Source: Clostridia bacterium (GTDB lineage Bacteria; Bacillota; Clostridia; TANB77; CAG-465). Taken from it: 64,000 nucleotides of DNA. Every line of letters begins with the position of its first letter. Positions within the stretch are counted from its first letter, which is position 1. The notes beneath the pieces were generated by a model, which worked only from the letters and a program-made list of their open reading frames with translations, was not told where the DNA came from and ran no database searches. This document shows, one piece after another, positions 1-64,000 of the stretch. The stretch is taken from positions 93,712-157,711 of the forward strand of contig JAZSJJ010000005.1 of NCBI GenBank assembly GCA_045534225.1. The letters run 5' to 3'. Both the position numbers and the translations under genes were made by a program.

Positions 1-996
1 AACTACATATTAAGCCTTAAAGAAAATAAAGAATATAAGGTAACGAGTTTGGATGCGGGTTCTTTAATGCATGAAGTATTAGAAGAATTTTCTAAATACG
101 TTCTTTCGAAAAGTATAGGATGGCAAGACATAGTTGTAAATGAAAAAATAAAAGAAAAATGCTTTAAGGAATTAGATAAGATAACAGAAAAAATATTTGA
201 AGAAAGTTATTCTAAATTTTTAACTAGTCCTAGATATGTCGCGCTAAAAAAGAAGATAAAAAATAGCATGAGAAAGACAATATATGCAATAGCGGATAGT
301 TTTAATCATAGTGAGTTTAGACCACTTGGATATGAAATAGCATTTGAAGATGATGCCTTGTTTGCACCTATTAAAGTAGAGCTAGATGATGGTAAAGCGC
401 TATATTTAAGAGGAAAAATAGACAGGGTAGATAGCGCAAATATAAATGGAATGACATATCTAAGAATCGTAGATTATAAATCGTCTAAAAAAGATGTTAC
501 ATTAAATGATGTAAAAGATGGAATTATGCTTCAACTTATGTCATATATGTGGGCAATGCTAGAAAACAAAGAAAAGATTAGTAAAGAGGGCAAAGTTTTA
601 CCAGCTGCAGTAAGTTACTTTACGGTTTCGAGACATCTTTTAAGTTTAGATACCTATGAGCATGATGATGCGAGAATAAGCAAAAAATTAAAAGAAGCAT
701 TAAAGCTAAGAGGAATATATATAAGAGATATAGAAATCCTAAAAAAATTAGATAACGAAGTAAACAACAATTCCGAATCATATTTAGCATTAACCTCAAA
801 AGCCATGACTAATGATACTAGAACATTACCAGAAGATGTATTTGTAGAAGAATGTAATAATATGCGTAATATATTAAAAGAAGTGTCTACAGATATGGTT
901 AAGGGCAATGTAAGTATATGTCCAAATAAAAAAGTAAGAGGTGTTTGCGATTATTGTAAATTTGGAACAGTATGTAGAAAAGATATATTGAATTAA
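1..996 (+). CDS. addB: ATP-dependent helicase/nuclease subunit B (AddB/RexB), C-terminal part; the 5' end lies outside the window
   Basis: The reading frame is open from base 1. The C-terminal nuclease region carries the AddB-type Fe-S Cys cluster (CPNKKVRGVCDYCKFGTVC, pattern C..C-x2-C-x5-C). Confidence 0.75.
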   Translation, partial: NYILSLKENKEYKVTSLDAGSLMHEVLEEFSKYVLSKSIGWQDIVVNEKIKEKCFKELDKITEKIFEESYSKFLTSPRYVALKKKIKNSMRKTIYAIADSFNHSEFRPLGYEIAFEDDALFAPIKVELDDGKALYLRGKIDRVDSANINGMTYLRIVDYKSSKKDVTLNDVKDGIMLQLMSYMWAMLENKEKISKEGKVLPAAVSYFTVSRHLLSLDTYEHDDARISKKLKEALKLRGIYIRDIEILKKLDNEVNNNSESYLALTSKAMTNDTRTLPEDVFVEECNNMRNILKEVSTDMVKGNVSICPNKKVRGVCDYCKFGTVCRKDILN

Positions 997-1044
997 ATTA
1001 AAATATATGATAATACATATGTATAATTAACAAAGGAGAATAAA

Positions 1045-2067
1045 ATGAAAAAGGGAATATCATTAATAGTATTAGTAATAACAATAATAGTTATGATAAT
1101 ATTAGCAGCAAGTGTAGTAATAACACTTAGCGATACTGGAATAATAAACAAAGCTAGTGAAGCAGTAGATTTAACGAATCAAAGTCAGGTACAAGATTTG
1201 GCTGCATTAATATGGGCTGATGCATATATGGCTAACAAAAGAGATGAAGCTTTAGCTACAGAAGTAATAACAAAATTAGGTGAACAAGGAATAGAAGAAA
1301 ACAAATGGAATATAGAAGTATCAAACACAGGAGTAACAGTTACTGTTAAAGACAGTGAAGTAGTTGCCGGCTTAGGTTCTTTAATTACTAAAGATAACTA
1401 TGGAGATACAGTGGATTATACTGTAACGGTAGATGGGGCTACATATACAGATTGGCAAATATATTATCATAATGAAGAGTATGTATATTTGATAACAAAA
1501 GATAAAATAAAAACAGGTTCACTACAAAAAGGTATAAAAGTAGCAACCTTAACAAGTGATGAACTAGCATTATATGAAAAATTTAGAGTAGGTAATGCTA
1601 CAAAATATACACTAGCAGATACAGTAAATGGCTATCAATCATATAATTCGCAAGCGGTAGCGGAACTAATAAAAGATTATGCGAATTTTGCTAATACAAC
1701 AGATTATGGAACAAATGTAGTAGGAGCAATAGGCGGTCCTACAATAGAGTTATTAGCAGCGGGTTGGAATGCAAAAGGGTATACACCAACGATTACTTTA
1801 ACAACAGATACATACGGATATAAAATAAATGGTAAGATTTATATAGATGTAACAGCAGATGAGCTTTATGTACCATCAAAATATTACTACTGGTTGGCAT
1901 CTCCGTCAGCTAGTGATTATCGTGGTTCTATGGATGTTGGTGGTGGCCATGTGTACAGCTATCGTCAATATACTGGCACATGTGCTTTCCGTCCAGTAGT
2001 TTGCCTAAAAGCAGATATCCCAGCAACAGCAGGAAATGGCGATTATGATTTTGAATTAGTAAAATAA
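1045..2067 (+). CDS. pilin-like N-terminal domain protein, paralog 1 (non-canonical prepilin-like leader and transmembrane segment)
   Basis: An AAGGAG RBS precedes the start. The N terminus MKKGISLIVLVITIIVMIILAAS aligns in register with the type IV pilin consensus KKGFTLVELLVVIAIIGILAA, but has Ile for Phe1 and Val for Glu5. The C terminus has a Cys..Cys pair (GTCAFRPVVC) that resembles a pilin D-region. Confidence 0.55.
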   Translation: MKKGISLIVLVITIIVMIILAASVVITLSDTGIINKASEAVDLTNQSQVQDLAALIWADAYMANKRDEALATEVITKLGEQGIEENKWNIEVSNTGVTVTVKDSEVVAGLGSLITKDNYGDTVDYTVTVDGATYTDWQIYYHNEEYVYLITKDKIKTGSLQKGIKVATLTSDELALYEKFRVGNATKYTLADTVNGYQSYNSQAVAELIKDYANFANTTDYGTNVVGAIGGPTIELLAAGWNAKGYTPTITLTTDTYGYKINGKIYIDVTADELYVPSKYYYWLASPSASDYRGSMDVGGGHVYSYRQYTGTCAFRPVVCLKADIPATAGNGDYDFELVK

Positions 2068-2076
2068 TAATAAATA

Positions 2077-2118
2077 AGATGTGAATATTAAATAAACATT
2101 CACATCTTTTCTTTGTTT
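2077..2118 (+). terminator. rho-independent terminator
   Basis: Hairpin agatgtgaat / attcacatct with an 11-nt loop, followed by a T-rich run. Confidence 0.6.
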
Positions 2119-2168
2119 TACATAATACTTAAAAAGCGTTAAGATACACGGTTTTTAGATTAAAACAC

Positions 2169-2196
2169 TTGAAAAAAAACAAAATTAAGGTATAAT
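2169..2196 (+). promoter_or_regulatory. sigma-A type promoter (TTGAAA-16-TATAAT)
   Basis: Near-consensus -35 and -10 hexamers about 45 nt upstream of the CDS at 2239. Confidence 0.5.
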
Positions 2197-2238
2197 ATGG
2201 GTATATATTATGAATGAATGTAGCAAGGAGGGATTTTT

Positions 2239-3531
2239 TTGTCAGATATTATTGTTAGCGAAGCTAAAAAAGTGAATATACTGGATAAAATAATTCAAAA
2301 CGTAGTAATAATGGTTAATATATCTAAGATGAACAGAGCAATCGATGAGCATCTTAATGTAATAAAGAATACAGAAAGGGACGACCAAAAGGCATACGAA
2401 GAAAATATCTTAAGAGAAATTGTCTATGTAAAATACCAATACGATATTATGCAAAGAACAATGTATGAATTAAGACTTTCTTATCCAAATGAGATAATAG
2501 ATAATATTAACTCAATAGATAGAATTGAAAGACTAGAACTTCAAAAAGAATTCTTAGAAATGGAATATGATAGAGTATCTAGAAGTAAATTCAAAAATAA
2601 AGAAGATGTAAAATATATGCTTTTAGTAATATCTTCAGTTATACAAAAAGTAAAACAAGATATTAAGGATGAAGGTAAGAATCAAAGATATAATCAAGTA
2701 ATTAAATGCGCTGAGGAAATTGATACAAAGATTTTAGAAGGTTCATATACAGAAACTTGTTATACTCAAATGTTTGATTACTTAAAAGCATATGTAAATT
2801 ATATAAACGATAATTATGATATATCTAAATTACCAAACGATGAAAAGGAATTGATTGAACTTGTAATTGAAGCTACACTAAAAGGTTTGGATTCGGATAT
2901 AGATAAGCTTACTTATGATTATTCATTAATAATAAATATATGCCAAAATGCATATAGATATTTCAAAATAGTAGACAAAGTATTTGGAAAAATTCAAAAA
3001 ATATATGATGATTCTTTCGAACTAGGATATATAGATATAACAGACTATATTAACTTCTATAAAGAAATCTATGATACAAAGATTAAAACTATGGTTAACG
3101 ATGTGCATAGAACAATAAAAATAGAAGATGAGTATTTGGAATATTCTAGACAACTTCATGAAGATGAAGGAATAATGGAATTTATGCTAAATCAAGCAAT
3201 TCTAACAACATCTTCAGAAAAGGTTAAAGCAAAAATAGAAGAAGAACTAGAGCGCTTTAAAGTAGAAGTTGAGGAAGAAGAGACAACTGAAACACTTGAA
3301 ACTGAAACAACAACTGATGAAGAAACTGAAAATGTTGAAGTTAAAGTAGAAGAAGTAGCAGTTCCAGTAACAACAGAAGAAACAGATGTAATTGTAAATG
3401 TTGATGGAACAACTGAAGAAGTGGTAAGTTCAGCAGTTGAAATAGTTGAAGAACATTTCGAACTAGATGGTATAGAAGATGTGTTTGAAGAAACTGAAAT
3501 AAAAACAGATACAGATGCAGAAGCTGTATAA
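2239..3531 (+). CDS. hypothetical protein with a strongly acidic Thr/Glu-rich C-terminal tail
   Basis: TTG start with an AAGGAGGG RBS. The 430-aa product shows no motif I recognise; its C-terminal ~110 aa are rich in E, T and V. Confidence 0.5.
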   Translation: MSDIIVSEAKKVNILDKIIQNVVIMVNISKMNRAIDEHLNVIKNTERDDQKAYEENILREIVYVKYQYDIMQRTMYELRLSYPNEIIDNINSIDRIERLELQKEFLEMEYDRVSRSKFKNKEDVKYMLLVISSVIQKVKQDIKDEGKNQRYNQVIKCAEEIDTKILEGSYTETCYTQMFDYLKAYVNYINDNYDISKLPNDEKELIELVIEATLKGLDSDIDKLTYDYSLIINICQNAYRYFKIVDKVFGKIQKIYDDSFELGYIDITDYINFYKEIYDTKIKTMVNDVHRTIKIEDEYLEYSRQLHEDEGIMEFMLNQAILTTSSEKVKAKIEEELERFKVEVEEEETTETLETETTTDEETENVEVKVEEVAVPVTTEETDVIVNVDGTTEEVVSSAVEIVEEHFELDGIEDVFEETEIKTDTDAEAV

Positions 3532-3610
3532 TATATAAAATAATGAAAATAATATGAGTACTTCAATTGCAGTATTGCATTTGAAGTACTTTTGCATAGG
3601 AGGGAAATAT

Positions 3611-6600
3611 ATGGGCTTTGTACATCTACATATGCATACAGAATACAGCCTTTTAGATGGCGCAAACAAAATAGGTGAATTAGTAGCTAAAACTAAAGAA
3701 CTTGGCATGGATGCTGTAGCAATAACAGACCATGGCAATATGTTTGGTGCAGTTGAGCTATATAAAGAATGTAAAAAACAAGGTATAAAAGCAATCATTG
3801 GATGCGAGATGTATGTTGCTCCTAGAAGTAGATTTGAAAAAGAAGGTAAAGTAGATGCAGAACCAAATCACTTAGTACTTCTAGCTATGAGTAATAAAGG
3901 ATACCAAAATTTAATTAAATTAGTATCTATAGCATATACAGAAGGTTTCTATTACAAACCAAGAATAGACCTTGAAGTATTAAAAGAATATTCAGAAGAT
4001 TTAATTGCTTTAAGTGGTTGTATGGCTGGTGCTGTCGCTAGAAAAATATCAGATGGAGATATAGATGGTGCTAAGGAAACAGCACTAAAATACAAAGAAA
4101 TATTTGGTGACAGATATTATCTAGAAATCCAAGATAATAAATATAGAGAGCAAATGGTAATTAACCAAAACTTAATAGCGTTTTCTAAAGAGTTAGACAT
4201 ACCACTAGTTGCTACAAATGACTGTCACTATCTAACCAAAGAAGATTATTATTTCCACGAAGTACTTCTTTGTGTACAAACTAAAAAGAAAATGACAGAT
4301 GAAGATAGGATGACATTTGAAACAAATGAGTTCTATGTAAAATCTCCAGAAGAAATGATGAATGCATTTAAGAATGTGCCAGAGGCAATAGAAAATACAA
4401 TTAGAATTGCTGAAAGATGTAACGTAGAGTTTGTCTTTGGACATACAATTCTTCCAAACTTCGATATCCCTGACGGCATTTCGCACTATGATTTCTTTAG
4501 AAACTTCTGCTATGAAGGTATGAAAAAAAGATACAGTGAAGATATGTATGAGAAGGTAGCTGAAAGATTAGAGTATGAACTTGGTGTAATAGAAAAGATG
4601 GGGTTTATAGACTACTTCTTAATAGTTTCAGATTTCATTAGATATGCTAAAGAACAAAATATACCAGTAGGACCAGGAAGGGGTTCTGGTGCTGGTTCTG
4701 TTGCAGCATATTGTAGTGGAATAACAGATATAGATCCGCTTAAATTTGACCTTATATTCGAACGTTTCTTAAATCCAGAAAGAATAAGTATGCCGGATTT
4801 TGATGTAGACTTTTGTTTTGAAAGAAGACCAGAGGTTATAGAATATGTTGCAAGAAAATATGGCCGTGATCATGTTGCGCAAATAATAACATTTGGAACA
4901 ATGAAAGCAAAACTTGCTATTCGTGATGTTGCAAGAGCAATGGATATTCCATATGCTAAAGCAGATGTTATAGCAAAGATGATACCAAATGATCCAAAGA
5001 TGACCATAGATAAAGCTATAGAAATGAATCAAGAATTAAAGCTTCTTTATGAAAATGATGAAGAAGCAAAACAAATAATAGATGTATCTAAAAAGGTAGA
5101 AGGTCTGCCAAGACATGCATCTACTCACGCAGCGGGTGTCGTTATTACCAAAGATCCAGTAGACACATATGTACCACTTTATTTAAATCAAGAACAAATA
5201 TCCACACAGTATACTATGACTACTTTAGAAGAACTAGGGCTTCTTAAAATGGACTTCTTAGGATTAAGAACATTAACAGTTATTGCAGATGCTAAGTATT
5301 TAGTAAAGAAAATACATGATGTAGATGTGGACTTTGGGGATACATACGATGATTCAGGAGTATACAAACTGCTAGGTGAAGGAAAAACTAATGGAGTATT
5401 CCAATTAGAGAGTGGTGGCTTTAAACAAATGATGAAGGAATTAAAGCCGACAAATATTGAAGATATAGCAGTTATGCTATCTTTGTATAGACCAGGACCA
5501 ATGGATCAAATACCAAGATATATTAAGGCGAAGAATAATCCAGATGACATAGAATATACACATCCTGCTCTTGAACCAATTCTTAAAATAACAAATGGCT
5601 GTATGGTATACCAAGAACAAGTTATGCAAATCTTTAGAGAATTAGCAGGATACAGTTTTGGTAGAGCTGACCTTGTACGCCGTGCAATGGGTAAGAAAAA
5701 GATAGATGTAATGAATAAAGAAAGAGAAATATTTATTAATGGTCTTGTAGAAGATGGTAAAAGGGTAATAGATGGTGCAGTAAATAGAGGTATTGATGAG
5801 GCTAGTGCAAACAAAATATTCGATGAAATGGCGGAGTTTGCAAAGTATGCGTTTAACAAATCTCATGCGGCTGCATATGCTGTGGTATCTTACCAAACGG
5901 CTTGGCTTAAAGTACACTACCCAGCGGAATTTATGGCTGCAACAATGAACAGTTTCTTAGGCAACTTAGATAAAGTACCAGAGTATATAGCTGAGTGTAA
6001 AACATTAGGAATAAATGTATTAAGACCAGATATAAATGAAGGCTATGCTCGTTTTGCAGTAATAAACGGAAATATTCGTTTTGCTTTAGCATCAATCAAA
6101 AATGTTGGTGAAGGAGCTATAGAACAAATTATTGAAGAAAGAAAAAGAAATGGTAAATATGAAAACTTTGTAGACTTTATAGAAAGAGTACAAGGTGAAA
6201 GAGTAAATAAAAAGTGTATTGAGTCCCTAATAAAAGCAGGAGCTTTTGATGAACTTGAAACAGAATATAATCGTTATGATTTACTAGCAAGTTATGAAAC
6301 AATAATGGATTCTGTGGCAGGAGAAAAGAGAAATGGTTGTGAAGGTCAAGTATGTATCTTTGAAGGTTTTGGTATAGAAGAAACAGGAATAACAAATAGA
6401 AAGATATTAAAGACAGGAACGGTTCCAACTAAGAGAGAACTTTTAGATATGGAAAGAGAAATGATGGGACTATATGTTTCTGGACATCCATTAGATGAGT
6501 TTATGGATATAATACAAAAGAAAGCGACACTTACATCAAAAGATTTGAATGTAGAAACGAATACAGAAGAAACAGAAAGTGATGTGGATGAAAGTGTAAA

Positions 6601-7099
6601 TCTAGAACAGTATGATGGCAAAGAAGCTATTATGTGTGGACTTATAACTAACTTAAAGAAAATATATACGAAGAGTAACAGACAAATGGCATTCTCAAAT
6701 TTTGAAGATCTATTTGGAGATATAGAAGCAGTATTCTTCCCAAATGTATATGAAAAGTATGCAAATACAATAAATTCAGATAAAGTTGTAGAAGTAAAAG
6801 GAAAGATAAGCTTAAAAGAAAATGAGAAGCCTAAAATTCTTGTAGACAGTATAAAAGAACTATCTAAAGAGGAAAAGGTGTATATTAAACTAACTGCATC
6901 ACAAACAGAATATGAAAAAGAAAAAACTAAGTTATTCGAAATATTAAAAGAATATCCAGGAGACATACCTGTATATACATATTTTGAACAGACTAAAGAG
7001 GTAAAAGGATTAGCAAGACAGTGGTGGGTAACACCAACTAATGACCTTATTACAAAGCTTACAAATACCTTTGGGTTGGGTAATGTAAAAATAGTGTAA
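3611..7099 (+). CDS. dnaE: DNA polymerase III alpha subunit
   Basis: PHP-domain start MGFVHLHMHTEYSLLDGA and a polIII alpha core of about 1160 aa. The start was moved to ATG 3611 because it has a GGAGGG RBS. Confidence 0.9.
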   Translation: MGFVHLHMHTEYSLLDGANKIGELVAKTKELGMDAVAITDHGNMFGAVELYKECKKQGIKAIIGCEMYVAPRSRFEKEGKVDAEPNHLVLLAMSNKGYQNLIKLVSIAYTEGFYYKPRIDLEVLKEYSEDLIALSGCMAGAVARKISDGDIDGAKETALKYKEIFGDRYYLEIQDNKYREQMVINQNLIAFSKELDIPLVATNDCHYLTKEDYYFHEVLLCVQTKKKMTDEDRMTFETNEFYVKSPEEMMNAFKNVPEAIENTIRIAERCNVEFVFGHTILPNFDIPDGISHYDFFRNFCYEGMKKRYSEDMYEKVAERLEYELGVIEKMGFIDYFLIVSDFIRYAKEQNIPVGPGRGSGAGSVAAYCSGITDIDPLKFDLIFERFLNPERISMPDFDVDFCFERRPEVIEYVARKYGRDHVAQIITFGTMKAKLAIRDVARAMDIPYAKADVIAKMIPNDPKMTIDKAIEMNQELKLLYENDEEAKQIIDVSKKVEGLPRHASTHAAGVVITKDPVDTYVPLYLNQEQISTQYTMTTLEELGLLKMDFLGLRTLTVIADAKYLVKKIHDVDVDFGDTYDDSGVYKLLGEGKTNGVFQLESGGFKQMMKELKPTNIEDIAVMLSLYRPGPMDQIPRYIKAKNNPDDIEYTHPALEPILKITNGCMVYQEQVMQIFRELAGYSFGRADLVRRAMGKKKIDVMNKEREIFINGLVEDGKRVIDGAVNRGIDEASANKIFDEMAEFAKYAFNKSHAAAYAVVSYQTAWLKVHYPAEFMAATMNSFLGNLDKVPEYIAECKTLGINVLRPDINEGYARFAVINGNIRFALASIKNVGEGAIEQIIEERKRNGKYENFVDFIERVQGERVNKKCIESLIKAGAFDELETEYNRYDLLASYETIMDSVAGEKRNGCEGQVCIFEGFGIEETGITNRKILKTGTVPTKRELLDMEREMMGLYVSGHPLDEFMDIIQKKATLTSKDLNVETNTEETESDVDESVNLEQYDGKEAIMCGLITNLKKIYTKSNRQMAFSNFEDLFGDIEAVFFPNVYEKYANTINSDKVVEVKGKISLKENEKPKILVDSIKELSKEEKVYIKLTASQTEYEKEKTKLFEILKEYPGDIPVYTYFEQTKEVKGLARQWWVTPTNDLITKLTNTFGLGNVKIV

Positions 7100-7180
7100 A
7101 ACGCTTGCGTATTAAAAATTATATGTGATAGAATAAACAAAAGTGACAATAGTCTAAAATAAATATTTTGGAGGTACGTT

Positions 7181-7585
7181 ATGAGTAATATTCGTGAAGG
7201 CAACGTCCGGGTGTATTACCTGGAAAGAGAAATCAGGGAAGCTCTTAATGTATTAAGAGCAAGACCACTTACAGAAAGAAGTGAGCGTCAGCTTGTCGAT
7301 GGGGCAAAGTTCCTTGAGATGATTAAGCATACTCCGTATAGCAGATATAAGACAGTTGCAAGTCTTAAAGAAAGAATTGTTAAGGAACGGAACAAGCTTA
7401 AGGCGGAACTTATTAAAATCGATACAGGCTCTACGGGACACCAGATTTCCATCTTTGAGATGTTGGATGAACGTTCGGAAGAAGAAAAGAAGAGACATGA
7501 ATCAAGAGTGGCAAAGCTCAAGGATGAAATTCACTGGCTTCACAAGTGCCTTGGTATTTGTAAAAACACGGATTATTTCAAGTAA
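7181..7585 (+). CDS. hypothetical protein with atypical composition
   Basis: GGAGG RBS. GC is about 42% and codon usage is rich in AAG and CTT, unlike the neighbouring genes. Confidence 0.5.
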   Translation: MSNIREGNVRVYYLEREIREALNVLRARPLTERSERQLVDGAKFLEMIKHTPYSRYKTVASLKERIVKERNKLKAELIKIDTGSTGHQISIFEMLDERSEEEKKRHESRVAKLKDEIHWLHKCLGICKNTDYFK

Positions 7586-7588
7586 GAA

Positions 7589-7620
7589 AGTAGAGGGAGA
7601 TTATCCCTCTACTTTTCTTT
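7589..7620 (+). terminator. rho-independent terminator
   Basis: GC-rich hairpin agtagaggga / tccctctact followed by a T-run. Confidence 0.7.
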
Positions 7621-7651
7621 TAGTTATTATTAAATATGGAGTAGAATATAC

Positions 7652-7680
7652 TTGTAAAAAGCAGGCTTTTGTAATATAAT
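7652..7680 (+). promoter_or_regulatory. sigma-A promoter (TTGTAA-17-TATAAT)
   Basis: Consensus-like hexamers upstream of the lipid kinase gene. Confidence 0.5.
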
Positions 7681-7705
7681 AGAAGCGTTAAATTGGAGAT
7701 TTAAT

Positions 7706-8587
7706 ATGAAAAAAATAAGACTAGTATATAACAAATCTGCAGGACAAAATAAGGGTAGTGAAATAATAAGCGAAGTAATTGGCAGATTAAGTGAAAATGG
7801 GTTTGAAGTAACAGCTTTTAGAGCATCAAGAGAAAACTCATGCGAAGAGTTTATAGCAAATACTCCAGAAGATACATACGGTATAGTTGTAGCTGGCGGA
7901 GATGGAACTATAAATAAAGTTGTAAACTTTATGAAAAAACATAATATAAATGTTCCACTTGGAGTTATTCCAGCTGGCACATCAAACGATTTTGCCCTCC
8001 ATCTTGGAGTGTACGGCGATGTAGATAAAGCGATAGAAAGAATAATAGAAGGAAATACAGAAGGCGTAGATATTGGTAAAGTAAATGATAGATACTTTGT
8101 AAATATCTTAGCAGCTGGAATGTTTTCAGGAACATCTCATAAAACAGATAAACGACTCAAAGAGATGCTCGGTCATGCTTCATATTTTATAACTGCAGCA
8201 AGAGAACCTTTCGAACAAAAACCATTTAAGATAAAAATTGAAACAGAAGATGGTATTGTTGAAGAAACGGTAGTTGTTGTTATGATATTTAACGGAAGCA
8301 GTGTAGGAAGAATAGACTTGTTTTCAGATAATTCAAGTATACAAGATGGAATGTTAGATATAGTAATGTTGAGAGCTGGTAAGATGGCAGAAACATTAAA
8401 GATATTAAGCGAATTTGAAGATGGAAAATTTGTAAACAACGATAATGTTGCATACATTAAAAAAAAGAAATTTAAGATTTCATTAGTAGAAGGAAAATGT
8501 ACTGCTACGGATGCAGATGGTGATGAAGGGCCAGAACTTCCATTTGATGTTGAATGTGTGGAAAAAGGTATAAATATGTTTATGTAA
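7706..8587 (+). CDS. diacylglycerol/lipid kinase family protein (YegS/DagK-like)
   Basis: GGDGT motif (VVAGGDGTINKVVN), which marks the DAGK catalytic domain. Confidence 0.75.
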   Translation: MKKIRLVYNKSAGQNKGSEIISEVIGRLSENGFEVTAFRASRENSCEEFIANTPEDTYGIVVAGGDGTINKVVNFMKKHNINVPLGVIPAGTSNDFALHLGVYGDVDKAIERIIEGNTEGVDIGKVNDRYFVNILAAGMFSGTSHKTDKRLKEMLGHASYFITAAREPFEQKPFKIKIETEDGIVEETVVVVMIFNGSSVGRIDLFSDNSSIQDGMLDIVMLRAGKMAETLKILSEFEDGKFVNNDNVAYIKKKKFKISLVEGKCTATDADGDEGPELPFDVECVEKGINMFM

Positions 8588-8623
8588 TAAACTTAAAATG
8601 TTAATAGAAAGAAGGATTATAAA

Positions 8624-11029
8624 ATGTACGATAAAAATATAGATAAAAAATGGCAAGATAAATGGTATGCCACAGACGCATTTAGCGCAAAAGATAATAG
8701 TGATAAAAAGAAATTCTATGGACTTGTAGAATTCCCATACCCATCAGGTATAGGTCTACATATAGGTCATGTTAAAGCATATATAGGACTAGAAGTTATA
8801 GCTAGAAAGAAAAGACTTGAAGGATATAATGTATTATTCCCAATTGGTTGGGATGCATTTGGTCTTCCAACAGAAAACTATGCTATAAAAACAGGAATAC
8901 ATCCAAGAGTTGTAACAGATAACAACATTGAAAGATTTACAGAACAATTAAAGAAAGTTGGTTTCTCTTTTGATTTTAACAGACAAATAGATACAACAGA
9001 TGAAAACTATTACAAATGGACTCAATGGATATTCTTAAAATTATTCGAAAAAGGATTAGCATACAAAGATATAACAGAAGTTAACTACTGTCCAAATTGT
9101 AAAGTAGTACTTTCTAACGAAGAATCACAAGGTGGAAAATGTGATAGATGTGATGGAGAAGTAATCCAAAAAGAAAAAGAAGTATGGATGTTAAAAATAA
9201 CAGACTATGCAGAAAAATTACTTGAAGGATTAGACGAAGTGGATTTCCCAGAGAGAGTTAGAGTACAACAAGAAAACTGGATTGGTAAATCTACAGGTGC
9301 AGAAGTAGACTTCAAATTAAAAGACTTAGACGACAAATTAACTGTATATACAACAAGACCAGATACAATGTTTGGCGTAACATTTATGGTTATAGCACCA
9401 GAACATCCAATGATTAAAAAATATGCAGATAGAATTGAAAATTTAAGTGAAATAGAAGCTTATGCTGTAAACGCTAAAAAGAAAACAGAGTTTGAAAGAG
9501 TACAACTTGCAAAGGATAAAACAGGTGTAGAAATTAAAGGCATAACTGTAATAAATCCTGCAAATGGTAAAGAAGTTCCAGTATGGGTATCAGACTATGT
9601 AATGATGGGATATGGTACAGGAGCAATAATGGCAGTACCCGCACATGATACTCGTGACTATGAATTCGCTAAGAAATTTGGAATAGATATAATCCAAGTA
9701 ATTGAAGGTGGAGATATTTCTAAAGAAGCTTATACAGATATAGCAAACGGAACAATGATGAACTCAGAATTCTTAAATGGTAAATCTGTAAAAGAAGCAA
9801 TTGCGTCAATGATTGAGTATGTGGAAACAAAAGGATTTGGACATGCTAAGACAAATTACTTTATGAAAGACTGGGCTTTTGCAAGACAAAGATATTGGGG
9901 AGAACCAGTACCTATTGTTAAGTGTGAAAAGTGTGGATTAGTTCCATTAAAAGAAAGTGATTTACCATTAACATTACCAAAACTTGAAAACTTCAAACCT
10001 GGTCAAGACGGTGAATCTCCACTTGTAGAAGCAACAGAATGGGTTAATACAACTTGTCCATGTTGTGGTGGACACGCTAAACGTGAAACAGATACAATGC
10101 CACAATGGGCAGGATCAAGCTGGTACTTCTTAAGATATATCGATCCTAAGAATGATTTATCTTTAGCAAGTATGGAAAACTTAAAATATTGGTTACCAGT
10201 AGACTGGTACAATGGTGGTATGGAACACGTAACACGTCACTTAATCTATTCAAGATTCTGGCATAGATTCTTATATGATATTGGTGTAGTTCCAACTCGC
10301 GAACCATATGCTAAGAGAACAACTCAAGGATTAATATTAGGTTCTGATGGCGAGAAAATGTCTAAATCTAGAGGAAACGTAATTAATCCAGATGATATAG
10401 TAAACGAATATGGTGCAGATACACTTAGAACATATATGTTGTTTATAGGTGAATATGATGCAGCTGCTCCTTGGAATGATAATGGAGTTAAAGGTGCTAA
10501 GAAATTCTTAGATAGAGTTATGAGATTAGATACATTGTTAGTAGACAAGTATGAAACTGTAGATGAAGAATATGAAAGAGAATTAAACAAGACAATTAAG
10601 AAAGTTACAGAAGATTACGAAGCTATGAAATACAATACAGCAATAGCTCAAATGATGACCTTTATAAATGTGGTATACAAGAAAGGTGTAATTTCTAAAG
10701 AGGATTTAGCTAAATTCTTAATAGTATTAAACCCAACAGCGCCACATGTAACAGAAGAATTATGGAATAGATGCATAGATTCTACATCTATGATAGTTGA
10801 TGCTTCTTGGCCTACATATGATGAATCTAAGATTAAAACAAATACAGTTGAAATTGCAGTTCAAGTATGTGGTAAGGTTAAATTTATATTAGCTCATGAA
10901 GTAGGTATAAGCGCAGAAGATTTAACAAAACAAGTTTTAGCAGATGAAAGATTAAAACCATTCATAGATGGTAAGGAAATTAAAAAGACTATAATTGTTC
11001 CAGGAAGGATTGCAAATATAGTTGTGTAA
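8624..11029 (+). CDS. leuS: leucine--tRNA ligase
   Basis: HIGH motif (HIGHVKAY) and KMSKS motif (EKMSKSRGN); class I aaRS length of 801 aa. Confidence 0.9.
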   Translation: MYDKNIDKKWQDKWYATDAFSAKDNSDKKKFYGLVEFPYPSGIGLHIGHVKAYIGLEVIARKKRLEGYNVLFPIGWDAFGLPTENYAIKTGIHPRVVTDNNIERFTEQLKKVGFSFDFNRQIDTTDENYYKWTQWIFLKLFEKGLAYKDITEVNYCPNCKVVLSNEESQGGKCDRCDGEVIQKEKEVWMLKITDYAEKLLEGLDEVDFPERVRVQQENWIGKSTGAEVDFKLKDLDDKLTVYTTRPDTMFGVTFMVIAPEHPMIKKYADRIENLSEIEAYAVNAKKKTEFERVQLAKDKTGVEIKGITVINPANGKEVPVWVSDYVMMGYGTGAIMAVPAHDTRDYEFAKKFGIDIIQVIEGGDISKEAYTDIANGTMMNSEFLNGKSVKEAIASMIEYVETKGFGHAKTNYFMKDWAFARQRYWGEPVPIVKCEKCGLVPLKESDLPLTLPKLENFKPGQDGESPLVEATEWVNTTCPCCGGHAKRETDTMPQWAGSSWYFLRYIDPKNDLSLASMENLKYWLPVDWYNGGMEHVTRHLIYSRFWHRFLYDIGVVPTREPYAKRTTQGLILGSDGEKMSKSRGNVINPDDIVNEYGADTLRTYMLFIGEYDAAAPWNDNGVKGAKKFLDRVMRLDTLLVDKYETVDEEYERELNKTIKKVTEDYEAMKYNTAIAQMMTFINVVYKKGVISKEDLAKFLIVLNPTAPHVTEELWNRCIDSTSMIVDASWPTYDESKIKTNTVEIAVQVCGKVKFILAHEVGISAEDLTKQVLADERLKPFIDGKEIKKTIIVPGRIANIVV

Positions 11030-11079
11030 TGATAGAATGAAAATATAAAATGAACAGAAGATGAAAGAGAGGAAGTTAA

Positions 11080-12498
11080 ATGGGGTTAGAAACATTAACC
11101 GTTATTCTACTGACTTTAAGTGGACTGGCTATATTCCTACTGGGAATGTCGGCACATAGATTTGCTGTAAAAGGCCAAATGAAAGAGCATGCTGATGTTA
11201 AACAAGCAGCATATATAGATGCTCTTACAGGTCTTGAAAATAGACACAAGTTTAATAAAGTAATATCCGAAATGGTAAAACATGAAGATAAAAAATTTGC
11301 ATTATGTTTCTTGGATTTAGATGATTTCAAACATATAAACGATAATATGGGACATGATGCAGGTGATGAACTTCTAATTGAACTTGGAAGAAGATTGGTA
11401 GATAGCCTTGGAGAACATGGTAGAGTGTTTAGACTTGGAGGAGATGAATATGCTTTAATAATAACTAAAGCAGACTCAAAACTTGAAGTAGAAACAGTTG
11501 TAAAAAGAGTAAAAAGAAATGTTACAATGCCAATAAACATAAGAGATACAAAAGTAAATCTTGAGTATAGCTTAGGTGTAGCGATGTTCCCAGACGACTC
11601 GAAAGATAGTGTACAATTAGTAAACTTTGCAGATTCTGCAATGTATTATATAAAAAAGAGTGGTAAGAGCGATTACTATTTCCATAACCCTGCACTTAGA
11701 GCTCAAACAGAAAACAAAAAGAGGATGGAAAAAGAACTTAAAGATGCTTACCAAAATAAAGAGTTTGGAGTAGATTTCCAACCAAGAATAAATCTTAAGA
11801 ATCCAAAAGAAATTTGGCTTGAAACATTCTTGTTTTGGAACCACCCTGCAGTAGGAAAATTAAAAGCAGAGTATTTCTTAAAGTTTGCAGATTCAATTGG
11901 GCTAATAATTGGAATAGACGAAATAATGATTGAGCAAACACTTGCAAAACTAAAAGAAATACGTGAAGCGGGACTTACTAATGTAAACATGGCAATAAAT
12001 ATTTCGCTAAGACATTTCCAAAGAAATGACTTTATAGAAAGACTTTGTGCAATGTTTGAAAATCACAAAGAAGAAGCAAAATGTATAATGCTTCAACTTA
12101 CAAGTAATATAAAAATAGAAAAGATAGAAAACTACAAAGTAATGTTTGAAAAACTAAGAAAATACGGAGTAAGAATTTCTGTATCAAACTTAGAAATAAA
12201 ACATGAAGTATTAGATATGTTCCATAGATTAAATGTTGATGAAGTAAAAGTAAGTGCAAGCTTCTTAGATTCAAATAGCATATTTAAGGAAAGTGTATTA
12301 AAAGATATAGTAACACTTTCTAAAGATCTTGGATATCAAGTAGTAATAACAAGAATAGAAGATGAAAATACACTTCAAAAAGTACTTAAATTAAAGGTAG
12401 ATATGGTACAAGGAAACTACCTTGCAAATGTAGTTGAAAGCGATAAATTAGTGCCATTCTTAAAAGAAGAAGTAATGAAAGTGTTAAGTAAAAAATAA
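11080..12498 (+). CDS. GGDEF-domain diguanylate cyclase with a C-terminal degenerate EAL-like domain and N-terminal transmembrane helices
   Basis: RLGGDEY motif (an intact GGDEF variant). The C-terminal region has the QPRINL core of an EAL domain but lacks the EAL and DDFGTG catalytic signatures. Confidence 0.7.
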   Translation: MGLETLTVILLTLSGLAIFLLGMSAHRFAVKGQMKEHADVKQAAYIDALTGLENRHKFNKVISEMVKHEDKKFALCFLDLDDFKHINDNMGHDAGDELLIELGRRLVDSLGEHGRVFRLGGDEYALIITKADSKLEVETVVKRVKRNVTMPINIRDTKVNLEYSLGVAMFPDDSKDSVQLVNFADSAMYYIKKSGKSDYYFHNPALRAQTENKKRMEKELKDAYQNKEFGVDFQPRINLKNPKEIWLETFLFWNHPAVGKLKAEYFLKFADSIGLIIGIDEIMIEQTLAKLKEIREAGLTNVNMAINISLRHFQRNDFIERLCAMFENHKEEAKCIMLQLTSNIKIEKIENYKVMFEKLRKYGVRISVSNLEIKHEVLDMFHRLNVDEVKVSASFLDSNSIFKESVLKDIVTLSKDLGYQVVITRIEDENTLQKVLKLKVDMVQGNYLANVVESDKLVPFLKEEVMKVLSKK

Positions 12499-12538
12499 CA
12501 TGTAAAAAATATTACAAAAAGTATTAAAAATATTAAAA

Positions 12539-12574
12539 AAGGTGTTGACAAAACACCTTTTTAATATTATAATA
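12539..12574 (+). promoter_or_regulatory. terminator hairpin overlapping a consensus sigma-A promoter (TTGACA-17-TATAAT) of the tRNA operon
   Basis: Hairpin aaggtgtt-gaca-aacacctt followed by T's. TTGACA at 12545-12550 sits in the loop, and TATAAT is at 12568-12573. Confidence 0.6.
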
Positions 12575-12592
12575 CTAGTTGTCAGCAAGAGT

Positions 12593-12668
12593 GGGCGCAT
12601 AGCTCAGTTGGGAGAGCATCTGCCTTACAAGCAGGGGGTCATAGGTTCGAGCCCTATTGTGCCCACCA
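12593..12668 (+). tRNA. tRNA-Val (anticodon TAC)
   Basis: Cloverleaf parsed by hand. 7-bp acceptor stem gggcgca / tgtgccc, anticodon loop cttacaa, encoded CCA end. Confidence 0.85.
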
Positions 12669-12676
12669 CTTTTTTT

Positions 12677-12753
12677 GGCCTGGTAGTTCAGTTGGTTAGA
12701 ACGCCGCCCTGTCACGGCGGAGGTCGTGGGTTCGAGTCCCATCCAGGTCGCCA
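12677..12753 (+). tRNA. tRNA-Asp (anticodon GTC)
   Basis: Acceptor stem ggcctgg / ccaggtc, anticodon loop ctgtcac, T-loop ttcgagt, CCA end. Confidence 0.85.
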
Positions 12754-12766
12754 TTTTTTTATATAC

Positions 12767-12842
12767 GGCCAGATAGCTCAGTTGGTAGAGCAGGGGACTG
12801 AAAATCCCCGTGTCGGCGGTTCGATCCCGTCTCTGGCCACCA
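12767..12842 (+). tRNA. tRNA-Phe (anticodon GAA)
   Basis: Acceptor stem ggccaga / tctggcc, anticodon stem-loop gggga-ctgaaaa-tcccc, CCA end. Confidence 0.85.
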
Positions 12843-12844
12843 AT

Positions 12845-12920
12845 GCGGGAATAGCTCAGTTGATAGAGCGTCGCGTTGCCAACGCGAAGGTCGCGGGTTT
12901 GAGCCCCGTTTCCCGCTCCA
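12845..12920 (+). tRNA. tRNA-Gly (anticodon GCC)
   Basis: Acceptor stem gcgggaa / ttcccgc, anticodon loop ttgccaa, CCA end. Confidence 0.85.
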
Positions 12921-12950
12921 CTAAGACATTACAAGATGTCTTTTTTTTAT
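12921..12950 (+). terminator. rho-independent terminator of the tRNA operon
   Basis: Hairpin aagacat-tacaag-atgtctt followed by eight T's. Confidence 0.75.
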
Positions 12951-13109
12951 GCCTAAATAAAATAGTGGATGTGGAAGTATATAGCAAGTAGTAACCACCA
13001 TACATAAATGTGTATGGTGGTTTTGTTATATAAATAAAGTTAAAAATATTGATAAAAAAGAGAATATGTAATAGTATAGATATATGGTAAAAGAAAAGGG
13101 GAGAAACAA

Positions 13110-14465
13110 ATGAAAAAAGGAATATCTTTAATAGTATTAGTAATAACTATAATAGTAATGATAATCTTAGCAGCAAGTGTAGTAATAACGATTAGCAATA
13201 CAGGGATAATAGATAAAGCAAATCAAGCAGTAGATTTATCTAACGAAAGACAAGTGCAAGATTTAGCTTCGATGATTTGGGCAGAGGTATATCTAGATGA
13301 ATCAAGAACGGATTCGATTGAAAAAGTAGTTAAAGATAAATTAGCAGATCAAGGTATAACTGATGAAAATTGGGATATAGTAGTATCTGGGACAGGAGTA
13401 TCTGTTACTACTAAGAAAGAGTCCGAGTGGCCAATTACTTGGAACATGGCGGAAATTACAAATAATATTTCAATAGATATTGGAGGCGGAATGCTATACA
13501 AAGTATCTGATGTAATGCTAACTGAAGGCCAGATGGCAGGAGCTGTAATATCTATGTCATCGGTTAGTATTATTTGCGCACCGTATTTTAATGAAGAGAA
13601 CATAAATGTTTATGCGGCTCTTGATGAAACATCTACATACCAATTAATACTGTTTGTTGTCGAAAAAGCTGGAGCTGTATGTCAACAATTTGGAGGAATC
13701 GTTTTCGAGGAATCGGGAATTTATGTGGCAGATGCGGGTGGAAATTTAGAAGGCCAAGATGTTAATTTATCATTAAATATCCAAAGTGGAATCTATGAAG
13801 AAACAATAACAGATTCATGGAGTGAAATCAAAACATATGTTGATAATGGGACTTATAAATCACATTATAAGTTGGGAGATACGAAAGGAATTAAATGCTT
13901 AGATGGTCGAACCATTTTAGTGGAAATTGTAGCATTTGATGCAGATGCTAAAGCCGATGGGACAAAGGCGTCAATTACATGGATGACAAAAAATATAGTA
14001 AACACTGGTTCGATGAATTCAACAGATACAGTTGTAGGTGGTTGGAAAGATAGTGAAATGCGTAATTGGCTACAGAATGATTTTTATGCTATTTTACCAA
14101 GTGAGGTAACAAGTTCTATTGTGTTAGTAGATAAGACATATTATGATTTTGATACTCGCTCTACATTATCTTGTTTGGATTCTCTATGGCTTCCATCTCG
14201 TCACGAAGTGTTTAGTGAAGAAACTGATACAGGTGCTTATCGTGAAGCTTCGGGAGTAGATTATAGTAGCTATTTTACAAGTAATAAAATAAGAATGAAA
14301 AAGTATAATGGATTACCACTACCTTGGTGGTTGCGTTCTAGTACAGGATTTTCGAATAGTGGAAAAGGGTTTAGTTTTGTTGAGGAAAGTGGCAAAATGT
14401 GTGGTTCAACTTCAGCTACAAGGGCGAACGATGTTTTGGGAATTGTTTTTGGATTTTGTATGTAA
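13110..14465 (+). CDS. pilin-like N-terminal domain protein, paralog 2
   Basis: AGGGGAG RBS. The N terminus MKKGISLIVLVITIIVMIILAASVVITISNTGIIDKANQAVDL is nearly identical to paralog 1. A C-terminal Cys pair is present. Confidence 0.55.
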   Translation: MKKGISLIVLVITIIVMIILAASVVITISNTGIIDKANQAVDLSNERQVQDLASMIWAEVYLDESRTDSIEKVVKDKLADQGITDENWDIVVSGTGVSVTTKKESEWPITWNMAEITNNISIDIGGGMLYKVSDVMLTEGQMAGAVISMSSVSIICAPYFNEENINVYAALDETSTYQLILFVVEKAGAVCQQFGGIVFEESGIYVADAGGNLEGQDVNLSLNIQSGIYEETITDSWSEIKTYVDNGTYKSHYKLGDTKGIKCLDGRTILVEIVAFDADAKADGTKASITWMTKNIVNTGSMNSTDTVVGGWKDSEMRNWLQNDFYAILPSEVTSSIVLVDKTYYDFDTRSTLSCLDSLWLPSRHEVFSEETDTGAYREASGVDYSSYFTSNKIRMKKYNGLPLPWWLRSSTGFSNSGKGFSFVEESGKMCGSTSATRANDVLGIVFGFCM

Positions 14466-14474
14466 TTAAAAAAA

Positions 14475-14510
14475 ATAACGGTATGAGCTTGTCATACCGT
14501 TATTTTTAGT
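14475..14510. terminator. bidirectional terminator
   Basis: Hairpin aacggtatga-gctt-gtcataccgtt with A-runs and T-runs on both sides, lying between convergent genes. Confidence 0.65.
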
Positions 14511-14529
14511 TTTGTATTTAATTATCTAA

Positions 14530-15162
14530 TTAAAATCTATAAATCACATTTCTAAGTAGCATTAGTATATAAATTACTACTCCGATTGCAACTAGTACAG
14601 ACATGCCCTTAAGCTTGAATTTAGGCACTTTAAACTTGTATATGAAAAAGAATGCAATTACAAGGAAAAGTACTGTAAAAAGTATACTAGCGAGCGTTTC
14701 AACACGAGATATAATTGGAAATAGTAATGGGAGAATTAAAGCTACAGATGTAACTGGTAATCCTTCATAACTTTTTCTAGCTTCTGTTGTTTGTTCTTGG
14801 CGTTCATCTTCCATAACATTAAAGTATGCTAGTCTAATTAAAGCTGCTAGTGAGAATATTCCGTAAGAAATTAACGCATACCATTCTTTTACGCCGGTTG
14901 TATATACTATTACCACTGGAAGTATTCCGTAGCAAACAAAATCTGCTAAAGAATCTAGTTGTATTCCAAATTTCTTTTCCTTATCTGTTCTATCTTTTTT
15001 TGTTCTTGCTACTAATCCATCAAACATATCGCAAAAGCCTGCAAACATTAATGTTCCTAGCGCAAATATTGGATGTCCTTCTATTGAAGCAAATATTCCA
15101 AGTAGGCCAGATATTAGCCCCATATATGTTAAAATTACAGTGTAATTATAATACCCTATCAC
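14530..15162 (-). CDS. pssA: CDP-alcohol phosphatidyltransferase family protein (likely CDP-diacylglycerol--serine O-phosphatidyltransferase)
   Basis: D-x2-DG-x2-AR ... G-x3-D-x3-D signature (CDMFDGLVAR...GIQLDSLADFV) in a polytopic membrane protein. Confidence 0.65.
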   Translation of the reverse strand: MIGYYNYTVILTYMGLISGLLGIFASIEGHPIFALGTLMFAGFCDMFDGLVARTKKDRTDKEKKFGIQLDSLADFVCYGILPVVIVYTTGVKEWYALISYGIFSLAALIRLAYFNVMEDERQEQTTEARKSYEGLPVTSVALILPLLFPIISRVETLASILFTVLFLVIAFFFIYKFKVPKFKLKGMSVLVAIGVVIYILMLLRNVIYRF

Positions 15163-15270
15163 TTAAGTTTCCTCCGTTTATGTAACAGTGCAATTGTACA
15201 CCTTAAGGTAGTAGATGTCAAGAAATATAATAAGTGAGAATATGTGAGAAAATTTAAGTTAACATAACTA

Positions 15271-15299
15271 TTGACAAAAGGTGGAAAATGAGTTATAAT
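15271..15299 (+). promoter_or_regulatory. consensus sigma-A promoter (TTGACA-17-TATAAT)
   Basis: Perfect -35 and -10 hexamers with a 17-nt spacer, about 55 nt upstream of the first Spo0A-C-like gene. Confidence 0.6.
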
Positions 15300-15353
15300 A
15301 TTAAATGTAGACGCGAGTTTACAGAATTTTATAATTAAAATGGAGGACGTGTG

Positions 15354-15818
15354 ATGTACATAATTGTCACAACCAACAAAGCACTGGCCGAGGAGGCAAA
15401 GAAAAGAGGAGCGAACGTTTTTGAGGACGTTCAGGTAGCAGAGCCCGTTACCCGGTTCGTAAACCAGACCTATGGCGAAGGTGAGATGAAGGTTATCAAC
15501 CTCATGACATCTCTTGCAATCAAGCCCAATCTCAAGGGTTATGATTACATCAAGTATATCATGACGAGCTGCGCAAATGATCCCAAGTATCATCACAGAA
15601 GCATGACCAAGGAAATCTATCCCACATGCGCACGAGAGTTCGATACTACTCCTTCGAGAGTTGAAAGAGCAATCAGACATGCGCTTGAGAGAAGTTTCCA
15701 GGATGTACCTGAGAGATACTTCCAGATCTTCAACAGAGATCTTACCGAGCAGCCGACCAATTCTGAGTTCATCAGCATGATGAGTCAGTATCTTCACAAG
15801 CCGGTAGCCGCTGTGTAA
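15354..15818 (+). CDS. receiver-less Spo0A C-terminal (DNA-binding) domain protein, paralog 1
   Basis: Residues ~60-154 align along their whole length with the Spo0A C-terminal domain (KGYDYIKYI ... YP..A.EFDTTPSRVERAIRHALE ... PTNSEFISMM, versus B. subtilis KGYLYLREAI ... TTASRVERAIRHAIE ... PTNSEFIAMV). There is no CheY-like receiver domain. GC is about 47% against about 30% around it. GGAGG RBS. Confidence 0.75.
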   Translation: MYIIVTTNKALAEEAKKRGANVFEDVQVAEPVTRFVNQTYGEGEMKVINLMTSLAIKPNLKGYDYIKYIMTSCANDPKYHHRSMTKEIYPTCAREFDTTPSRVERAIRHALERSFQDVPERYFQIFNRDLTEQPTNSEFISMMSQYLHKPVAAV

Positions 15819-15849
15819 ACAGCAAAAACAAACGCTAAACTACTACGCA

Positions 15850-15880
15850 AAAGGGCACCCAATCTTGGGTGCCTTTTAAT
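15850..15880 (+). terminator. rho-independent terminator
   Basis: Hairpin aaagggcaccca-atct-tgggtgccttt followed by T's. Confidence 0.75.
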
Positions 15881-15916
15881 GTACAAACTACAAGAAGATG
15901 AAACACTGGAGGAGAA

Positions 15917-16492
15917 ATGTACATAATTTTAACCAATAATGGTAATCTTGAAAACTATGTAGGAAAGCTTGGTACAACAGCTTTTATGATTCCAAATAGC
16001 ATAAGAAAAGAACGGTATAACAATGAAGGTTTGGTAACAAGCATAAATCGAGGTATCGCAATAATTGCATTGGTAGATGGTGCTAAGGTGTATGAAACTG
16101 TAACTATGCAAGGATTTTTTCCTAAATATGAAACGCGAGAAGACCTTGTAGATAAGCTTATTGACGAGCTTTTTGAAGCTTTATCAATGCGTAAAAACAT
16201 GAAGGGTTATGATTACCTTAAATATATGCTTAAGCAGTATGTTGAGGATGATAATAGCTACTTAAAGTTTGTTTGCAGTGAGGTTTATCCAGAGTGTGCG
16301 GATGTTTTTCATGTTAGCGCAAATACAGTAAGTAAAAATACCAAGGATCTTATCAAGTACAGCTATGAAAGAAATGCTATGAAGTATGAAGTGTTGTTTG
16401 CTCATACAGGTATCGCACCACTTACAGAAGCACCTAAACCTAGTGCATTTTTACCTGTTATAGGTGGAAAGATTCGTGCACTCATAATTTAA
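15917..16492 (+). CDS. Spo0A C-terminal-domain-like protein, paralog 2 (diverged recognition helix)
   Basis: KGYDYLKYMLKQ ... VYPECADVFHVSANTVSKNTKDLIKYS is in register with the Spo0A_C core. It shares the N-terminal motif MYIILTNN with paralog 1 and the C-terminal motif IGGKIR with paralog 3. GGAGGAG RBS. Confidence 0.6.
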   Translation: MYIILTNNGNLENYVGKLGTTAFMIPNSIRKERYNNEGLVTSINRGIAIIALVDGAKVYETVTMQGFFPKYETREDLVDKLIDELFEALSMRKNMKGYDYLKYMLKQYVEDDNSYLKFVCSEVYPECADVFHVSANTVSKNTKDLIKYSYERNAMKYEVLFAHTGIAPLTEAPKPSAFLPVIGGKIRALII

Positions 16493-16502
16493 CAGCATAA
16501 TT

Positions 16503-16536
16503 AAAAGGCAACGTTTATGTAACGTTGCCTTTTGCT
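16503..16536 (+). terminator. rho-independent terminator
   Basis: Hairpin aaaggcaacgtt-tatgt-aacgttgccttttg. Confidence 0.75.
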
Positions 16537-16540
16537 TTAT

Positions 16541-16569
16541 ATTGACAAATTCAGTAAAAAGAGTATAAT
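16541..16569 (+). promoter_or_regulatory. consensus sigma-A promoter (TTGACA-17-TATAAT)
   Basis: Perfect hexamers immediately after the preceding terminator and about 48 nt before the ATG at 16618. Confidence 0.6.
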
Positions 16570-16617
16570 ACTTATGCGTACTTTATATAACAAAATTTTA
16601 ATAAATTGGAGGGAAAG

Positions 16618-17211
16618 ATGAAATCGTACGTTATTGTTACACGGAATATGAATCTTATCAGATGTACTGTTCCGCCAGAAGAAATGTTGCCCGTAGATGA
16701 GGAATGCAGGAAAAAAATGAAGCTTGATGCTGATGTGATCATTTTAGATCACGATCAAGATTTTGCTTTTTTGGCATTTATGGAAGGCTCTAAGGTTTAC
16801 GAAGCTCGTACAAACAAGAAGCTTGTTCCGGAATACGAAACAGAAGAGGAGCTTGTAGAAAAGATGGTAGAGCTTCTTCTTAAGGTTCTGGAAATTGACC
16901 AGAACGAAAAGGGGTATGCATATCTTAAATATATGCTTAAGCTTCATGTGGAAGACCTTGATTACAATTCCGAAACTATGGGAGATGTGGTCTATCCGGA
17001 CTGTGCTAAACATTTCGGTGTAAGCCCGAGAACTGTATCCAAACATGCAAATCGTGTTCTTAGGGATAGCATTGCAAAGAACAAGTATAGACATATTGCT
17101 CTTTGGGACAGTATGGTTGTAGTGGAAGCGGTTGAAAAGCTGAACGTTGCTGGCTTCCTTGTTATTGCAGGCGAGAAAATCAGAACCGTTATTCGTAACA
17201 ATTTAAACTAA
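16618..17211 (+). CDS. Spo0A C-terminal-domain-like protein, paralog 3, with a degenerate receiver-like N-terminal region
   Basis: EKGYAYLKYMLKLHVEDL ... VYPDCAKHFGVSPRTVSKHANRVLRDS matches the Spo0A_C core. The N terminus (YVIVTRN ... DADVIILDHD) resembles a receiver domain that has lost its acidic pocket. GGAGGG RBS. The ATG at 16618 is preferred over the upstream TTG. Confidence 0.6.
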   Translation: MKSYVIVTRNMNLIRCTVPPEEMLPVDEECRKKMKLDADVIILDHDQDFAFLAFMEGSKVYEARTNKKLVPEYETEEELVEKMVELLLKVLEIDQNEKGYAYLKYMLKLHVEDLDYNSETMGDVVYPDCAKHFGVSPRTVSKHANRVLRDSIAKNKYRHIALWDSMVVVEAVEKLNVAGFLVIAGEKIRTVIRNNLN

Positions 17212-17214
17212 AAC

Positions 17215-17255
17215 AAAAACAGACAACATTTATATAATGTTGTCTGTTTATTTCT
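17215..17255. terminator. bidirectional terminator between the Spo0A-like array and pheT
   Basis: Hairpin aaacagacaacatt-tatat-aatgttgtctgttt. Confidence 0.7.
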
Positions 17256-17278
17256 ATTTAAATAATAAATTTGTTATA

Positions 17279-19702
17279 TTATTCTGCTCTAACAGTAATT
17301 CCAAATCTGTTATTTAAAGATTTAACAATAGAATCTACTTTGCTGTTAATTTGTTCAGAAGTAAGCATTCCATCATCATTAGAAAGTCTAAGTCTTAATA
17401 CTATAGATTTCTTTCCTTCAGGAATTTGGTTTCCTCTGTATTCTTCAATAAATTCTACTTCTTTAACTTTAGCTTTAATTGTAGAGTGGATGTTCTCCCA
17501 AGTTGTAGCTTCATCTACAAGTAAAGATAAGTCTTTTTCTACTAGAGGTAATACTGGTAAGTGTTCAAATTCATTTGTTCTAGAAGCAAATGGAACAAGT
17601 TTACCAAAGTCTAATTCAAATACAGCTACATTAGTACGTTTAATCTTGCTATCCATCATTGTTTGAACGGATACTAGACTTAATGTACCAACTTTTTCAT
17701 CACCGCGCATAATATCTAAGTATGCGTTAACATCTGCCCAAGAAGGTCTTTCTCCTTGTTTAAATGTTAATCCTTCCATATGTGTATATTCTGACATGTT
17801 TTCTATAGCACCTTTAGCTTCGTAGAAGATTGCTTTAGCATCTTTGCCAACTACAACACCTGTTAAGTATTTCTTGTGTACAGGTAATGTTTCGTTTTCT
17901 GAAGATGGGTGGTATTCACCTTTTTCAAATACTTGAGCCATTTCAAACATTTTGAAGTTTGTCATATATCTAAGGTTTTTAGAAATTGCTTCTAACATAC
18001 CAGGTACAAGTGAACTTCTTAAAATTGCACTTTCTGGAGAAGGTGGAGTAGCTAGTTTAATAGATTTTGATACATCTATTTTAGCTGCGTAAATATATTT
18101 ATCTTCTATCCAAGGATAAGTAAATATTTCATTAAATCCACATCTATATGCTAAATATTCTCTTAATCTTCTTTCAAGAAGTACATTGTTTTGATGAACT
18201 GCGTGTTCAAAGTTAACTGGTAATGGTTTAGCTTCAAAAGATTCAAAGCTTAATAGTCTTGCTATATCTCCCATAACGTCATCTTTAAGAGATACATCAC
18301 CAGTAGATCTCCATACAGGAACTGTTACATGGTATACGCTGCCATCAAAATCTATATCGTATCCAACTGCTGTTAAAACTTTAATAATAGTTTCGCTAGG
18401 TATTACTTTACCTAGTCTAACATCTAAGAATTCTTGTTCTACATCAATTTTTTCTCTTTCAGTTTTAACTGGGTAAACATCATTGTATGCTACAACTTTA
18501 GATTCAGGGAATAATTCCTTAAATAATATTAAAGCCATATCTCTACCTAAATCTACACGTTCAGTGTCTATGTTCTTTTCATATCTAATAGATGAATCTG
18601 TTTTTTCATCAAATCTTTTACCAGTTTTTCTAATTGTTTTAGCTGTGAAGTTTGCAACTTCAAGTAAAACACCAGTAGTTTCTGGAAGTATTGAATCTTT
18701 CTTACCACCACGGATACCAGCAAGAGCTAGTGCAGATTCTGTATCTGCTATTACTAAATCGTCTTCTGTTAGGTCTATGCAGTTATCGTCTAGAAGAAGT
18801 AATTGTTCACCAGCGTTTGCATTTCTTACAACTATTTTTTCTCCTTTAACATGTGTTATATCAAAAGCGTGAGTAGGTTGACCTACTGCAAGCATAACAT
18901 AGTTTGTTATATCTACGATTGCATTAATTGGTCTCATACCACCATTTATTAATGCTGTTTTCATCCACATAGGAGATTCTTTTTCATATACATTTGCTAT
19001 TTCTACACCAACATAACGTTGACATTTTGTGGGTTCTAATATTTCTACATTGTATTTAGGTAATGTGCTATCTATTTCCACTTTATCTAATTCTTTTAAT
19101 GGTACATCATATATACAAGATAATTCTCTTGCCATACCATAATGTCCCCAAAGGTCCGGTCTGTTTGTTAAAGATTTGTTATCTATTTCAATAACTGTAT
19201 CGTTCATCTCTATAACATCTGCTATGTTATCTCCTGGCTTGCAGTCAACACCTTTTAGGTCAACTATTGCGTGATCATTTTCAGGTGGAAATAGTTTGTC
19301 TAAGAAAACTTCTTCAGCGCCGCATATCATACCATAAGAGTATTCACCGCGCATTTTAGTTTCTTTAATTACAACAGGTTCACCTTCACCATGCCAAACA
19401 ACTTCAGCACCTGGCTTAGAAACTACAACCATTTCACCTTCGTATAGGTTTGAACCACCACATACGATTTGAACGGGTTCATTAAGACCAATATCTACTA
19501 TACATATTCTTAATGCATCTGCATTAGGATGTGCTTTTATTTCTAAGATTTTACCTACAACAATATCGTGAAATTTTTCTGCAGTATTTTCTACACCTTC
19601 AACTTCAACTGTTCTTAATGTTAAATCATAAGCTATCTGTTTTGGAGTTATTGTGTCAGGTAAATCTATATATTTTTTAATCCAATTTAAAGATAATTTC
19701 AT
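17279..19702 (-). CDS. pheT: phenylalanine--tRNA ligase beta subunit
   Basis: 807 aa. N-terminal tRNA-binding, B3/B4 and B5 domain order, and operon position directly downstream of pheS. Confidence 0.9.
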   Translation of the reverse strand: MKLSLNWIKKYIDLPDTITPKQIAYDLTLRTVEVEGVENTAEKFHDIVVGKILEIKAHPNADALRICIVDIGLNEPVQIVCGGSNLYEGEMVVVSKPGAEVVWHGEGEPVVIKETKMRGEYSYGMICGAEEVFLDKLFPPENDHAIVDLKGVDCKPGDNIADVIEMNDTVIEIDNKSLTNRPDLWGHYGMARELSCIYDVPLKELDKVEIDSTLPKYNVEILEPTKCQRYVGVEIANVYEKESPMWMKTALINGGMRPINAIVDITNYVMLAVGQPTHAFDITHVKGEKIVVRNANAGEQLLLLDDNCIDLTEDDLVIADTESALALAGIRGGKKDSILPETTGVLLEVANFTAKTIRKTGKRFDEKTDSSIRYEKNIDTERVDLGRDMALILFKELFPESKVVAYNDVYPVKTEREKIDVEQEFLDVRLGKVIPSETIIKVLTAVGYDIDFDGSVYHVTVPVWRSTGDVSLKDDVMGDIARLLSFESFEAKPLPVNFEHAVHQNNVLLERRLREYLAYRCGFNEIFTYPWIEDKYIYAAKIDVSKSIKLATPPSPESAILRSSLVPGMLEAISKNLRYMTNFKMFEMAQVFEKGEYHPSSENETLPVHKKYLTGVVVGKDAKAIFYEAKGAIENMSEYTHMEGLTFKQGERPSWADVNAYLDIMRGDEKVGTLSLVSVQTMMDSKIKRTNVAVFELDFGKLVPFASRTNEFEHLPVLPLVEKDLSLLVDEATTWENIHSTIKAKVKEVEFIEEYRGNQIPEGKKSIVLRLRLSNDDGMLTSEQINSKVDSIVKSLNNRFGITVRAE

Positions 19703-19715
19703 TGTAATCTCCTTT

Positions 19716-20759
19716 CTACTTGAACTCTCTTAAGAATCTTAAATCTCCGCTGTGGAATAGTCTTACATCATCTACACCATAACGCATCATTACAAGTCTA
19801 TCTAGTCCAATGTTGATATAGAAACCAGTCCATTCATTTGGATCAAGGTTTGCAGATTTAAGTACGTTTGGATGTATAACACCACCTGGCATAACTTCAA
19901 TCCAACCATTGTGGTTACATACTTTACAACCTTTACCACCACAAACTAGACATTCCATATCTATTTCGTATCCTGGTTCTGTGAATGGGAAGAAACCTTC
20001 ACGCATTCTAACATTAATTTTTTTACCGAATACTTTTTCTAGTATTGTTTGTATCATAACCATACCAGATGAGAAAGATATATTCTTATCTACTATTAAT
20101 GCTTCATATTGGAAGAAAGCTCTTTCGTGTCTAGCATCTGTAGATTCGTTTCTATATACTCTTCCTGGATATACAAATCTAGCTGGGGCACCATGTTTTA
20201 ATAAATATCTTACTGAACCACCAGTTAAATGTGGTCTTAAACATAATCTTTCAGTACCAGATTTTTCTTCTGTTCCTTCTATCCAATATGTATCCATAGA
20301 TTGACGAGCTGGATGGTCTGGTGCGAAGTTAAGGTTATCGAAAGCATACTTTTCGCTTGAAATATCATCTTCGCTATATACTTCAAAGCCTAGTGACGTA
20401 AACGCATCGTTTAAGTCATAGCACATTTGAGTAATAGGGTGTAGAGCACCACCGCTTACCTTAGTTCCAGGTAATGTTAAATCTAGTGGTTCGTCTAATA
20501 CACTTTTAGAAGCAATTAATGCTGCTTCTTTTTCGTTAAGTTTAGTTTCAAATGTAGTTTTTATCTCACTAATTTTCATACCAACTTGTTTACGTGCCTC
20601 AGCATCTAAACTACCCATAGATTTAGATACTTCAGAAAGTGGACTTTTCTTACCAGTTAATTCTCTACGAACATCTTGAAGTTCTTCTACTGTTTTTGTA
20701 GCTTCAATTTGTTCTAAACCAGCTTTAAGAATATTATCCATGTTTTGTAATATTTCCAT
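19716..20759 (-). CDS. pheS: phenylalanine--tRNA ligase alpha subunit
   Basis: 347 aa with a class II aaRS core (FPFTEPG ... GWIEVMPGG); adjacent to pheT. Confidence 0.9.
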   Translation of the reverse strand: MEILQNMDNILKAGLEQIEATKTVEELQDVRRELTGKKSPLSEVSKSMGSLDAEARKQVGMKISEIKTTFETKLNEKEAALIASKSVLDEPLDLTLPGTKVSGGALHPITQMCYDLNDAFTSLGFEVYSEDDISSEKYAFDNLNFAPDHPARQSMDTYWIEGTEEKSGTERLCLRPHLTGGSVRYLLKHGAPARFVYPGRVYRNESTDARHERAFFQYEALIVDKNISFSSGMVMIQTILEKVFGKKINVRMREGFFPFTEPGYEIDMECLVCGGKGCKVCNHNGWIEVMPGGVIHPNVLKSANLDPNEWTGFYINIGLDRLVMMRYGVDDVRLFHSGDLRFLREFK

Positions 20760-20769
20760 TAAATTTTCC

Positions 20770-21050
20770 TCCTTATTTAATACATAATAAAAAAGTCATC
20801 TCATCCTAGATTAGGACGAAATGACTTTGCTTCCGTGGTACCACCTAAATTCGTTACATTGTAACGCACTTAACAAGCTATAACGGGCCTTAGCCGACTC
20901 AATCTACTGTTAGTTCAAAAGAGCACCTCGAAAGTGAAATTTCGGTTTAAGTATATTAGCAGGCTTACAGCCGGTGACCCGCATTCTCTAGAATATATTC
21001 TCTTAAACTTACTTTGCTTTGTCTTAGGTTTTATATATTCAAAACTAGTT
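20770..21050 (-). ncRNA. T-box riboswitch leader (Phe specifier) upstream of pheS-pheT
   Basis: On the minus strand, the conserved T-box sequence aatttaGGTGGTACCacgg is followed by a terminator hairpin (aagtcatttcgtcctaatctaggatgagatgactttttt). A candidate specifier UUC-A lies in gaaatttcac. Confidence 0.7.
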
Positions 21051-21129
21051 ATTATTATATCACAAAAGAAAATAAATGCAAGTAGTATAAATAAAATACA
21101 GGCCTAGATATTTCTAGACCTGCATTCTG

Positions 21130-21507
21130 TTAGATAACGTGAACGATGTAACAACTGTTAAGGGTATAGATTTTATATCCTTTGTTGTTTATTTGCTCTA
21201 CGCTTCTAACGCGTGAAGTGAGTACGGTAGTACGAGAATATTTATTACCATCTGGTAACTGTTCGTAACAAAGAAACCGCTCGCCAATTTTAGGCGGCTT
21301 AGTTGCAATTACAAGTCCGACTTTAACATCATCAAACCAAATGGAGTTAAAATAGCCGTCTACTCCTTTTAATGTGTAATTGGTTTGGCATTCTCCTACG
21401 TCTTTAGATACCACTTCGTAAAATTCTCCTTCTTTAAGGAGCGTTGGGGAACTGCAAGATGTATATGTAGCAGTGCCGCCGTTGTACTTAACTAATCTAG
21501 TAGCCAT
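21130..21507 (-). CDS. hypothetical protein with atypical composition
   Basis: 125-aa ORF with about 40% GC and GC-ending codons, unlike its neighbours. No motif recognised. Confidence 0.45.
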   Translation of the reverse strand: MATRLVKYNGGTATYTSCSSPTLLKEGEFYEVVSKDVGECQTNYTLKGVDGYFNSIWFDDVKVGLVIATKPPKIGERFLCYEQLPDGNKYSRTTVLTSRVRSVEQINNKGYKIYTLNSCYIVHVI

Positions 21508-21641
21508 TTAAACCTCCTTTTAGCCAATTAGTACGATACAACCACATAGTTAGTAGTTAGTTTAATTTAATAACGCAAATATTATATCACAAATTTAGTA
21601 ATAAGTCTACATAAGAGACATAGTATGTATTAGGTGATTTT

Positions 21642-22193
21642 ATGAATTATGAATTAGCAAACAAATTAGATTTTGAAAAGGAATTTAAGATAAACAAACC
21701 ATATCCCGAAATAATGGTAACCAGTTTACCTTTTGAAGTAATAGCTAAAATTAAAAAACTTTATGCGGATAGAAGAAGTGAACTAACTAGCGTTATGCAA
21801 TACATTTACCAACATTTTATACTTGGTTCCGCAGAAGGCTTAGATAATATATCTCATGCGATGGAAGATATAGCTGTAAAAGAAATGGAACATTATGAAA
21901 TGCTAGCTAAGATATTAGTTGGTTGTGGGGTAGATCCAAAGAATTGTGTGTACATAGATAATAATATAGATATTTGTGACTATTGGAAAGCTAGCTATGT
22001 AAATTATACAAGAGATTTTATAGATATATTTGAAAAAGATATTATACTTGAACAAGCAGGAATAAATTCATATCTTGAATTAGTAGAAATGACAGATAAC
22101 GAAAATTTGAAAGAAATTATAGATAGAATAATTGAAGATGAAAAGTCTCATATTGCATATTTTAAGGCTGTGCTAGAACTAGTTAAAAAATAA
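21642..22193 (+). CDS. CotJC-like manganese-catalase-family (ferritin-like) spore coat protein
   Basis: Collinear with B. subtilis CotJC (ELTSVMQYIYQHF ... EMEHYEMLAKIL ... EDEKSHIAYFKAVLE, versus ELAAALRYLNQRY ... EEFAHLEMIATMV ... REREIVHSMRFREAVE). Confidence 0.6.
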   Translation: MNYELANKLDFEKEFKINKPYPEIMVTSLPFEVIAKIKKLYADRRSELTSVMQYIYQHFILGSAEGLDNISHAMEDIAVKEMEHYEMLAKILVGCGVDPKNCVYIDNNIDICDYWKASYVNYTRDFIDIFEKDIILEQAGINSYLELVEMTDNENLKEIIDRIIEDEKSHIAYFKAVLELVKK

Positions 22194-22264
22194 TGAAATC
22201 TTATATTGAAAAATCTCCAAATCTTTGATATAATAGCTCTGTCGTAGTATGGAGGGAGTATTAA

Positions 22265-22684
22265 ATGGAGAATGATAAGAAGTTCACTTCTGAAATGTTT
22301 GGATATGCTAAAAAGGAAGTTGAAGAATATATAAAGGAACTTAAGTCAGATTATGAAGGCAGATTACAAGTTGAGAAGGCAGAAGTAAACAGACTTTCTA
22401 ACGAAATAACTATCATAAGAAAGAAACTTGAAAGATATGATAGTGAATATCTACAAAAACAAGAAAAAGTTGCTAATGCTTTAATTACTGCAGAAGACCA
22501 ATCTAAAGCGATTGTTGAGAGCGCAAGACAAGAAGCTATTAGCGAGAAAAATAGAATTGAAGCTTTAATTGAAGCTGAAAAAGAAAAACTATTAGATATT
22601 AAAAAAGAAGTAATCGGATTAAAAGAAAGAACAATAAGTGTTCTTGAAAAATATAACACTGCAATGTCAGATCTTTTAGAATAA
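22265..22684 (+). CDS. DivIVA-domain protein
   Basis: N-terminal DivIVA signature F..GY..EVEEYI..L..DYE followed by a coiled coil. Confidence 0.6.
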   Translation: MENDKKFTSEMFGYAKKEVEEYIKELKSDYEGRLQVEKAEVNRLSNEITIIRKKLERYDSEYLQKQEKVANALITAEDQSKAIVESARQEAISEKNRIEALIEAEKEKLLDIKKEVIGLKERTISVLEKYNTAMSDLLE

Positions 22685-22737
22685 TTTAAGCATAAAATAA
22701 AACTAACCGTAATAACATAGAGTAAGGTGATGAGTCT

Positions 22738-23901
22738 ATGGATAACGCGGTTAGTTTTTTTAATGCCGTTTTAAGTAAAATAAAAGATATAAAAAATAAA
22801 ATATATAAATATTTGCATGTTAGTACATCTTTAACATTTGGTGCAAGTATGTTAACAATTTTAGGAATAGCATTATTAAGAACACCTAAGTTATATAACG
22901 GACTTTTTATGTTTGCGACAAACGTAAGAGAAAAAACAGATATAAACCTAGATATGACTGCGTTTCTTAAAGCTTATCCTGTGCTTAATGTGGACAATTA
23001 TGTATTAGCAGAGAAAGAAATAGAAGAAAAAGTGGATAAAGACGAAAACAAGGCTATTACCAAAGAAGAAATCGTTCAATCACAGGATACAAGCTTGTTT
23101 GATGCATCGGCAGTAGATGTAAATTCGGATAATATTGTATTAGAAGAATCTGACGCAGTAAAAAAGAGTGCAAAAACATATACAAGAATAGATATAGATG
23201 GGGTAACAATACTAGATTATTCTTCGAAGAAAATAAATTATGAAGAAATAATGGATATGGAACTTGATTTGAAAAAGTCAGACGATATGGTGTTGATGTA
23301 TTCAACACATACTTCGGAAACATATACAAACAGTGATACATATAAGTTTGGATATTCTGGAACGTATAGAACAAAAGATGCAAAATATAATATGTTATCT
23401 GTCGCACATATATTAAATAAAACATTAAATGAAAAAGGAATAGCAACCATATTCGATACAACACCTCATGATTATGTTTCGTATAACAATGCATATAAAA
23501 ACTCTATGAAAACATTAAATAAAAATCTTGAAGAATATTCGCATTTTGGCCTTGTAATAGATGTGCATAGAGACGCATCTGGTGACTTAACATTTGGACC
23601 AGAAACAAAAATAAATGGTAAAAATACAGCAAAGCTTATGATAGTAATAGGTGTAGGCTATCAAAGTCTAGAAAATAAATATTGGAAAGAAAATTTAAGT
23701 ACGGCTTTAAAAATAGCAAAGATTGGTGAAGCAATGTATCCAGGACTTTTTAGACATATCCTAGTTAGAGATTCTAGATATAACCAACATCTTGAAGATG
23801 GGAGTATATTAATAGAAGTAGGTGCAACAGGAAATACCTTAGAAGAAGCATATTATGCAGCTAGATGTTTAGGAAATATAATAGGTAAATTATATAAGTA
23901 A
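22738..23901 (+). CDS. spoIIP: stage II sporulation protein P
   Basis: SpoIIP-family core (SVAHILNKTLNEKGI ... GLVIDVHRDASGD) and an N-terminal transmembrane segment. Confidence 0.75.
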   Translation: MDNAVSFFNAVLSKIKDIKNKIYKYLHVSTSLTFGASMLTILGIALLRTPKLYNGLFMFATNVREKTDINLDMTAFLKAYPVLNVDNYVLAEKEIEEKVDKDENKAITKEEIVQSQDTSLFDASAVDVNSDNIVLEESDAVKKSAKTYTRIDIDGVTILDYSSKKINYEEIMDMELDLKKSDDMVLMYSTHTSETYTNSDTYKFGYSGTYRTKDAKYNMLSVAHILNKTLNEKGIATIFDTTPHDYVSYNNAYKNSMKTLNKNLEEYSHFGLVIDVHRDASGDLTFGPETKINGKNTAKLMIVIGVGYQSLENKYWKENLSTALKIAKIGEAMYPGLFRHILVRDSRYNQHLEDGSILIEVGATGNTLEEAYYAARCLGNIIGKLYK

Positions 23902-24088
23902 TATGCATAAATTGCCGTAATTTGTTTTTTTATCTCCATTTACTTGCAATTGAGAAGGATAAATTATATAATATGGTTAGGCAAAATGTAATTTGACAGA
24001 AATTGTATAAACAATGTCAAAATTAATATAGATAAAAGTTATATAGATTAGATATTGTACTTTGAAAATTTAATATGGAGGTAACAAA

Positions 24089-25636
24089 ATGACAGGTATA
24101 ATCATAGCAATTGTCGCTACACTTGTTGTTGCTGTACCTACATCTGTTTTAGTAACAAGTTCGCAAAAGAAAAAACAAGATGCTCGTGACTTAGAAAGTG
24201 CGGAAAACAGATCAAAGAAAATGATCGAAGATGCTAAACAAGAAGCTGAAAGAATCAAGAAAGATGCAATGATTGAGGCGAAAGATGAGGTAATCAAGCA
24301 AAAAGAAGAAGCAGACAAAGAGATTAAACAAAAGAAAGCCGAAATAGAAAAAGCAGAACAAAGAGTAAATCAAAGACAAGATTTAGTAGATAAAAGATTT
24401 GATTTAATCGAGGAAAAAGAAATAAGCTTTTCTATGAAGCAACAAGCATTAGAGAAGAAAGAAAAAGAACTAGAAAACTCATTCAAAAAAGAAGAAGAGG
24501 AATTAGTTAGAATCTCTAGACTTTCAGTAGAAGATGCTAAACGTGAGTTAATGGCTAGACTGGAAGATGACATGAAAACAGAAATGGCAAACTACATAGT
24601 AGACGCTCAAGCTAAAGCTAAATTTGAAGTAGATAAAAAAGCTAAACAAATGTTAGTTGGAGCAATTCAAAGATGCGCTGCTGACCATACTTCTGAAGCA
24701 ACTATATCAGTTGTAAATCTGCCAAGTGATGATATGAAAGGTAGAATTATAGGAAGAGAAGGTAGAAACATTAAATCTATTGAAACATTAACAGGAATAG
24801 ATATCATAATAGATGATACACCAGATGTTATAGTATTATCTAGCTTTGATCCAATCCGTAGAGAAGTAGCTCGTCTTGCAATTGAAAGATTAATTGCAGA
24901 TGGAAGAATACATCCAGGTAAGATTGAAGAAACAATAGAAAAAGCAAAAGTAGAAGTAGCAAATACAGTTAAGGAAGAAGGAGAAAGAGCTCTTTATGAA
25001 ACAGGAGTTATTAATCTTCATCCAGACCTAATTCAATTATTAGGTAAGTTAAGATATAGAACAAGTTATGGACAAAATGTTCTTAACCACTCTATTGAAG
25101 TAGCACATATAGCTGGACTTCTAGCATCAGAATTAGGATTAGATGTAGCTTTAGCAAAACGTGCCGGTCTTCTTCATGATATTGGTAAATCAGTAGACCA
25201 TGAAGCTGAAGGAACACACGTAGAACTAGGTGTAGAAATCCTTAAGAGATACAAAGAATCTGATGCGGTTATTAATGCAGTAGCAGCTCACCACGGCGAC
25301 TGTGAACCAACTACAATGGAAGCTGTATTAATTCAAGCAGCAGACGCAGTATCTGCATCAAGACCTGGTGCAAGACGTGAAACTGTAGATACATATATCA
25401 AGAGATTACAAAAACTTGAAGAAATTTGTGATGGATATAAAGGTGTAGATAAATCTTATGCTATCCAAGCAGGTAGAGAAGTAAGAATTATTGTTAAACC
25501 AGAACAAGTAGATGATTCTGCTGCAACAATTATGGCAAGAAATATTGCTAAACAAATTGAAGCAGAAATGAATTATCCAGGACAAATTAAAGTAAATGTA
25601 ATTCGTGAAACAAGAGCAGTTGAACTTGCAAAATAA
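24089..25636 (+). CDS. rny: ribonuclease Y
   Basis: N-terminal transmembrane helix, a coiled coil rich in Lys and Glu, a KH domain ([12 protein letters not shown]) and an HD domain (LLHDIGK). Confidence 0.9.
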
Positions 25637-25768
25637 AATGAATTAAATAACAAAACGCCATCAACGAAAGTTGAAGGCGTTTTTTAGTTGTAAATTTACA
25701 TAAAAAGTGGTATAATGTGAACGTTAGTATAAATTTCTTATCCAAGTAATTACGAAGGAGGTTTAGGC

Positions 25769-26365
25769 ATGTTTAGGAAGAAGGCATTTATATATAACTG
25801 GTGGGTTGGAACTAAGTCTGAACGGAATTGTTTTGTAGATATTTTCTCGAAAGAATGTGTTACAAAGGATTGCATTGTTGTAGGGCAAGTACATTCTCCT
25901 TTTTATGATATGGAAACAAGTAGAAATCCTGTCATAAAGGTAACTAAAAGAGGGATAATAACAGCAAGCGGACGTTTTTACCCGTATTCTACAGCACACC
26001 CGTTATACTTAATGTACCTTAACGAAATTCATAGCAGTGAAAGAGGGATAGTAGCATTTAATTGGTGCGAAAGTAGAAAAGTGGAGAAACAAATTACAGC
26101 AGATGTTTTATTTCCAAATGGTGAATACAAGGAAAATATTACGTTTGATTTTGAGCCACTAATTGAACAACATCCAAATTTCTTAGGGTTTTCTCAGACG
26201 CTTCAAAGTAGGGTGGTTTTTAACACCTTTGATGTAAGACCGTTTAAGCCAGAGTATAAAGGCTGGATATCTCCTACTGAGGTTCGTGATTCTGCAGACA
26301 AATTTGCAGATTACAGAAAGGAAATTGTAAGAAGAACAACGAATCTTTTTAAGGCGATTAAATGA
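25769..26365 (+). CDS. hypothetical protein
   Basis: GGAGG RBS, 198 aa, somewhat elevated GC, and its own terminator at 26369-26409. Confidence 0.5.
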   Translation: MFRKKAFIYNWWVGTKSERNCFVDIFSKECVTKDCIVVGQVHSPFYDMETSRNPVIKVTKRGIITASGRFYPYSTAHPLYLMYLNEIHSSERGIVAFNWCESRKVEKQITADVLFPNGEYKENITFDFEPLIEQHPNFLGFSQTLQSRVVFNTFDVRPFKPEYKGWISPTEVRDSADKFADYRKEIVRRTTNLFKAIK

Positions 26366-26368
26366 ACA

Positions 26369-26409
26369 AAAAGCACAACTTAAACTAATATTTAAGTTGT
26401 GCTTTTTGT
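26369..26409 (+). terminator. rho-independent terminator
   Basis: Hairpin aaaagcacaacttaaa-ctaatat-ttaagttgtgcttttt. Confidence 0.75.
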
Positions 26410-26538
26410 TATCTATTTTTACTTTGCAATCTGTTCTTACAATTTAATGTATTGTATTAAAGAGGACATTATTGTAATTTATAGATGTTTTGTAATATAA
26501 TGAAATGGTAAACAAATAACAAAAGAAAAGGTGAAAGA

Positions 26539-27834
26539 ATGATAGATATAAACGCATATTTTGACAACTCATATCGTGGAAGTAAAAATCCGGATTTAGG
26601 AAAGATAAAGGAATTCTTAAAGTTATATGATAGTCCTGAGACTAAACTTAAATGCATACATATTGCAGGAACTAACGGAAAAGGAAGTTGTACGGAAATG
26701 GTAAGTAACATCCTTGAAAAACAAGGTTATACAGTAGGTAAGTTCATAACGCCACATTTAATAAACTATAATGAAAGAATTAGTGTAAATAGCGTGCATA
26801 TAACGGACGAAGAACTAGAGCAAATGATACTAGAATTGCAGCCCAAAATGGATGAATTTGCTATAAACACAGGTGTAAAGCTATCATATTTTGAGATAAT
26901 AACAATAATTGCATTTATATATTATACAAGAAAAAATGTAGATTTTGCAGTTTTAGAAACGGGCTTAGGTGGAAGAGACGATGCAACTAATATAATAACA
27001 AATACACTTGTATCAATAATATCTTCTGTAGATTATGATCATATAAAATTATTAGGTGGTACGCTTACGGAAATAGCTACAAAGAAAGCAGGAATAATTA
27101 AACCTAATTCTCATACAGTAGTGTATAAAATGAAAGACGAAGTGATGTATGTAATAAATGAGAAGTGTAAAAAAGAAAACAATACATTACATATATTAGA
27201 TTCTAACAATATAAAAGGATATATATATAATGAAGATTATCAATATTTTGATTACACTACAATACCAAATGTAGCAGTAAATCTAAAAGGTAAGAAGCAA
27301 GTAGAAAATGCTTGTATGTGTATTGAAGCAATGAACATACTTAACAGTTTAGGATATAAAGTTTCAAATGAAGCTATATATGAAGGGTTAAGAACAGTAG
27401 TACATAAAGCAAGAATGGAAAAGATATCTGAGTTTCCAGATATATATTATGATGGTGCGCACAATGCTCCCGCAATGAGAATATTCCTAGATATGATGGA
27501 AATGTACTATAAAGAAGAGAAAAGAATATACATTGTATCAATATTAAAAAGAAAAGATTATGCGAAGATGTTAAAAATACTTTTAGAAGATAAAGATGCA
27601 ACAATAATATTAACATCTGGTGCTGACGATAAAAAATATGCTACTTCACAAACGTTATACGAAGAGGCATTAAAAAATAACAGAGGTCCAAATGTATTAA
27701 TGAAATCTTTAGATGAAGCATTAGAATATGCATTTACTAAAAAATTGGATTCAACATCTTTTGTAATAGGAAGCTTTTATGTATATGGAAAGGTTATAAA
27801 TAAGATTAAAGAATTAAAAGAAAAAATGTCGTAA
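26539..27834 (+). CDS. folC: bifunctional folylpolyglutamate synthase / dihydrofolate synthase
   Basis: Mur-ligase-type P-loop (IHIAGTNGKGS) and FolC length and architecture. Confidence 0.85.
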   Translation: MIDINAYFDNSYRGSKNPDLGKIKEFLKLYDSPETKLKCIHIAGTNGKGSCTEMVSNILEKQGYTVGKFITPHLINYNERISVNSVHITDEELEQMILELQPKMDEFAINTGVKLSYFEIITIIAFIYYTRKNVDFAVLETGLGGRDDATNIITNTLVSIISSVDYDHIKLLGGTLTEIATKKAGIIKPNSHTVVYKMKDEVMYVINEKCKKENNTLHILDSNNIKGYIYNEDYQYFDYTTIPNVAVNLKGKKQVENACMCIEAMNILNSLGYKVSNEAIYEGLRTVVHKARMEKISEFPDIYYDGAHNAPAMRIFLDMMEMYYKEEKRIYIVSILKRKDYAKMLKILLEDKDATIILTSGADDKKYATSQTLYEEALKNNRGPNVLMKSLDEALEYAFTKKLDSTSFVIGSFYVYGKVINKIKELKEKMS

Positions 27835-27981
27835 AATGTAAATGAATACTTTGCTAGAGTGGCAAGGTGTTCATTTGTTTTTTTAATAAACTAATTAATA
27901 CATGTTTACAGCAAAAATATAAATCGTTAAAATGTAAGTATAGTTATTCTTAGCAAACACATAATAGTTTTGGTGATGTTT

Positions 27982-28446
27982 ATGAGAATAAGATTATTAA
28001 AGAAAAATGAAATAAAAGAAGTAGCAAAACTTTTAATTGCGGCTTATGAAAGTGAAACAAAAGATAGAAGATGGAATGAGAAGTATGCAGAAAAGTATGT
28101 TTGGTTGTTATACAGAATGTGTAACAAATTGTGTTTTGTTGCCGTTGAGGAAGGTAAAATAGTAGGGGTTACATTAAATGTAATAATGCCAGAATTTAAC
28201 AAAGAAATAATAGAATCTAGGGTACTTGTAGTTCACCCAGAATATAGAAGAAAGAAAATAGGAACCAAATTAATTACTAGAGCATGTATAAAAGCTTTAA
28301 ATGACTATGGTGTAGAGGAAATAGAAAGCAGTATTTATACATTAACTAATTTCCCAATTACATGGTATGAGTGTCTGGGTTTTAGAACAAAGAAGTATTA
28401 TGAGGTTACAAGAGCAAATATAGCAAACATATTAAACAAAGTTTAA
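27982..28446 (+). CDS. GNAT family N-acetyltransferase
   Basis: Acetyl-CoA binding motif (VLVVHPEYRRKKIGTKLI). The start was placed at the ATG with a GGTGA RBS. Confidence 0.65.
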   Translation: MRIRLLKKNEIKEVAKLLIAAYESETKDRRWNEKYAEKYVWLLYRMCNKLCFVAVEEGKIVGVTLNVIMPEFNKEIIESRVLVVHPEYRRKKIGTKLITRACIKALNDYGVEEIESSIYTLTNFPITWYECLGFRTKKYYEVTRANIANILNKV

Positions 28447-28457
28447 TGTTTGCTATA

Positions 28458-29660
28458 TCATTCAATATCTGTATCATTTTTATTGTTATGGTGTATTAAG
28501 GAACCACGAGTAATAAGGTGAGAATTACCAAACTTGTTAAGTATATCATCTACGGTTTTATCTAGTTTTTGTTCCTTTTCGTTAAAAGTTTCAAATAGAT
28601 TTAATTGAGTTGTTTCATCTGGCTCTAAATTACTAAGGCTTATCCCTATAAGTCTTAGTGGTTCGCCTTTATACATTTTGTTAAATATATTTTTACAGTC
28701 CTTAAAAATTTCATTAGTTCCATTAGTAGCAAAATCTATAGTTTGAGCCATAGAATATACTTTGAAATTACTTGTTTTTAATGTAACTGTTATGGTATTT
28801 GCTTTCATAGATTCTTTTCTAAGCCTATTGCATGTATCTTGTACGATATCCAGTATAAAAGAATAAATATCTTCTAAATTAGTTAAATCAGTTACAGATG
28901 TTTTGCTGTGACCTACGGATTTAGGTGTTTCTTTTTTACTATGTCTTTCATCAATATCTTTTCCCCAAGCATAATTATACAAATCTTCACCTTGAGATTT
29001 TAGATGCGCCTTTAATATATTGATGTCTGTATGTGCAAGTTTATATACCGTGTCAATTCCTAAAGTTTTAAGTTTAGCTGCAGTTTTGCCACCTAATAAA
29101 AACATGTTTTCTATAGGCAGTGGCCAAAATTTTTCTTTAATTTCTGAAACATATAATGTATGTATTTTATTTGGTTTTTCAAAATCGCTTGCGACTTTTG
29201 CAAGATATTTAGTATCAGATATACCAATGTTTACGGTAAAGCCTAGTTCGTTAAAAATTCTATCTTTAATGTTATTTGCAACTTCCATGACACTACCTAA
29301 AAGGGGAATGTATGTAATAAAACATTCATCAATAGAATAGGGTTCAATTTCGTCAGAGAAATCCTCCAAAAGTTTTCTTAATTTAAGACTTTCCTTCTCG
29401 TAATAACTGTGATTAGGCGGAACACATACTAAATCTGGACATTTTTTTACAGCTGAAAAAATAGGTTCACCTGTTTTTACCCCCATATCTTTCGCTGGTT
29501 TAGATTTAGCTAGGATAATTCCAGTTCTGTTTTTAGGATCACCTGCTACTGCTGAAGGAATAGTTCTTAAATCAATAGTTTCCCCTTCTTTTAACCTTTT
29601 AACGGCTTCCCAAGAAAGAAAGGCATTGTTAACATCGATGTGAAAATATATTTTAGACAT
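28458..29660 (-). CDS. dinB: DNA polymerase IV (Y-family translesion polymerase)
   Basis: Y-family N terminus MSKIYFHIDVNNAFLSWEAV and about 400 aa. The start was chosen at the internal Met that matches DinB N termini. Confidence 0.75.
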   Translation of the reverse strand: MSKIYFHIDVNNAFLSWEAVKRLKEGETIDLRTIPSAVAGDPKNRTGIILAKSKPAKDMGVKTGEPIFSAVKKCPDLVCVPPNHSYYEKESLKLRKLLEDFSDEIEPYSIDECFITYIPLLGSVMEVANNIKDRIFNELGFTVNIGISDTKYLAKVASDFEKPNKIHTLYVSEIKEKFWPLPIENMFLLGGKTAAKLKTLGIDTVYKLAHTDINILKAHLKSQGEDLYNYAWGKDIDERHSKKETPKSVGHSKTSVTDLTNLEDIYSFILDIVQDTCNRLRKESMKANTITVTLKTSNFKVYSMAQTIDFATNGTNEIFKDCKNIFNKMYKGEPLRLIGISLSNLEPDETTQLNLFETFNEKEQKLDKTVDDILNKFGNSHLITRGSLIHHNNKNDTDIE

Positions 29661-29728
29661 TTTGTTCACCAAACATATTATACAAACATTCGTTCTTAAA
29701 GTCAAGAGGAATTTTCTGGAGGTGTATT

Positions 29729-29983
29729 ATGAAAGTATATGTGCTAGAACCATTAAATAATATTGAGCTTTGTAAATATTTAATAGAGAAAAAGGTATAT
29801 GTAAAAAATCTAACCTTAGCGGATGTAGTGATAGTAGACAAAGCTTTAAATATAAGAAAGTCACTAGATACTATAGACTTAGCACTAATGTATGGAAAGG
29901 AAATACTTTGTATAAAGAATGGTTTTGCTAAAGAATACTATGTAAGCAATCATCTAATTTATGATGGAGCAATCTATATTTGA
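29729..29983 (+). CDS. hypothetical small protein
   Basis: 84-aa ORF with a GGAGG RBS. Confidence 0.4.
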   Translation: MKVYVLEPLNNIELCKYLIEKKVYVKNLTLADVVIVDKALNIRKSLDTIDLALMYGKEILCIKNGFAKEYYVSNHLIYDGAIYI

Positions 29984-30059
29984 TAAAGAATAGAATGTGT
30001 GGTATACTTAATAAGTATTTAAGATAAAGACTAAAAATAATTTTTAGGAGGAACAACTA

Positions 30060-30257
30060 ATGAATTTATCTGAGAATGTAAGAGAAGTGATTTTATCTAT
30101 GAATGGAGAGTTTACTATCGAGGAACTTATTGCAAGGCTTGCAGCTGAAAATATTTTCGTAGAAGGTCAAAAAGAACAAGTACTTGATTTGGTAGATGGA
30201 TACTTAGAAACGGATATTATGCACCATATTCCGTTTACAGATAAATATTATGTGTAA
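30060..30257 (+). CDS. hypothetical small protein
   Basis: 65-aa ORF preceded by a strong AGGAGG RBS. Confidence 0.45.
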   Translation: MNLSENVREVILSMNGEFTIEELIARLAAENIFVEGQKEQVLDLVDGYLETDIMHHIPFTDKYYV

Positions 30258-30261
30258 ACTA

Positions 30262-30296
30262 CAAATAGCACCCTAATATAATTTAGGGTGCTATTG
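30262..30296. terminator. bidirectional terminator
   Basis: Hairpin aatagcaccctaa-tataat-ttagggtgctatt between convergent genes. Confidence 0.7.
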
Positions 30297-31778
30297 TTAT
30301 AATATTATACAGATTAATCCGCCACAACCTTCGTTAATTAATCTTTCTAATGTTTCTTGAAGTTTCATTCTAGCTTCATCTGGCATTTTGTATAGTTTAT
30401 TGTGAAGTCCTTCGTTAACTAATTCGTGTAGAGATTTGCCAAAGATATTAGATTTCCATATAGACTTAGGATCGTTTTCAAATTCTGCCAAAAGATATTT
30501 TACTAAATCTTCAGATTGTTTTTCGCTTCCAACTATAGGAGATACTTCTGTTTCAATATCTGCTTTTATCATATGAATAGATGGGGCAGAAGCTTTTAAT
30601 TTAACGCCATATTTAGTACCTTGTTTAACTATTTCTGGCTCTTCCAAAGTTAACTCATCTATATCTGGAGTTACTATTCCATAGCCTTTAATGTTAACTT
30701 CTTCTAATGCATCTTTTATCTTAGAATAATCTTTTTTTACCTTAGAGTAGTCATCAATAAGAGTAAATATATCACATTCTGAATGTATTTCGTTTCCTGT
30801 TTTTTCAGAGAGAACTTTAAAGAACCATTCGTCTTTAATATCCATTTTAATTGTTATACATCCATCAGACATATTAGCTTCGTCAACCGCGATATCTTTA
30901 AATATATCTGAATCTTTAATGAAGTCTTTAGTTAGTTTGGTTATTTCTCTAATTGAAGTATCCTTTAAGAAGTTATCTTTTACTAAAGATATTATTTTAT
31001 CTTTTAATGGATAAGTGATATCTAGCATATTAAACCAATTAGGGAGTTTGAAACTAATTTCACTTACAGGAAACTCCTCTAACACTCTAGAGAACATTTC
31101 TTTAATGTCTTTTTCTGTTAAATCTAAAGCGTTGCTAGCTACTACAGGAACATCATATTTTTCTTCTAACTCGCATCTTAGGGTTTCAGTTTTAGTTGAA
31201 GTTGGTTCTTTAGAGTTAAGCATTACAACAAATGGTTTGTTGCATTCTTTAAGTTCGCGTATTACTCTTTCTTCGGCAGCCACATAGTTTTCTCTTGGAA
31301 TATCTGTAATACTACCATCTGTTGTAACAACAAGACCAATAGTAGAATGATCACAAATTACTTTGTGTGTCCCGGTTTCAGCAGCTTTAGCAAATGGTAG
31401 CTCATCATCTGACCATGGAGTTCTTACCATTCTTGGCATATTGCCTTCAAGATGCCCCATTGCATCGTTTACCAAATATCCAACACAATCTACGAGCCTT
31501 GCTTTCATTTTAACGTTACCATTTAAGGTAATATCTACAGATTCGTTAGGAACAAATTTAGGTTCTGTAGTCATAATGGTTTTTCCAGCTGCGCTTTGTG
31601 GCAGTTCATCTATTGCACGTTCTTGTTTATGTGGATTATCTATACTTGGTATAACAAGTCTTTCCATGAAGTTCTTAATAAATGTAGATTTACCCGTTCT
31701 AACTGGCCCTACAACGCCAATATATATATCCCCGCCTGTTCTAGCAGATATATCCTTGTAAATATCTATGCTTTTCAT
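30297..31778 (-). CDS. spoIVA: stage IV sporulation protein A (spore coat morphogenetic ATPase)
   Basis: Collinear with B. subtilis SpoIVA from MKSIDIYKDISARTGGDIYIGVVGPVRTGKSTFIK (Walker A) to the C-terminal INEGCGGLICIIL. Confidence 0.9.
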   Translation of the reverse strand: MKSIDIYKDISARTGGDIYIGVVGPVRTGKSTFIKNFMERLVIPSIDNPHKQERAIDELPQSAAGKTIMTTEPKFVPNESVDITLNGNVKMKARLVDCVGYLVNDAMGHLEGNMPRMVRTPWSDDELPFAKAAETGTHKVICDHSTIGLVVTTDGSITDIPRENYVAAEERVIRELKECNKPFVVMLNSKEPTSTKTETLRCELEEKYDVPVVASNALDLTEKDIKEMFSRVLEEFPVSEISFKLPNWFNMLDITYPLKDKIISLVKDNFLKDTSIREITKLTKDFIKDSDIFKDIAVDEANMSDGCITIKMDIKDEWFFKVLSEKTGNEIHSECDIFTLIDDYSKVKKDYSKIKDALEEVNIKGYGIVTPDIDELTLEEPEIVKQGTKYGVKLKASAPSIHMIKADIETEVSPIVGSEKQSEDLVKYLLAEFENDPKSIWKSNIFGKSLHELVNEGLHNKLYKMPDEARMKLQETLERLINEGCGGLICIIL

Positions 31779-31936
31779 AATTTACCTCCAATATTTCTTA
31801 ATACAAATATACGAGCATCAAGAAAAAATATTACAATTTCTATGCGAAAAAATATAATGTATATTTTTTACTATACTTTTTCATAAAAATGTAGTAGAAT
31901 GTACTTAGGAAAAATTATTCTTAAGGCGGAGGTAAT

Positions 31937-33625
31937 ATGAATAAAATATGGAAGATAAAAGATATAGATAATAACAAGGTAAAAGAATATGTAGAAAAGT
32001 TTAAGATTTCTGAAGTAGCAGCAAAGATGTTACTTGCAAAAGACTTAACAGAAGATAAAATAGACGAATATTTAAATCCAAGTATAGATAAACTTCATGA
32101 TCCATACCTTCTAAATGATATGGACGTTCTTGTAGATAGAATAATCCTTGCTAAGACTAGAAACGAAAAAGTAGCCATATATGGAGATTATGATGTTGAC
32201 GGAATAACAAGCATAACTTTAATATATACATTCCTAAGAGATTTGGGATTAGACATGGTATATTATTTACCAGATAGAATAGAAGAAGGTTACGGGCTAA
32301 ACATAGAAGCATTAAAGAAATTAAAAGATGAAGGAGTTTCTTTAGTAATAACAGTGGACTGTGGTATTTCTGCAGTAAGTGAAGTAGAATACGCTAAAAG
32401 TATAGGGTTGGATGTATGTATAACAGATCACCACGAGTGTTCAGATACATTACCAAATGCAATTAGTATAGTAAATCCCAAAAGACCAGATTCAACATAC
32501 CCATTTAATTCTTTGGCTGGAGTAGGAGTAACATTTAAGGTGCTTTCTGCAATAGTTAAAAGATTAGGTTTAGATGAAAATGAATATCTAAAATATTTAG
32601 ATATAGCAGCAGTAGGAACAATAGCAGATATAGTTCCACTAGTTGGAGAAAATAGAATAATAACAGCTAACGGATTGGAATTATTAGCTAAAACAAAAAA
32701 TGAAGGATTAAAAGCTTTAATGAAGGTTGCTAGAATAGAAAAGGTAGATTCAGATAATGTATCTTTTGGAATAGCACCAAGAATAAATGCAAGTGGAAGA
32801 ATGGCAGATGCAACAGTTGCAGTTAAAATGCTTCTTGCAGAAAATGAAATGGAAGCATACAAATATGCTAAAGTTTTAGATTCACAAAACACAAAAAGAC
32901 AAGAAGTAGAAAAAGGAATATATAATGAAGCAATAGAACAAATAGAAAAGAATGGCTTAGATAAAAGAAAATCTATGGTTATAGCAGGAGAAAACTGGCA
33001 TCAAGGAGTAATTGGAATAGTTGCTTCTAAACTTACAGAAAAATACTTGAAACCGGTAATACTTTTAGCGTATGATGGAGCGACTGCTAAAGGTAGCGGA
33101 AGAATACCAGCGGGTATTTCGTTATACGATGCACTATCTGAATGTTCAGATTTATTGACAACATTTGGTGGTCACGAACTTGCGGCAGGACTTACATTAG
33201 AGACTAAAAATATAGAGGCGTTCAGAGAAAAGTTTGAACAAGTAATAACTTCTATGAAGGAAGAGGATTTTGTAAGAATTATAGATATAGATACGGAAAT
33301 AACTAAAAAGGATATTACATTAAACATATTAGAGGATATCAATCTTTTAGCACCATTTGGACAAAAGAATAAAAAACCTGTGTTTATGTATAAAAACCTA
33401 AAGGTAACAAGTGTTTCTACGCTAAAAGAAGATAAACATTTGAAATTTAGATTAAGTGATGGAGATTTCTATGTGGATGCTGTGTTCTTTGGAGCAGGAA
33501 ATAGAAGAGATGAAGTTACTCTTGGTGATAGGATAGATGTAGCAGTAAATGTTTCATTAAATGAATTCCAAGGAAGAAAATCTATACAATTTTTAATGGC
33601 AGATTTTAAGAAAAGTATGGTGTAA
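31937..33625 (+). CDS. recJ: single-stranded-DNA-specific exonuclease RecJ
   Basis: DHH and DHHA1 motifs (GDYDVDGITS, ITDHHE). Confidence 0.85.
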   Translation: MNKIWKIKDIDNNKVKEYVEKFKISEVAAKMLLAKDLTEDKIDEYLNPSIDKLHDPYLLNDMDVLVDRIILAKTRNEKVAIYGDYDVDGITSITLIYTFLRDLGLDMVYYLPDRIEEGYGLNIEALKKLKDEGVSLVITVDCGISAVSEVEYAKSIGLDVCITDHHECSDTLPNAISIVNPKRPDSTYPFNSLAGVGVTFKVLSAIVKRLGLDENEYLKYLDIAAVGTIADIVPLVGENRIITANGLELLAKTKNEGLKALMKVARIEKVDSDNVSFGIAPRINASGRMADATVAVKMLLAENEMEAYKYAKVLDSQNTKRQEVEKGIYNEAIEQIEKNGLDKRKSMVIAGENWHQGVIGIVASKLTEKYLKPVILLAYDGATAKGSGRIPAGISLYDALSECSDLLTTFGGHELAAGLTLETKNIEAFREKFEQVITSMKEEDFVRIIDIDTEITKKDITLNILEDINLLAPFGQKNKKPVFMYKNLKVTSVSTLKEDKHLKFRLSDGDFYVDAVFFGAGNRRDEVTLGDRIDVAVNVSLNEFQGRKSIQFLMADFKKSMV

Positions 33626-34308
33626 TGAAAATGTTGTTAAAGGAAACAGAAAAAATTGAAGTTTATCTTTACGAAATAGAGATAGAGAATACAGGACATA
33701 TTACAAATATGTATGTAATAAAAGATAAAGGTACAAATAAAATAGCTGTTATAGATCCAGCATTTGATGGTAAAAATATAAAAAATACTATTAAATCAAT
33801 AGGTGAACTTGAATGTGTAATTATAACTCATTCTCATGCAGATCATATAGCAGGTCTTGCAGAATTAGTAAATGACATAGATATAAATGTATATATTCAT
33901 TCATTAGATAAAGAGGGGCTTTGGAATACTACGTTTAATGAAGAACAAGTGGTTGGAACAAATGTAAAATTGGTAGATAAAGAGAGAGTATACGTAGTAG
34001 AAGAAAATGATGAAATAAAAATAGGAGATACAATATTTTTTGTAATGCATACTCCGGGACATACGCAAGGCTCAATGGTTATATATAGCGAAAGTGAAAA
34101 TGTGTTATTTGCAGGGGATACAATATTTAAGAATTCTTATGGTAGAACAGATTTAATTACAAGCAATAATAATGCGATGGGTATAAGTCTAGATAAGATT
34201 TTTAACAAGTTCAAAAATATATCTGTTTATCCAGGACATGGACCGTTTTTTGAACTAGAAGATTCTAAAAGAAGAATTAAAATGTTATATGCATTTAAGG
34301 GTTTCTAA
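33625..34308 (+). CDS. MBL-fold metallo-hydrolase
   Basis: HxHxDH motif (THSHADHIAG). Confidence 0.75.
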   Translation: MKMLLKETEKIEVYLYEIEIENTGHITNMYVIKDKGTNKIAVIDPAFDGKNIKNTIKSIGELECVIITHSHADHIAGLAELVNDIDINVYIHSLDKEGLWNTTFNEEQVVGTNVKLVDKERVYVVEENDEIKIGDTIFFVMHTPGHTQGSMVIYSESENVLFAGDTIFKNSYGRTDLITSNNNAMGISLDKIFNKFKNISVYPGHGPFFELEDSKRRIKMLYAFKGF

Positions 34309-34320
34309 AATAAATAATAA

Positions 34321-34362
34321 AGCAAAAATAGTAATGAGTTAATCATTACTATTTTTGTTTGT
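34321..34362. terminator. bidirectional terminator
   Basis: Hairpin aaaatagtaatga-gttaa-tcattactatttt. Confidence 0.7.
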
Positions 34363-34383
34363 GTAATATGTTTTTATAACAAA

Positions 34384-35805
34384 TTATATTTCTTTATCAT
34401 CAGATTTAACTTTAACTTCTACTTCTACTTCGCCTTGAACTGCCATTCCAGAATCATAACTTGCAACTTCGTCTAAGGTATTTACTGCATTTAATTTATC
34501 CATTGTAGCATTTACTCTAGGACTAAATGGAATTTCTTTTGTTCCAACGTGTGGGATTCTATCATCTGTTTCCATTTCTTTAATAGAGCCAATTGGATCT
34601 TTGTTATCCCAATATTCAGTGCCATAGTCTTCTTCTAGAAATTCCTTTTTATATCCTGAAGTATCTACTGAAGGAGCATCTGCTATAGATGGTAATGTTA
34701 AACCATATTTTGAAAGCACTTCTTCACAATTAACATCTTCAAGATTTAATTCTGCAACTAGTTGGTCAAATGTTTTCTTACCTAATTTCTTTCTCATAGA
34801 TGTCGCAACTTCTAATGCTGCTAATTTTTCTTGAGTAGGAGCTAAAGCTGGAACATCGTTTAATTGTTCTATTGTATATGGTGTATTAGTACGTAAACCG
34901 TGTTCGTAGTTTGCGGCAAGTCTTTCCATTTCATATCTACTCTTTTCAGAGAATGTTTTAGGATCAACGCCTTGTTGCACTTCAGTTGCCATTCTAGCAT
35001 CCATTGCAGCTAAACATTCATGATATAACGAAGCAGTTAAGTTTGTTATATTTCTATAATCTGTTTGAGTAAGTTGGCCTTTTCTATTAGGATTGTATTT
35101 AATAGAATGCATAGTATCTGTTATGAATGTAACACGTGCCATAAATGTATCGAAAGCTTTAGGATCTGCAAACTTTTTAGACATAACTTCTCTAAAATGT
35201 TCTGGACCTTTTTCTGCTGCTGAAAGGAATTCTTTTTCAGATACACCCAAAGCAGTGTGAACCATTGTACCTGCAAATATTAAATCGTTATATCCAACGT
35301 GTCTCATCATACATTTTGGATCTGAACCAGGCCCCATATCTGCAGATAGACGCATGTTCATAGTAAGTCTAGATGCTTTCATTTCAGTTAAGATTTCGTT
35401 AAAGCTTACACCTTTTAATCTACCGTTTTTACCAACTCTAATAAATGAATTTGGATCTTCGGCAAGTAAATCTTCGCCAACGTGTCCTAATTCATGGAAC
35501 ATTGCGCATAAATGAGCTACATAGCTTTCATTTCTCGCAGACATACCTGCATAGTTTAATGTTATCTTCTTTTCTTCTGGATTGTATGTAGCATTAAGAG
35601 AAGAGTCTGGACGATCATCTATCTCTATTGTATCTAAGTTTTGTAACATTGTATCTAGTTTTGCGCGAACTTCTTTATCAGTTAGACCAAATTCAGCTGC
35701 GCTTCTAGATAAATATTCGTTAAGTAACGGCCATGAAGACTCTGGATAACCATGAGCTTCAAAATCCGAATTAAAATTATATTTTTTATATTTTCTTGCT
35801 GCCAT
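34384..35805 (-). CDS. hypothetical protein with an HExxH zinc-metallopeptidase-like motif
   Basis: 473 aa. The only recognisable feature is a single HELGH motif in MFHELGHVGED. Confidence 0.45.
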   Translation of the reverse strand: MAARKYKKYNFNSDFEAHGYPESSWPLLNEYLSRSAAEFGLTDKEVRAKLDTMLQNLDTIEIDDRPDSSLNATYNPEEKKITLNYAGMSARNESYVAHLCAMFHELGHVGEDLLAEDPNSFIRVGKNGRLKGVSFNEILTEMKASRLTMNMRLSADMGPGSDPKCMMRHVGYNDLIFAGTMVHTALGVSEKEFLSAAEKGPEHFREVMSKKFADPKAFDTFMARVTFITDTMHSIKYNPNRKGQLTQTDYRNITNLTASLYHECLAAMDARMATEVQQGVDPKTFSEKSRYEMERLAANYEHGLRTNTPYTIEQLNDVPALAPTQEKLAALEVATSMRKKLGKKTFDQLVAELNLEDVNCEEVLSKYGLTLPSIADAPSVDTSGYKKEFLEEDYGTEYWDNKDPIGSIKEMETDDRIPHVGTKEIPFSPRVNATMDKLNAVNTLDEVASYDSGMAVQGEVEVEVKVKSDDKEI

Positions 35806-35814
35806 ATTAACCTC

Positions 35815-36033
35815 CTAAACAATATCTAGAGGTTTAGCTTCAAGCATATCTAAAATTGTATTTATTAAACCTTCATCCTTTATTAAAACTAATTTGAAAT
35901 TTTCTTTATCGTAAAGATAAATATTTTCTTCAATATCTAAATAATATATAGAACCATCAAATTCTATAGAGCCAAGTAATGGAACTCCATTTATTTCGTT
36001 TTTCCCCGCCATATATATCCCTCCATAATACAA
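35815..36033 (-). CDS. small acidic protein, possibly DUF1292-like
   Basis: 72 aa. The pattern LxxIEFDGSIYYLDIEENIYLYD resembles the DUF1292 family. Confidence 0.4.
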   Translation of the reverse strand: MYYGGIYMAGKNEINGVPLLGSIEFDGSIYYLDIEENIYLYDKENFKLVLIKDEGLINTILDMLEAKPLDIV

Positions 36034-36154
36034 AAATTATATTATATATAAATTTCGATGTCAAGGAATGAAAATATAGAGATTTATGAATTTGTAAAGT
36101 ATAGACAGAAACTGGCTTTTGTGGTATAATAATTATGTAGAGGTATGTTTGAAA

Positions 36155-36820
36155 ATGGTAACAAGTTTTAGCGAATTATTAGAAATAGAAAAGGGTAAAG
36201 AATACTTTAAGGAATTAACAGAATTTATAGACAATGAATACGCATCAAAAACAATTTTCCCAGCAAGAGAAAATGTTATGAATGCTATGAAATATACACC
36301 ATATAAAAATGTTAAAGTAGTAATAGTTGGACAAGATCCTTATCACGGAGTAGGAGAAGCGCATGGACTTTGTTTCTCAGTAAACCCAGGGATTAAGGTT
36401 CCACCATCATTACAAAATATATATAAAGAATTACATAGAGATTTAGGATTATACATCCCAAATAATGGATACTTACTTAAATGGGCTAAAGAAGGAGTAC
36501 TAATGTTAAACAGTGTTTTAACAGTTGTAAAAGATACTCCTGGAAGTCACAGAAAAAAAGGTTGGGAGACATTTACTGATGAAGTAATAAAAGCAGTTAA
36601 TGATAAACAAGAACCAGTAGTATTTCTTTTATGGGGTGCTTATGCAAAAGAAAAGAAAGTATTAATTACTAATCCTAAACATCTAGTATTAGAATCTTCA
36701 CATCCAAGTCCATTCTCAGTAAAAAGTGGTTTCGAAGGATGTGGACATTTTTCTAAGACAAATGAATTCCTAAAACAAAACGGAAGAGAAGAAATAGATT
36801 GGCAAATAGAAAATATATAA
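36155..36820 (+). CDS. ung: uracil-DNA glycosylase
   Basis: Family-1 UDG motif (VVIVGQDPYHGVGEAHGLCFSV). The start was placed at the ATG; an upstream extended -10 TGgTATAAT lies at 36120-36128. Confidence 0.85.
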   Translation: MVTSFSELLEIEKGKEYFKELTEFIDNEYASKTIFPARENVMNAMKYTPYKNVKVVIVGQDPYHGVGEAHGLCFSVNPGIKVPPSLQNIYKELHRDLGLYIPNNGYLLKWAKEGVLMLNSVLTVVKDTPGSHRKKGWETFTDEVIKAVNDKQEPVVFLLWGAYAKEKKVLITNPKHLVLESSHPSPFSVKSGFEGCGHFSKTNEFLKQNGREEIDWQIENI

Positions 36821-36830
36821 AGGAGAATAA

Positions 36831-37856
36831 ATGAAGACAAGCGATTTTAATTACAATTTACCAGAAGAACTAATAGCACAAGTACCACTTAAAGATAGAT
36901 CAAGCTCCAAATTACTTGTACTAGATAAACATAATGGAAATATTGAACACAGAAATTTTAAGGATATAATGGAGTACTTAAATCCAGGAGATACTTTAGT
37001 ACTAAACAATACAAAAGTAATGCCAGCAAGAATATATGGTACAAGGGAAGGTCATACGGGTAAAATAGAAGTACTTTTACTTAAGAATACTGAAGGAGAT
37101 ATTTGGGAATGTTTAGTTGGTCCTGCAAAAAAAGCAAAAATTGGAACAATTTTAGTGTTTGGGGATAGACTTAAAGGACAAGTTGTTGATATAATAGAAG
37201 AAGGTATAAGAAAAATAGAGTTTATATATGATGGAATATTTAATGAAATACTTGATGAAATAGGCATTATGCCACTTCCACCATATATAACAGCAACGCT
37301 AGAAGATAAAACAAGATATCAAACGGTGTATGCTAAATATACAGGTTCGGCAGCAGCACCAACAGCAGGTCTTCATTTTACAGAAGAACTACTAGACAAA
37401 ATAAAAGAAAAAGGTATTAATATAGCATATGTAACATTACACGTAGGACTTGGAACATTTAGACCGGTTAAAGTAGACGATGTAGAAACACATGTGATGC
37501 ATAGTGAATACTACGAAATAGAAAAAGACGCTTGTGATATAATAAATAATACTAAAAAGAATGGTAACAAAGTAGTTACAGTTGGAACAACATCATGTAG
37601 AGTTCTAGAATCAGCTTCAAAAGAAGATGGGACTTTAGTACCAACACATGATAATACACAAATATTTATATATCCAGGATATAAATTCAAGGTGGTAGAT
37701 AATTTAATAACAAATTTCCACTTACCAGAATCTACATTAATTATGTTAGTATCTGCATTAGCAGGTAAAGAAAATATTATGAACGCATATGAACAAGCCG
37801 TAAACGAAAGATATAGATTTTTCAGTTTCGGAGACGCAATGTTTATTAAAGAGTAG
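36831..37856 (+). CDS. queA: S-adenosylmethionine:tRNA ribosyltransferase-isomerase
   Basis: QueA N terminus [15 protein letters not shown] and a length of 341 aa. Confidence 0.85.
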
Positions 37857-37876
37857 TTTTGAGGAGGTAATAAACT

Positions 37877-39559
37877 ATGGCAAAAGAAACTATTGTAGAG
37901 GGATCTCAAGATTTCAAAGATGAATTTTTCGCACAATTAAAGAATTCTGTTATACCAACAGAACCAGAGGTGGGAGCTGGCAAAACAGACAGATTAGCAG
38001 ACCTTTTAGCAAGAAAGGAACAACTTGCAAGAGCTTTGGATGAAGAAACAGATACTATAAAGAAAATGACTTTAAGAAGTGAAATTTCTGAAGTTGAAGA
38101 AGAAATAGCTAAAATTCAAGGTAAAGACGGCTTGGATGAAAAAGAAACTGCAGAAGAAGATTTAGACGAAGATGCTAAAAAAGCAGATGAAGCTAAAGCT
38201 GAAGAGGCAGAAGAGCAAGATTTAGCGGCAAGAGAAGCTCAAGAAAGAGAAGAAGCAGAAAAGAAACAAAGAGAAGCTAGAAGTCTAGCTTTAAGAGAAC
38301 AATATCATGAAGCGTTAGTTGCTCTATACAACCATAAGGTAGTAAGTGCTGAAGAAGCAAAAGCTGCTCAACTTTCTATGACATCAAGAGAAGCTTTCGA
38401 TAAAGAACTACAATTAGAAGCAGAAATGTATAGACTAAGAGATGAATACTTATCTTTAGGAAATGAAGATCCATATACAGAACTTAGAACAGAATTAATG
38501 AAAAAAGAAAGAATGGCTGTAGATCCAATGGAATCTGTAATTAGAAGAGATGCAAAAGAATTTGCAGAACTTCAAAGAAAAGTAGCAGATATAGATGCAA
38601 GAATTGCAGATATAGATAGACAAATTGCAGATGACCAAATGTCTGAAGGTGTTGCAGAAAAATTAAGACAAGAAAGAACAGAGTTAGAAGCTAGAAAAAG
38701 TGCAACTGTAAAGAAAGCAACGGTGCTTAAAGAAAGATTAACTCCAATAGTAGCAGAAAAAGCAAGACGTTCAGAAGCAAGACTAGAATTAGATGCTAAA
38801 CTTGTAGAAACATTTAGTCCGGAAGACAGTAAAAATCATCAATACCAACAAAAACAAGCACAAACAATAACAACTAATACAGAACAAGGATTAAGACAAG
38901 AATATAGACATCTAAATGAAAGAATTGGACGCAGAGAAGAACGTATATTAGAACTTAAAGAACAATTATCTAGAACACCAATAGATGACTTCGAAGGAAG
39001 ATTAAATTTATTAACAGAATTAGATAGGGAAGCTACATTATTAGAAGCAGATAGAGAATCAAGAACTGATTTAAGAAGAAAAGACAGATTAACACCAGAA
39101 CAAAGAGCTAAAAAAGCTAAAGAACGTGAAGAAGAAATTGAAACAAGAGCTGAAGACTTCTATAAAGAAACAGATGAGGCTAGGGATTTAGTAAGAGCTC
39201 AAAACAAATTTATTGGACAAGACACAGTTGCAAATCCAGTACAAAATACAATTACAGAAACCACAGATAGAAATATTAAAACTGTAGCTGCAACACATGC
39301 TATAATATCAGGTGGACCAAACGATTCTTTATCTAAAAACTATTTAGAATATCAATCTACAAAGCAAATTCTTACAGTAATGAGAGATGATGAAGAAGTT
39401 GCACCATCTGTAATACCTGGTCTAGAAGATAAAGTTATAGACATTGAAGATGTTGAAGAAGCTCAAAAATACTTAGAACAAAACGATGAATTAGCAAGAG
39501 CTAATGAACAACTATTAGAACAACAAAAACAAGTAGAAGAAAGAACAGCAAATATATAA
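37877..39559 (+). CDS. hypothetical highly charged coiled-coil protein
   Basis: 560 aa, rich in E, K, R and A with long predicted coiled coils. It is inserted between queA and tgt. Confidence 0.5.
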   Translation: MAKETIVEGSQDFKDEFFAQLKNSVIPTEPEVGAGKTDRLADLLARKEQLARALDEETDTIKKMTLRSEISEVEEEIAKIQGKDGLDEKETAEEDLDEDAKKADEAKAEEAEEQDLAAREAQEREEAEKKQREARSLALREQYHEALVALYNHKVVSAEEAKAAQLSMTSREAFDKELQLEAEMYRLRDEYLSLGNEDPYTELRTELMKKERMAVDPMESVIRRDAKEFAELQRKVADIDARIADIDRQIADDQMSEGVAEKLRQERTELEARKSATVKKATVLKERLTPIVAEKARRSEARLELDAKLVETFSPEDSKNHQYQQKQAQTITTNTEQGLRQEYRHLNERIGRREERILELKEQLSRTPIDDFEGRLNLLTELDREATLLEADRESRTDLRRKDRLTPEQRAKKAKEREEEIETRAEDFYKETDEARDLVRAQNKFIGQDTVANPVQNTITETTDRNIKTVAATHAIISGGPNDSLSKNYLEYQSTKQILTVMRDDEEVAPSVIPGLEDKVIDIEDVEEAQKYLEQNDELARANEQLLEQQKQVEERTANI

Positions 39560-39570
39560 TAGAAAGGTAA

Positions 39571-40746
<1,176 letters not shown>

Positions 40747-40755
40747 GAGTAGTTT

Positions 40756-42315
40756 ATGAAAGCAAAAAAAGGCGAGAAGAACGTAATTAGTACAATAATT
40801 AAATGTATAGTAGCAGTTATAGTTCTATTGCTACAAATATTAGTTTTCTATTTCATGTATATGAGAGGTATAGCTTTCGCAAATACCTTTACAATAGGTT
40901 CTGTAATACTACAAGCAATATTAGTATTGCATATTCTTAATGGAAACGGAAAACTAATATACAAAGTTCCGTGGCTTACATTTATAATATTCTTTCCAGT
41001 GGCTGCAACAGTAGTATACATATTGTATGGTGAAAGAAGAATAAATAAAAGACTTAAAAAAGCTAGAGAAAAAACAATAGCAAACTCACATTATCTTTTA
41101 GATAAAGATGAGGATGTATTAGAAGAAATAAAAAAAGAAGTAGAAGATACGGATACAATTAAACAAGTGAAGCTTCTAAAGAAACTTACAGATTATCCAA
41201 TAAGAAAAAATGAAGGATTAGAGTATTATGATATAGGAGAAAGATGTTTTGATGCAATCCTAGATGATATGGAAAAAGCAGAAAAATATATCCTTATAGA
41301 GTACTTTATTCTAGCTAAGGGAAAACTTTGGGATAAAATATATAACGTATTAGAAAAGAAATTAAAAGAACAAGTTAAAGTAATAATAATTGCAGATGGT
41401 TGGGGTTCTGTCTTAAGATATCCAACCAAGCAAATGAAAGAATTAGAAGAATTAGGAGCAATAGTTAAAAAATATAACCCTATAAGATATGGTATAAATA
41501 ACTATATAAATTATAGAGATCATAGAAAAATAGTAGTTATAGATGGAACTATAGGATATACTGGCGGAGTTAATATAGCAGACGAATATGTAAATGAGCA
41601 ACAAAGATTTGGACATTGGAAGGATATTGGTATAAGAATAACAGGTAAACCAGTAGAGAATCTTGTAGTAGCTTTTCTTAAAATATTCGAACTTGTACAA
41701 AGAGAAACCCCAGATTATAAATGGTTCTTAGATAATAAGAAAGAACACGAAACAAAGGATAATAAAAAAGGTTATACTATGTTCTTTACTGATGGACCAG
41801 ATAATAAACAAAATCCGGGAGAAAATATACATATATCTATGCTTAATGCAGCAAAACAATATGCATACATATATACTCCTTATTTCATTGCAAGCCAAGA
41901 GTTACTAGGAGCAATATTAAATGCTGCTAATAGTGGAATTGATGTAAGAATAATAACACCATCACATCCAGACAAATGGTATGTACATATGACTACAAGA
42001 AGCTATTACGAAACACTTCTTGAAGCAGGCGTTAAGGTTTATGAATATTTACCAGGATTTCTACATGCAAAATCACTGTTAACAGACGATAATGCTGCTG
42101 TAATAGGAAGTATAAATTTAGATTACAGAAGTATGAATCTAAACTTTGAATGTGGCGTTTGGATGCATGATACAGGTATAGAAAAAAATATTAAAGAGGA
42201 TTTCATAAACACAATGAAACTAAGTAAAGAAATAACTTTAGAAGAAGTTAAAAAGAAAAATATATTCGTTAAAATGCTAGAAGCAATACTAAAGACATTT
42301 GCTCCTATGCTGTAA
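40756..42315 (+). CDS. cls: cardiolipin synthase
   Basis: N-terminal transmembrane helices and two PLD HKD motifs (HRKIVVIDG, HAKSLLTDD). Confidence 0.85.
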   Translation: MKAKKGEKNVISTIIKCIVAVIVLLLQILVFYFMYMRGIAFANTFTIGSVILQAILVLHILNGNGKLIYKVPWLTFIIFFPVAATVVYILYGERRINKRLKKAREKTIANSHYLLDKDEDVLEEIKKEVEDTDTIKQVKLLKKLTDYPIRKNEGLEYYDIGERCFDAILDDMEKAEKYILIEYFILAKGKLWDKIYNVLEKKLKEQVKVIIIADGWGSVLRYPTKQMKELEELGAIVKKYNPIRYGINNYINYRDHRKIVVIDGTIGYTGGVNIADEYVNEQQRFGHWKDIGIRITGKPVENLVVAFLKIFELVQRETPDYKWFLDNKKEHETKDNKKGYTMFFTDGPDNKQNPGENIHISMLNAAKQYAYIYTPYFIASQELLGAILNAANSGIDVRIITPSHPDKWYVHMTTRSYYETLLEAGVKVYEYLPGFLHAKSLLTDDNAAVIGSINLDYRSMNLNFECGVWMHDTGIEKNIKEDFINTMKLSKEITLEEVKKKNIFVKMLEAILKTFAPML

Positions 42316-42382
42316 TAACAAGTGAAATAATAAAGAAAAATAAAATAAATAACTTAATCATATAATCTACAGAGGTGGATTT

Positions 42383-43204
42383 ATGGTTAAGTTATATTTT
42401 TTAGGTTTAGATAAGAGAAGTATATATCTTAAAGAATTGTATGAGGAAGAAGAAAAGAAACAAGAAAAAGGTAAAGAAAGATATACAATTACAGATGTAT
42501 TAGAAGAAGCGGATGTAGTAATTTTACCAATACCACTTACAAAAGATAGAGTGCACATTTTAGGAGAAGGAATAGAAATACTTCCATTTATTAAAAAGTG
42601 CGTGGGTAAACTAGTAATAGGTGGTGCTTTAAGTGCATTTACAGACGAATTTAAGGCTTCAAATGTAGAGTGTATAGATTTAATGGAAGAAGATAGCATG
42701 GCACTCTTAAACGCCATTCCAACGGCTGAAGGAGCTATAGCAAAAGCAATGGAATATACAGATATTGTACTTCATAAAAGCAATACGTTAGTATTAGGTT
42801 TTGGTAGAGTGGGTAAGATACTTGCACATAAATTAAAAGGATTAGATGCAAATGTGTATTGTGAAGCTAGAAATAAAAAAGACCTTGCACATATCCATGC
42901 TTTAGGGTATAATGTAGTTAAATTACAAGATTTGGATAATGTACTAGGAAATATGGATATAATATTTAGTACAATACCAACAGAAATATTAAAAGAAGAC
43001 TATCTAAAACTACTTAAGAAAGGTGCGGTAATAATAGACCTTGCATCTAGCCCGGGGAGTGTAGATTATTTAGCTGCAAGAAAATATAATATAGATGCAC
43101 ATTTGGAATTAGGGTTACCATCTAAAGTGGCGCCAAAATCTGCAGCGGAATATCTAAAAAAAGAGATAGACGAAATATTAGAAGATAGATTTAATAAAAA
43201 CTAG
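42383..43204 (+). CDS. dpaA: dipicolinate synthase subunit A
   Basis: Collinear with SpoVFA (NAIPTAEGAIAKAMEYTDIVLHKSNTLVLGFGRVGK ... LASSPGSVDY). Confidence 0.7.
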   Translation: MVKLYFLGLDKRSIYLKELYEEEEKKQEKGKERYTITDVLEEADVVILPIPLTKDRVHILGEGIEILPFIKKCVGKLVIGGALSAFTDEFKASNVECIDLMEEDSMALLNAIPTAEGAIAKAMEYTDIVLHKSNTLVLGFGRVGKILAHKLKGLDANVYCEARNKKDLAHIHALGYNVVKLQDLDNVLGNMDIIFSTIPTEILKEDYLKLLKKGAVIIDLASSPGSVDYLAARKYNIDAHLELGLPSKVAPKSAAEYLKKEIDEILEDRFNKN

Positions 43205-43221
43205 TGAATTAGGGGGATAAC

Positions 43222-44052
43222 ATGACAATTATACAAGCGATAATACTTGGTATTGTGCAAGGAATAACAGAATTCTTTCCAATATCTAGTTCAGCACATT
43301 TAATAGCATACAGATTCTTTATGAACATAGAGTGGGATAAAGCACTGGAAACTGTAGTAGATACAGCATTGCACTTTGGAACACTTCTAGCAATAGGAAT
43401 ATACTTCTTTAAGGATTTTATAAAAATGTTTATGGAATGTTATAAGTTTAAAGGTAAAGATGGAAAGATGTCTTTTAACAACCTTAAACAAGAAGGTAAA
43501 ATATTTTGGTTTATTGTAATAGGCTCAGTACCAGCGGCAATAATAGGATTATTGTTTAAGAAATTAACAGAACCAATAAGAGAAAACATAATAGTAATTG
43601 GTATAGCCTTAGCAGTAATGGGAGTAATACTATATATAGTAGATAAAAAGTGTAAAAAAGAAGTTGATATGGAGAAATTAACATTAAAGCAAGCGGTATT
43701 AATTGGTTCAAGCCAAGTGTTAGCAGCATTAATACCAGGATTCTCTAGAAGTGGAACAACAATGACAGTAGCAAGAGCTACAAAGATGGAAAGAGAATCT
43801 GCAGCTAAGTTTTCATTCCTTCTAGGAGCACCAGCAATAGCAGGAGCAGCACTACTTGCGTTTATAGAAGATTTTAGTTTAGCAATGTTGAACTTCCCAT
43901 TTGTGCTAGCAGTCTTAGTATCATTTGTGGTGGGAATGATAGCAATAAAGACATTAATGGAAATAGTAAAGAAAATAGGATATGAAGTATTTGCAATATA
44001 CAGAGTATTACTTGGTGTAGCCTTAATAGCTACATATTTAATAAGACTTTAA
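43222..44052 (+). CDS. uppP: undecaprenyl-diphosphate phosphatase
   Basis: BacA/UppP family. Eight predicted transmembrane helices with the FSRSGTTM motif. Confidence 0.85.
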   Translation: MTIIQAIILGIVQGITEFFPISSSAHLIAYRFFMNIEWDKALETVVDTALHFGTLLAIGIYFFKDFIKMFMECYKFKGKDGKMSFNNLKQEGKIFWFIVIGSVPAAIIGLLFKKLTEPIRENIIVIGIALAVMGVILYIVDKKCKKEVDMEKLTLKQAVLIGSSQVLAALIPGFSRSGTTMTVARATKMERESAAKFSFLLGAPAIAGAALLAFIEDFSLAMLNFPFVLAVLVSFVVGMIAIKTLMEIVKKIGYEVFAIYRVLLGVALIATYLIRL

Positions 44053-44069
44053 TTAGGAGGTAACTAAAG

Positions 44070-44909
44070 ATGAGTATAGTAGATGTAAAACAAATAGTAG
44101 AAAACAAGAAAGTAAAATTAAAAAGAGAAATACTAGATTTAAGAGATAAAGGAATAGTTCCTAAACTTGCAGTTATACTTGCAAATGATTCTGATGCATC
44201 AAGAGTATATGTAGGAAGAAAAAGAAAACTTTGTCACGAATTAGGAATAGAAGAAACAGAGTATCTTTTTGATGAAAAAGTAACTACAGATAACATATTA
44301 AAAGTAATAACTAAATTAAACAATGATCCAGAAGTAGATGGAATACTTGTTCAATTACCATTATTCAAGCACCTAGATGAATCTAGAATAATAGATAGTA
44401 TAGTCCCAGAAAAAGATGTAGATGGTTTCTCTGCTATAAATGTTGGTAGACTATATCAAGGAAAAGATGAAATAGTTCCATGTACACCAAAAGGTGTTCT
44501 AACAATATTAAAAGAATTAGAACCAGAACTTAAAGGAAAGAATGCAGTTGTAGTTGGACGTTCTCAAATAGTTGGTAAGCCAATGGCAGCATTATTGTTA
44601 AACGAGAATATGACAGTAACAATATGTCACTCAGCTACAACTAATCTTCCAGAACACACAAGAACAGCAGATGTGCTAGTAGTAGCAACAGGAATACCTC
44701 ATTTAATTAAAGATAATATGGTTAAAGAGGGAGCGATAGTAATAGATGTTGGAATGACTAGAGTAAAAGAAAAACTAGTTGGAGATGTAGATACAGAAAA
44801 TGTAGACAAAGTAGCCAAATATGTAACACCTGTTCCTGGTGGAGTAGGACTTACTACAGTGTATAGCTTAGCAGAAAATGTAGTAGAAATAGCTAAAAAA
44901 AGAAAATAA
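44070..44909 (+). CDS. folD: bifunctional methylenetetrahydrofolate dehydrogenase / methenyl-THF cyclohydrolase
   Basis: FolD fold, length and motifs (GRSQIVGKPMA, PVPGGVGLTT). Confidence 0.85.
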   Translation: MSIVDVKQIVENKKVKLKREILDLRDKGIVPKLAVILANDSDASRVYVGRKRKLCHELGIEETEYLFDEKVTTDNILKVITKLNNDPEVDGILVQLPLFKHLDESRIIDSIVPEKDVDGFSAINVGRLYQGKDEIVPCTPKGVLTILKELEPELKGKNAVVVGRSQIVGKPMAALLLNENMTVTICHSATTNLPEHTRTADVLVVATGIPHLIKDNMVKEGAIVIDVGMTRVKEKLVGDVDTENVDKVAKYVTPVPGGVGLTTVYSLAENVVEIAKKRK

Positions 44910-44920
44910 AAATAAATAAC

Positions 44921-44962
44921 AAAACCTAAAGTATTGAAACACTTTAGGTTTTGTTATATTAT
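44921..44962 (+). promoter_or_regulatory. folD terminator hairpin overlapping a sigma-A promoter (TTGAAA-17-TATTAT) for the downstream pilin-like gene
   Basis: Hairpin aaaacctaaagt-attgaaac-actttaggtttt. The -35 TTGAAA (44934-44939) lies in the loop and the -10 TATTAT is at 44957-44962. Confidence 0.45.
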
Positions 44963-44990
44963 AAAAATATCGAAAAGAGAGGTAAGACAA

Positions 44991-45770
44991 ATGATAAGTA
45001 AGAAAGGAATAAGTTTAATAGTTTTAGTTATAACAATAATAGTAATGGTAATACTTGCAGGAGCTGTTATAATTACTCTTGAAAATACAAACTTAATAAA
45101 ACATTCTAAACATGCTACGAATAGTACAAATTATGCGCAAGAGATAACAAGATTAGAAATAATAAAGAATGGAATACTAACAGATAACTTAGGAAAAATA
45201 ACAGTAGCAGAATATATAACAGAACTAACAAACAAAGGAATAATAGAAGGAACTGTAACAGATAATGCAGACGGAAGTAAAACGTTTACAACAGATACTG
45301 GAGCTGAAGTTACTGTAACACAAAATGGAGCTAGAGATTTGTTAATAAAAATAGCTGGCTATGAACAAGGTAATAATAATTCTTCTAGTAGTGATAATGC
45401 AGGTGAAGTTGCTGGTGAAAATCAATTAAACGGAACTTGGATGTTTAATGAAGAAATATCATATCATAATTATCTTGGATATAAAGAAGTAAATTTTACA
45501 TCTAACGGCGTAAGCTATATAGGTATGAATTTATGGGATGAAACAACAACAACTCCAACAGGTGCTGCAGTTTATAATTATGGTATAGGTTACAATACGG
45601 AAGCGCCTAAGTCAGGGAATTATTGGGCGGTAATCGCGTTTTCGTATAACATATCAGATACGGGTGTATGGAAATCCAATGCATATAGAACGATAGATTT
45701 TGGTACTTCTATACAAGATGTAGACGCTGATTTCTATACTTGGTTTATAGCTAATGCAACGAAACAATAA
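44991..45770 (+). CDS. pilin-like N-terminal domain protein, paralog 3
   Basis: AGAGAGG RBS. N terminus MISKKGISLIVLVITIIVMVILAGAVIITLENTNLI; the C-terminal region is unrelated to the other paralogs. Confidence 0.55.
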   Translation: MISKKGISLIVLVITIIVMVILAGAVIITLENTNLIKHSKHATNSTNYAQEITRLEIIKNGILTDNLGKITVAEYITELTNKGIIEGTVTDNADGSKTFTTDTGAEVTVTQNGARDLLIKIAGYEQGNNNSSSSDNAGEVAGENQLNGTWMFNEEISYHNYLGYKEVNFTSNGVSYIGMNLWDETTTTPTGAAVYNYGIGYNTEAPKSGNYWAVIAFSYNISDTGVWKSNAYRTIDFGTSIQDVDADFYTWFIANATKQ

Positions 45771-45789
45771 TAAGTATGGTAAAACAAAA

Positions 45790-45825
45790 CCCCTAAGGTA
45801 AATCCTTAGGGGAATATTTTTATTC
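45790..45825. terminator. bidirectional terminator
   Basis: Hairpin cccctaagg-taaat-ccttagggg flanked by A and T runs. Confidence 0.7.
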
Positions 45826-48240
45826 ATTTTTGTTATCACCAGTATCAATTATAATATCAAAATCTGTAGGATTATTGAAATCGAATGATTGAACTGCTGG
45901 TTGATCATCTGTATCAATAATTGGTTCTACAAGGTTGTCATTTTCTTTTATTGCGTTAGATGAGAAACTATTTGTAGTAACTGAGTTTGCATCACTAAAT
46001 ATGTTGTCATCATCTTCATCTAAAATACTTGATGCTGCATTTGATGTAAGTGGTTTGTTTATCATAAACTTTTCAAAGTTGTACATATATGCTGGATGTT
46101 TTTGTTTGTATTTTTCTTCAAGGAAATCAACTTTACCTTCACCGAAAATACTATTTCCATTATCAAGTTTAGTCTTGTAGTAAATTGCTCCAAATTTATG
46201 CTCTGCAATTTTATGAACTTTGAATCTTTCTTTATCTTTAAGAGATACGGATTTCTTAGCCTTGAAGTTATCTGTTGGATCAAAGCTTGAAGACATATCT
46301 ACTTTCTTAGTCATACCGAAAGCTTTATTCCAGTATTCACTATCTTCAGGTACTGTATCACCAAATACGATTTGAGTTTTTGTATTGGCAAGTACAACTT
46401 GTCTATAATATTCAAAGCCTTTATTCTTTTCAAGTTGTGATAAGTTTTGTATTGCTATTGTAGCACCACATCTATATTTTCTAAATAGTGTGAACATTAC
46501 TTCTGTATCTTTGTTGATGTATTCAGGGAATTCATCAATGTATAAGAAGTGAGGTATACGAGAATCTTCTGAACCAGGTCTTCTTAGTACTGCGTCTTGG
46601 AATTGTAGTATGAAGAACATACCGAATGCCTTAGAAGCAATCATACCAAGTTCACCTTTTCTAGAACATGCTGTAATAACTTTACCTTCTCTTAAAGCAG
46701 CGTCAAAGTCTATAACATTTGTTCTACCACATAGAGCTCTCTTAATACCAGGATGTCTTAATAAGTTGTTTAATTGAGTTATAGCACCGTACAAGTATCT
46801 TTCGGTATCTTTTCTACCACTACCTCTTGTACCAGGTATTTCAAAACCATTTATATTTAATGTTGGTTTATAGAAGTTCTTCTCAAAGTATGCAATAAGT
46901 AGTTTATACTTTTCTGCAAGCTCTGGAATTTTCTTCATATCTTCTGTCATTTCTTCAACTTTATCAAAGTTGTATAGCATATCTAACACGTCTTCAAGTG
47001 ATGGTAATGCACCATTGTTAAGTCTTGGATACATTTCTTTAAGAAGTATAGATAGGTTTTGGAATGCGTCTGAAGTTAAGTTAGCAAAGAATGCTTCTTC
47101 TTTAGCGCCTTCACTTTGTTGCATAGATTTTAGAACGTCTGCTATTATTGATGCAACCTTAGCTGGATCTTCAATAGCAAATGGGTTCATACTTAATGTA
47201 TGTTCTGGATCTGCTGGGTCTATAGTTAATACATCGATGTCGAAGTTCTTAGCAACATTTGTAAAGTTTGTTACGTATGAGCCATCGTTTTCAACAACTG
47301 TAACACCAACACCACGATATACAACTTCACCAGTTTCGCTGTTATTATATAATATTACATCTTTTAACTCTGAGTAAAATTCTTTTTCTCTGCCTTTTTT
47401 AGGTTGTAAGTAATTTAAACTAAAATTTAGATTTATATATTCGTTAGAGAAAGGACCTTCTATATATGCAATACCTTTCTTTAATAATTCATAACCTAAT
47501 TTTTTAGAATACTCACGCAAGAAGTATTTCTTTTCAAGGTCTCTAGCACTCATTGGTAATAATACCATTGCTGTTTTACCAGTACCAGTAGCACCTTGTA
47601 CAAGTGTAGATTCCATTCTCTTCTTTTCAGGAACTACAATAGGTTTTAATGTTTCTACGTCTTTACATATAATATTTTCGCAAGTAAATATTCCGTTGTT
47701 AGATTTTGGTTTTTTAACACCTAAACCACCAAATGCTATAATACCTTTAGTAATATCGTCATCTCTTAATACTAGTAAAGCATAATCTACTAAAGAGAAT
47801 ATAGATATAAATGGTATACAGAAACAGAATGTTTTAATTGCTGGTCCAAATAATTCTGGATATTCAGTTATTAATAGATTATAGTTAGGTAGTTTTTCTA
47901 ACAACATCCAAACTACTTTATTGATGTTTGTTATAATTAATGAGTTTGTTATAGCACCCATTATACCAACGCCAATTATAAACCATTTAATTCTAGCGTC
48001 TTTGCCAGATATTAGTTTAGAGTTTACTCCGTATGAATACCATAATACAGGGCATACTAATGCGATAGCATATAGTATTGGATCTGGATAAATTGGTAAT
48101 CTACCAGCTGGTACTACAAATAATGTAAATACTTGTACTATTATAAATGCAACGACTATCATGGTAAAGAAACCAAATATCGATGCGATAAATTTGTTTT
48201 GATCTTTTATTTTAAGTTTACTAAGAATGTTATATAACAA
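45820..48240 (-). CDS. type IV secretion coupling protein-like ATPase (VirD4/TraG/TraD family), orphan
   Basis: Four to five N-terminal transmembrane helices; Walker A GATGTGKT; the characteristic C-terminal block FLYIDEFPEY ... IAIQNLSQLEKNKG ... NTKTQIVFGDTVPEDSEYWNKAFG (the LDEF / QSxxQL / TqIvfg pattern of T4CPs). No other T4SS genes are nearby. Confidence 0.65.
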   Translation of the reverse strand: MLYNILSKLKIKDQNKFIASIFGFFTMIVVAFIIVQVFTLFVVPAGRLPIYPDPILYAIALVCPVLWYSYGVNSKLISGKDARIKWFIIGVGIMGAITNSLIITNINKVVWMLLEKLPNYNLLITEYPELFGPAIKTFCFCIPFISIFSLVDYALLVLRDDDITKGIIAFGGLGVKKPKSNNGIFTCENIICKDVETLKPIVVPEKKRMESTLVQGATGTGKTAMVLLPMSARDLEKKYFLREYSKKLGYELLKKGIAYIEGPFSNEYINLNFSLNYLQPKKGREKEFYSELKDVILYNNSETGEVVYRGVGVTVVENDGSYVTNFTNVAKNFDIDVLTIDPADPEHTLSMNPFAIEDPAKVASIIADVLKSMQQSEGAKEEAFFANLTSDAFQNLSILLKEMYPRLNNGALPSLEDVLDMLYNFDKVEEMTEDMKKIPELAEKYKLLIAYFEKNFYKPTLNINGFEIPGTRGSGRKDTERYLYGAITQLNNLLRHPGIKRALCGRTNVIDFDAALREGKVITACSRKGELGMIASKAFGMFFILQFQDAVLRRPGSEDSRIPHFLYIDEFPEYINKDTEVMFTLFRKYRCGATIAIQNLSQLEKNKGFEYYRQVVLANTKTQIVFGDTVPEDSEYWNKAFGMTKKVDMSSSFDPTDNFKAKKSVSLKDKERFKVHKIAEHKFGAIYYKTKLDNGNSIFGEGKVDFLEEKYKQKHPAYMYNFEKFMINKPLTSNAASSILDEDDDNIFSDANSVTTNSFSSNAIKENDNLVEPIIDTDDQPAVQSFDFNNPTDFDIIIDTGDNKNE

Positions 48241-48359
48241 AAAATATCACCACTTTCATTTAAATCTTGTAAATAAACTTTTTCTGCTATATAATATACT
48301 ACAGATTGAGTAAAAATTCAAGTAAAAGTAGCGAATTATGGTAGAAATGAGGTAAATTT

Positions 48360-48893
48360 ATGAAGTGTATTATAGGACTAGGTAATATAGGCAAAGAATA
48401 TGAGTATACTAGACATAATATGGGATTTGTAATGCTAGACAAAATAGCTGAAAAAAATAATATAAAGATAGACAAGAAAATGAAGAAATATATCTATGGC
48501 GAAGGTAACATAAACGGTGAAAAAGTATGCTTGGTAAAACCAACTACATATATGAATCTTAGTGGCGAAGCTATAGTAGAGCTTATGAATTGGTACAAAA
48601 TAGATAAAGAAGATATTGCAGTTATATATGATGATATAGACATACCATTTGGAGACGTAAGATATAGATTAAATGGAAGCGCTGGCACTCATAATGGAAT
48701 GAGAAACATTATAGCTATGATTAAAACCGAAGATTTTGCAAGAATAAGAGTTGGTATAGAAAACAGAAATGGAGTACCAATACCACTTGTGGATTATGTT
48801 CTTCAAAGAATGAGTAAAGATGAAATTAAAACAATCGATGATACAATATATAATATAGTAGAAGAAAATGTAAACAAGTTCTTGACAAAATAA
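48360..48893 (+). CDS. pth: peptidyl-tRNA hydrolase
   Basis: MKCIIGLGNIGKEYEYTRHNMGF N terminus and a length of 177 aa. Confidence 0.9.
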   Translation: MKCIIGLGNIGKEYEYTRHNMGFVMLDKIAEKNNIKIDKKMKKYIYGEGNINGEKVCLVKPTTYMNLSGEAIVELMNWYKIDKEDIAVIYDDIDIPFGDVRYRLNGSAGTHNGMRNIIAMIKTEDFARIRVGIENRNGVPIPLVDYVLQRMSKDEIKTIDDTIYNIVEENVNKFLTK

Positions 48894-48997
48894 ACACTTC
48901 GTGTTAAAATATGAGGGTATTTAGTATGAGTTGGGTTAAAAGAGCTTTTAAGGCCACCTATATTCAGCTATAGCAAGCAAGAATTGGAGGAAAAGAA

Positions 48998-49363
48998 ATG
49001 TACGCAATAATTGAAGCATGTGGAAAACAATACAAAGTTTCTGAAGGAGACATTGTTTTCATGGAAAGACTTGATGCAGAAGAAGGAAAAACAGTTACTT
49101 TTGATCAAGTATTACTAGTTTCTGATGACGCAAAAACAGAGGTTGGTGCACCAACTGTTAAAAATGCTAAAGTAACAGCAACTGTTATAGGTCATGGAAA
49201 AGGTAAAAAAGTAAGAGTGTTCAAATACAAAGCTAAAAAGAATGAAAGAAAAGTAAGAGGACACAGATGGTGCTACACTAAAGTTCAAATTGAAAAAATT
49301 GCAACTAAGGCGCCAGCAAAAAAAGCTGAAGCTGCTGAAGCTAAAGAAACAGTAGAAGCTTAA
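48998..49363 (+). CDS. rplU: 50S ribosomal protein L21
   Basis: [18 protein letters not shown] start. Confidence 0.9.
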
Positions 49364-49402
49364 TTAATTTAGAATTGATGTAAAGAAGAGGAGTTGAGAT
49401 AA

Positions 49403-49660
49403 ATGGCACATAAAAAAGGTGGTGGATCTACTAAGAACGGTAGAGACAGTATAGGTAAAAGACTTGGTGCTAAAAGAGCAGATGGACAATTTGTTGAAGC
49501 AGGAAACATTTTAGTAAGACAAAGAGGAACTAAAATACATCCAGGAACAAATGTTGGAATCGGTAAAGACGATACATTATTTGCTAAAGAAAGCGGTATA
49601 CTAAAATTTGAAAGATTAGGTAGAGCTAAAACAAAAGCAAGTGTTTACAAAGAAAATTAA
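49403..49660 (+). CDS. rpmA: 50S ribosomal protein L27 (no N-terminal pro-peptide)
   Basis: [16 protein letters not shown] start. Confidence 0.9.
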
Positions 49661-49767
49661 TTATAAAAAGTGCCTTAAATATAGGGCACTTTTATTGTTT
49701 CTATTAGCTAAATAGTATATAATATAACTTAGAGTTATATATAATGAATATATATGAGGTGAAAGAA

Positions 49768-50793
49768 ATGAAAGAGAAAAAAAGAATATTAACAGGGGAT
49801 AGACCTACTGGTAAGCTACATATAGGACATTACTTTGGTTCATTACAAAACAGAGTAAAACTACAAGATGAATATGAGACATATATTCTTGTAGCAGATG
49901 TTCAAGCTTTAACAGATAATTTTAATAACCCTGCAAAAGTAAGAGAAAATATATTAGAAACAACAATAGATAACTTATCTGCTGGACTTGATCCAAATAA
50001 AGTTACGTTTGTAGTTCAATCAATGGTACCAGAAATAGCAGAACTAACAGTTTTCTATTCTAATTTAGTAACAGTATCTAGACTACAAAGAAATCCGACT
50101 ATTAAAACTGAAATTGCTCAAAAGAAAGAGATATTTGGTAATAGTGGAGAATCTGTAACTTATGGCTTTTTAGGTTATCCAGTATCGCAAGCAGCAGATA
50201 TTACAGCATTTAATGCAGATGTAATACCTGTGGGTGATGACCAATTACCTTTAATTGAACAAACTAGAGAAATAGTTAGAAAGTTTAATTCGCTTTATGG
50301 TGAAGGGGAAGATATTTTAACAGAACCAGAAGCAATACTAAGTAAAAACTCTAGAATTAAGGGCTTAGATGGTGGAGTTAAAATGGGTAAGAGTTTAGGT
50401 AACGCTATATATCTTGCAGATGATGACGAAACAATAAAGAGCAAGGTTATGGGGGCTGTAACAGATCCAGCTAAAATTAGAAAAGATGATCCTGCAAACC
50501 CAGATGTTTGTATGGTTGCATATTACCACAAATTATTTAGCGATGATTCATATGCTACAGTTTGTGAAGAATGTAAAGCGGGAGCTAGAGGATGCGTTAA
50601 TTGTAAACGTGAACTTATAGCTAACATTATTAAAAAGATGGAACCAATCCGTGAAAGAAGAAGATATTATGAAACTCATAAAGAAGAAGTTAAAGATATC
50701 TTAGAAAAAGGAACTAAAAAAGCACGCGAGATTACTAAAGAAACTTTAAGACAAGTAAAAAGTGCTATGAAGATAGATTATTTTGAAGAATAA
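49768..50793 (+). CDS. trpS: tryptophan--tRNA ligase
   Basis: HIGH motif (GKLHIGHYFG) and KMSKS motif (VKMGKSLGN). The start was moved to the ATG with a GAGGTG RBS. Confidence 0.85.
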   Translation: MKEKKRILTGDRPTGKLHIGHYFGSLQNRVKLQDEYETYILVADVQALTDNFNNPAKVRENILETTIDNLSAGLDPNKVTFVVQSMVPEIAELTVFYSNLVTVSRLQRNPTIKTEIAQKKEIFGNSGESVTYGFLGYPVSQAADITAFNADVIPVGDDQLPLIEQTREIVRKFNSLYGEGEDILTEPEAILSKNSRIKGLDGGVKMGKSLGNAIYLADDDETIKSKVMGAVTDPAKIRKDDPANPDVCMVAYYHKLFSDDSYATVCEECKAGARGCVNCKRELIANIIKKMEPIRERRRYYETHKEEVKDILEKGTKKAREITKETLRQVKSAMKIDYFEE

Positions 50794-50817
50794 TTAAATT
50801 AACATAGGAGGAAAAAT

Positions 50818-52254
50818 ATGATTGCAGAATGTGCACTTTTAGGTGCAGGTGCAGTTGTTGCATCTGATGCAGTGAAAATAGAATATTTAAAAAGCAAACA
50901 CCGTGAATTAACTGATGCAGAAAAACATGAATTCATGTCTGATGATTCTAGACGTTTTATTCATTTTACATCAGAAGCGAGTGCTAAAAGAATAATGCAA
51001 TCGGGTTTCTTAATTCCAACTAAAGGTGTGGTAAACAATCATTTTACTAGAAGTATGGATTCTAGAGGTAGAACTCGTGATTCGGAAATGGTATATATGT
51101 TTGATTCTGCAACTTTTAGTGTAGATGATTATATACGCAACTTGCCAATAAAACGTTCACCGTTTAACGGCTGTTATGAATATTATGCAATAAGTACCAA
51201 GCCAAATAAATATGATATACATGATTTTAGAAAAAGAGCTCAGGATGGAGCGATTACATATGAAGGTAGATTAGATATTGATGGTACAGATACAAGACTT
51301 GTTAAATATGCGTTAACATTGGACGAGCAGGGAGAATATACATTTACAGAAATGGCAATGGACGCAGAATATACACCAACACCAGAACTACTAGCGAAAC
51401 TAGAGAAAGACAAAACAACAGCCATAGGATATATAGCAAAAACATATATGTCTGAAGTAAGAAAATCTAAAGAATCTATGAGAAGATTTAGAGCAGAAAA
51501 AGATATATATAAAGAGCAAATAAGAAGAAAAAAAGAATTAGCTAAGGCTAATAGACAGTTTGCTCAAGAAGAAAAGGATAAATCATATATATATGAACAA
51601 GATGGTAGAACAATAGTAGTTAAGAATATAGAATATGAACAAGTAGGTGGAAAGAAACTTCAAAAAATAGCAATAATGGAAAGAGAAGATGAAAGTAAAA
51701 AATCTAAACCTAGTATGACATTTTGTTATATGGATGAATTAGATGTATCTAAACTTGAACCAGAAGTTGCTAGTAAATATTTTTTCACTAACCATGATGA
51801 GGCTAGAAATAGCAAAAGCAAAATGCCTAGATATATTGGTATGCCGCTTTTAAATCTTGAAACAGGTGAAGTAGTAAATGAATATGATACAACCATAGAT
51901 AAAGATTTTAGAGCACATATGGATAGAAAGTATAAAACAAGTGAAGCTTTGGAAGAAAGATACGAAAAAGTTAAAAAAAGTAGAGGGATAGTTGCTAAAG
52001 TAAAATCAATGTTTTTGAGAATATTTAAGAAGGAACAACCTTTGACATTATCTGAAGCCGAAGCAGATAGACAAAGATTAGCAGATATGGGATATTCAAG
52101 TGTTGAAGCTATGAATAATGACGATAGAGATGCAAAAATGTTTAAACTTCTAGAAGATGGAACATATCCACCGGAAGAAGTTGCAACATACGATTTAACA
52201 AACGAAAGACAAGATACATTAATGTGTGAACCAAGAGAAGTAGAGGAGAAATAA
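50818..52254 (+). CDS. hypothetical protein (478 aa), translationally coupled to obg
   Basis: Strong AGGAGG RBS. Its stop codon abuts the obg start (52254/52255). No recognisable motif. Confidence 0.5.
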   Translation: MIAECALLGAGAVVASDAVKIEYLKSKHRELTDAEKHEFMSDDSRRFIHFTSEASAKRIMQSGFLIPTKGVVNNHFTRSMDSRGRTRDSEMVYMFDSATFSVDDYIRNLPIKRSPFNGCYEYYAISTKPNKYDIHDFRKRAQDGAITYEGRLDIDGTDTRLVKYALTLDEQGEYTFTEMAMDAEYTPTPELLAKLEKDKTTAIGYIAKTYMSEVRKSKESMRRFRAEKDIYKEQIRRKKELAKANRQFAQEEKDKSYIYEQDGRTIVVKNIEYEQVGGKKLQKIAIMEREDESKKSKPSMTFCYMDELDVSKLEPEVASKYFFTNHDEARNSKSKMPRYIGMPLLNLETGEVVNEYDTTIDKDFRAHMDRKYKTSEALEERYEKVKKSRGIVAKVKSMFLRIFKKEQPLTLSEAEADRQRLADMGYSSVEAMNNDDRDAKMFKLLEDGTYPPEEVATYDLTNERQDTLMCEPREVEEK

Positions 52255-53541
52255 ATGTTTGTAGATTATACTAAAATAAAAGTAAAAGCAGGCGATGGTG
52301 GCAATGGAGCAATGACATTCCACAGAGAAAAATATGTAGATAGCGGCGGACCAGACGGTGGAGATGGCGGCCGTGGCGGAAGCATAATCTTCAGAGTACA
52401 TCCTGGTATGAATACATTAATAAACTTTAGTTATAATAAAAAAATATTTGCTAAAAATGGCGAAAATGGTGCAAAGAAAAATTGTGCAGGTAAAAGCGCA
52501 GAAGATGTTTATGTAGATGTACCAAAAGGAACAGTTGTAAGAGATTTAGAAAATGGTAAGATTATAGCAGACTTAAATAAAGATGATTCTGTAGCAGTAA
52601 TAGCTAAAGGTGGTCGTGGAGGTAAAGGTAACCAACATTTTGCAAACTCTGTAAGACAAGCTCCAAGATTTTCGGAACAAGGTGAACCAGGTGAAGAAAA
52701 AGAACTTGAACTTGAACTTAAACTAATAGCAGATGTAGGACTTGTAGGATTCCCTAATGTAGGCAAATCTACATTAATATCTATGGTATCATCAGCAAAA
52801 CCTAAGATTGCAAATTATCACTTTACAACATTAGAACCAAGTTTAGGTGTTGTAACCGCAAAAGATGGTTCGTCATTTGTAATGGCAGATATACCTGGAA
52901 TTATTGAAGGAGCAGCTGAAGGTGTAGGTCTTGGAATTAAATTCTTAAGACACATTGAAAGAAATAAAATATTACTTCATGTAATAGATATATCTGGAAG
53001 TGAAGACCGTGATCCTATAGATGACTACTATACAATAAATGTTGAACTCAGAAAGTTTAGTGAAAAACTAGCAGAGAAGAAACAAATAATTGTAGCGAAT
53101 AAGATAGATGTTATGACAGATGAATCTAAACTAGAAGAATTAAAAGAAGTAGCTGCTAAAGATGGCCGCGAAGTAGTAGCAATATCTGCTGCAACTAATA
53201 TAAATGTAAAAGAATTAGTTGAAATAGTAGCTAAAGCGTTAAAAGAACTTCCTGAAGAAGAAATGGAAGATACAGATGAAGAAGTATTTACAATTTCATT
53301 AGACAAGCGTAATAAAGGTGAAGAAGAATTTAAGATAGACATTATAGAATGTGAATATACAGTAACTGGACCATCGATAGATAAACTTATGAGAAGAGTT
53401 AATGTAGAAGATTTTGAATCTAGACAATACATGCAACGTTCACTAAAACTTATGGGAGTAATGGATGAATTAAGAAAAATGGGTATTGAAGCAGGGGATA
53501 CTGTGGATATCAAAGGCTTTAAGTTTAACTGGGAAGAATAA
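52255..53541 (+). CDS. obg: GTPase Obg
   Basis: Gly-rich Obg fold (MFVDYTKIKVKAGDGGNGAMTFHREKYV), G domain (GFPNVGKST) and a C-terminal TGS-like domain. Confidence 0.9.
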   Translation: MFVDYTKIKVKAGDGGNGAMTFHREKYVDSGGPDGGDGGRGGSIIFRVHPGMNTLINFSYNKKIFAKNGENGAKKNCAGKSAEDVYVDVPKGTVVRDLENGKIIADLNKDDSVAVIAKGGRGGKGNQHFANSVRQAPRFSEQGEPGEEKELELELKLIADVGLVGFPNVGKSTLISMVSSAKPKIANYHFTTLEPSLGVVTAKDGSSFVMADIPGIIEGAAEGVGLGIKFLRHIERNKILLHVIDISGSEDRDPIDDYYTINVELRKFSEKLAEKKQIIVANKIDVMTDESKLEELKEVAAKDGREVVAISAATNINVKELVEIVAKALKELPEEEMEDTDEEVFTISLDKRNKGEEEFKIDIIECEYTVTGPSIDKLMRRVNVEDFESRQYMQRSLKLMGVMDELRKMGIEAGDTVDIKGFKFNWEE

Positions 53542-53582
53542 AATGTACAAGAATATAATAGATTGTACAAGGAGGAGTTAAA

Positions 53583-53837
53583 ATGGAAATATTAGGACTT
53601 ATAGGTGGAGTAATTGCATTAATAATAATTGTAAGATTATTATTATGCCCAATAAAAGTGTTTTTTAAGTTATTAATAAATGCAGCAGTTGGTTTAGTAA
53701 TACTATTTATATTTAATCATTTTGGTTTGATGTTAGTAGGATTTACAATTCCAATAAACTTTATAACTGCAGCAATAGTTGGTATACTTGGAATACCAGG
53801 AATTTTAGGACTAATCGCATATTTTATGTTTTTTTAA
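53583..53837 (+). CDS. bofA: pro-sigma-K processing inhibitor BofA
   Basis: 84-aa membrane protein with the BofA signature INFITAAIVGILGIPGILGLI (B. subtilis BofA has INLVTTAISGFLGIPGIAALV). Confidence 0.7.
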   Translation: MEILGLIGGVIALIIIVRLLLCPIKVFFKLLINAAVGLVILFIFNHFGLMLVGFTIPINFITAAIVGILGIPGILGLIAYFMFF

Positions 53838-53889
53838 TTAAGTAAATAATTGAAATTTAATCCCGCTTATGGTAAAATTCTTACCATAG

Positions 53890-53963
53890 GCGGGATTAGT
53901 TTAGTGGTAGAATACAAGGCTTCCGATCTTTTGGCGTGGGTTCGATTCCCACATCTCGCTCCA
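53890..53963 (+). tRNA. tRNA-Gly (anticodon TCC), atypical
   Basis: Acceptor stem gcgggat / atctcgc, T-arm gtggg-ttcgatt-cccac, anticodon loop cttccga, CCA end. Unusual features are a C-U mismatch at the top of the anticodon stem and G at position 37. Confidence 0.6.
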
Positions 53964-54045
53964 TTTTAAAACAACTTGCGAACTATCGTAGGTTGTTATT
54001 TTTGTATATACAATGTTCTCTTGCTAGAAAGGGGGACATTTTTTA

Positions 54046-54173
54046 TGCTTGAATTTAAGATAATACAAGAATTAAAGCCAAATACTGAAATACTAGAAAT
54101 CATTAAAAACTACACTTACAAAACTAAAAATGGAAATATAAATGGGTTCGGAAGAATAAGACTCACATATTAA
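54046..54173 (+). CDS. hypothetical small protein (42 aa), possibly a gene remnant
   Basis: GGGGGA RBS followed by an ATG. It lies in AT-rich DNA next to the tRNA together with other short ORF fragments. Confidence 0.25.
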
Positions 54174-54588
54174 AAAGAACATAAACAAGCACTTTATACA
54201 ACACTTTTAATGACAAATGAGCTTACAAATCATCTTATTCTAGTAAGTAAAAATGCAGAAGATTTGCTAAATAATTTGATGGAAAGTTACAAAGAAACTG
54301 ACGAAAAATTATCTGAAAAAAAAGTAAAGCAATGAATCAAATTGAGTGGGTTAAACTAATGAATAATTACAAAAATATAGTAGAAGAAATTATATTAAAA
54401 GAATATATTTTTATATAAGAAAATGTAAAAAAAGAGGAAAAAATTATACAATAATTTATATTTTTAGCTAATGTGGGAGTAAAAAATTAAAATAGCCAGC
54501 ACTGAATTTGTACTCCCATACAAATTCATATGTGGGGAAAATCCCCAACCTCCCTTAAATTTTGAAAAATAATAATTAGAAAAAAATA

Positions 54589-54629
54589 CAATGAAGATTT
54601 CATTTTCTACATTGTATTTAATTTTATTA
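54589..54629 (-). terminator. rho-independent terminator of the minus-strand four-gene operon
   Basis: Inverted repeat aatacaatg ... cattgtatt with a 15-nt loop, followed on the minus strand by a T-run. Confidence 0.5.
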
Positions 54630-54633
54630 AATA

Positions 54634-55293
54634 TTAATAATTTGCATTCCACTCTGATAAAAATTCATTTACAAAATCTTTCATAAAATTGGTTCTTTTT
54701 TCAGCAAGTTCTTTGGCTGTTTTTGTATTCATATTATCACCAAGTTTAAATAGTTTATGATAGAAATGATGTATTGTAGATTCATCATCCCCATTAGATT
54801 CGGCATAATCGTTTTTTTCATTTAATGGAGCACTAGGATCGTACATAACAACATTGTGTGCACCACCATAAGAAAAAGTTCTCCCAATTCCAATAGCACC
54901 TATAGCATCTAAATTATCTGCATCTTGCAATATTAAAGTGTTTATATCATCAACATTATTTCCATTCCAATTATATTGTTCGTGATATTCAATACAATAA
55001 CATATCTTTTCAACTTGTTCATTAGTTAAATCTATTTTTGATAATATATTTCTAATAGTATCTAAAGAATCTTTTGGAGAAACAAAAGTACCTGTTTCAT
55101 TTTGCATTATTCTATGTACATCATGAAGAAAAGCAGCAACACCTATTACAATTCTATCTCCACCTTCTTTTGCTTGAAGATACAATGCAGTGTTCATTGT
55201 TCTTTCTAAATGACTAATATCGTGACCACTAGAATCTTTTTTAAATAATTCGATTACAAGAGGTCTTAAATCTTCTATATATTTTTCTAACAT
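54634..55293 (-). CDS. HD-domain phosphohydrolase
   Basis: H..HD..H..H..D pattern (SGHDISHLERT ... FLHDVHR ... QDADNLDAIG). Confidence 0.7.
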   Translation of the reverse strand: MLEKYIEDLRPLVIELFKKDSSGHDISHLERTMNTALYLQAKEGGDRIVIGVAAFLHDVHRIMQNETGTFVSPKDSLDTIRNILSKIDLTNEQVEKICYCIEYHEQYNWNGNNVDDINTLILQDADNLDAIGAIGIGRTFSYGGAHNVVMYDPSAPLNEKNDYAESNGDDESTIHHFYHKLFKLGDNMNTKTAKELAEKRTNFMKDFVNEFLSEWNANY

Positions 55294-55304
55294 ATTAATC
55301 CTCC

Positions 55305-56468
55305 TTAAAAATCTTTAAATATTTTCTCTAAGTTTTGTAAGGCTATTTTTAGTTTTTCTTTAGGTAAGGCTATATTGATTCTTTGAAATCCTTTACCAGA
55401 ACTACCAAACATTTTTCCGTTATCTAACCATAATTTTGCTTCTTTAATCATTAATTCTTCTATTTTATCATCTGATAAATTTAATTCATTAAAATCTAAC
55501 CAAAGAAGATATGTTCCCTCGGGATAAATTAATTTAATCTTTGGTAATCTTTCTTTTAAAAATATATCTACATAATTTATATTATCTAACAAATATTTTT
55601 TTAATTCATTTAACCAATTCTGACCTTTTTCATAAGCTGATTGGCAAGCAACTAACCCCATTATATTTATAAGGCTATAGCCTGTATTCCATAATTCTAA
55701 TTGGAATTTTTCACGAATTTCTTCATTTGGTATAAATATATTAGATACTTGTAATCCAGCTAAGTTAAATGTTTTTGTTGGAGCAGTACAAAGTATTACT
55801 TGATTTTGAATATCTGTACAATTTAATATACAAGTATGATTTCCTTTCCAAATAAAATCGCTATGTATCTCATCACAAACAATAAATACATTATATCTTT
55901 TGCAAATTTCAATAATTTTATTTAATTCATTTTTAGTCCAGACTTTACCAACTGGATTATGAGGAGAACACAACAAATATGCTTTAACATTATATTGTTT
56001 AATTTTATTTTCAAAATCTTCAAAATCTATTTCATAATGACCATTTGTTAGTACTAAATCACTACTTACAATTTTTCTTTTATTATCTTTTACGACTTCA
56101 GTAAATGGATAATAAACAGGATTATTTATTAATACACAATCATTTTCTTGAGTAAGTGTTTTTACTGCTGTTGCTAGAGCAAATACTATACCGGGAGTTA
56201 TTACAAGCCACTCTTGTTTTAACTCTACATTATGATTTTGTTTATACCAATTTTCAATCGCATTAAAATATGTCTCATCATTTTTAGAATATCCAAATAC
56301 TCCGTGGTCTATTTTTTTATGCATATCATTTAATATTTCTTCGCAACATTTAAAATCCATATCAGCGACCCACATAGGAAATACATCATCTGGCTTATTC
56401 TTATCAGATTTAAAATCGTATTTTAAACTATTAGTTTTGTTTCTATTTATTTCTTCGTCAAAATTCAT
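55305..56468 (-). CDS. patB: PLP-dependent C-S lyase (MalY/PatB family aminotransferase class I/II)
   Basis: The VFPMWVADMDF motif and a length of 387 aa are typical of MalY/PatB cystathionine beta-lyases. Confidence 0.7.
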   Translation of the reverse strand: MNFDEEINRNKTNSLKYDFKSDKNKPDDVFPMWVADMDFKCCEEILNDMHKKIDHGVFGYSKNDETYFNAIENWYKQNHNVELKQEWLVITPGIVFALATAVKTLTQENDCVLINNPVYYPFTEVVKDNKRKIVSSDLVLTNGHYEIDFEDFENKIKQYNVKAYLLCSPHNPVGKVWTKNELNKIIEICKRYNVFIVCDEIHSDFIWKGNHTCILNCTDIQNQVILCTAPTKTFNLAGLQVSNIFIPNEEIREKFQLELWNTGYSLINIMGLVACQSAYEKGQNWLNELKKYLLDNINYVDIFLKERLPKIKLIYPEGTYLLWLDFNELNLSDDKIEELMIKEAKLWLDNGKMFGSSGKGFQRINIALPKEKLKIALQNLEKIFKDF

Positions 56469-56480
56469 ATTTTACCTCCT

Positions 56481-57305
56481 TTAATTATTTTCTATTTCTT
56501 CTAAAATTTTATTCCAATCATCTCTATATAAAGCATTAGTTAATATATTTTCTAAATATATGTTATATATATTTTCATTATATGTGGGTTGAACCAAAGG
56601 CATATTAGCCATCAGAAATAATAGAACAGCTAAAGTTTTATCATCTGTTTTTTCAAAAAATATTCCTCTTGTATCATTGAAACTTATTTGACCTTTACAA
56701 GAATTTATAATTGTGTAATCTCCAGCAACAATAACATCAAATTGATGTATACGTTTTATTTTATTATCTTTATAAAAATTTAAAATAGTATCAATTAATT
56801 TTTCAATATCAGAATATGTTTTCTCTGCATATAGGATAGTAGGAATTTTATATGTATATTCATTTTTATCTTTTTCCCAAATGAGACCATTTCTAACTCT
56901 AGTCAATTCTTTTACACTTTTTATTTGTTTGAGTGCTCTTTCAATTTCATCCTTATCGCATAAAGCCCCTTTAATCTCCACTGCATAATCTACACCATCT
57001 GCAAAAATAACTGATGCCTTTTTATTTTTTATATCTATGGTATGTGGATGTGATGGATCAAGTATTATACAATCTATAGATGCACTTCTTTTATTATAAC
57101 TATCTATAATATTTCCTTTTGTAATTCTATAAGGAAAAGGAAAATATTTTTCAAAAAAGGAGTGAAATATTTCTTCTCGTCTATCTGCAATTTCTTGTGG
57201 AGTACCTTTTCCTTCAACAGAAGCTTTAGACAAACCTAATTTTAATTCTTGATATTCTAACTCTAACAATTTAATAAATTCATCATTCATTCTTAAGTTC
57301 TCCAT
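56481..57305 (-). CDS. hypothetical protein with a possible PD-(D/E)XK nuclease-like motif
   Basis: SIDCIILD ... (27 aa) ... VDYAVEIKG fits the hhhD ... hhhExK core. GC is about 25%. The ORF overlaps the upstream gene by 23 nt. Confidence 0.4.
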   Translation of the reverse strand: MENLRMNDEFIKLLELEYQELKLGLSKASVEGKGTPQEIADRREEIFHSFFEKYFPFPYRITKGNIIDSYNKRSASIDCIILDPSHPHTIDIKNKKASVIFADGVDYAVEIKGALCDKDEIERALKQIKSVKELTRVRNGLIWEKDKNEYTYKIPTILYAEKTYSDIEKLIDTILNFYKDNKIKRIHQFDVIVAGDYTIINSCKGQISFNDTRGIFFEKTDDKTLAVLLFLMANMPLVQPTYNENIYNIYLENILTNALYRDDWNKILEEIENN

Positions 57306-58011
57306 TCTTAGTTTTTTCTATACTTTCCATAATTTTGCATAAATGTATTCCTAAATACGTAAATGTAAAACAAAGATATGTATTAAATGAATCAGTCATT
57401 TTATTTGGAATATATTTTGATAATTTTATAAAATTGTTATATGATAGTTTTTCAAATACATTGAATATATTTGAACTTTCTTGACTTGGCATTAGAGTAA
57501 GTGATTCTCCAATTATCAAACTATTCTCATTACTAACAAAATCATCTTTATTTACACGATATTCATAATTCATTATTAAATCGGGAACAAATTCATAATT
57601 ATTGCCAATTTCTTTTTTTAAATGATTTACATCAAATTTTTCATTTCCTCGTTTTTTCCAAAGATTAAAGTATAACACATCTATATCATTTTTTGTTAAT
57701 TTCATAAAACCATCAATAATATTTTCGAAGTTGTCTTCTGACATATTTAATATATTTACTGCTATTTCAATAAAATAATCTGATTCTTCAGATAACGCTT
57801 TTACAATTAGATTTTTGATTTTATATCTATTGATAATCTTGTATTGAAATATATCAAATTCTTGTAATTTTTTATTTAAAATATCTATTTTTTCATTTAT
57901 AATTTCTATTTCATCAACACTTAAATAAGAATTTAAGTATCCATTCATTAGAGAGCCAATTGTACCATAAGAATTTATTTTTAAATTACTACAATTTTTT
58001 ATTTGTTGCAT
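57283..58011 (-). CDS. hypothetical protein (first gene of an AT-rich four-gene operon)
   Basis: 242 aa with no recognisable motif. GC is about 25%. Candidate extended -10 upstream (ttgtataat on the minus strand). Confidence 0.45.
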   Translation of the reverse strand: MQQIKNCSNLKINSYGTIGSLMNGYLNSYLSVDEIEIINEKIDILNKKLQEFDIFQYKIINRYKIKNLIVKALSEESDYFIEIAVNILNMSEDNFENIIDGFMKLTKNDIDVLYFNLWKKRGNEKFDVNHLKKEIGNNYEFVPDLIMNYEYRVNKDDFVSNENSLIIGESLTLMPSQESSNIFNVFEKLSYNNFIKLSKYIPNKMTDSFNTYLCFTFTYLGIHLCKIMESIEKTKNGELKNE

Positions 58012-58218
58012 TAAAGACCTCCTTAAAATAAGAGTTTAAATCAATATAATTATACAATAAAATATAAAAAATTCCCATACTTCCTTGAAAAAATATGGGA
58101 ATTACAATATAATGTTTTTAGAAAGAGAGCGTTGTAGTTCGTAAGCTGTAGCTTAATCGCTCCATCATTAATTAAGGAAAATAAAATTATAAAAATATAA
58201 TTGTTAAAAATGTTAATA

Positions 58219-58251
58219 AAACAAAGCACCCAACAGGGTGCTTTGTTGTTT
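58219..58251. terminator. bidirectional terminator
   Basis: Hairpin aaacaaagcaccc-aaca-gggtgctttgttt. Confidence 0.7.
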
Positions 58252-58253
58252 AA

Positions 58254-59261
58254 TCAATTATTTTGTTCATTTACATCATATTCATCAAAGATGTTTCCTA
58301 CAATTTCTTCTAGGATATCTTCTAATGTTACTATACCTACATATTTGTTGTTGTCTCTAACTATAGCCATATTTTCGTATGCTCCATTTAGTATAAGGAA
58401 TGCATCGTCTATTATAGTATCAGAATCTAGTATTTTTACTTTACGTAGATATCTGTATAGGCTAAATTCTTTATCTCTGCCCAGTATTAAGTCTTTAATG
58501 TTAATAATACCTAGAATCTTTTCACCTTCCATGACAGGAAATCTTGTAAATTTAGATTCTCTAATTTTAGAAATTATAGTTTCGTTGCTATCTGATGTAT
58601 CTATGTATACTACGTTATCTTTTTTAGTCATAATATCTTTAATTGTTATATCGTTAAATTCAAATACTCTAAGTAGTAGCTTCTTTTCTAATTCCTCTAG
58701 GTTTGAGTCTACAATTGTATCTTTTATCTCATCCTCATCTTCGTCTTTAGGAGGAGATATCTTTAACAATTTTTCTAAAGCGTTTGTAGACAACTTTAAT
58801 ATTAATATGAATGGTTTGAATATTAATATAACAAAGTTAATTATATTTACCATTTTGTAAGCTATTTTTTCTGGATTTGCTATACCTATTTTTTTAGGTA
58901 CTAGTTCGCCAAATACAAGTGTAAAATATGAAAGGATTATTGTTATAACTACGATTAATATGTTTATTTGCATAGCTTCAGAAATAAATGGAATATGAAT
59001 ATATTCTGCTATTTCGCTTGCAAAACTATCTGCTGCAAATGCGCTTGCTAAAAATCCAGATAAAGTTATTGCTACCTGTATGGCAGATAAGAACGTACTT
59101 GAGTCATTAAGTAGACTTACAATCCTTTTTGCTTTTTTGTTACCTTTCTTAACTTCTTTACTAAGTTTGTATTTATTTAAAGATAGAAACGCTATTTCAG
59201 TTGAAGAGAATATGCCGTTTACTATTATAAGAATAATTAGAATTAATATTTTAATTAACAT
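58254..59261 (-). CDS. HlyC/CorC (CNNM) family transporter with DUF21 and CBS domains
   Basis: N-terminal DUF21 four-helix transmembrane region, then tandem CBS domains and a CorC_HlyC-like C terminus. Confidence 0.7.
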   Translation of the reverse strand: MLIKILILIILIIVNGIFSSTEIAFLSLNKYKLSKEVKKGNKKAKRIVSLLNDSSTFLSAIQVAITLSGFLASAFAADSFASEIAEYIHIPFISEAMQINILIVVITIILSYFTLVFGELVPKKIGIANPEKIAYKMVNIINFVILIFKPFILILKLSTNALEKLLKISPPKDEDEDEIKDTIVDSNLEELEKKLLLRVFEFNDITIKDIMTKKDNVVYIDTSDSNETIISKIRESKFTRFPVMEGEKILGIINIKDLILGRDKEFSLYRYLRKVKILDSDTIIDDAFLILNGAYENMAIVRDNNKYVGIVTLEDILEEIVGNIFDEYDVNEQNN

Positions 59262-59346
59262 GTTAATCCTCCGTTAATGTGTAGTATATCATTAAGTAAA
59301 AAAATATACTATATCTAAATAATAAAAAGTGTAAAAAATGTATAAT

Positions 59347-59375
59347 TTGCAAAACTACCTGCATAGTGGTATAAT
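59347..59375 (+). promoter_or_regulatory. sigma-A promoter with an extended -10 (TTGCAA-17-tgGTATAAT)
   Basis: Consensus-like hexamers about 65 nt upstream of the ATG at 59439. Confidence 0.5.
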
Positions 59376-59438
59376 ATTAAAGCACGAAAAAATTAAGTCG
59401 AAATTTTTAATAAAATAAATTTAAGGAGATATATAATT

Positions 59439-59828
59439 ATGTTTTTTAAGAAGAAACGGAAAGGAGATGAACCAAAGAAACTATTTGTAAGGGTAGATGA
59501 CGTATATATTGCAACAAGCAATCTTAAAGCAAATTGCAATGACGGAAAAGGCTTTTACGAAAAAAAGGTAACACTATTTTACTTAGCGCTTAAGGTATCT
59601 TACGGGTACAAAGAATTGTTTACTGGTAGGGACCTGTGCCTTGATGAAGATGAAGAGTTTTTAGACATTCCATTTATACAAAAAGTAGAACCTTTAAGGG
59701 ATTACTTAGGCGATTATGAACAGGAAGAGATAAGCTATACAGCTCTTTTTGATATAATTGCAACGATAAATGCAATGGTAAAACTCGGTAGTTTAGAAAA
59801 TACAAAGAAAGGTAGAAAGAGGGCATGA
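59439..59828 (+). CDS. hypothetical protein
   Basis: AAGGAG RBS, 129 aa, codon usage rich in AAG and CTT. Confidence 0.5.
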   Translation: MFFKKKRKGDEPKKLFVRVDDVYIATSNLKANCNDGKGFYEKKVTLFYLALKVSYGYKELFTGRDLCLDEDEEFLDIPFIQKVEPLRDYLGDYEQEEISYTALFDIIATINAMVKLGSLENTKKGRKRA

Positions 59829-60172
59829 ATGTTGGACGATTGGACATTATTATAGTAAAAAGAGAACTCGAAGAAAAACGTAAAGAGTTCGATAGAATTT
59901 CTGTTAATATGTCGCTTGAAGAAAAGCTTGAATGGATAAGAAACTTCTTTAACGAATATGTTCCTGAACTAGAGAAACGGTATATGACAGAACAGGAACT
60001 TGAAGAGTGGATTTTCTTACCGGATGAGCTTAGAATTTGGTTTTATCATTACTTTCCTGAACATGGACTTAACATGGCAAAGTACACAGAACAGCTTATG
60101 CACGATTTTCATTGGGAAGGACATAAGAGATTCCAAACAGTGGATAGAAGATTTTTTAGCCATTACGATTAA
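59825..60172 (+). CDS. hypothetical protein
   Basis: ATGA start/stop overlap with the upstream gene, which indicates translational coupling. 115 aa. Confidence 0.5.
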   Translation: MNVGRLDIIIVKRELEEKRKEFDRISVNMSLEEKLEWIRNFFNEYVPELEKRYMTEQELEEWIFLPDELRIWFYHYFPEHGLNMAKYTEQLMHDFHWEGHKRFQTVDRRFFSHYD

Positions 60173-60206
60173 CAAAAAGAGCAACTTAAAAGTTGCTCTT
60201 TTTGCG
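60173..60206 (+). terminator. rho-independent terminator
   Basis: Hairpin aaaaagagcaactt-aaa-agttgctcttttt. Confidence 0.75.
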
Positions 60207-60340
60207 TATATAATAATATTATATAAATAATATAAAATTTCTGTAAAATTATGTGAATTTTTGCGGTTTAGGTATACAAAAACAAACCTTTGTGATATAT
60301 TTTAATATAGAATTTTATAGGTTAAAAAGAAGGAGAAAGT

Positions 60341-63300
60341 ATGTTAAAGTTAAAGGGTATAACAAAAACATATGTTACTGCAAACGATAAAGTAGAAGCA
60401 TTAAAAGGAATAGATATAGAATTTAGAAAAGCAGAATTTGTATCTATACTTGGACAAAGCGGTTGCGGCAAGACAACATTATTAAATATTATAGGTGGAT
60501 TAGACAGATATACTAAAGGAGATTTAATAATTAATGGTAAATCTACTAAAGAGTTTAAGGATAGAGATTGGGATAGTTACAGAAACCACAGCGTAGGTTT
60601 TGTATTTCAAAGCTATAATTTGATACCACACCAAACAGTCTTAGCAAACGTAGAACTTGCATTAACTATAGGTGGTATATCTAAAAAAGCAAGACGTGAA
60701 AGAGCGAAGGTTGCTTTAGAGTTAGTAGGGCTTGGAGATCAAATACACAAAAAACCAAACCAATTATCTGGCGGACAAATGCAAAGAGTTGCAATAGCAA
60801 GAGCACTTGTTAACAATCCAGAGATTATTCTAGCAGACGAACCAACTGGTGCGTTAGATACAAAGACAAGTGTGCAAATAATGGAGATACTAAAAGAAGT
60901 ATCTAAAGATAGACTAGTTATAATGGTTACGCACAACCCAGAACTTGCTGAAACGTATTCTACAAGAATAGTTAAAATACGCGATGGAGAGCTTTTAGAT
61001 GACTCTAAACCATTTGATAGTTCTGTGGAAAAAGAGGAAAAACAACAGGCAAAAGCAAACAAAAAGCTTTCAATGTCAATATTTACAGCACTTTCTTTAA
61101 GCTTAAATAATTTGCTTACTAAGAAGGGGCGTACAATACTTACATCATTTGCAGGTTCAATAGGTATAATAGGTATCGCAATGATACTTTCACTATCTAC
61201 TGGTTTCCAAAACTATATAGATAAGATACAAGAAGACACACTAACATCGTACCCGTTCCAAATAACATCAGAAACGGCAGATGGAGCATCAATGCTTTTA
61301 TCTATGACAGGTGCAATGTCAGAAAATAATGCTACCGGGGAAAATGTAAAGGAAACTCAAAATATCCGTGAGATGTTTACTAAGATCGGAACAAATGATT
61401 TGAAATCTTTCAAATACCATTTAGAAAAGAATAAATCTGAAGTAGATAAGATGGTATCATTTACAAGATACACATATGGTATAACACCAATAATATATAC
61501 TAAAGATGTTACTGGTGAAATAGCAAAATTAAATCCAAGTAATTTAATGAATAGTATTAGTGGAAATTCTTCAGCTGGAACAATAATGTCATCTGCGGGT
61601 ATAACAGTATTTAATGAACTTGTAGATAACCAGGAAATGATAGAAGAACAATATGAACTACTAAAAGGTGATTGGCCAAAAGCATATAACGAAGTAATAA
61701 TAATACTTCCAAAACCAAATCAAATATCTGATATGCTACTTTACGGACTAGGTTTAAGAGATTTAGACGAGCTTGAGGATATGATAGCAGATATCATTCA
61801 ACAAAAAGAAGTAACAAATGACTCTAAACCTTTAGAGTATACATATGATGATCTTATGAATTTAACATTTAAGTTAGTTGATGCAAGTTCGTTATATAAA
61901 TACAACAGTAAATATGGAATATATGAGAACAAAGAAAATGACAAAGAATTTATAGAAAACATATATAACAAAGCAGAGAGAGTTAAAGTAGTTGGTATAG
62001 TAACACCAAAATCTAGTGAAAGTATGAGTATGCTAGCAGGTGTAGGATATACTAAAGCGCTTACAGAACATGTAATTAAAACAGCGGCTAAATCTGAAAT
62101 AGTAAAGAAACAATTGGCAGATAACGATGTAAATGTATTTAGTGGTAAAAACTTTGATGATGATGAAGAAAAAATGGGATTAGATTTCGAGGATATGATA
62201 TCTATAGATAAGAATATGCTAGCGTCAGCGTTTGGTGGTAATGTTAGCGAGAAAACAATTACAGATATGACTACTGGATATATGACTGAAATATCTAATG
62301 CCATAACAGTAAATACGTTACAAGCAGAAGTAGCATTTACTACAACATTAGAAACATTGACTAAAGAAATGTTAACTAACTATATAAAAGAAAATGCAGT
62401 TATGGGAATGGCAACAATGAAATTAAGCGTAGTAGATGCAGAAGTAGATAAGTATTTAAATACTGCGTCTGCAAAAGCTCATTTAGCAAAGTTAGAAAAA
62501 GATTATGTTGTACCTGTTTCTGTATTTAAGGATACATATGCTCAAATGATAAAAGGTTTCTTAAAAGGATATATAATGACTACTGGTAATGCAGGTAATA
62601 ATGGAAACGTAGATATATATAACGAAGAACTGGCAGGTATGTTTATGGAACAAATGGTAGAACCATTAGTTCAAGCTTTTGTAGCGCAAGATGCAATAAA
62701 AGTAGCTGGTACTCAAATGGGAGCTGCTATGACAGAAGCTACAATGCAAAAAACAATATTAACTAAAGTTGGTGAGTTAACAGCAAAACTTGCAGAAACT
62801 ATGGCAGGAGCATTCAAAGTAGATGAAAAGAAAATAGCTGCAGCATTTAAATTTGATATGAGTGAAGATGAAATAAGAAGCATAATAGAAACAATGACTA
62901 ATACTTCTACAGTACAAAATGCAACAACAAATTTAATAATGTTAGGTTATCAAGATTTAAATTCACCGACAACAATGCAGTTCTATTTTGAAAACTTCGA
63001 AAACAAAGAAAAATTCATTTCATTTTTAGATGCATACAATGATAAGATGGAAAAAGAAGATGACGAAAAAGTTATAAAATACACAGATGTAACAGGTATA
63101 TTAATGTCATCAGTAAAAGTAATAGTAGATAGTGTAAGCTATGTATTAATCGCGTTTGTAAGTATATCACTTGTTGTATCATCAATAATGATAGGAATAA
63201 TTACATACATTTCTGTACTAGAACGTACTAAAGAAATAGGTGTGTTAAGAGCAATTGGTGCTTCTAAGAAAGATATTTCTAGAGTGTTCAATGCAGAAAC

Positions 63301-63538
63301 ATTTATAGTAGGATTACTAGCAGGTTTAATAGGTATAGGTGCAACACTTATATTATTAGTACCAACAAATGCAATAATTCATGCGGCAACAAACAATCCT
63401 AATATTATAGCAGTGCTTCCAACAGTAGGTGGAATTGTACTTGTAATATTAAGTGTAATTCTTACATTAATAGGCGGATTAATACCATCTAAGTTAGCAA
63501 GTAAGAAAGATCCAGTTATTGCACTTAGAACAGAATAA
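60341..63538 (+). CDS. ABC transporter ATP-binding protein / FtsX-family permease fusion (MacB-like)
   Basis: N-terminal ABC ATPase ([34 protein letters not shown]), a large extracytoplasmic region, and a C-terminal FtsX four-transmembrane domain. Confidence 0.8.
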
Positions 63539-63682
63539 TATAAAAAAGAAATCAAGAGAAATCTTGGTTTCTTTTTTTATTGTTTTTGTTTAATATTTTG
63601 TAAATTATTATTATAAGTGATAAAACTACTTGTGTAAAAGGCCAATATGTTATAGAATAAAGAAATAAAGAGGGGTAAACAA

Positions 63683-63829
<147 letters not shown>

Positions 63830-63876
63830 GCATGTGCTGCTTTGCTTTTTTGCATGCAAAAAGGAGGAATAAAGAA

Positions 63877-64000
63877 ATGCAAAAGAAACAAGGTATATCC
63901 TTAATAGTATTAGTTAGTAGAATAATAGTAAAGATAATATAAGCAGCAAGTATAGTAATAACATTATCTAACACCGGCGTAATAAACAGAGCAAGTCAAG
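63877..64000 (+). pseudogene. pilin-like N-terminal domain paralog 4, disrupted by an in-frame TAA (codon 22) and charged substitutions in the transmembrane segment; 3' end outside the window
   Basis: AAAGGAGG RBS. The product MQKKQGISLIVLVSRIIVKII*AASIVITLSNTGVINRASQ aligns position-for-position with paralogs 1-3, with Leu-to-stop (TTA to TAA) and the changes I to S, T to R and M to K. Confidence 0.5.

Follow-up and report, generated by a model that had tools for sequence, protein, structure and literature searches.

A dispersed family of modular proteins with a pilin-like N terminus that lacks Phe1 and Glu5 in gut Clostridia

What are the proteins that recur several times within one stretch of a clostridial chromosome, each opening with a short basic leader and a pilin-like hydrophobic segment and continuing into a different C-terminal region? 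The question is raised by the gene at 13110-14465 of the window (the whole stretch of DNA analysed, 64,000 nt), which is ordinary chromosome of a spore-forming member of the Clostridia, with 31% GC, and encodes DnaE, LeuRS, PheST with a T-box, SpoIIP, SpoIVA, RNase Y and Obg, among others. Three intact ORFs and one pseudogene in the window open with the common start (M)KKG followed by ISLIVLVITIIVMIILAA, and a 26-base pattern of the common region matches at these four sites only (0 expected from 100 shuffles), which bears out the original prediction that four loci have nearly identical beginnings:

1045..2067, plus strand: locus 1, an ORF of 340 aa with the N-module and a confidently predicted globular C-domain without a recognised fold
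13110..14465, plus strand: locus 2, the focal gene, an ORF of 451 aa in which a beta-rich middle domain separates a pilin-like N-module from a C-terminal DUF6273 module
44991..45770, plus strand: locus 3, an ORF with leader and helix as in loci 1 and 2, whose juxtamembrane part belongs to a divergent sub-family and whose C-domain is different
63877..64000, plus strand: locus 4, a pseudogene copy recognised by sequence and pattern match and truncated by the end of the window

The ORF starts at loci 1-3 read MKKGISLIVLVITIIVMIILAAS or MISKKGISLIVLVITIIVMVILAGA, and in all three a short basic leader precedes the string GISLIVLVITIIVM[IV]ILA. Locus 3 comprises 259 aa counted from its ATG, the reading frame extending upstream as far as a TTG at 44934; a relative of its juxtamembrane sub-family was seen at 2020-3246 of another contig (L001). 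Locus 4 is regarded as a pseudogene because of an in-frame TAA (63940-63942) and of charged substitutions in the hydrophobic stretch, within which I is changed to S, T to R and M to K. By BLASTP, loci 1 and 2 share 65% identity across residues 1-102, the similarity of locus 3 is confined to approximately residues 1-85, and the C-termini of the three are mutually unrelated; hence, the N-terminal part alone is common, and the expectation that the C-terminal domains would differ was correct. Full-length homologues of locus 1 number 38 and three orthologues of the focal gene (P0001-P0003) are 66-99% identical to it; a look-up with the exact sequence of the focal protein returned no record.

The focal gene and its flanks were resolved into the following elements:

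12993-13022: second terminator, between locus 2 and a tRNA cluster
13049..13077, plus strand: promoter-like site, TTGATA-17-TAGTAT with 9/12 matches, weak evidence
13110..13121, plus strand: hydrophilic leader MKKG; a putative cleavage site of prepilin type follows its invariant last residue, G4
13122..13190, plus strand: hydrophobic alpha1-N-like helix ISLIVLVITIIVMIILAASVVIT, with Ile+1, Val+5 and no acidic residue
13191..13424, plus strand: soluble portion of the N-module (residues 28-105), predicted by AF2 as a beta-hairpin preceded by three helices
13434..13775, plus strand: middle beta-rich domain, residues ~109-222 (AF2 secondary structure, pLDDT 60-85)
13797..14462, plus strand: C-terminal globular module with DUF6273 (Pfam match, pLDDT about 90)
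14471..14507, no strand assigned: bidirectional terminator-like hairpin closing the locus 2 unit, with a T run after its 16-bp stem

Terminator-like sites exceeded expectation (3 found versus 0.4 expected), and with one such hairpin on either side, locus 2 is judged monocistronic from its sequence; the number of promoter-like sites in the region was not above the shuffled background. As had been stated, pilus assembly genes are absent from the window: Pfam scans of 30 large ORFs revealed no PilB, PilC or PilD, and neither did phmmer when all window ORFs of at least 50 aa were searched with pilus proteins of E. coli and of Clostridia.

The segment ISLIVLVITIIVMIILAASVVIT comprises 23 uncharged residues and was predicted by AF2 to be helical (residues 7-30 of locus 2), followed in the soluble part of the N-module by helices at 33-39, 46-62 and 70-80 and by strands at 88-93 and 96-101. 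The N-module, defined as the hydrophobic helix together with a small head and spanning ~105 residues, is alike in the AF2 models of locus 1 (pLDDT 89.7) and locus 2 (pLDDT 79.7). In both, a helix extends from residue ~4-7 to ~30-39, with a low-confidence hinge at an SNTG motif, and is followed by helices 46-62 and 67/70-80 and a hairpin at 88-101 that lead into independent globular domains. As modelled, this head of three helices and a two-stranded hairpin appears to differ from the classical helix-on-sheet head of pilins, whose lollipop fold has an alpha1 helix of ~50 residues packed against an antiparallel beta-sheet. Foldseek searches with the two models recovered no pilin and no significant PDB match (for locus 1, none at E<0.001), while a sequence search of the PDB with the locus-1 family profile yielded neither a pilin nor any match with E below 0.05.

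Regarding the C-terminal parts, the middle domain of locus 2 has no Pfam match and its DUF6273 domain (PF19789) was recognised at residues 298-429 (E 3.4e-15, 56.7 bits versus a gathering threshold of 23.5). Foldseek matched this module to 18 DUF6273/receptor-binding proteins of gut phages with E values down to 7e-12, and a resemblance of DUF6273 to the C-type lectin has been reported (PMC10743442); it is probable that the module is a ligand-binding domain. The Cys pairs near two of the C-termini had been compared to the disulfide loop of a pilin D-region. This comparison was rejected since the pair is not conserved: among 39 locus-1 homologues C320 is invariant and position 313 is Cys in only 3, while C431 of locus 2 is present only in the four closest sequences. 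Moreover, the cysteines reside in the separate C-terminal modules and not in the pilin head.

The four loci belong to a large family. A protein search returned 975 relatives in which the first ~100 residues precede many different C-termini nearly unchanged, and scanning a single genome for each species gave more than 577 pattern matches, 228 of them confirmed. The best 80 loci of the scan fell within approximately seven metagenome-assembled genomes (MAGs) named 'Clostridia bacterium' that are of ruminant-gut origin (the sheep rectum and gut samples related to it), including the JAZOWO MAG with its 99% identical orthologue of the focal gene. At least 103 distinct members of 102-732 residues are encoded in the 1.15 Mb sampled from these MAGs, a minority of each, and five of the MAGs contain at least 31, 20, 17, 15 and 14 members, respectively; these counts are lower bounds, as they derive from the best 80 loci only and a divergent sub-family escaped the search pattern. 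The soluble part of the N-module is likewise widespread: a profile of residues ~28-105 alone, with the helix excluded, retrieved 612 clusters at 50% identity, and in the top 150 of these the match begins at residue 28-30 wherever the N terminus is complete and is preceded in every case by the identical helix.

With 148 members examined, Pfam domains recognised in the C-terminal parts were BspA-type LRR (LRR_5; 25), LRR_8 (13), DUF6273 (13), Hint (3), Big_2 (1) and Beta_helix (1), and the majority of the remaining members have a C-terminus without a Pfam match. By these sequence assignments the C-termini are interchangeable modules of binding type, and the variable C-terminal modules proposed for the family have thus been recovered. 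The genes themselves are scattered among housekeeping genes and are monocistronic, and clustering of all ORFs around the 103 copies revealed no recurrent partner gene; a (CA)14 repeat occurs upstream of one copy. The suggestion that the family is undescribed holds for the literature, in which no paper was found that contains the motif strings or describes the motif or the operon type considered below, and holds only in part for the databases, since a few members already bear the name 'type II secretion system protein' or 'pseudopilin PulG' in NCBI and IMG pipeline annotation. A phage origin was also considered and rejected, because a search of 50,697 phage genomes gave no match to the N-module and the single match in IMG/VR, of GITL type, covers only the helix (residues 1-47).

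In a class III signal, a hydrophilic leader whose last residue is Gly (or Ala) precedes ~21 hydrophobic residues, and Glu5 is 'often but not always' present (PMC10191384; PMC8179133). The N terminus of the family has a leader of this kind and a hydrophobic stretch of 20-25 residues, and it has neither the Glu5 nor the Phe/Met1 of the class III signal. Across 103 paralogues the leader varies in sequence and in length (3-13 residues), with Gly last in all and K, Q, N, R, E or T in the position before it; among 181 database members, Ala ends the leader in one (P0235). The earlier reading of Ile in place of Phe1 and Val in place of Glu5 applies to practically the entire family, Ile+1 being found in 102 of the 103 copies and Val+5 in all of them; Phe1 and Glu5 are absent throughout. 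No member has a lipobox or Cys within its first ~60 residues, and thus the family is not of the lipoprotein type.

Conservation sets in directly after the leader Gly, with 19 residues that are essentially invariant. Mean pairwise identity among 245 sequences is 93% at positions +1-19, 70% at +20-28, 53% at +29-61 and 27% at +62-99. Such a fall in identity from the N to the C terminus is typical of pilins. Codon usage is unconstrained by comparison: Ser+2 is encoded by TCT, TCA, TCC, AGT, TCG and AGC, hence by both families of Ser codons (103 copies, at least seven genomes), Val+5 is encoded by GTA and GTT 48 times each, and the Val, Ile and Gly codons of the helix are used in approximately their genome-wide proportions. 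With synonymous codons free and amino acids fixed, recent gene conversion as the cause of the conservation was rejected, and these sequences imply purifying selection acting residue by residue on the helix across hundreds of paralogues.

Is this N terminus then related to that of pilins? Standard signatures give no indication of it. The search for the N_methyl signature that had been proposed was negative, since neither PF07963 (Pfam) nor TIGR02532 (NCBIfam) matches the three window proteins at E<1, and PF07963 matches none of 148 members at E<=1e-3; a T2SSK-type domain was likewise not found by Pfam in the window proteins at E<1. The TadF pseudopilin family (PF16964) aligns with 7 of the 148 members at E<=1e-3, all below its threshold and at best with E 5.4e-5; the alignment with locus 2 is weak and spans residues 4-107 (13.1 bits versus a gathering threshold of 27.3). 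When the N-module was compared by hhalign with E. coli PpdD and GspG-J, the score of 22 equalled that of an unrelated N-terminal membrane-anchor control. Of the original proposal that the N terminus aligns in register with a class III signal, the anatomy of leader, Gly and hydrophobic stretch agrees with the definition, whereas the standard pilin signatures and the E. coli pseudopilin profiles do not support it. Since canonical pseudopilins are no more similar than the anchor control, the link to pilins exists solely through the non-canonical pilins of a set of operons in related Clostridia.

The entry point to these operon pilins was a 455-residue protein on an IMG/VR contig that starts KG followed by ITLIALVITIIVMLILVAV. 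A search with its N terminus returned 450 proteins, and nearly all of the 120 matches listed have 78-107 residues. Two small proteins with the same KG-ITLIALVITIIVMLILVAV start were looked up, and they are encoded in operons of one and the same type, which are organised as follows:

First part: a PilM-like protein (538 aa), two small membrane proteins and the small pilin
Middle: an A24_N_bact protein (250 aa), then a 140-aa protein starting RG followed by FALTDAII
Last part: PilB (T2SSE, 542 aa), PilT (T2SSE, 366 aa) and PilC (T2SSF, 448 aa)

A metagenome scan with the PilB of such an operon yielded seven more contigs, and in all four that extend far enough upstream a gene for KG followed by ITL[IV]AL[IV]ITIIVMLILV is situated ~1.5 kb before PilB. 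In total, the small pilin lies within a type IV pilus operon (PilMNO-like, A24_N, PilB, PilT, PilC) on six of six independent contigs with a readable position. The contigs with operon pilins (L086, L089 and L093-L098) are AT-rich and belong to spore-forming Clostridia, and in these sister lineages the operon is located directly upstream of mutL-miaA. Judged by its sequences, the operon pilin clade is without Phe1 and Glu5 throughout; one operon pilin gave a weak match to PF07963 (E 0.0012, 18.8 bits, below the 21.2-bit threshold).

By hhalign, the N-module aligns with the pilins starting KG-ITLIALVITIIVMLILVAV over 61 columns (Prob 98.9%, E 1.6e-17). The alignment runs ~25 residues past the hydrophobic helix, to approximately residue 56, and includes the motif N.G..xxAxxAxxxTN; within the helix ~5 of 20 positions differ between the two groups. 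This match, together with the location of the small proteins in pilus operons, shows at the level of sequence profiles that the N-module is homologous to a pilin encoded within type IV pilus operons of related Clostridia. Pilins with additional modules were encountered as well: canonical N_methyl pilins fused to DUF6273 exist (P0005 / L004), and DUF6273 is therefore a module carried by real pilins, while a protein on L085 has an operon-type helix fused to Big_2 and a large C-domain.

The A24-like protein of this operon type has retained the four-Cys methylase domain (E 3e-29) and lacks any match to Peptidase_A24 at E<=1, and no invariant Asp is seen in an alignment of six sequences. The two aspartates of prepilin peptidases have been described as conserved universally and as critical for cleavage (PMC10191384). 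Cleavage of the leader is therefore uncertain even in the sister lineages.

Within the lineage of the window itself, the peptidase and assembly ATPases that were to be looked for elsewhere did not appear in ~1.2 Mb of sequence, a minority of each MAG. PilB, PilC, PilT or A24 genes neighbour none of the 103 copies examined; in the same ~1.2 Mb, phmmer queries with E. coli HofB, HofC, GspE, GspF and GspO and with all nine clostridial operon proteins retrieved members of the family and SpoIIIAA and nothing else. The latter, a weak PilB-like match on L055, was dismissed as part of a spoIIIA operon. Two regular expressions were superseded by the phmmer searches: that for the PilB Walker A motif retrieved only ABC transporters and could not reach the APTGEGKT variant, and that for the GxGD peptidase motif retrieved a single unrelated protein. 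Upstream of mutL, where the sister lineages have the pilus operon, mutS is found instead, with or without DUF2207, in four genomes that belong to the lineage of the window or to relatives of it. Two members consisting of the N-module only were considered as candidate major pilins and set aside as uninformative, one (L060 2005-2313) adjoining a collagen-like gene and rimP-nusA-infB and the other (P0181) residing on a 1-kb contig.

On balance, we lean toward the view that the family constitutes lineage-specific, modular pilins devoid of Glu5, which would function as cap or minor subunits displayed by a type IV filament. Each protein is composed of a basic leader ending in Gly, a near-invariant helix of 20-23 residues, a predicted head of helices and a hairpin, and an exchangeable C-terminal module. 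The N terminus would serve as a non-canonical class III signal, inserting the protein into the membrane with its leader in the cytoplasm, and the helix would then dock it into the filament. A position as cap or minor subunit is thought most likely because Glu5 is absent, with the C-terminal binding module presented outside the cell wall, and the dozens of paralogues might provide a repertoire of alternative adhesive heads. A bolder form of this proposal, which we regard as rather unlikely, postulates an undescribed branch of type IV filaments in gut Clostridia: its subunits, of GISL or GITL type, would lack Phe1 and Glu5; its 'prepilin peptidase' would have kept the methylase/zinc-finger domain and lost both catalytic aspartates, the leader remaining uncleaved or being removed in another manner; and in one lineage the subunit gene would have been multiplied into dozens of dispersed, individually transcribed versions with different heads of lectin, LRR or Hint type, which would form a genome-encoded library of interchangeable pilus tips.

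Less probable than pilus-borne subunits, and nonetheless a serious contender, is the possibility that the proteins descend from pilins and operate independently of any pilus. The N-module would in that case be an uncleaved signal-anchor of type II membrane proteins that display binding modules, and its helix would owe its conservation to something else, for example to self-association or to a dedicated insertase or protease that recognises it. The lack of pilus genes near the 103 copies and in the ~1.2 Mb of the lineage is consistent with this possibility, as are the missing operon at the syntenic position, the dispersal of monocistronic genes among housekeeping genes, the AF2-predicted head that departs from the classical pilin fold, and the apparent loss, judged from its residues, of catalytic activity in the A24-like protein of the relatives. 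However, the inspected sequence represents a minority of each genome, only ~5 of 20 helix positions distinguish the family from the operon pilin, and a stretch of 19 residues is ~93% identical across hundreds of paralogues with synonymous sites free; we know of no ordinary anchors that hold 19 consecutive residues so constant across diverged paralogues.

Were the N terminus a lipoprotein signal, or an ordinary Sec signal peptide subject to cleavage by signal peptidase I, this would be a conventional secreted or lipid-anchored family, which we consider very improbable. The basic n-region, the hydrophobic stretch that follows and a small-residue motif, L-A-A-S, 17-20 residues after the Gly are features that such a signal would share, but the hydrophobic stretch of ~23 residues is well above the typical Sec h-region, neither Cys nor lipobox occurs in the first 60 residues, conservation extends from the Gly through and beyond the supposed signal, as would be unexpected for a discarded peptide, and the N-module is homologous to the operon pilins. 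Most improbable of all is the recent spread of a 5' cassette by duplication or gene conversion, for which the variable surface-protein families of mycoplasmas provide a model and in which the helix would be under no specific constraint; dispersed copies that share their 5' ends at the DNA level ahead of unrelated 3' parts, and the (CA)14 repeat, would suit it, but synonymous positions are near saturation with amino acids fixed in 103 copies from at least seven genomes, and the upstream regions are not conserved.

If the proteins are indeed filament subunits, detection by PF07963/IPR012902 and by PilFind-type rules based on Phe1 and Glu5 overlooks an entire clade of pilins, with at least 14-31 family genes per sampled genome passing undetected by standard signatures. 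A Glu5-less filament beside an Asp-less peptidase homologue would also bear on the current idea of subunit docking, according to which a salt bridge between Glu5 and the N-terminal amine neutralises charges and/or drives docking. Furthermore, the interchangeable C-type-lectin-like and LRR heads would represent a new route for diversifying adhesion in gut anaerobes, parallel to the phage receptor-binding proteins that have the same DUF6273 fold. If the proteins are instead pilus-independent anchors, a pilin helix has been reused as a general anchor for surface display.

Several known systems invite comparison. Like the window family, the cap minor pilins GspK, PilX and PilK lack Glu5 and have an aliphatic residue directly after the Gly; GspK of E. 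coli starts QRG followed by VALLIVLMLLALMAALAA, to be compared with KKG followed by ISLIVLVITIIVMIILAA. The likeness to GspK is N-terminal only. GspK is encoded as a single copy inside its own operon and acts with GspI and GspJ, whereas neither of these partners was found here and the T2SSK-type domain is absent. A subunit without Glu5 has been placed at the tip of the filament (PMC10191384). The relation to TadF (PF16964) is limited to the weak alignment below threshold, and no Tad genes were seen. Proteins with class III signals in archaea, such as those of the sugar-binding 'bindosome' of Sulfolobus, are also functionally diverse, extracellular and encoded at scattered sites and have a pilin-type N terminus without Glu5, their signal peptidase being PibD/FlaK; to our knowledge, they have no detectable sequence relationship to the window family. 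The operon pilins are the closest relatives, homologous over ~61 residues and with the same absence of Phe1 and Glu5 and the same extreme conservation of the helix; in contrast to the window family, they have ~80 residues, a different head and no extra module, and they occur once per operon among pilus genes.

The modular pilins are the remaining system for comparison. Those known contain the IPR012902/PF07963 signature, Phe1 and Glu5, all of which the window family lacks, and number one to a few per genome encoded with pilus genes, whereas the window family comprises at least 14-31 dispersed, monocistronic copies per genome away from such genes. The departures from the modular-pilin concept, as read from the sequences, are therefore a signal undetected by signatures, the absence of Glu5 and Phe1, the dozens of copies, their dispersal and machinery that is so far missing. 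What is shared is the plan of the protein. In the modular type IV pilins PilB and PilC of S. sanguinis, a short N-terminal pilin module is joined to a bulky module with a function of its own, in many cases a lectin or adhesin (Raynaud et al., 2021; PMC8179133), and it has been suggested that modular pilins, with many architectures behind one N-terminal motif, are displayed at the tip of the filament (PMC8179133); in the window family, too, the N-module precedes a domain that is not specific to pilus biology.

In the window, three features lie near genes of the family that pairs the pilin-like N-terminal module with exchangeable C-terminal modules:

Window 45820-48240, minus strand: orphan homologue of TraG/VirD4-like coupling proteins
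Window 11080-12498, plus strand: GGDEF and EAL protein (cyclic-di-GMP turnover)
Window 63717-63745: (CA)14 dinucleotide repeat

The TraG/VirD4-like protein (806 aa, with a membrane domain at its N terminus) is encoded between folD/locus 3 on one side and pth on the other; no other conjugation genes were found beside it, and the same gene is carried by L040, a contig of the closely related genome JAZOWO. Immediately downstream of the GGDEF and EAL gene are a tRNA cluster and locus 2, the focal gene. The (CA)14 repeat, situated within a tiny ORF approximately 130 bases upstream of the locus 4 pseudogene, could serve as a slipped-strand switch.

Family members in two further arrangements were recognized:

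Window 44991-45770 (locus 3) and contig L001 2020-3246: locus 3 sub-family
Contig L060 2005-2846: member consisting of the N-terminal module only, then a collagen-like gene

The locus 3 sub-family differs in the segment next to the membrane, which reads ..NY.QE..RL..IKNG.LTDNLGKIT..EYITELTNKG. Near the C terminus the motif YRT[VI]DFGT..Q.V..EFY.WF.ANA recurs, and in one member the helix is the variant GVSLIVLSITILVMAILAA. The L060 member comprises 102 aa and is directly followed by a 151-aa collagen-like protein (GPQ/GAT repeat).

Other N termini also precede DUF6273 domains, and the operon-type helix of sister-lineage pilins recurs in a larger protein:

P0004, P0007, P0009, P0011, P0012, P0014 and P0017: MDKETLSNYGWIVICVLVLAVMIALATPFG N terminus with DUF6273
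Contig L004 4777-6378 and 10001-11911: canonical pilins fused to DUF6273
IMG/VR contig L085 9986-11353: 455-aa protein with operon-type helix, Big_2 and large C-domain

The conserved MDKETLSNYGWIVICVLVLAVMIALATPFG, found in other genomes and unrelated to the family N terminus, may be another display signal of Gly plus hydrophobic helix. The two L004 pilins (source genome GC, 41%) carry the canonical sequence KxGFSLVELxVVIAIMAI, their N_methyl match being weak; their genes are spaced 5 kb apart and adjoin that of a 1132-aa CBM_X2 and DUF6273 protein. In the L085 protein, helix KGITLIALVITIIVMLILVAV is joined to Big_2 and the C-domain; this contig has been classified as viral.

The type IV pilus operons of the sister lineages encode:

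L086 10415-11167, L089 3341-4099, also L093, L094, L095 and L098: 'prepilin peptidase'
L086 11189-11617 and L089 4184-4606: 140-aa pilin-like protein

In the 'prepilin peptidases' the N-terminal domain of the A24 type, a four-Cys methylase domain, is retained. Peptidase_A24 itself was not matched at E<=1, and neither an invariant Asp nor a GxGD motif was found among the six sequences; these proteins may therefore be catalytically dead. Because the 140-aa protein, with Phe at +1 and Asp instead of Glu at +5 (RG|FALTDAII, RG|FGLADAII), is also encoded there, one operon holds two kinds of pilin N terminus side by side.

Follow-up and report, generated by a model that had tools for sequence, protein, structure and literature searches.

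The locus described here lies in a 64-kb stretch of a clostridial contig, the whole of which we call the window. Three intact open reading frames, designated g1 (15354-15818), g2 (15917-16492) and g3 (16618-17211), were verified at the positions given for them in the first-pass annotation, with dnaE, leuS, a pssA-like gene and pheST as neighbors. All three have a ribosome-binding site and a terminator, and g1 and g3 have a consensus promoter. The features of the array are as follows.

15271..15299, + strand: g1 promoter, TTGACA-17-TATAAT, a perfect sigma-70/sigma-A consensus, hexamers conserved in seven close loci
15306..15323, + strand: probable leader hairpin TGTAGAC-GCGA-GTTTACA, 7-bp stem and 4-6-nt loop, where the g1 transcript is predicted to begin, conserved
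15329..15338, + strand: invariant 10-mer TTATAATTAA, between the leader hairpin and the ribosome-binding site
15354..15818, + strand: g1, 154 aa; N-terminal beta-alpha-beta unit (1-26), disordered linker, complete Spo0A_C domain, recognition helix SRVERAIRHA
15854..15878, + strand: g1 terminator hairpin (15854-15873) followed by only four T, with compensatory stem changes across loci
15917..16492, + strand: g2, 191 aa; two copies of the N-terminal unit and a diverged Spo0A_C domain, recognition helix NTVSKNTKDL; without a strong promoter
16502..16534, + strand: g2 terminator hairpin, conserved in L001 and L003, with another hairpin at this position in L010 and L011
16542..16569, + strand: g3 promoter, TTGACA-16-TATAAT, conserved in L001, L003, L010 and L011 and absent from L004
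16618..17211, + strand: g3, 197 aa; duplicated N-terminal unit and the most diverged Spo0A_C domain, recognition helix RTVSKHANRV
17217..17249, both strands: predicted hairpin of a bidirectional terminator, common to g3 and the convergent pheT

The first-pass annotation had described the array as three tandem paralogs with the Spo0A effector domain and without a receiver, and had suggested profile searches and a structure superposition as checks. Both agree with it. All three proteins scored above the gathering score of Pfam Spo0A_C (PF08769, 25 bits): g1 with 91.3 bits (E 4.7e-26, residues 48-147), g2 with 49.3 (5.5e-13), and g3 with 29.7 (6.7e-07). None matched the PF00072 receiver, even at E <= 1. 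The Spo0A equivalog TIGR02875 aligned through its C-terminal half only, with 76.4 (g1), 33.7 (g2), and 22.9 (g3) bits, below its curated whole-protein cutoff of 200 bits. In the PDB, g1 matched the effector-domain entries 1lq1/1fc3 (E 1e-13), and AF2 models of g1 and g3 matched only these entries (TM 0.77-0.87, target-normalised). Both models have the six-helix effector fold of 1FC3/1LQ1, with the helix-turn-helix at high confidence; residues 1-69 of g3 have a pLDDT below 50. Every motif quoted earlier was located in the translations: KGYDY, YPTCAREFDTTPSRVERAIRHA, and PTNSEFISM; NTVSKNTKDLIKYS; RTVSKHANRVLRDS; DADVIILDHD; and IGGKIR/AGEKIR.

A hidden receiver was sought in every frame of the window by tblastn with three canonical Spo0A proteins, and only the three effector domains were returned. 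Revision of the g1 start codon offers none, as a stop codon lies immediately 5′ of the GTG at 15351, with the promoter just beyond. The annotation had also named three outcomes that would speak against it, namely, no significant Spo0A_C match, an intact receiver upstream, or fragments of one disrupted spo0A. Instead, all three proteins match significantly, no receiver lies in any frame, and the genes, with unbroken reading frames, are subject to purifying selection; they are therefore not pieces of a single broken spo0A.

The region ahead of the effector domain departs from its first description. The N-terminus of g1, thought to be unrelated, begins with a conserved unit of ~26 residues, of which I4, V5, T6, A15, G19, and A20 are invariant in the g1 family. 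The YIIxTxN motif is not confined to paralogs 2 and 3, as g1 has an N-terminal MYIIVTTN, and the DADVIILDHD stretch, called receiver-like, aligns with the g1 unit and has no demonstrable receiver similarity. Each half of the g2/g3 N-terminal domain corresponds to the g1 unit (probability 96 and 95). This domain was found in 4 of 1.84 billion cluster representatives and nowhere else, phages included. Full-length BLASTP and hhalign alignments run collinearly into beta4-alpha4-beta5 of the receiver. On its own, the 28-residue g1 unit gave a probability of 1.8% against the receiver, with beta1-alpha1-beta2 preferred, and the g2/g3 domain on its own gave no receiver match. These alignments are only suggestive of N-terminal regions that are vestiges of a receiver.

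The three proteins differ in the helix that reads DNA. Of 45 invariant effector residues of canonical Spo0A, 28 are retained in g1 (including S-R-V-E-R-A-I-R-H-A and PTNSEF), 12 in g2, and 9 in g3, and BLASTP aligns g1 collinearly with canonical Spo0A from about residue 81 through the C-terminus. The helix SRVERAIRHA is present in g1 only. It is perfectly conserved across the g1 family while other parts diverge to 46% identity, which argues for selection on DNA binding by g1. In g2 and g3, every contact position of the recognition helix is changed relative to canonical Spo0A; both helices are well conserved within each family and still basic. The residue comparison thus supports the earlier distinction between an intact helix in g1 and diverged helices in g2 and g3. 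As their base-contacting residues are replaced, g2 and g3 probably recognize DNA sites other than 0A boxes. The g1 family aligns to g2/g3 with a probability of 99.6, and g2/g3 to canonical Spo0A with 97.1; the ancestor of both g2 and g3 is a g1-like gene. Outside the helix, the g1 equivalent of the sigma-A activating region, which we take to be residues 227-240 of B. subtilis Spo0A, is not conserved.

The hairpin terminator attributed to each gene was recovered (15854-15873, 16502-16534, and 17217-17249). Of the perfect TTGACA-17-TATAAT promoters assigned to g1 and g3, that of g1 stands, whereas the g3 spacer is 16. In the distant loci L002, L007, and L009, the g1 TTGACA is kept, and the -10 hexamer is kept or one base off. 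No strong promoter is recognizable for g2 itself, and the g1 terminator is possibly leaky into g2. Between the g1 promoter and gene, the conserved palindrome at 15306..15323 is probably an RNA leader hairpin. It was predicted independently by RNAalifold, its site is unique in the window, and 96% of cells are paired, compared with 21-45% when the partners are slid. The stem shows one compensatory pair and two G-U wobble pairs, a modest covariation that is equalled or exceeded in 278 of 500 shuffles, and the loops are GCGA, GGUA, or UUCG depending on the locus. A DNA operator is possible but less likely, because the G-U wobble pairs and tetraloop-type loops point to RNA. The downstream 10-mer TTATAATTAA is invariant in 9/9 aligned g1 loci, including those whose g1 proteins are 46-56% identical. 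No 0A box within one mismatch was found in the intergenic regions of the array, and the window shows no enrichment of the exact motif; neither autoregulation nor control by Spo0A is thus indicated.

Orthologs occur in metagenome-assembled genomes (MAGs) of related uncultured gut and ruminant Clostridia, about 27 of the g1 type, 13 of the g2 type, and 3 of the g3 type. In 10 loci (L001, L002, and L004-L011), the array lies between a pssA-like gene and pheT, followed by pheS, and consists of one, two, or three genes; array-bearing assemblies are GCA_054291765.1, GCA_045611765.1, JAFXEC01/RGIG6332, JAZRSA01, JAZOWO01, and JAZTYX01. In every relative examined, down to 46% identity, g1 adjoins pheT. 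No locus has a broken reading frame, and the upstream non-coding region is 89% conserved. With dN/dS values of 0.06-0.17 for g1, 0.11-0.19 for g2, and 0.18-0.32 for g3, all three genes are under purifying selection. The CotJC-like, DivIVA-domain, and SpoIIP genes reported nearby were verified in the window, which additionally has a SpoIVA gene at 30297-31778. The SpoIVA, SpoIIP, and CotJC-like genes indicate that the host is a spore-former. A canonical spo0A of the clade was not found among the AT-rich-looking Spo0A proteins in the hit list, whose contigs belong to other lineages (RNase Y only 47% identical, nothing else matching).

A GC content of 42-48% had been given for the array against about 30% for its flanks. 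The value is indeed raised in g1 (46%), but g3 has 40% and g2 only 34%, and the flanks are at about 32-33%. The contrast is sharper for third-position GC (GC3), at 0.56 in g1, 0.38 in g3, and 0.27 in g2 against 0.11-0.23 in the flanks, and g1 GC3 is strongly raised in every lineage (0.42-0.56 versus 0.16-0.22). Translational selection was rejected as the cause, as GC3 of the ribosomal protein L21 gene is only 0.15. A long antisense ORF at 15159-15797 was rejected as a gene; it is a by-product of g1 codon usage, and one to three stops close it in distant orthologs. Synonymous divergence (dS) of the array is 2-5 times that of the flanks, an internal segment of g2 (15998-16397) is recombinant relative to L003, and the relatedness of g1, g2, and g3 is incongruent across loci. 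The high GC3, raised dS, and recombinant segment point to an evolutionary regime unlike that of a plain housekeeping regulator. The simple recent horizontal origin raised in the first-pass annotation does not fit, because the position of g1 next to pheT is fixed, and recent transfer from a phage was rejected on a viral identity of at most 43% over full-domain matches.

In effector-domain family and fold, the array proteins are the same as Spo0A (TIGR02875; 1FC3, 1LQ1), and g1 shares with it the recognition helix SRVERAIRHA and the PTNSEF motif. Unlike Spo0A, g1-g3 have no receiver, phospho-acceptor aspartate, or acidic pocket, and their genes are not beside spoIVB; the sigma-A activating region differs in g1, and the DNA-contact residues differ in g2/g3. 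Truncated receiver-less spo0A homologs carried by gut phages have been described (Schwartz 2023, PMC10294663), as has an enrichment of PF08769 on mobile elements of gut Firmicutes (Jiang 2019, PMC6907783). The array is therefore a chromosomal variant of receiver-less Spo0A and not a new kind of protein. The phage family phrog_24603 matches the three proteins with E 2e-15, 1e-07, and 1e-04. As in the array, the phage proteins have the effector domain only and are of similar size, and for both we would infer an action independent of phosphorylation. The phage copies are borne by mobile elements, whereas the array is chromosomal, in a fixed housekeeping neighborhood, and vertically inherited across the clade; it differs further by its three paralogs and private N-terminal unit. 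A laboratory analog is the constitutively active C-terminal fragment or sad67 deletion of B. subtilis Spo0A (Grimsley 1994 and Ireton 1993, as cited in PMC10294663), where removal of the receiver frees DNA binding from phosphorylation. Those proteins are engineered and have the native activating surface, whereas g1 is natural and long conserved, with another surface and an added N-terminal unit.

We consider it reasonably probable that the locus encodes a family of transcription factors derived from Spo0A, chromosomal and inherited vertically, without a phosphorylatable receiver and specific to one clade of uncultured gut and ruminant spore-forming Clostridia, where g1 most likely binds 0A boxes with no need for phosphorylation and g2 and g3 probably bind other sites. 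As the isolated Spo0A DNA-binding domain binds its legitimate targets without phosphorylation (PMC3485338), the same ability is the most reasonable expectation for the array proteins. To this extent, we retain the first-pass suggestion of phosphorylation-independent activators or competitors; the term activator is doubtful, because the sigma-A activating region is not conserved in g1. In the proposed scheme, g1 would be the ancestral member, with the full Spo0A effector fold and all of the Spo0A recognition-helix residues. Expressed from its perfect sigma-A promoter via the conserved leader hairpin, it would bind 0A-box DNA (TGTCGAA-like) unphosphorylated, and its amount, not the phosphorelay, would set its activity. 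It may occupy 0A boxes to repress or to compete with Spo0A~P, which is likelier than classical activation given its different activating surface, although the sign of regulation is a guess. Tandem duplication of a g1-like gene would then have produced g2 and g3, with the beta-alpha-beta unit doubled and the base-contacting residues swapped. We also guess that the invariant N-terminal unit could be a self-association or partner-binding module in place of phosphorylation-driven dimerisation. A bolder version, possible but doubtful, would see the array as a chromosomal cassette that evolves fast and recombines, with the Spo0A effector fold turned to new DNA specificities (g2, g3) beside a phosphorylation-independent 0A-box binder (g1), as a clade-specific layer of control over sporulation entry. 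It might be the response of the host to Spo0A mimics brought in by phages, and the allele shuffling and raised divergence would then be accounted for; at its most extreme, g1 would be the only Spo0A of the clade.

Descent of the array from the truncated spo0A of gut phages or islands, as domesticated cargo that manipulates host sporulation or counters such manipulation, now or once, would account for the foreign composition (the raised g1 GC3 and the dS of 2-5 times the flanks) and for the allele shuffling seen in the recombinant g2 segment and the incongruent relatedness of the genes. Besides the published phage and mobile-element copies (PMC10294663; PMC6907783), Spo0A_C was found on 13 phage records, at least 140 IMG/VR contigs, two PHROG families, and four BFVD proteins. 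We regard this origin as unlikely: no integrase, recombinase, or phage gene lies within 10 kb of the array, its pssA-pheT position is fixed in every relative, and the upstream non-coding region is conserved. The best viral relatives cover the effector domain only; their identity does not exceed 43% for full-domain matches, with 48% for one 67-residue fragment, and the g2/g3 N-terminal domain has no phage counterpart. It is quite unlikely that the proteins act chiefly through protein contacts, the N-terminal unit or an altered surface binding Spo0A, a sigma factor, or a kinase and tuning sporulation as anti-activators do. The invariance of this unit in the g1 family, its duplication in g2/g3, the loss of all canonical DNA-contact residues from g2/g3, and the lack of 0A boxes nearby would suit such a role, but not the perfect conservation of the g1 helix amid divergence, the conserved, basic helices of g2 and g3, or the confidently predicted helix-turn-helix.

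That g1 is the only Spo0A of the clade, a master regulator minus its receiver with sporulation entry set by g1 transcription and translation instead of phosphorylation, seems very unlikely. It keeps all recognition-helix residues, aligns collinearly with canonical Spo0A, and sits at one fixed locus in every clade member examined, and the 64-kb window has neither a canonical spo0A nor a receiver. However, the window is a small part of the genome. The spo0A gene normally follows spoIVB, which the window lacks. The sigma-A activating surface has not been preserved, and a gene with a perfect sigma-A promoter should be expressed in growing cells, a pattern that would fit poorly with a sporulation trigger that is constitutively active. 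Moreover, a Spo0A with a receiver is present in every known spore-former (preprint 10.1101/2022.02.25.481979; PMC6136694). Finally, there is next to no chance that the genes are functionless, decaying duplicates or fragments of a disrupted spo0A. The proteins are shorter than Spo0A, and g3 is barely above the Pfam threshold (29.7 versus 25), but the intact frames in all loci, dN/dS of 0.06-0.32, the conserved promoters (g1, g3), ribosome-binding sites, and terminators (all three), and an effector domain that is complete in each gene, not split into complementary pieces, rule out decay.

From a broader perspective, Spo0A_C is usually taken as a marker of Spo0A itself, whose activity is thought to be set by phosphorylation. 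Here we describe a natural, long-conserved, host-chromosomal family of receiver-less derivatives, two paralogs of which appear to have a re-specified DNA-reading helix; the Spo0A effector domain is thus able to evolve as a transcription-factor scaffold in its own right. If g1 does compete with or replace Spo0A~P at 0A boxes, gut Clostridia would have an input into the decision to sporulate that does not depend on the phosphorelay, and g1 would also be a ready comparison for the truncated phage spo0A copies. Surveys that score PF08769 as "Spo0A present" will over-call sporulation capacity or paralog number unless a receiver is required. Other natural Spo0A_C proteins also lack a receiver: P0032 (147 aa), a chromosomal protein of another lineage, starts with MYIIVTEN much as g1 does, but is 37% identical and not next to pheT. 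Unlike the array proteins, P0053, P0054, P0075, and P0077 have a Cys-rich N-terminus, and P0035, P0071, and P0111 retain beta1-alpha1-beta2 of the receiver.

The three tandem genes described in the first-pass annotation are a real finding, and their description there was largely correct. Each encodes a protein with a Spo0A effector domain (Spo0A_C, PF08769):

15354-15818, + strand, g1, 154 aa
15917-16492, + strand, g2, 191 aa
16618-17211, + strand, g3, 197 aa

All three proteins exceed the Pfam gathering score of 25 bits for Spo0A_C (91.3 for g1, 49.3 for g2, and 29.7 for g3). None matches the PF00072 receiver, even at E <= 1, and the curated Spo0A equivalog model aligns only to their C-terminal halves, far under its cutoff. 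A search of all frames of the 64 kb gave neither a further Spo0A-like sequence nor a receiver, so the reported lack of a receiver holds and revising the start codons adds none upstream. The g1 protein matches the 1LQ1/1FC3 crystal-structure sequences (E about 1e-13). Its AlphaFold model has pLDDT > 90 across the effector domain, and that of g3 mostly 80-97; the only PDB matches of both models are these same Spo0A effector structures, with TM 0.77-0.87.

The paralogs differ in how much of the Spo0A effector domain they keep. Of 45 positions that do not vary among 22 canonical Spo0A effector domains, g1 retains 28, g2 12, and g3 9. The entire recognition helix (S-R-V-E-R-A-I-R-H-A), as well as P-T-N-S-E-F, is present in g1, whereas the contact positions of this helix are all replaced in g2 (NTVSKNTKDL) and g3 (RTVSKHANRV). 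The g1 counterpart of the sigma-A activating region of B. subtilis Spo0A, which we take to be residues 227-240 as counted on the 1LQ1 sequence, differs from it and is kept inside the g1 family (VPEKY..IFGR). Two cysteines, C73 and C92 (15570-15572 and 15627-15629), likewise never vary within the g1 family; at these positions canonical Spo0A has V and I/V. The second (YPxCA) also occurs in g2 and g3, and the two residues could conceivably have a redox or metal role.

The N-terminus of g1 is a strand-helix-strand unit (residues 1-26, MYIIVTTNKALAEEAKKRGANVFEDV) with six invariant positions. In profile comparisons, g2/g3 matched g1 with a probability of 99.6 and canonical Spo0A with 97.1, and the g1 profile aligned with their residues 39-188. 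Both halves of their N-terminal domain also matched the g1 unit (residues 1-28, probability 96; residues 37-64, probability 95). As g1 is the closer profile and both halves match its unit, g2 and g3 derive from a g1-type gene whose N-terminal unit was duplicated. An exhaustive profile search found this duplicated domain in 4 of 1.84 billion cluster representatives, all of this family. The g1 unit itself may be a receiver remnant: full-length alignments continue collinearly into receiver beta4-alpha4-beta5. Tested alone, the unit showed no significant similarity to any receiver part.

Receiver-less Spo0A effector proteins are already known as a kind. Gut phages carry truncated spo0A homologs with the effector domain only, for which signal-independent action was inferred without experiments (PMC10294663), and mobile elements of gut Firmicutes are enriched for PF08769 (PMC6907783). 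We found Spo0A_C in 13 phage records and at least 140 IMG/VR contigs, as well as in two PHROG families and four BFVD proteins; these viral copies share at most 43% identity with g1 over full-domain matches. What is new here is that such proteins are chromosomal and clade-wide, have expanded to three genes, and include a private duplicated N-terminal unit and, in two paralogs, re-specified recognition helices. Other natural receiver-less Spo0A_C proteins have a Cys-rich CPG..C..C..C N-terminus (P0053, P0054, P0075, and P0077) or keep only receiver beta1-alpha1-beta2 (P0035, P0071, and P0111). A g1-like 147-aa protein, P0032, lies in a different chromosomal context (L013-L015); the contig collection indexes it in 37 blocks, from which 24 contigs were read.

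Phosphorylation is not needed for the isolated Spo0A DNA-binding domain to bind its targets (PMC3485338), and we infer that phosphorylation-independent DNA binding is most likely the mechanism of g1-g3. The g1 protein would target 0A boxes, where it would more probably occupy the site or compete for it than activate transcription, and g2 and g3 would act at other sites. No 0A box with at most one mismatch was found in the intergenic regions of the array.

The neighbors are housekeeping genes: dnaE, diacylglycerol kinase, leuS, a GGDEF-EAL protein, four tRNAs, a pssA-like gene divergent from g1, and pheT/pheS, which has a T-box leader and is convergent with g3. Within 15 kb are genes for SpoIVA, SpoIIP, a DivIVA-domain protein, and a CotJC-like protein, which mark the organism as a spore-former; receiver-bearing Spo0A is considered universal in spore-formers (10.1101/2022.02.25.481979; PMC6136694). 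The canonical spo0A candidates fetched for this clade belong to other lineages. The locus has close relatives in uncultured "Clostridia bacterium" genomes obtained from sheep rectum and other gut samples. About 27 relatives of g1 are roughly 150 aa long with Spo0A_C only, followed in the match list by canonical Spo0A; 13 relatives were found for g2 and 3 for g3. In all fetched contigs (L001, L002, and L004-L011), the g1 ortholog (46-99% identity) has a pssA-type gene on one side and pheT on the other. L002, L007, and L009 have g1 only; in L005 and L006, g2 comes after it; and the full g1-g2-g3 order is seen in the window, L001, L003 (whose contig stops inside g3), L004, L010, and L011. This constant position rules against an island, and the array is a vertically inherited chromosomal locus.

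Nor are the genes pseudogenes or fragments of one disrupted spo0A, since all frames are intact and dN/dS against orthologs is 0.06-0.17 (g1), 0.11-0.19 (g2), and 0.18-0.32 (g3). Their composition is unusual: GC3 of g1 is 0.56 in the window and 0.42-0.56 across all orthologs, with intermediate values for g3 (0.31-0.39) and g2 (0.27-0.34), against 0.11-0.23 for nearly all other genes (ribosomal protein L21, 0.15). At synonymous sites, g1-g3 have diverged 2-5 times as much as pssA, pheT, and pheS; in L002, g1 is 48% identical, whereas PheT is 93.6%. Compared with L003, DNA identity is mostly 92-100% from pssA through g1 into the beginning of g2, apart from 77% in the first 100-nt window. It falls to 71-79% inside g2 and then returns to 97-100%, which marks 15998-16397 as a recombinant segment. 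The loci are not related in the same order for g1, g2, and g3. The GC3, divergence, and recombination pattern fits alleles that are exchanged and kept diverse. Nearly the whole of g1 is overlapped by a 212-aa antisense ORF (15159-15797, - strand). This ORF stays open in close relatives only, and because distant ones close it with 1-3 stops, we rejected it as a gene and regard it as a by-product of g1 avoiding TTA/CTA/TCA codons.

Perfect TTGACA-17-TATAAT promoters had been reported for g1 and g3; that of g1 stands, but the g3 spacer is 16 (TTGACA-16-TATAAT). No comparable promoter precedes g2, which starts ~40 nt downstream of the g1 terminator. Each gene does have its own terminator, as claimed; the T-tract of the first is four T only, and compensatory changes preserve its stem. 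The 190-nt pssA-g1 intergenic region is 89% identical over seven loci, exceeding the conservation of g1 synonymous sites. Distant single-gene loci also keep the -35/-10 hexamers, the ribosome-binding site, and two further elements:

15306-15323, 7-bp stem hairpin directly after the g1 -10
15329-15338, TTATAATTAA, between the hairpin and the ribosome-binding site

This 10-mer is invariant in all g1 loci, even where g1 protein identity is 46-56%. The stem was predicted independently by RNAalifold, and 96% of its cells pair, versus 21-45% in slid controls. We read it as a putative 5'-terminal RNA hairpin, with loops GCGA, GGUA, or UUCG, that perhaps stabilizes the transcript; covariation is thin (a single compensatory pair plus two wobble pairs), and a DNA operator at the same place is possible instead.

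Elsewhere in the window, a TraG/VirD4-like coupling protein gene (45820-48240, - strand; T4SS-DNA_transf, TraG-D_C), ~30 kb from the array and not linked to it, may be what is left of a conjugative element. Two small genes without an assigned function have raised GC3: 7181-7585 (0.40), conserved in L010, and 21130-21507 (0.34), whose L001 ortholog has a weak precomputed Phage_T4_Y07B match that the Pfam scan did not return. Finally, the 451-aa product of 13110-14465 combines a pilin-like hydrophobic N-terminus with a DUF6273 domain; it is 99% identical in L005/L006, but the stretch does not align in L003, so it varies even between close relatives.

Follow-up and report, generated by a model that had tools for sequence, protein, structure and literature searches.

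Known Type IV Coupling Proteins and Secretion Systems

Conjugation genes usually serve as markers of mobile elements, and a lone type IV coupling protein (T4CP) gene is usually taken as debris of an integrated conjugative element (ICE). T4CPs of the VirD4/TrwB/TraG type, such as TrwB of R388, Cagbeta of H. pylori and DotL of Legionella, have an N-terminal membrane anchor, which in the canonical protein consists of two transmembrane (TM) helices, followed by a P-loop nucleotide-binding domain with an inserted all-alpha region. They also have Walker A and Walker B motifs and an acidic C-terminal tail. The 806 residue protein encoded at 45820..48240 on the minus strand of the stretch of DNA analyzed here (64 kb, referred to as the window) is alike in all of these features, although it has just 13–14% identity to the solved T4CPs. 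It differs in having four TM helices, an extra beta-rich region (approximately residues 640–705) and a 70 residue tail. In addition, its gene, unlike those of the VirD4/TrwB/TraG proteins, is apart from the rest of its system and fixed beside pth.

The whole set of T4CP and associated type IV secretion system (T4SS) genes is homologous to a T4SS that is encoded in one place on large Clostridium plasmids (C. beijerinckii CP107023; C. botulinum KT897275-80), which are uncharacterised and typed as “non-mobilizable”. The plasmid T4CP is longer (~1000 residues versus 806) and has 34% identity to that of the window over residues 191–725. For the plasmid VirB4/DUF87 protein the identity is 41%. The plasmids also encode an S1-domain protein (S1), a homologue of a Replic_Relax protein (RR) with only 24–26% identity to ours, a membrane protein and a C39 peptidase. 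The plasmid system sits amid recombinase genes, whereas the system of the metagenome-assembled genomes (MAGs) is dispersed over the chromosome and passed on vertically.

The MAG system resembles Gram-positive conjugative T4SSs (Prg/Pcf of pCF10, the CD1110/CD1115 families of Clostridioides ICEs and a Mycoplasma ICE) in having VirB4, a PrgI-like protein, a multi-domain hydrolase and small pilin-like proteins. However, no integrase or excisionase was seen and its distribution is lineage-wide, not patchy. RR shares its Replic_Relax domain, of the PD-(D/E)XK class, with MOB_C relaxases such as TraX of pAD1 and MobC of CloDF13 (PMC3424549, PMC5357655, PMC12857230), but is very divergent from them, has no matching NCBIfam model and is overlooked by plasmid typing. 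Unlike the relaxases of mobile elements, RR is chromosomal and strongly conserved. Lineage-wide vertical inheritance of a T4SS whose genes are in separate chromosomal islets has a precedent in the rvh (Rickettsiales vir homolog) system (PMC2653234). That system is a Gram-negative P-type effector system without a relaxase, and its virD4 is in an array with further vir genes. The system described here, by contrast, is of Gram-positive type and includes a relaxase candidate, and its T4CP gene stands alone.

Identification of the Type IV Coupling Protein

The original prediction of a VirD4/TraG-type coupling protein of 806 residues was borne out both by profile searches and by fold. The open reading frame has a TTG start, and the start site and N-terminus (LLYNILSKLKIK) are conserved among relatives. 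The Pfam families T4SS-DNA_transf (35 bits, GA 20.1) and TraG-D_C (34 bits, GA 22) matched above threshold and TrwB_AAD_bind was marginally under it (20.2, GA 20.5); scores against the NCBIfam equivalog models were far under their cut-offs. A search of the PDB with the single sequence returned no relevant match, and a profile search returned DotL as the best, marginal, match. The AF2 model of the soluble domain that was used for the fold search had a pLDDT of 95 and a pTM of 0.92 and was derived from a 127-sequence alignment (a first run with 27 close homologues, pLDDT 53, was left out). The best 39 Foldseek matches of this model in the PDB were all T4CPs (Cagbeta, TrwB and DotL; E 9e-13 to 4e-9, TM up to 0.69), with Cagbeta at the top. 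HerA (E 1.5e-8) and VirB4 ranked below the T4CPs, and DndH and TdpAB were further lower-ranking matches. Together, the HMM and fold evidence confirmed that the product of this gene is a genuine T4CP.

The N-terminal membrane domain comprises residues 17–158 (47767..48192, minus strand). Four to five TM helices had been predicted; four segments were found by hydropathy (residues 17–35, 48–66, 86–104 and 130–158) and a fifth was not, and the first AF2 model had helices at residues 14–42, 54–73, 80–116 and 128–157 (pLDDT 70–87 there). The Walker A motif, GATGTGKT (residues 216–223; 47572..47595, minus strand), was invariant among 27 homologues. The Walker B region, FLYIDEFPEY (residues 565–574; 46519..46548, minus strand), has the hhhhDE pattern at residues 565–570 and aligns with the Walker B region of DotL; residues D569, E570, F571, P572, E573 and Y574 were invariant in the same 27 family members. 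This was also true of Q598, N599, L600, S601, Q602 and L603 in the TIAIQNLSQLEKNKG block (residues 594–608; 46417..46461, minus strand), which lies in the TraG-D_C region. A fourth motif, ANTKTQ...AFG, is at residue 618. All four motifs showed near-complete invariance, with the exception of parts of the third, in an alignment that had more than 200 invariant columns, in agreement with the Walker A motif and C-terminal T4CP motif block that had been predicted.

The C-terminal tail (residues 736–806; 45823..46035, minus strand) is variable and strongly acidic, with 18 D/E versus 2 K/R residues, and has low conservation except for a DFDIxIDTG motif. The tail may have a role in docking partners. 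The T4CP of a close orthologous locus (L008) is truncated at 710 residues and does not have the acidic tail.

Local Neighborhood of the T4CP Gene

As had been described, the T4CP gene is flanked by folD (44070-44909), a pilin-like gene (44934/44991-45770) and pth (48360..48893, plus strand); folD and pth were assigned by orthology to Pfam-annotated genes of a related locus (L004). The pilin-like gene is convergent with the T4CP gene, and the bidirectional intrinsic terminator proposed for the pair is real (45790..45812), with a 9 bp stem that has 6 G-C pairs and T-runs on each strand. Since the pilin-like neighbor was present only in the closest relatives (L006-L008 and L010), its convergence with the T4CP gene is coincidental, as had been suspected, and a functional link between the two was ruled out by this lack of conservation. 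The window contains two paralogues of the pilin-like gene. On its other side the T4CP gene is separated from the divergent pth by an intergenic region of 119 bp (48241..48359), which has promoter-like hexamers on both strands, although the matches were no better than chance. We consider pth to be a synteny anchor for the T4CP gene that plays no functional part in the system.

Genes for a relaxase, VirB4, VirB6 or an integrase were not found in the window, consistent with the original prediction. Pfam scans of approximately 48 ORFs identified housekeeping, sporulation or unrelated families only, and tblastn of the window with RR, S1 and 15 proteins of the T4SS operon described below produced no match at E<=0.01. 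The host is a spore-former, as spoIVA, spoIIP and Spo0A_C genes are inside the window.

Conservation and Inheritance of the T4CP Gene

Relatives of the T4CP were identified in 137 species-level genomes in a scan with a family alignment as query. The gene is thus not confined to one strain. It was divergent from pth in 83 of 85 loci, each from a different species, with a spacing of 120–340 bp, and its position at pth was independent of where the T4SS operon is located. Values of dN/dS for the T4CP against eight relatives were 0.05–0.14, indicating strong purifying selection. Pairwise distances of the T4CP tracked those of TrpS and Obg (Spearman 0.906) with a slope of 1.01, and were also correlated with those of Pth, RplU and RpmA (Mantel r 0.876, 0 of 999 permutations). 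No integrase gene was identified in the window or in the examined flanks of five related loci (L001, L086, L088, L091 and L095); the search for borders of a mobile element was not exhaustive. The T4CP gene has thus been inherited vertically next to pth in more than 100 species of uncultured gut Clostridia, and we base the “core” status of the T4SS on this synteny and co-divergence.

RR and S1, the Likely Partner Genes

The T4CP gene only looks orphaned. Its orphan state holds locally, as predicted, but a relaxase candidate, S1 and a VirB4 operon are conserved in the lineage. In 17 of the 85 loci RR and S1 were found downstream of, and convergent with, the T4CP gene. This trio was kept down to 36% T4CP identity, and is ancestral. 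RR covered the full Pfam Replic_Relax profile with scores of 28.4 and 30.2 bits (GA 25.3). Replic_Relax has a PD-(D/E)XK fold (PMC3424549) and is the MOB_C relaxase class (PMC5357655; PMC12857230), although in PMC3424549 it is predicted to be a transcriptional regulator, fused to an HTH. The charged residues K151, K166, R212, E253 and H257 of RR were invariant, including in the plasmid copy. Conservation of RR was 69–92% across the 120 best-scoring clusters, and both VirB4 and RR were conserved even more than the T4CP.

Upstream of the RR gene there is a conserved region of about 200 bp that includes ATATTAAAATTTTAATAT, and a conserved palindrome with an operator-like look. This palindrome was absent from the 64-kb window, where it was sought near the T4CP gene, and no oriT was identified.

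The T4SS Operon Elsewhere on the Chromosome

RR and S1 are usually the last genes of an operon of approximately 17 genes that has an SSB gene first and also encodes TrbC-like pilins, a PrgI-like protein, VirB4, polytopic membrane proteins and a cell-wall hydrolase with multiple domains. VirB4, the membrane proteins, the hydrolase, S1 and RR were found together in three loci (L086, L088 and L091), and the PrgI-like gene is two genes upstream of VirB4. Most of the channel components matched T4SS families below threshold only. The E-value of VirB4 against the NCBIfam VirB4-like CD1110 family was 1.5e-63, and values across the CD1110 and Mbov_0397 families were 1e-61 to 1e-63, all below the family cut-offs; the PrgI-family, TrbC and T4SS_pilin signals were also sub-threshold.

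Co-occurrence of RR, S1 and VirB4 with the T4CP holds in related genomes. In a MAG from the clade of the window (GCA_045611765.1), the operon is on one contig, L095 (JAZKXT010000004.1), and the T4CP gene is on a second, L004 (JAZKXT010000012.1), which has the local gene order of the window and a T4CP 79% identical to that of the window. This relative provides the nearest direct evidence for the genome of the window itself, in which the operon, RR and S1 are probably also present; no recorded protein matches the T4CP of the window exactly. A mirror-tree assignment was suggestive of the same, placing the clade of the window among the best owners of the L088/L091 operon. The same-assembly link between T4CP gene and operon came from P0459; P0329 and P0424 pointed to another assembly and to metagenome scaffolds.

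Proposed Role of the T4CP

Our favored explanation, which we consider likely, is that the T4CP serves as the ATPase that recruits substrates for a conjugation-type T4SS, one whose genes are dispersed, fixed in the chromosome and inherited vertically in a large clade of uncultured, spore-forming Clostridia of the gut and rumen. The T4CP gene remains divergent from pth, with RR and the S1/OB-fold protein, its likely partners in substrate processing, and the channel operon either adjoining it or at another chromosomal site. From their families, RR would be a relaxase that binds and nicks a cognate site and the S1 protein and SSB would handle the single strand. A membrane-anchored T4CP hexamer would then recognise the nucleoprotein complex, possibly via the acidic tail, and spend ATP so that the complex is fed into a channel energised by VirB4. 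In this scheme we infer DNA as the substrate, as well as the roles of S1 and of the tail.

As the T4CP gene is vertically inherited at pth, with the relaxase and mating-pore genes elsewhere on the chromosome, this conjugation-type machine acts like a core host trait. It is possible, although less likely than not, that a clade of gut Clostridia as broad as an order has retained a full conjugation apparatus, comprising the T4CP, a MOB_C-like relaxase, the S1 and SSB proteins and a VirB4 channel, and that it passes this apparatus on vertically as a core trait, not as a selfish mobile element. The cytoplasmic parts of the apparatus would evolve slowly, much as housekeeping genes do, and its surface parts fast, with the T4CP gene staying at pth throughout. 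A conjugation system with neither a visible integrase nor a patchy distribution is atypical, so the system may have changed function, for instance to protein secretion or to DNA export or uptake.

These findings are the opposite of what a lone T4CP gene is usually taken to mean, in that the genes for the T4CP and its partners show conservation and co-divergence with core genes, and lie dispersed between housekeeping loci, in more than 100 species of gut and rumen Clostridia that are abundant but uncultured. Pipelines that annotate the mobilome would take genes of this kind for pieces of an ICE, and they overlook this relaxase/T4SS branch wholly, as in the related plasmids typed as non-mobilizable. 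The T4CP, the PD-(D/E)XK protein and the S1 protein define a three-part module that is testable. The system is the Gram-positive equivalent of the “archipelago” T4SS of the Rickettsiales, but with a relaxase candidate and, possibly, a capacity for host-controlled DNA transfer. Should the system still move DNA, this uncultured gut lineage would own a machine with which to exchange chromosomal genes or export DNA, and the T4SS/relaxase branch that it uses would be an uncharacterised one, scored as non-mobilizable by current tools for plasmid typing. Nothing specific to this lineage-wide T4SS was found in the literature, which is weak evidence of novelty because the coverage was incomplete.

Alternative Explanations

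The T4SS might instead be a protein-secretion or contact-dependent system, as rvh and Cag are, in which the T4CP recruits proteins and RR is an HTH regulator or a nuclease. Lineage-wide, vertical and scattered effector T4SSs are known (rvh; PMC2653234), Cagbeta, the best fold match, is an effector T4CP, and both the description of Replic_Relax as a predicted HTH-fused regulator (PMC3424549) and the operator-like palindrome upstream of RR are compatible with such a role. However, an SSB gene opens the operon and S1/OB-fold and MOB_C-class proteins close it, the homologous set is plasmid-borne in Clostridium, and no candidate effectors were identified. We consider this explanation unlikely.

It is also improbable, and slightly more so, that in the genus of the window the operon has been lost and the T4CP recruited to a T4SS-independent role, such as that of a membrane translocase acting by itself. 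This would fit with an operon known so far from relatives, the four TM helices of the protein versus the usual two, its extra C-terminal beta-rich region, and a gene that stays beside pth regardless of the operon site. Against this, a full operon is kept in the MAG that has the same local arrangement, the mirror-tree favors the clade of the window owning the L088/L091 operon, the T4CP gene forms an ancestral trio with RR and S1, and conservation of VirB4 and RR exceeds that of the T4CP. Recruitment to another transport function, one of two fates originally proposed for the gene, need not be invoked because the lineage itself conserves the relaxase candidate, S1 and the VirB4 operon.

A DNA pump of FtsK/SpoIIIE or HerA type with a function in sporulation or segregation, or an anti-phage ATPase paired with a PD-(D/E)XK nuclease, is very improbable. 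The spore-forming host, the lower-ranking fold matches to HerA, DndH and TdpAB and a weak PADLOC match of the T4CP to mad8 (27.9 bits), its only one, could be read in that way. However, Pfam scans of the T4CP gave no FtsK_SpoIIIE or HerA match, no FtsK was within the top 50 fold matches of its model, and the E-values of T4CPs were better than that of HerA by at least 4 orders of magnitude. The partner genes form part of a VirB4 operon, and RR and S1 had no PADLOC match. We also rejected a sporulation DNA pump or replacement of FtsK, as the lineage has an FtsK gene besides the T4CP gene, which is full-length and encodes alpha, motor and gamma domains (L086), and a defence system, as PADLOC gave weak mad8 only and nothing for the partners.

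The other fate originally proposed, that the T4CP gene is the last remnant of a decayed ICE and is non-functional or decaying, would fit the 64-kb window without T4SS, relaxase or integrase genes and the truncated L008 orthologue, but we give it hardly any credence because the gene is under purifying selection with all of its ATPase motifs invariant, is fixed beside pth in nearly all loci, with relatives known from 137 species, co-diverges with TrpS, Obg and other housekeeping genes at an equal rate, has no ICE abutting it, and has partner genes that one member of the clade still carries at another place in its genome.

Coupling protein gene and its surroundings

The gene under study (45820-48240, minus strand) encodes a type IV coupling protein (T4CP). 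We consider this protein probably to be the ATPase that recruits substrates to a conjugation-type type IV secretion system (T4SS) whose genes are dispersed and inherited vertically. The ORF has 806 codons, and its TTG start and N-terminus LLYNILSKLKIK are kept among relatives. Hydropathy placed four N-terminal transmembrane segments (residues 17-35, 48-66, 86-104 and 130-158), the lower of the "four to five" originally predicted. The motifs GATGTGKT, FLYIDEFPEY, TIAIQNLSQLEKNKG and ANTKTQIVFGDTVPEDSEYWNKAFG are at residues 216, 565, 594 and 618, respectively, and acidic residues strongly predominate over the C-terminal 71 positions (18 D/E versus 2 K/R). The orthologue in a 97%-identical relative (L008:10001-12133) ends at 710 aa without this acidic tail, which may reflect either a genuine truncation or a mistake in the assembly.

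The T4CP gene converges on a pilin-like ORF (44934/44991-45770), with which it shares a bidirectional terminator (45790-45812). On its other side, a 119-bp spacer separates it from the divergently oriented pth (48360-48893). Otherwise the window consists of core chromosomal DNA from a spore-former (GC ~31%), including dnaE, leuS, pheST, rny, spoIIP, spoIVA, recJ, queA, tgt, cls, uppP, folD, rplU, rpmA, trpS and obg. No T4SS, relaxase or integrase genes were found in the 64-kb window, and tblastn of it with 15 T4SS-operon proteins, an S1-domain protein (S1) and a Replic_Relax-domain protein (RR, a relaxase candidate) gave no matches. The original prediction had described the ORF, motifs, flanks, terminator and missing genes in the same way.

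Partner genes and a T4SS operon in related genomes

At two loci of other genomes, L001 and L005, the genes for RR (~320-340 aa) and S1 lie convergent to the T4CP gene; each is orthologous between the two loci (51% and 53% identity, respectively). RR and S1 adjoin the T4CP gene in 17/85 loci from several sub-clades, and are still beside it at L089, where T4CP identity is only 36% and pth is no longer a neighbor. Based on this span and persistence, the T4CP-RR-S1 trio looks like an ancestral unit.

Where RR and S1 are not beside the T4CP gene, both are at the end of a long operon. At L086 this operon encodes a VirB4-type ATPase (DUF87, P-loop_TraG and AAA_10 domains), six unannotated proteins, an M23 hydrolase, S1 and RR, with a separate FtsK/SpoIIIE gene nearby. 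The same plan was found at L088 and L091, and the operon directly adjoins the T4CP gene at L001, L015, L016, L030 and L034. In JAZKXT010000004.1 of GCA_045611765.1 (L095), the gene order is SSB, two TrbC-like small proteins, a T4SS_pilin-like protein, a PrgI-family protein (23 bits, sub-threshold), a 467-aa protein, VirB4 (663 aa), six membrane or unknown proteins, a CHAP hydrolase, a 224-aa protein and S1; most channel-component assignments are sub-threshold matches. The upstream genes are PGI, SDR and APH, with no integrase among them.

Another contig of this genome, JAZKXT010000012.1 (L004/L011), encodes a T4CP 79% identical to that of the window in the same gene order, tgt-cls-dpaA-like-uppP-folD on one side and pth-rplU-rpmA-trpS-obg on the other, except that an HD-domain gene replaces the pilin-like ORF and a different gene occupies the variable slot near trpS. 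Neither RR nor S1 is near this T4CP gene, so a locally orphan T4CP can have its full system elsewhere in the genome. The description of the window's gene as an orphan thus holds locally but probably not genome-wide. In addition, when candidate owners of the L088/L091 operon were compared by mirror-tree analysis, the clade of the window and its sister ranked highest (Pearson 0.974-0.981); most remaining candidates gave 0.89-0.955, and four distant loci correlated negatively.

VirB4 is 77-97% identical among 120 clusters; one source gives it the name VirB4-like protein, from Clostridium sp. CAG:1219, and its nearest NCBIfam family is CD1110 VirB4-like (E = 1.5e-63). Between L095 and L091/L088/L086, VirB4, RR and S1, the cytoplasmic parts, are highly conserved (86-96%, 77-94% and 64-88% identity, respectively), whereas the membrane/surface proteins and hydrolase are only 25-70% identical, a pattern that would be expected if exposed parts were under diversifying pressure.

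RR scored above the Pfam Replic_Relax threshold. This family has a PD-(D/E)XK nuclease fold, usually fused to an HTH (PMC3424549), and is equivalent to the MOB_C class of relaxases (PMC5357655, Table 1). In pAD1 TraX, the prototype of this class, a winged HTH at the N-terminus is combined with an active site resembling that of restriction endonucleases (PMC12857230). Among the 120 best-scoring clusters RR is uniform in size (340-343 aa; 69-92% identity), and several charged residues are invariant, including in a plasmid homologue. An 18-bp palindrome, ATATTAAAATTTTAATAT, absent from the window, occurs exactly once per locus directly upstream of the RR start codon (L001:13705-13722; L086:9970-9987; L088 and L091:9972-9989; also L015, L016, L017 and L092-L094), within a conserved ~200-bp region having a TGnTATAAT promoter. 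The L086 form is TTATTAAAATTTTAATAA, and the 16-bp core TATTAAAATTTTAATA matches in 11/11 loci; RR is 77-83% identical among these genomes. The palindrome may be an operator or belong to an oriT.

Plasmid relatives and proposed function

The closest plasmid T4CPs, 34% identical over residues 191-725, are on C. botulinum and C. beijerinckii plasmids. The C. beijerinckii plasmid NZ_CP107023.1 (L090) carries together a 1001-aa T4CP, S1, an RR homologue (26%), a DUF87 VirB4 (41%), a homologous membrane protein and a C39 peptidase. Based on this common gene set, the chromosomal system descends from, or has a common ancestor with, a little-known Clostridium T4SS type. RR relatives were found on only seven plasmids, all typed as non-mobilizable. 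The large Clostridium plasmids with T4CP, VirB4, S1 and RR homologues (L090; C. botulinum NZ_KT897275-80) are "non-mobilizable" by MOB-suite, and standard typing therefore seems to fail to recognize this relaxase/T4SS branch.

The known parallel is the rvh system of Rickettsiales, a T4SS that passes vertically and is divided among chromosomal islets (PMC2653234), but it lacks a relaxase, unlike the system described here with its candidate RR. A limited literature check found nothing specific on a lineage-wide T4SS of this kind.

In a conjugation-type T4SS, RR would nick a cognate site, S1 and SSB would handle the single strand, the acidic T4CP tail may dock the nucleic acid-protein complex, and ATP hydrolysis by the T4CP would feed it into the VirB4 channel. 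A protein-secretion T4SS with RR as a regulator would accord with the HTH typical of its family; set beside the relaxase class of that family and the plasmid gene set, we regard it as unlikely. An independent T4CP function after operon loss in the window's genus would fit the bare surroundings of the gene and is, next to the operon of GCA_045611765.1 and the mirror-tree ranking, quite unlikely.

Family and fold of the T4CP

The VirD4/TraG-type assignment was right: the T4CP exceeded the Pfam cut-offs for T4SS-DNA_transf (35 bits, cut-off 20.1) and TraG-D_C (34 bits, cut-off 22), and scored slightly below that for TrwB_AAD_bind. It is a distant family member, since its scores are far under the cut-offs of the NCBIfam equivalog models VirD4, TraD and MobC. 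The closest solved relative by family-profile search was Legionella DotL (E = 0.0075), whose Walker A and Walker B/Q-motif region align with those of the family.

An initial AlphaFold model with 27 close homologues as input was poor (pLDDT 53); that of residues 185-740 from a 127-sequence alignment had a pLDDT of 95 and a pTM of 0.92. Its top 39 PDB matches were all coupling proteins, namely H. pylori Cagbeta, R388 TrwB and DotL (E 9e-13 to 4e-9, TM <=0.69). HerA (1.5e-8), DndH and VirB4 ranked after these, and no FtsK chains were among the top 50. A best match to FtsK/SpoIIIE or HerA-type ATPases, named beforehand as the outcome that would refute the original prediction, was thus not observed. 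An FtsK/HerA-type pump or defense module, to which the HerA match would lend something, is highly improbable.

Distribution and inheritance

A word-indexed search found 603 T4CP homologues, the best 120 of which are full-length and 56-97% identical; an exhaustive search gave 158 clusters at E<1e-30, in which full-length relatives extend to identities as low as ~25-35%. The gene is not strain-specific: when each species was represented by a single genome, 137 genomes had relatives. These are without exception MAGs of uncultured Clostridia from gut or rumen, among them Clostridium sp. CAG:465, CAG:1219, UBA1234 and UBA4698, and we suspect that they belong to the GTDB order TANB77. In 83/85 loci pth is divergent, 120-340 bp upstream of the T4CP gene (the other two are cut at that edge), and rplU-rpmA come next in 68.

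Pairwise T4CP distances follow those of TrpS+Obg (Spearman 0.906, slope 1.01; 39 genomes) and of Pth+RplU+RpmA (Mantel r 0.876, 0/999 permutations), and the window's gene has a dN/dS of 0.05-0.14 against eight relatives. The T4CP gene is vertically inherited under strong constraint. In this clade the system behaves as host chromosome, with stable positions, core-like divergence and no integrase in any flank examined. The original suggestion of a last ICE remnant, apt for a gene alone among housekeeping genes, is contradicted by this constraint, co-divergence and fixed position, and we give it almost no credence.

Two loci labeled as Ignavibacteriales and Deltaproteobacteria MAGs (L079, L080) have a Clostridia-type T4CP (46-49%), RR, S1 and pth; these bins are probably mislabeled or contaminated.

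Other features of the window

The pilin-like ORF is one of three prepilin-like paralogues (1045-2067, 13110-14465 and 44991-45770) with a near-identical N-terminus, M(IS)KKGISLIVLVITIIVM(I/V)ILA, having Val instead of Glu at +5. Their C-terminal parts differ, one having DUF6273, and none matched Pfam pilin families. The copy adjoining the T4CP gene is only in the closest relatives, so this adjacency is coincidental, as had been allowed for.

Two of three tandem paralogues (15351-15818, 15917-16492 and 16606-17211) have only the Spo0A C-terminal DNA-binding domain, with no receiver-domain family detected, an unusual protein set. Between queA and tgt is a 560-aa Glu/Lys-rich, probably coiled-coil protein (37877-39559) with no family match; a 619-aa unannotated protein occupies this slot at L004. 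The trpS neighborhood has different genes in different relatives. A 478-aa protein (50818-52254) with no family match is between trpS and obg, where L003 has a 284-aa homologue (~30% identity), and the rpmA-trpS slot holds an unannotated gene of 209 aa (L001) or 354 aa (L004), or a PhoH-like gene (L003). Lastly, 54000-58000, on the minus strand, has a GC of 0.24-0.26 versus ~0.31 elsewhere and may be a small acquired island; within it, a nuclease-related gene of DUF6602/NERD-like type (56481-57305) overlaps an ORF of 242 aa that has no annotation (57283-58011).

Follow-up and report, generated by a model that had tools for sequence, protein, structure and literature searches.

Tn4451 and Tn4453 are clostridial mobilisable transposons with the large serine recombinase TnpX and with TnpV; Tn4451 inserts at sites containing a GA dinucleotide, and its genes include catP and tnpYZW. 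Genomic and defence islands linked to tRNA genes and the SCCmec-type cassettes (with Ccr serine recombinases) insert site-specifically at the 3′ end of a conserved gene. Among the nucleases of anti-phage defence, NucC is an endonuclease that is activated by cA3 and serves CBASS and type III CRISPR as effector (PDB 6P7O, 6P7P, 6Q1H, 6UXF, 7ZGV). Damona, reported from the chromosomal integron of Vibrio cholerae, is an anti-phage cassette with one DUF6602 gene (bioRxiv 10.1101/2024.07.02.601686). Here we describe an insertion within a 64-kb window of DNA from a Clostridia bacterium; all positions are those of this window. The insertion is a decayed tRNA-Gly element, and we moderately favour the reading that two coupled genes which it carries, A and B, form an abortive-infection or defence module.

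A decayed element at the 3′ end of tRNA-Gly

The tRNA-Gly(TCC) gene (53890–53963, plus strand) is called by ARAGORN, scores 62.4 bits against the Rfam tRNA model RF00005 and is present as the exact same string in the island-free loci L028 and L029. It is thus an ordinary tRNA and not the atypical one of the first-pass annotation. Four related contigs (L028–L031) with about 91% DNA identity to the window and conserved synteny have an empty site: the tRNA-Gly(TCC) is immediately followed by sequence homologous to the window from 58166 onward, and BofA-tRNA-Gly lies directly beside the CNNM or 'hemolysin-family' gene with 214 nt between the genes. In blastn comparisons with these contigs the homology blocks end at 53964 and resume at 58157 and overlap by exactly TCGCTCCAT. 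This 9-bp direct repeat forms the attL core (53956–53964), with attB in the 3′ end of the tRNA gene, and the attR core (58157–58165). Because related genomes carry the empty site in the same synteny, the insertion at the tRNA end is proven; a mobile element entered here by site-specific recombination and left the tRNA intact. Moreover, in at least 14 independent loci in other genomes the homology is lost at window position 58164/58165, with unrelated flanks beyond. The octamer TCGCTCCA at 58157–58164, which occurs four times in the window against 0.5 expected copies, had been put forward as a weak candidate for an attR-like remnant; its position was right, but the repeat is 9 and not 8 bp long, and the partial similarity reported upstream of it does not line up with the tRNA in register.

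The inserted element comprises 4,201 bp (53965–58165). Its GC content is 24.9% as compared with 31.7% for the rest of the window (z = −4.8) and lies under 28.9%, the minimum of 514 other 4.2-kb windows; on a coarser scale, GC is 22–26% over 54–59 kb and about 31% elsewhere in the window. Both the low GC and the horizontal acquisition proposed earlier are borne out. There is next to no chance that the region is native AT-rich chromosomal DNA with a housekeeping operon of sulfur or nucleotide metabolism. The PatB-type lyase and the HD-domain phosphohydrolase encoded there do belong to ordinary enzyme families, and GC3 of the four genes (0.11–0.14) is close to that of the neighbouring core genes. 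However, the four related contigs have precise empty sites at which all four genes are absent, and this rules the native reading out. In addition, unrelated genomes carry identical element ends, a TnpV pseudogene is present, and the HD and PatB proteins are at least 90% identical in 'Bacilli' MAGs, whereas the relatives of the host are 'Clostridia' MAGs.

The empty sites, the composition and the homology to full elements (L016, L024, L032, L038, L009) show that 53965–58165 is a decayed element which derives from a family of integrative elements encoding a large serine recombinase and TnpV and which has lost the recombinase. The members of this family are about 6 kb in size, reside in uncultured low-GC Firmicutes and are arranged in head-to-tail arrays. 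The full elements adjoin tRNA-Gly(TCC) in L016, L024, L032 and L038 and tRNA-Thr in L009. The backbone has a fixed order: right-end site, terminator, promoter region, cargo, TnpV, recombinase, orf92/94 and left-end site. The recombinase of 596 aa matches the Resolvase, Recombinase and Zn_ribbon domains and resembles Ccr and XisF, which are its nearest NCBIfam models, both below their cutoffs.

The conserved left, recombinase-proximal end (53965–54045, plus strand) with the consensus TTT(T/G)AAA(A/T)CAACTT(G/A)CG(A/G)AC aligns with the five full elements, where it likewise adjoins the tRNA 3′ CCA. It contains a 12-bp hairpin at 53970–53997 and a second hairpin at 54012–54040 (fold z = −5.0), both terminator-like. 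The conserved right end (58041–58165, minus strand) carries the recombination arm AGAAAGAGAGCGTT(G/A)T(A/G)GTTCGTAAGCTGT...CGCTCCA. It also has a 15-bp terminator hairpin (58070–58103) which was also found in the terminator scan and which none of 200 shuffled sequences matched in folding; downstream of it and ahead of gene A we predict a −10-like box, TATAAT. The right-end backbone is present in more than 25 loci and is 82–97% identical between elements with differing cargo; among these are L032 and L038, in which gene A is absent.

The short open reading frames noticed earlier at 54046–54440 do exist, but they are remnants of the backbone. The N-terminal stub of orf92/94 (54046–54136, plus strand), whose start MLEFK... 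aligns with orf92 of L009, stops at a deletion junction where the homology to L038 skips from 10566 to 8339. A 16-nt overlap at 54121–54136 suggests microhomology at this junction. The following TnpV pseudogene (54123–54415, plus strand) has lost about 19 codons at its 5′ end and is frameshifted; tblastn detects it in two frames, and the joined frames match PF14198 with E = 8.5e-20. Relative to L038 about 2.2 kb including the recombinase gene are deleted, and no recombinase was found elsewhere in the 64-kb window. Since the recombinase is lost and TnpV is a pseudogene, the window copy is unable to move by itself.

A cargo operon of exchangeable parts

Four minus-strand genes, A to D, encode proteins of 242, 269, 387 and 219 aa. 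Genes B, C and D are separated by 12 and 11 nt, as the first-pass annotation had it; in contrast, the 23-nt overlap reported between A and B shrinks to 8 nt (ATGAATGA). Gene B (56481–57290) would encode 274 aa if read from 57305, but every homologous lineage starts with MN(D/E)EF, that is, at 57290. Gene C (55305–56468) codes for a PatB/MalY-type PLP C-S lyase (TIGR04350, 436 bits with a cutoff of 340) and gene D (54634–55293) for a YedJ-like HD-domain phosphohydrolase (PF01966, E = 1.9e-8; PRK10119, 104 bits, under the cutoff of that model). These assignments, as well as that of the second protein as PD-(D/E)xK-like, agree with the earlier family calls. The four genes are probably co-transcribed from the predicted backbone promoter. 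The terminator postulated after the last gene can be recognized by RNA folding as a probable AT-rich hairpin with a U7 tract (about 54578–54619, minus strand), which the consensus terminator scan did not detect.

Although the four genes share an operon, they do not make up one system: the operon is a mosaic, built of cargo slots whose content can be swapped. Between 55293 and 58164 the window (A-B-PatB) is 97% identical to L016, whose cargo is A-B-PatB-NUDIX, and this homology stops exactly at the start codon of gene D. Between 54121 and 56468 (PatB-HD-TnpV) it is 93% identical to L038 with the cargo Abi_alpha-PatB-HD. The first slot is filled by A-B in the window, where sister elements have Abi_alpha or different small genes; the second holds PatB here and u342 elsewhere, and the last HD here and NUDIX, SDR or nothing elsewhere. 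It is very unlikely that A, B, PatB and HD nevertheless work as a single system, in which the nuclease would, for instance, be controlled by a small-molecule or nucleotide signal that the PLP enzyme and the phosphohydrolase synthesise or degrade. The spacing of 11–12 nt, the one upstream promoter region and the occupation of the last slot by either of two nucleotide-type hydrolases (HD, NUDIX) would fit such a system, as would the order A-B-PatB in three lineages (window/L016, L047, L053). Yet the window operon arose by recombination between two lineages, PatB also sits behind Abi_alpha in L038–42, with PatB-HD occurring there without A-B, and HD is found without PatB behind unrelated genes of 202 and 113 aa. 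Furthermore, the commonest architecture is A-B-u342 without PatB or HD, the slot after PatB may hold SDR or be empty, and A-B occurs between KilA-N and a recombinase with none of the other genes. We infer that A-B is the conserved and sole functional unit of the operon and that PatB and HD are passenger genes unrelated to it; a link of A-B to PatB may exist, as A-B-PatB recurs in three lineages.

The A-B pair

Gene B encodes a predicted DUF6602 endonuclease with a NucC fold. The protein matches PF20247 (E = 1.5e-19), the PADLOC NucC model (E = 2.6e-17) and also the PADLOC cas-associated PD_DExK models, and its profile matches NucC 7zgv with E = 5.9e-9. The structure model (pLDDT 89.6) finds NucC with Foldseek at E = 1.6e-12 and TM 0.61–0.68. 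D73, E105 and K107 are invariant among the homologues; invariant too are Pro53, where NucC has the cA3 ligand Arg53, and His81, where NucC has Tyr81. Solo homologues of B are found within a defence island together with AbiA and BrnTA, after an MmeI R-M gene and at the position of a moron in a prophage.

Gene A (57283–58011, minus strand) is an orphan. The protein is modelled (pLDDT 81.8) with an N-terminal helical and a C-terminal alpha/beta domain, but neither Pfam, NCBIfam, PADLOC and PHROG nor a fold search gave a match; a search of 1.84 billion representatives returned 27 hits, and about three clusters are full-length. Because A lacks a recognisable domain or fold, its role can only be deduced indirectly. 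The earlier statement that the operon corresponds to no nameable system is only partly right: the nuclease can be placed, and its family includes Damona, which is reported to be an anti-phage system.

A and B are adjacent in about 33 loci on at least two element types. The NucC-like nuclease and its orphan partner have the look of an anti-phage or addiction module not described before; we suggest as most likely that the two genes form a new module for abortive infection or defence. Besides the model matches of B, Damona and the surroundings of the solo homologues, a defence role is indicated by Abi_alpha, which takes the place of A-B in sister elements, and by other neighbours of A which match the PADLOC candidates PDC-S22, PDC-M11B and PDC-S66/SAVED_CHAT. 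In such a module B would be the DNA-degrading effector and A would take over its control from cyclic-trinucleotide signalling; most likely A would gate oligomerisation, the step by which NucC-type nucleases become active. Against control of B by cA3 speak the exchanges of Arg53 and Tyr81, and the gene lists of the elements showed no cyclase, with the profile scan covering the four cargo proteins of the window. Alternatively, B may be controlled by cA3 from a CBASS or type III CRISPR system elsewhere in the host genome.

B-family nucleases exist or work without A and, therefore, the two genes could each act independently. B would then be a self-sufficient defence nuclease of the Damona type and A a separate cargo gene whose expression from the element end comes first, for instance a regulator, exclusion factor or anti-defence factor. 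A indeed comes first inside the right end wherever it is present, and it occurs without B, either alone, paired with a TPR protein or with a PUA/ASCH-like protein of 184 aa, or fused to a serine hydrolase and accompanied by a kinase. We nevertheless regard independence as unlikely: the translational coupling by the 8-nt overlap or a 1-nt gap is kept across lineages and two different element backbones, A and B co-diverge tightly (r = 0.98), all inspectable B homologues above about 69% identity have A upstream, and in a gut lineage part of A and B has gone in a single deletion. Doubtful but possible is a toxin-antitoxin-type addiction module which mainly stabilises the element or the tandem array, with B as toxin nuclease and A as labile or stoichiometric inhibitor. 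With A upstream of the nuclease gene and translationally coupled to it, the two stand in the order typical of type II systems; a mobile element carries them, and the co-inheritance and joint loss of A and B, with no locus of this clade having an intact B without A, would be expected. On the other hand, A is large for this role, matches no antitoxin or DNA-binding family and shows no charge complementarity to B; its TPR and PUA-like partners are not toxin-like, and solo DUF6602 genes persist without an A-like antitoxin. Addiction and defence roles are compatible with each other.

Relation to described systems

NucC is the only significant fold match of B; the likeness extends over the whole chain (about 256 aligned columns in Foldseek) and to the active site (ID73...E-x-K versus IDx30EAK), the proteins are similar in length and both are found in defence contexts. 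B differs in that sequence similarity is limited to residues ~31–137, the phosphate ligand and the stacking residue for cA3 are exchanged, and genes for CD-NTase, HORMA/TRIP13 and Cas10 are missing from its neighbourhood; instead B is coupled to the orphan A. With Damona, B shares, by domain and model matches, PF20247 and the cross-hits to cas-associated PD_DExK and the CBASS small endonuclease, and both are small cassette-like cargo on a recombinase-driven platform. Damona, however, acts as a single gene, whereas B in this clade is always preceded by A; it also comes from another host phylum and from an integron with a tyrosine integrase and attC, as opposed to a serine-recombinase element at a tRNA gene.

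As to the platform, the family resembles Tn4451/Tn4453 in the large serine recombinase beside TnpV, the small size and the Firmicute hosts, and some relatives of the window element carry NikA-like or Mob_Pre mobilisation genes. It differs from these transposons in its target, the GCTCCA 3′ end of tRNA-Gly or tRNA-Thr, in the defence-like cargo and in the head-to-tail arrays. With tRNA-linked islands and SCCmec-type cassettes the family has in common the site-specific insertion, the core direct repeat, the deviant composition, the defence cargo, the tandem accretion and the decay to recombinase-less remnants. The tRNA-linked islands usually employ tyrosine integrases, whereas this family uses a serine recombinase, and in comparison with both groups its elements are very small (about 4–6 kb) and have ordered cargo slots behind one backbone promoter.

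Site-specific insertion at tRNA-Gly

The AT-rich island next to tRNA-Gly is of an ordinary kind, a decayed integrative element at a tRNA gene. Its boundaries follow from related genomes in which the site is empty. Obg and CNNM, two proteins encoded in the window, have cluster-mates in 'Clostridia bacterium' MAGs, and through these we found four such contigs (L028-L031); the accession numbers of the cluster-mates lie two apart and thus only BofA is encoded in between. The entire synteny is kept in these relatives, BofA and tRNA-Gly stand directly beside the CNNM gene, and the distance between BofA and CNNM is only 214 nt. The homology to L028, at about 91% identity, covers window positions 48044-53964 and resumes at 58157-63590, and the two blocks have nine nucleotides in common, TCGCTCCAT, present in the window at 53956-53964 and 58157-58165. 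At the empty site (...CACATCTCGCTCCA|TCATTAATTAAGG...) the 3′ end of the tRNA is joined straight to the sequence from window position 58165 onward. The insertion defined in this way runs from 53965 to 58165, is 4,201 bp long, and is flanked by direct repeats of 9 bp. A precise insertion with the core repeated at both junctions is a mark of serine-recombinase integrative elements. Taken as a whole, we regard this account of the island as next to certain.

The base composition agrees with the island claimed in the first-pass annotation. GC content falls to 22-26% across 54-59 kb as compared to about 31% in the window, and the exact insertion (24.9% vs 31.7%) lies below all 514 other 4.2-kb windows (z = -4.8). 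The window contains four copies of the octamer TCGCTCCA, where 0.5 would be expected; the copy at 58157-58164, which had been put forward as a weak attR candidate, turns out to be the real right junction. The tRNA-Gly(TCC) itself (53890-53963; ARAGORN and Rfam) had been called atypical but is normal, as the identical copy is found in the empty-site genomes. An Rfam scan of the region returned this tRNA alone, the remainder being noise. The similarity 'gtagttcg' is out of register and not derived from the tRNA; it belongs to the conserved recombination arm of the element.

Several features of the neighborhood are shared with the relatives. Directly 5′ of tRNA-Gly lies a long hairpin (53861-53897), in which the 5′ acceptor strand of the tRNA itself serves as the 3′ arm (AATCCCGC…GCGGGATT) and which is kept in L028-L031 with wobble-compatible changes. 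It could be the BofA terminator or could influence tRNA processing. An open reading frame of 478 aa with no Pfam match (50818-52254) stops exactly at the Obg start (52254/52255) and has the same position in L028-L031. Between the CNNM gene and an ABC transporter, two small overlapping open reading frames of 129 and 115 aa (+ strand, 59439-60172) match no family and are kept in related genomes.

The element family and its exchangeable cargo

Further members of the element family were reached via homologs of the first cargo gene A, in unrelated metagenomes and MAGs. The DNA homology of these loci to the window ends at 58164/58165, the flanks beyond are unrelated, and the end is preceded by a conserved arm, ...AGAAAGAGAGCGTT(G/A)T(A/G)GTTCGTAAGCTGT...CGCTCCA. 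The left ends of complete elements, which come straight after the tRNA CCA, can be aligned with the window sequence beginning at 53965 (TTTTAAAACAACTTGCGAACT...). The adjoining tRNA is tRNA-Gly(TCC) in the complete sister elements L016, L024, L032, and L038 and tRNA-Thr(CGT) in L009. Independent copies share these ends (over 25 loci for the right one, at least 8 for the left), and their flanks diverge exactly at the core. The tRNA-Gly copies beside L038 (10750-10823) and L032 (9648-9721) show one difference in the 3′ acceptor strand (CATCCGCTCCA vs CACCCGCTCCA), and the element may therefore supply part of the tRNA 3′ end upon integration. The crossover could then take place upstream of the GCTCCA core.

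A complete element measures about 6 kb and comprises, in this order, right end, a 15-bp terminator hairpin, promoter region, cargo, TnpV, recombinase, an open reading frame of 92-94 aa, and left end. The recombinase is of the large serine type (596 aa; Resolvase, Recombinase, and Zn ribbon domains) and Ccr/XisF-like. The right-end hairpin is strongly terminator-like, none of 200 shuffled sequences folding as well. A promoter scan did no better than shuffled sequence, with 53 sites against 49.8 expected. Since the hairpin and the promoter region are 82-97% conserved whatever the cargo, the cargo is most likely transcribed from the predicted backbone promoter and insulated from the convergent CNNM transcript.

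Elements can also form head-to-tail rows joined by hybrid right|left junctions, as in L001 and L004, where the recombinase survives in the last element alone. Such stacking is reminiscent of a cassette array with a serine recombinase as its driver. The hybrid junction, …GG(C/T)TCCA|TTTGAAATCAACTTACG…, lies between the cargo blocks, and TnpV is like the recombinase confined to the last unit; such junctions lie at 10766 and 12478 in L001 and at 3041 and 4753 in L004. The left ends in L033, L036, and L039 and the stretch 972-4522 of L038 likewise belong to these stacked or adjoining arrangements. In L033, L036, and L039 the element adjoins a different element with Mob_Pre and a 639-aa serine recombinase. 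The family is unusual on two counts: its recombinase at tRNA 3′ ends is of the serine type, and its cargo is ordered and swappable.

The window copy is a deletion derivative. Compared with L038 it is short of about 2.2 kb. The missing part takes in all of the recombinase gene, about 19 codons at the start of TnpV, and the larger part of orf94, and there is a 16-nt overlap at the deletion junction (54121-54136). The short open reading frame fragments noted before are indeed present; they represent an orf94 stub and a frameshifted TnpV pseudogene (PF14198, E = 8.5e-20). Whereas L009, L016, L024, L032, and L038 encode their own recombinase, a tblastn search with two recombinase types found none in the 64-kb window. 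The locus is thus a dead mobile element and not a metabolic operon, and for the host genome the practical outcome is one of annotation.

As proposed earlier, the cargo consists of four minus-strand genes arranged head to tail: A (57283-58011, 242 aa), B (56481-57290 or 57305), C (55305-56468, 387 aa), and D (54634-55293, 219 aa), with gaps of 12 nt between B and C and of 11 nt between C and D. The assignments of the last two genes held. C is a PatB/MalY C-S lyase, which matches TIGR04350 over residues 3-383 of 387 with 436.2 bits, above the curated cutoff of 340, and D carries an HD domain. The terminator described after the last gene is also predicted, as an AT-rich hairpin with a U7 tract 3′ of the HD gene. 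Nevertheless, these four genes are an operon but not one system, as a survey of about 60 related loci reveals. The first slot holds A-B (~33 loci), Abi_alpha, an uncharacterized pair of 202 and 113 aa, or an A-serine hydrolase fusion with an APH-type kinase after it. In the next slot we find u342, a 342-aa protein which is the commonest, PatB, or a nucleoside hydrolase. PatB in turn is followed by HD, NUDIX, SDR, or nothing. It could be argued from the swap of HD against NUDIX that PatB requires a nucleotide phosphohydrolase partner; we rejected this idea, as PatB is also followed by SDR or by nothing. PatB and HD are, we infer, passengers. For both, cluster-mates with at least 90% identity are present in 'Bacilli' MAGs, inside elements of this type. 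No contig was retrieved by an exact look-up of the window PatB, and the matches of HD in phages are distant only.

The exchange after PatB is a cassette-like replacement at gene boundaries. Each spacer in this slot is about 11-12 nt (window 55294-55304 vs L012 2980-2991; L047 4128-4883; L053), the NUDIX protein is IPP-isomerase/YfcD-like, and the SDR protein is an SDR-type dehydrogenase. u342 (for example L001 9547-10575, and many other loci) is the gene most often found after A-B; it has no match in Pfam, PADLOC, or PHROG and is 98-100% conserved across human-gut contigs.

The window cargo is itself a mosaic. Positions 55293-58164 (A, B, PatB, and the right end) are 97.0% identical to L016/L011/L012, which carry A-B-PatB-NUDIX-TnpV, and this homology ends in L016 exactly at the HD start codon. 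Positions 54121-56468 (TnpV, HD, and PatB) are 93.0% identical to L038/L039, which carry Abi_alpha-PatB-HD-TnpV. Judged from these identities, the cargo is evidently a recombinant of the two lineages.

The gene pair A-B

Gene B had been described as PD-(D/E)xK-like, and this is borne out. The protein belongs to DUF6602 (PF20247, E = 1.5e-19; 70.2 bits vs cutoff 27), and its PADLOC matches are NucC and a cas-associated PD_DExK model. With the AF2 model of B (pLDDT 89.6) the top 14 Foldseek matches in the PDB are all NucC (E = 1.6e-12 to 1e-9, TM 0.53-0.70), the next fold having E > 0.2. The match spans the whole chain, with E = 1.6e-12 and TM 0.61-0.68, and B is predicted to adopt a NucC-type fold with the trimer embellishments. 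The active site SID73...E105-I/V-K107 is invariant in 29 homologs and aligns column by column with the NucC proteins of Ec, Pa, Vm, and Serratia (Asp73, Glu104, Lys106). The IDx30EAK motif of NucC is recognizable, with a spacing of x31 and with I or V as the middle residue where NucC has A.

The nuclease site is thus intact, and one essential ligand of the signal molecule is lost. In NucC, Arg53 binds cA3 and is essential for activation (10.1101/694703). In a profile alignment with Ec NucC, in which the numbering coincides from 36 to 73, this position is Pro53, invariant in the B family. The cA3-binding Tyr81 aligns with an invariant His81. This comparison of residues covers the sequence alignment, which ends at about residue 137; the gate-loop latch of NucC (His136/Tyr141) and its cA3-binding Thr226/Val227 lie beyond the part that can be mapped. 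The B model has no beta-hairpin at 128-150. No CD-NTase or Cas10 was found among the scanned cargo proteins of the element or in the gene lists of about 60 related loci.

Gene A has no known relative. We found no match in Pfam, NCBIfam, PADLOC, or PHROGs, and all 21 family members gave only scattered noise at E <= 5, for example BAR in 4 of 21. A profile search of 1.84e9 representatives retrieved only its own family (27 matches, about three full-length clusters). Among 185,579 species genomes 12 encode A, all of them uncultured low-GC MAGs, and A is absent from phage records, plasmid records, and IMG/VR. The model (pLDDT 81.8) suggests a helical N-terminal and an alpha/beta C-terminal domain; Foldseek gave no significant match, the best E being 0.69 in the PDB and 0.14 in BFVD. 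Since no other gene ever comes between A and the right end, A might be considered a backbone gene of the element, yet it is absent from sister elements with identical backbone. Elsewhere A accompanies a TPR protein or a 184-aa protein matching PADLOC PDC-M11B, neighbors a CHAT protease, forms a fusion with a hydrolase, or stands alone.

A and B are linked. The conserved start of B, ATGAATGA (MNDEF..., 269 aa), implies that the two genes overlap by 8 nt and not by the 23 nt reported before; in other lineages a 1-nt gap separates them. The two proteins co-diverge with r = 0.98 over seven lineages, and the pair also occurs in a second element type, in which KilA-N-A-B is followed by a 400-aa serine recombinase. 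The KilA-N protein directly upstream of A-B in this element type (L005 7152-8000, L020 3218-4063) matches the PADLOC single-gene candidate PDC-S22 (E = 3.8e-116), and a 47%-identical relative stands next to A-B on the opposite strand in L047 (86-868).

Possible role of A-B and relation to known systems

In a widespread human-gut lineage, represented by about 16 loci on metagenome contigs (L027, L069-L083), one common internal deletion has cut A at residue 122 and removed B, of which L083 retains residues 99-268. The gene downstream, u342, stays 99% identical. A deletion with a maintained neighbor indicates that A-B is repeatedly or persistently inactivated, a pattern typical of costly, dispensable defence or toxin genes. 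We suggest that A-B may act as an abortive-infection/defence (or addiction) module in which B would degrade DNA. A, and not a cyclic trinucleotide, would control B; plausibly it would gate the step from trimer to hexamer by which NucC becomes active. We somewhat favor a defence or addiction role; that A controls B directly is, taken by itself, doubtful. The comparison of charge complementarity between A and B, which detected none, is uninformative. The combined statement of the element account, the defence or addiction role, and A as the controller of B appears to us fairly probable.

NucC is the textbook nuclease switched on by a cyclic trinucleotide. With the fold and active site retained, a key signal-binding residue lost, no cyclase nearby, and an orphan protein in the operon, B together with A offers a direct way to ask how NucC-type nucleases are controlled without nucleotide signalling. 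On a more far-reaching reading, A would be a protein sensor or activator, or the maker of a new signal, in place of cyclic-trinucleotide signalling, and A-B a minimal 'signal-free NucC' immune system. A would moreover be wired to varied effectors (nuclease, PUA-like protein, TPR protein, hydrolase plus kinase), and small serine-recombinase units would stack head to tail at tRNA-Gly, with defence genes exchanged in a first slot that keeps its place after a common promoter. The joint reading, in which A is a new type of controller for NucC-fold nucleases and a portable sensor and the carriers are a counterpart of integron cassettes, is speculative and we consider it improbable. As a candidate, A-B can be tested cleanly, although the pair is rare and its hosts are uncultured. 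The carriers, whose hosts are uncultured gut and digester Firmicutes, are a compact family that combines base-pair-defined attB/attL/attR at tRNA-Gly(TCC) and a large serine recombinase with interchangeable defence cargo. They could yield new defence-gene candidates via 'guilt by slot' and, in addition, an integrase for site-specific use whose target is known and conserved universally.

How do the element and its cargo compare with known systems? The Tn4451/Tn4453 family is marked by a TnpX-type recombinase, a GA-dinucleotide target, and the TnpZ/RS_A mobilisation module. TnpV (PF14198) is the one part recognized in our elements, which target the 3′ end of a tRNA. In a type II toxin-antitoxin system an antitoxin encoded upstream neutralises the toxin encoded downstream and autoregulates the operon. 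A-B would fit such a system in gene order and overlap; A, however, matches no antitoxin or DNA-binding family. The closest likeness of B is to NucC and to Damona, a DUF6602 protein reported as a single-gene anti-phage cassette (10.1101/2024.07.02.601686). More distant homologs of B (46-54% identity) are solo genes as well. One belongs to a defence island with AbiA-HEPN and BrnT/A, another immediately follows an MmeI-type R-M gene, and a third occupies a moron position in a prophage; B itself has no match in phages. In the clade of B, in contrast to the single-gene Damona type, A always stands upstream of B, and from NucC B departs in two defining features, Arg53 and the cyclase partner.
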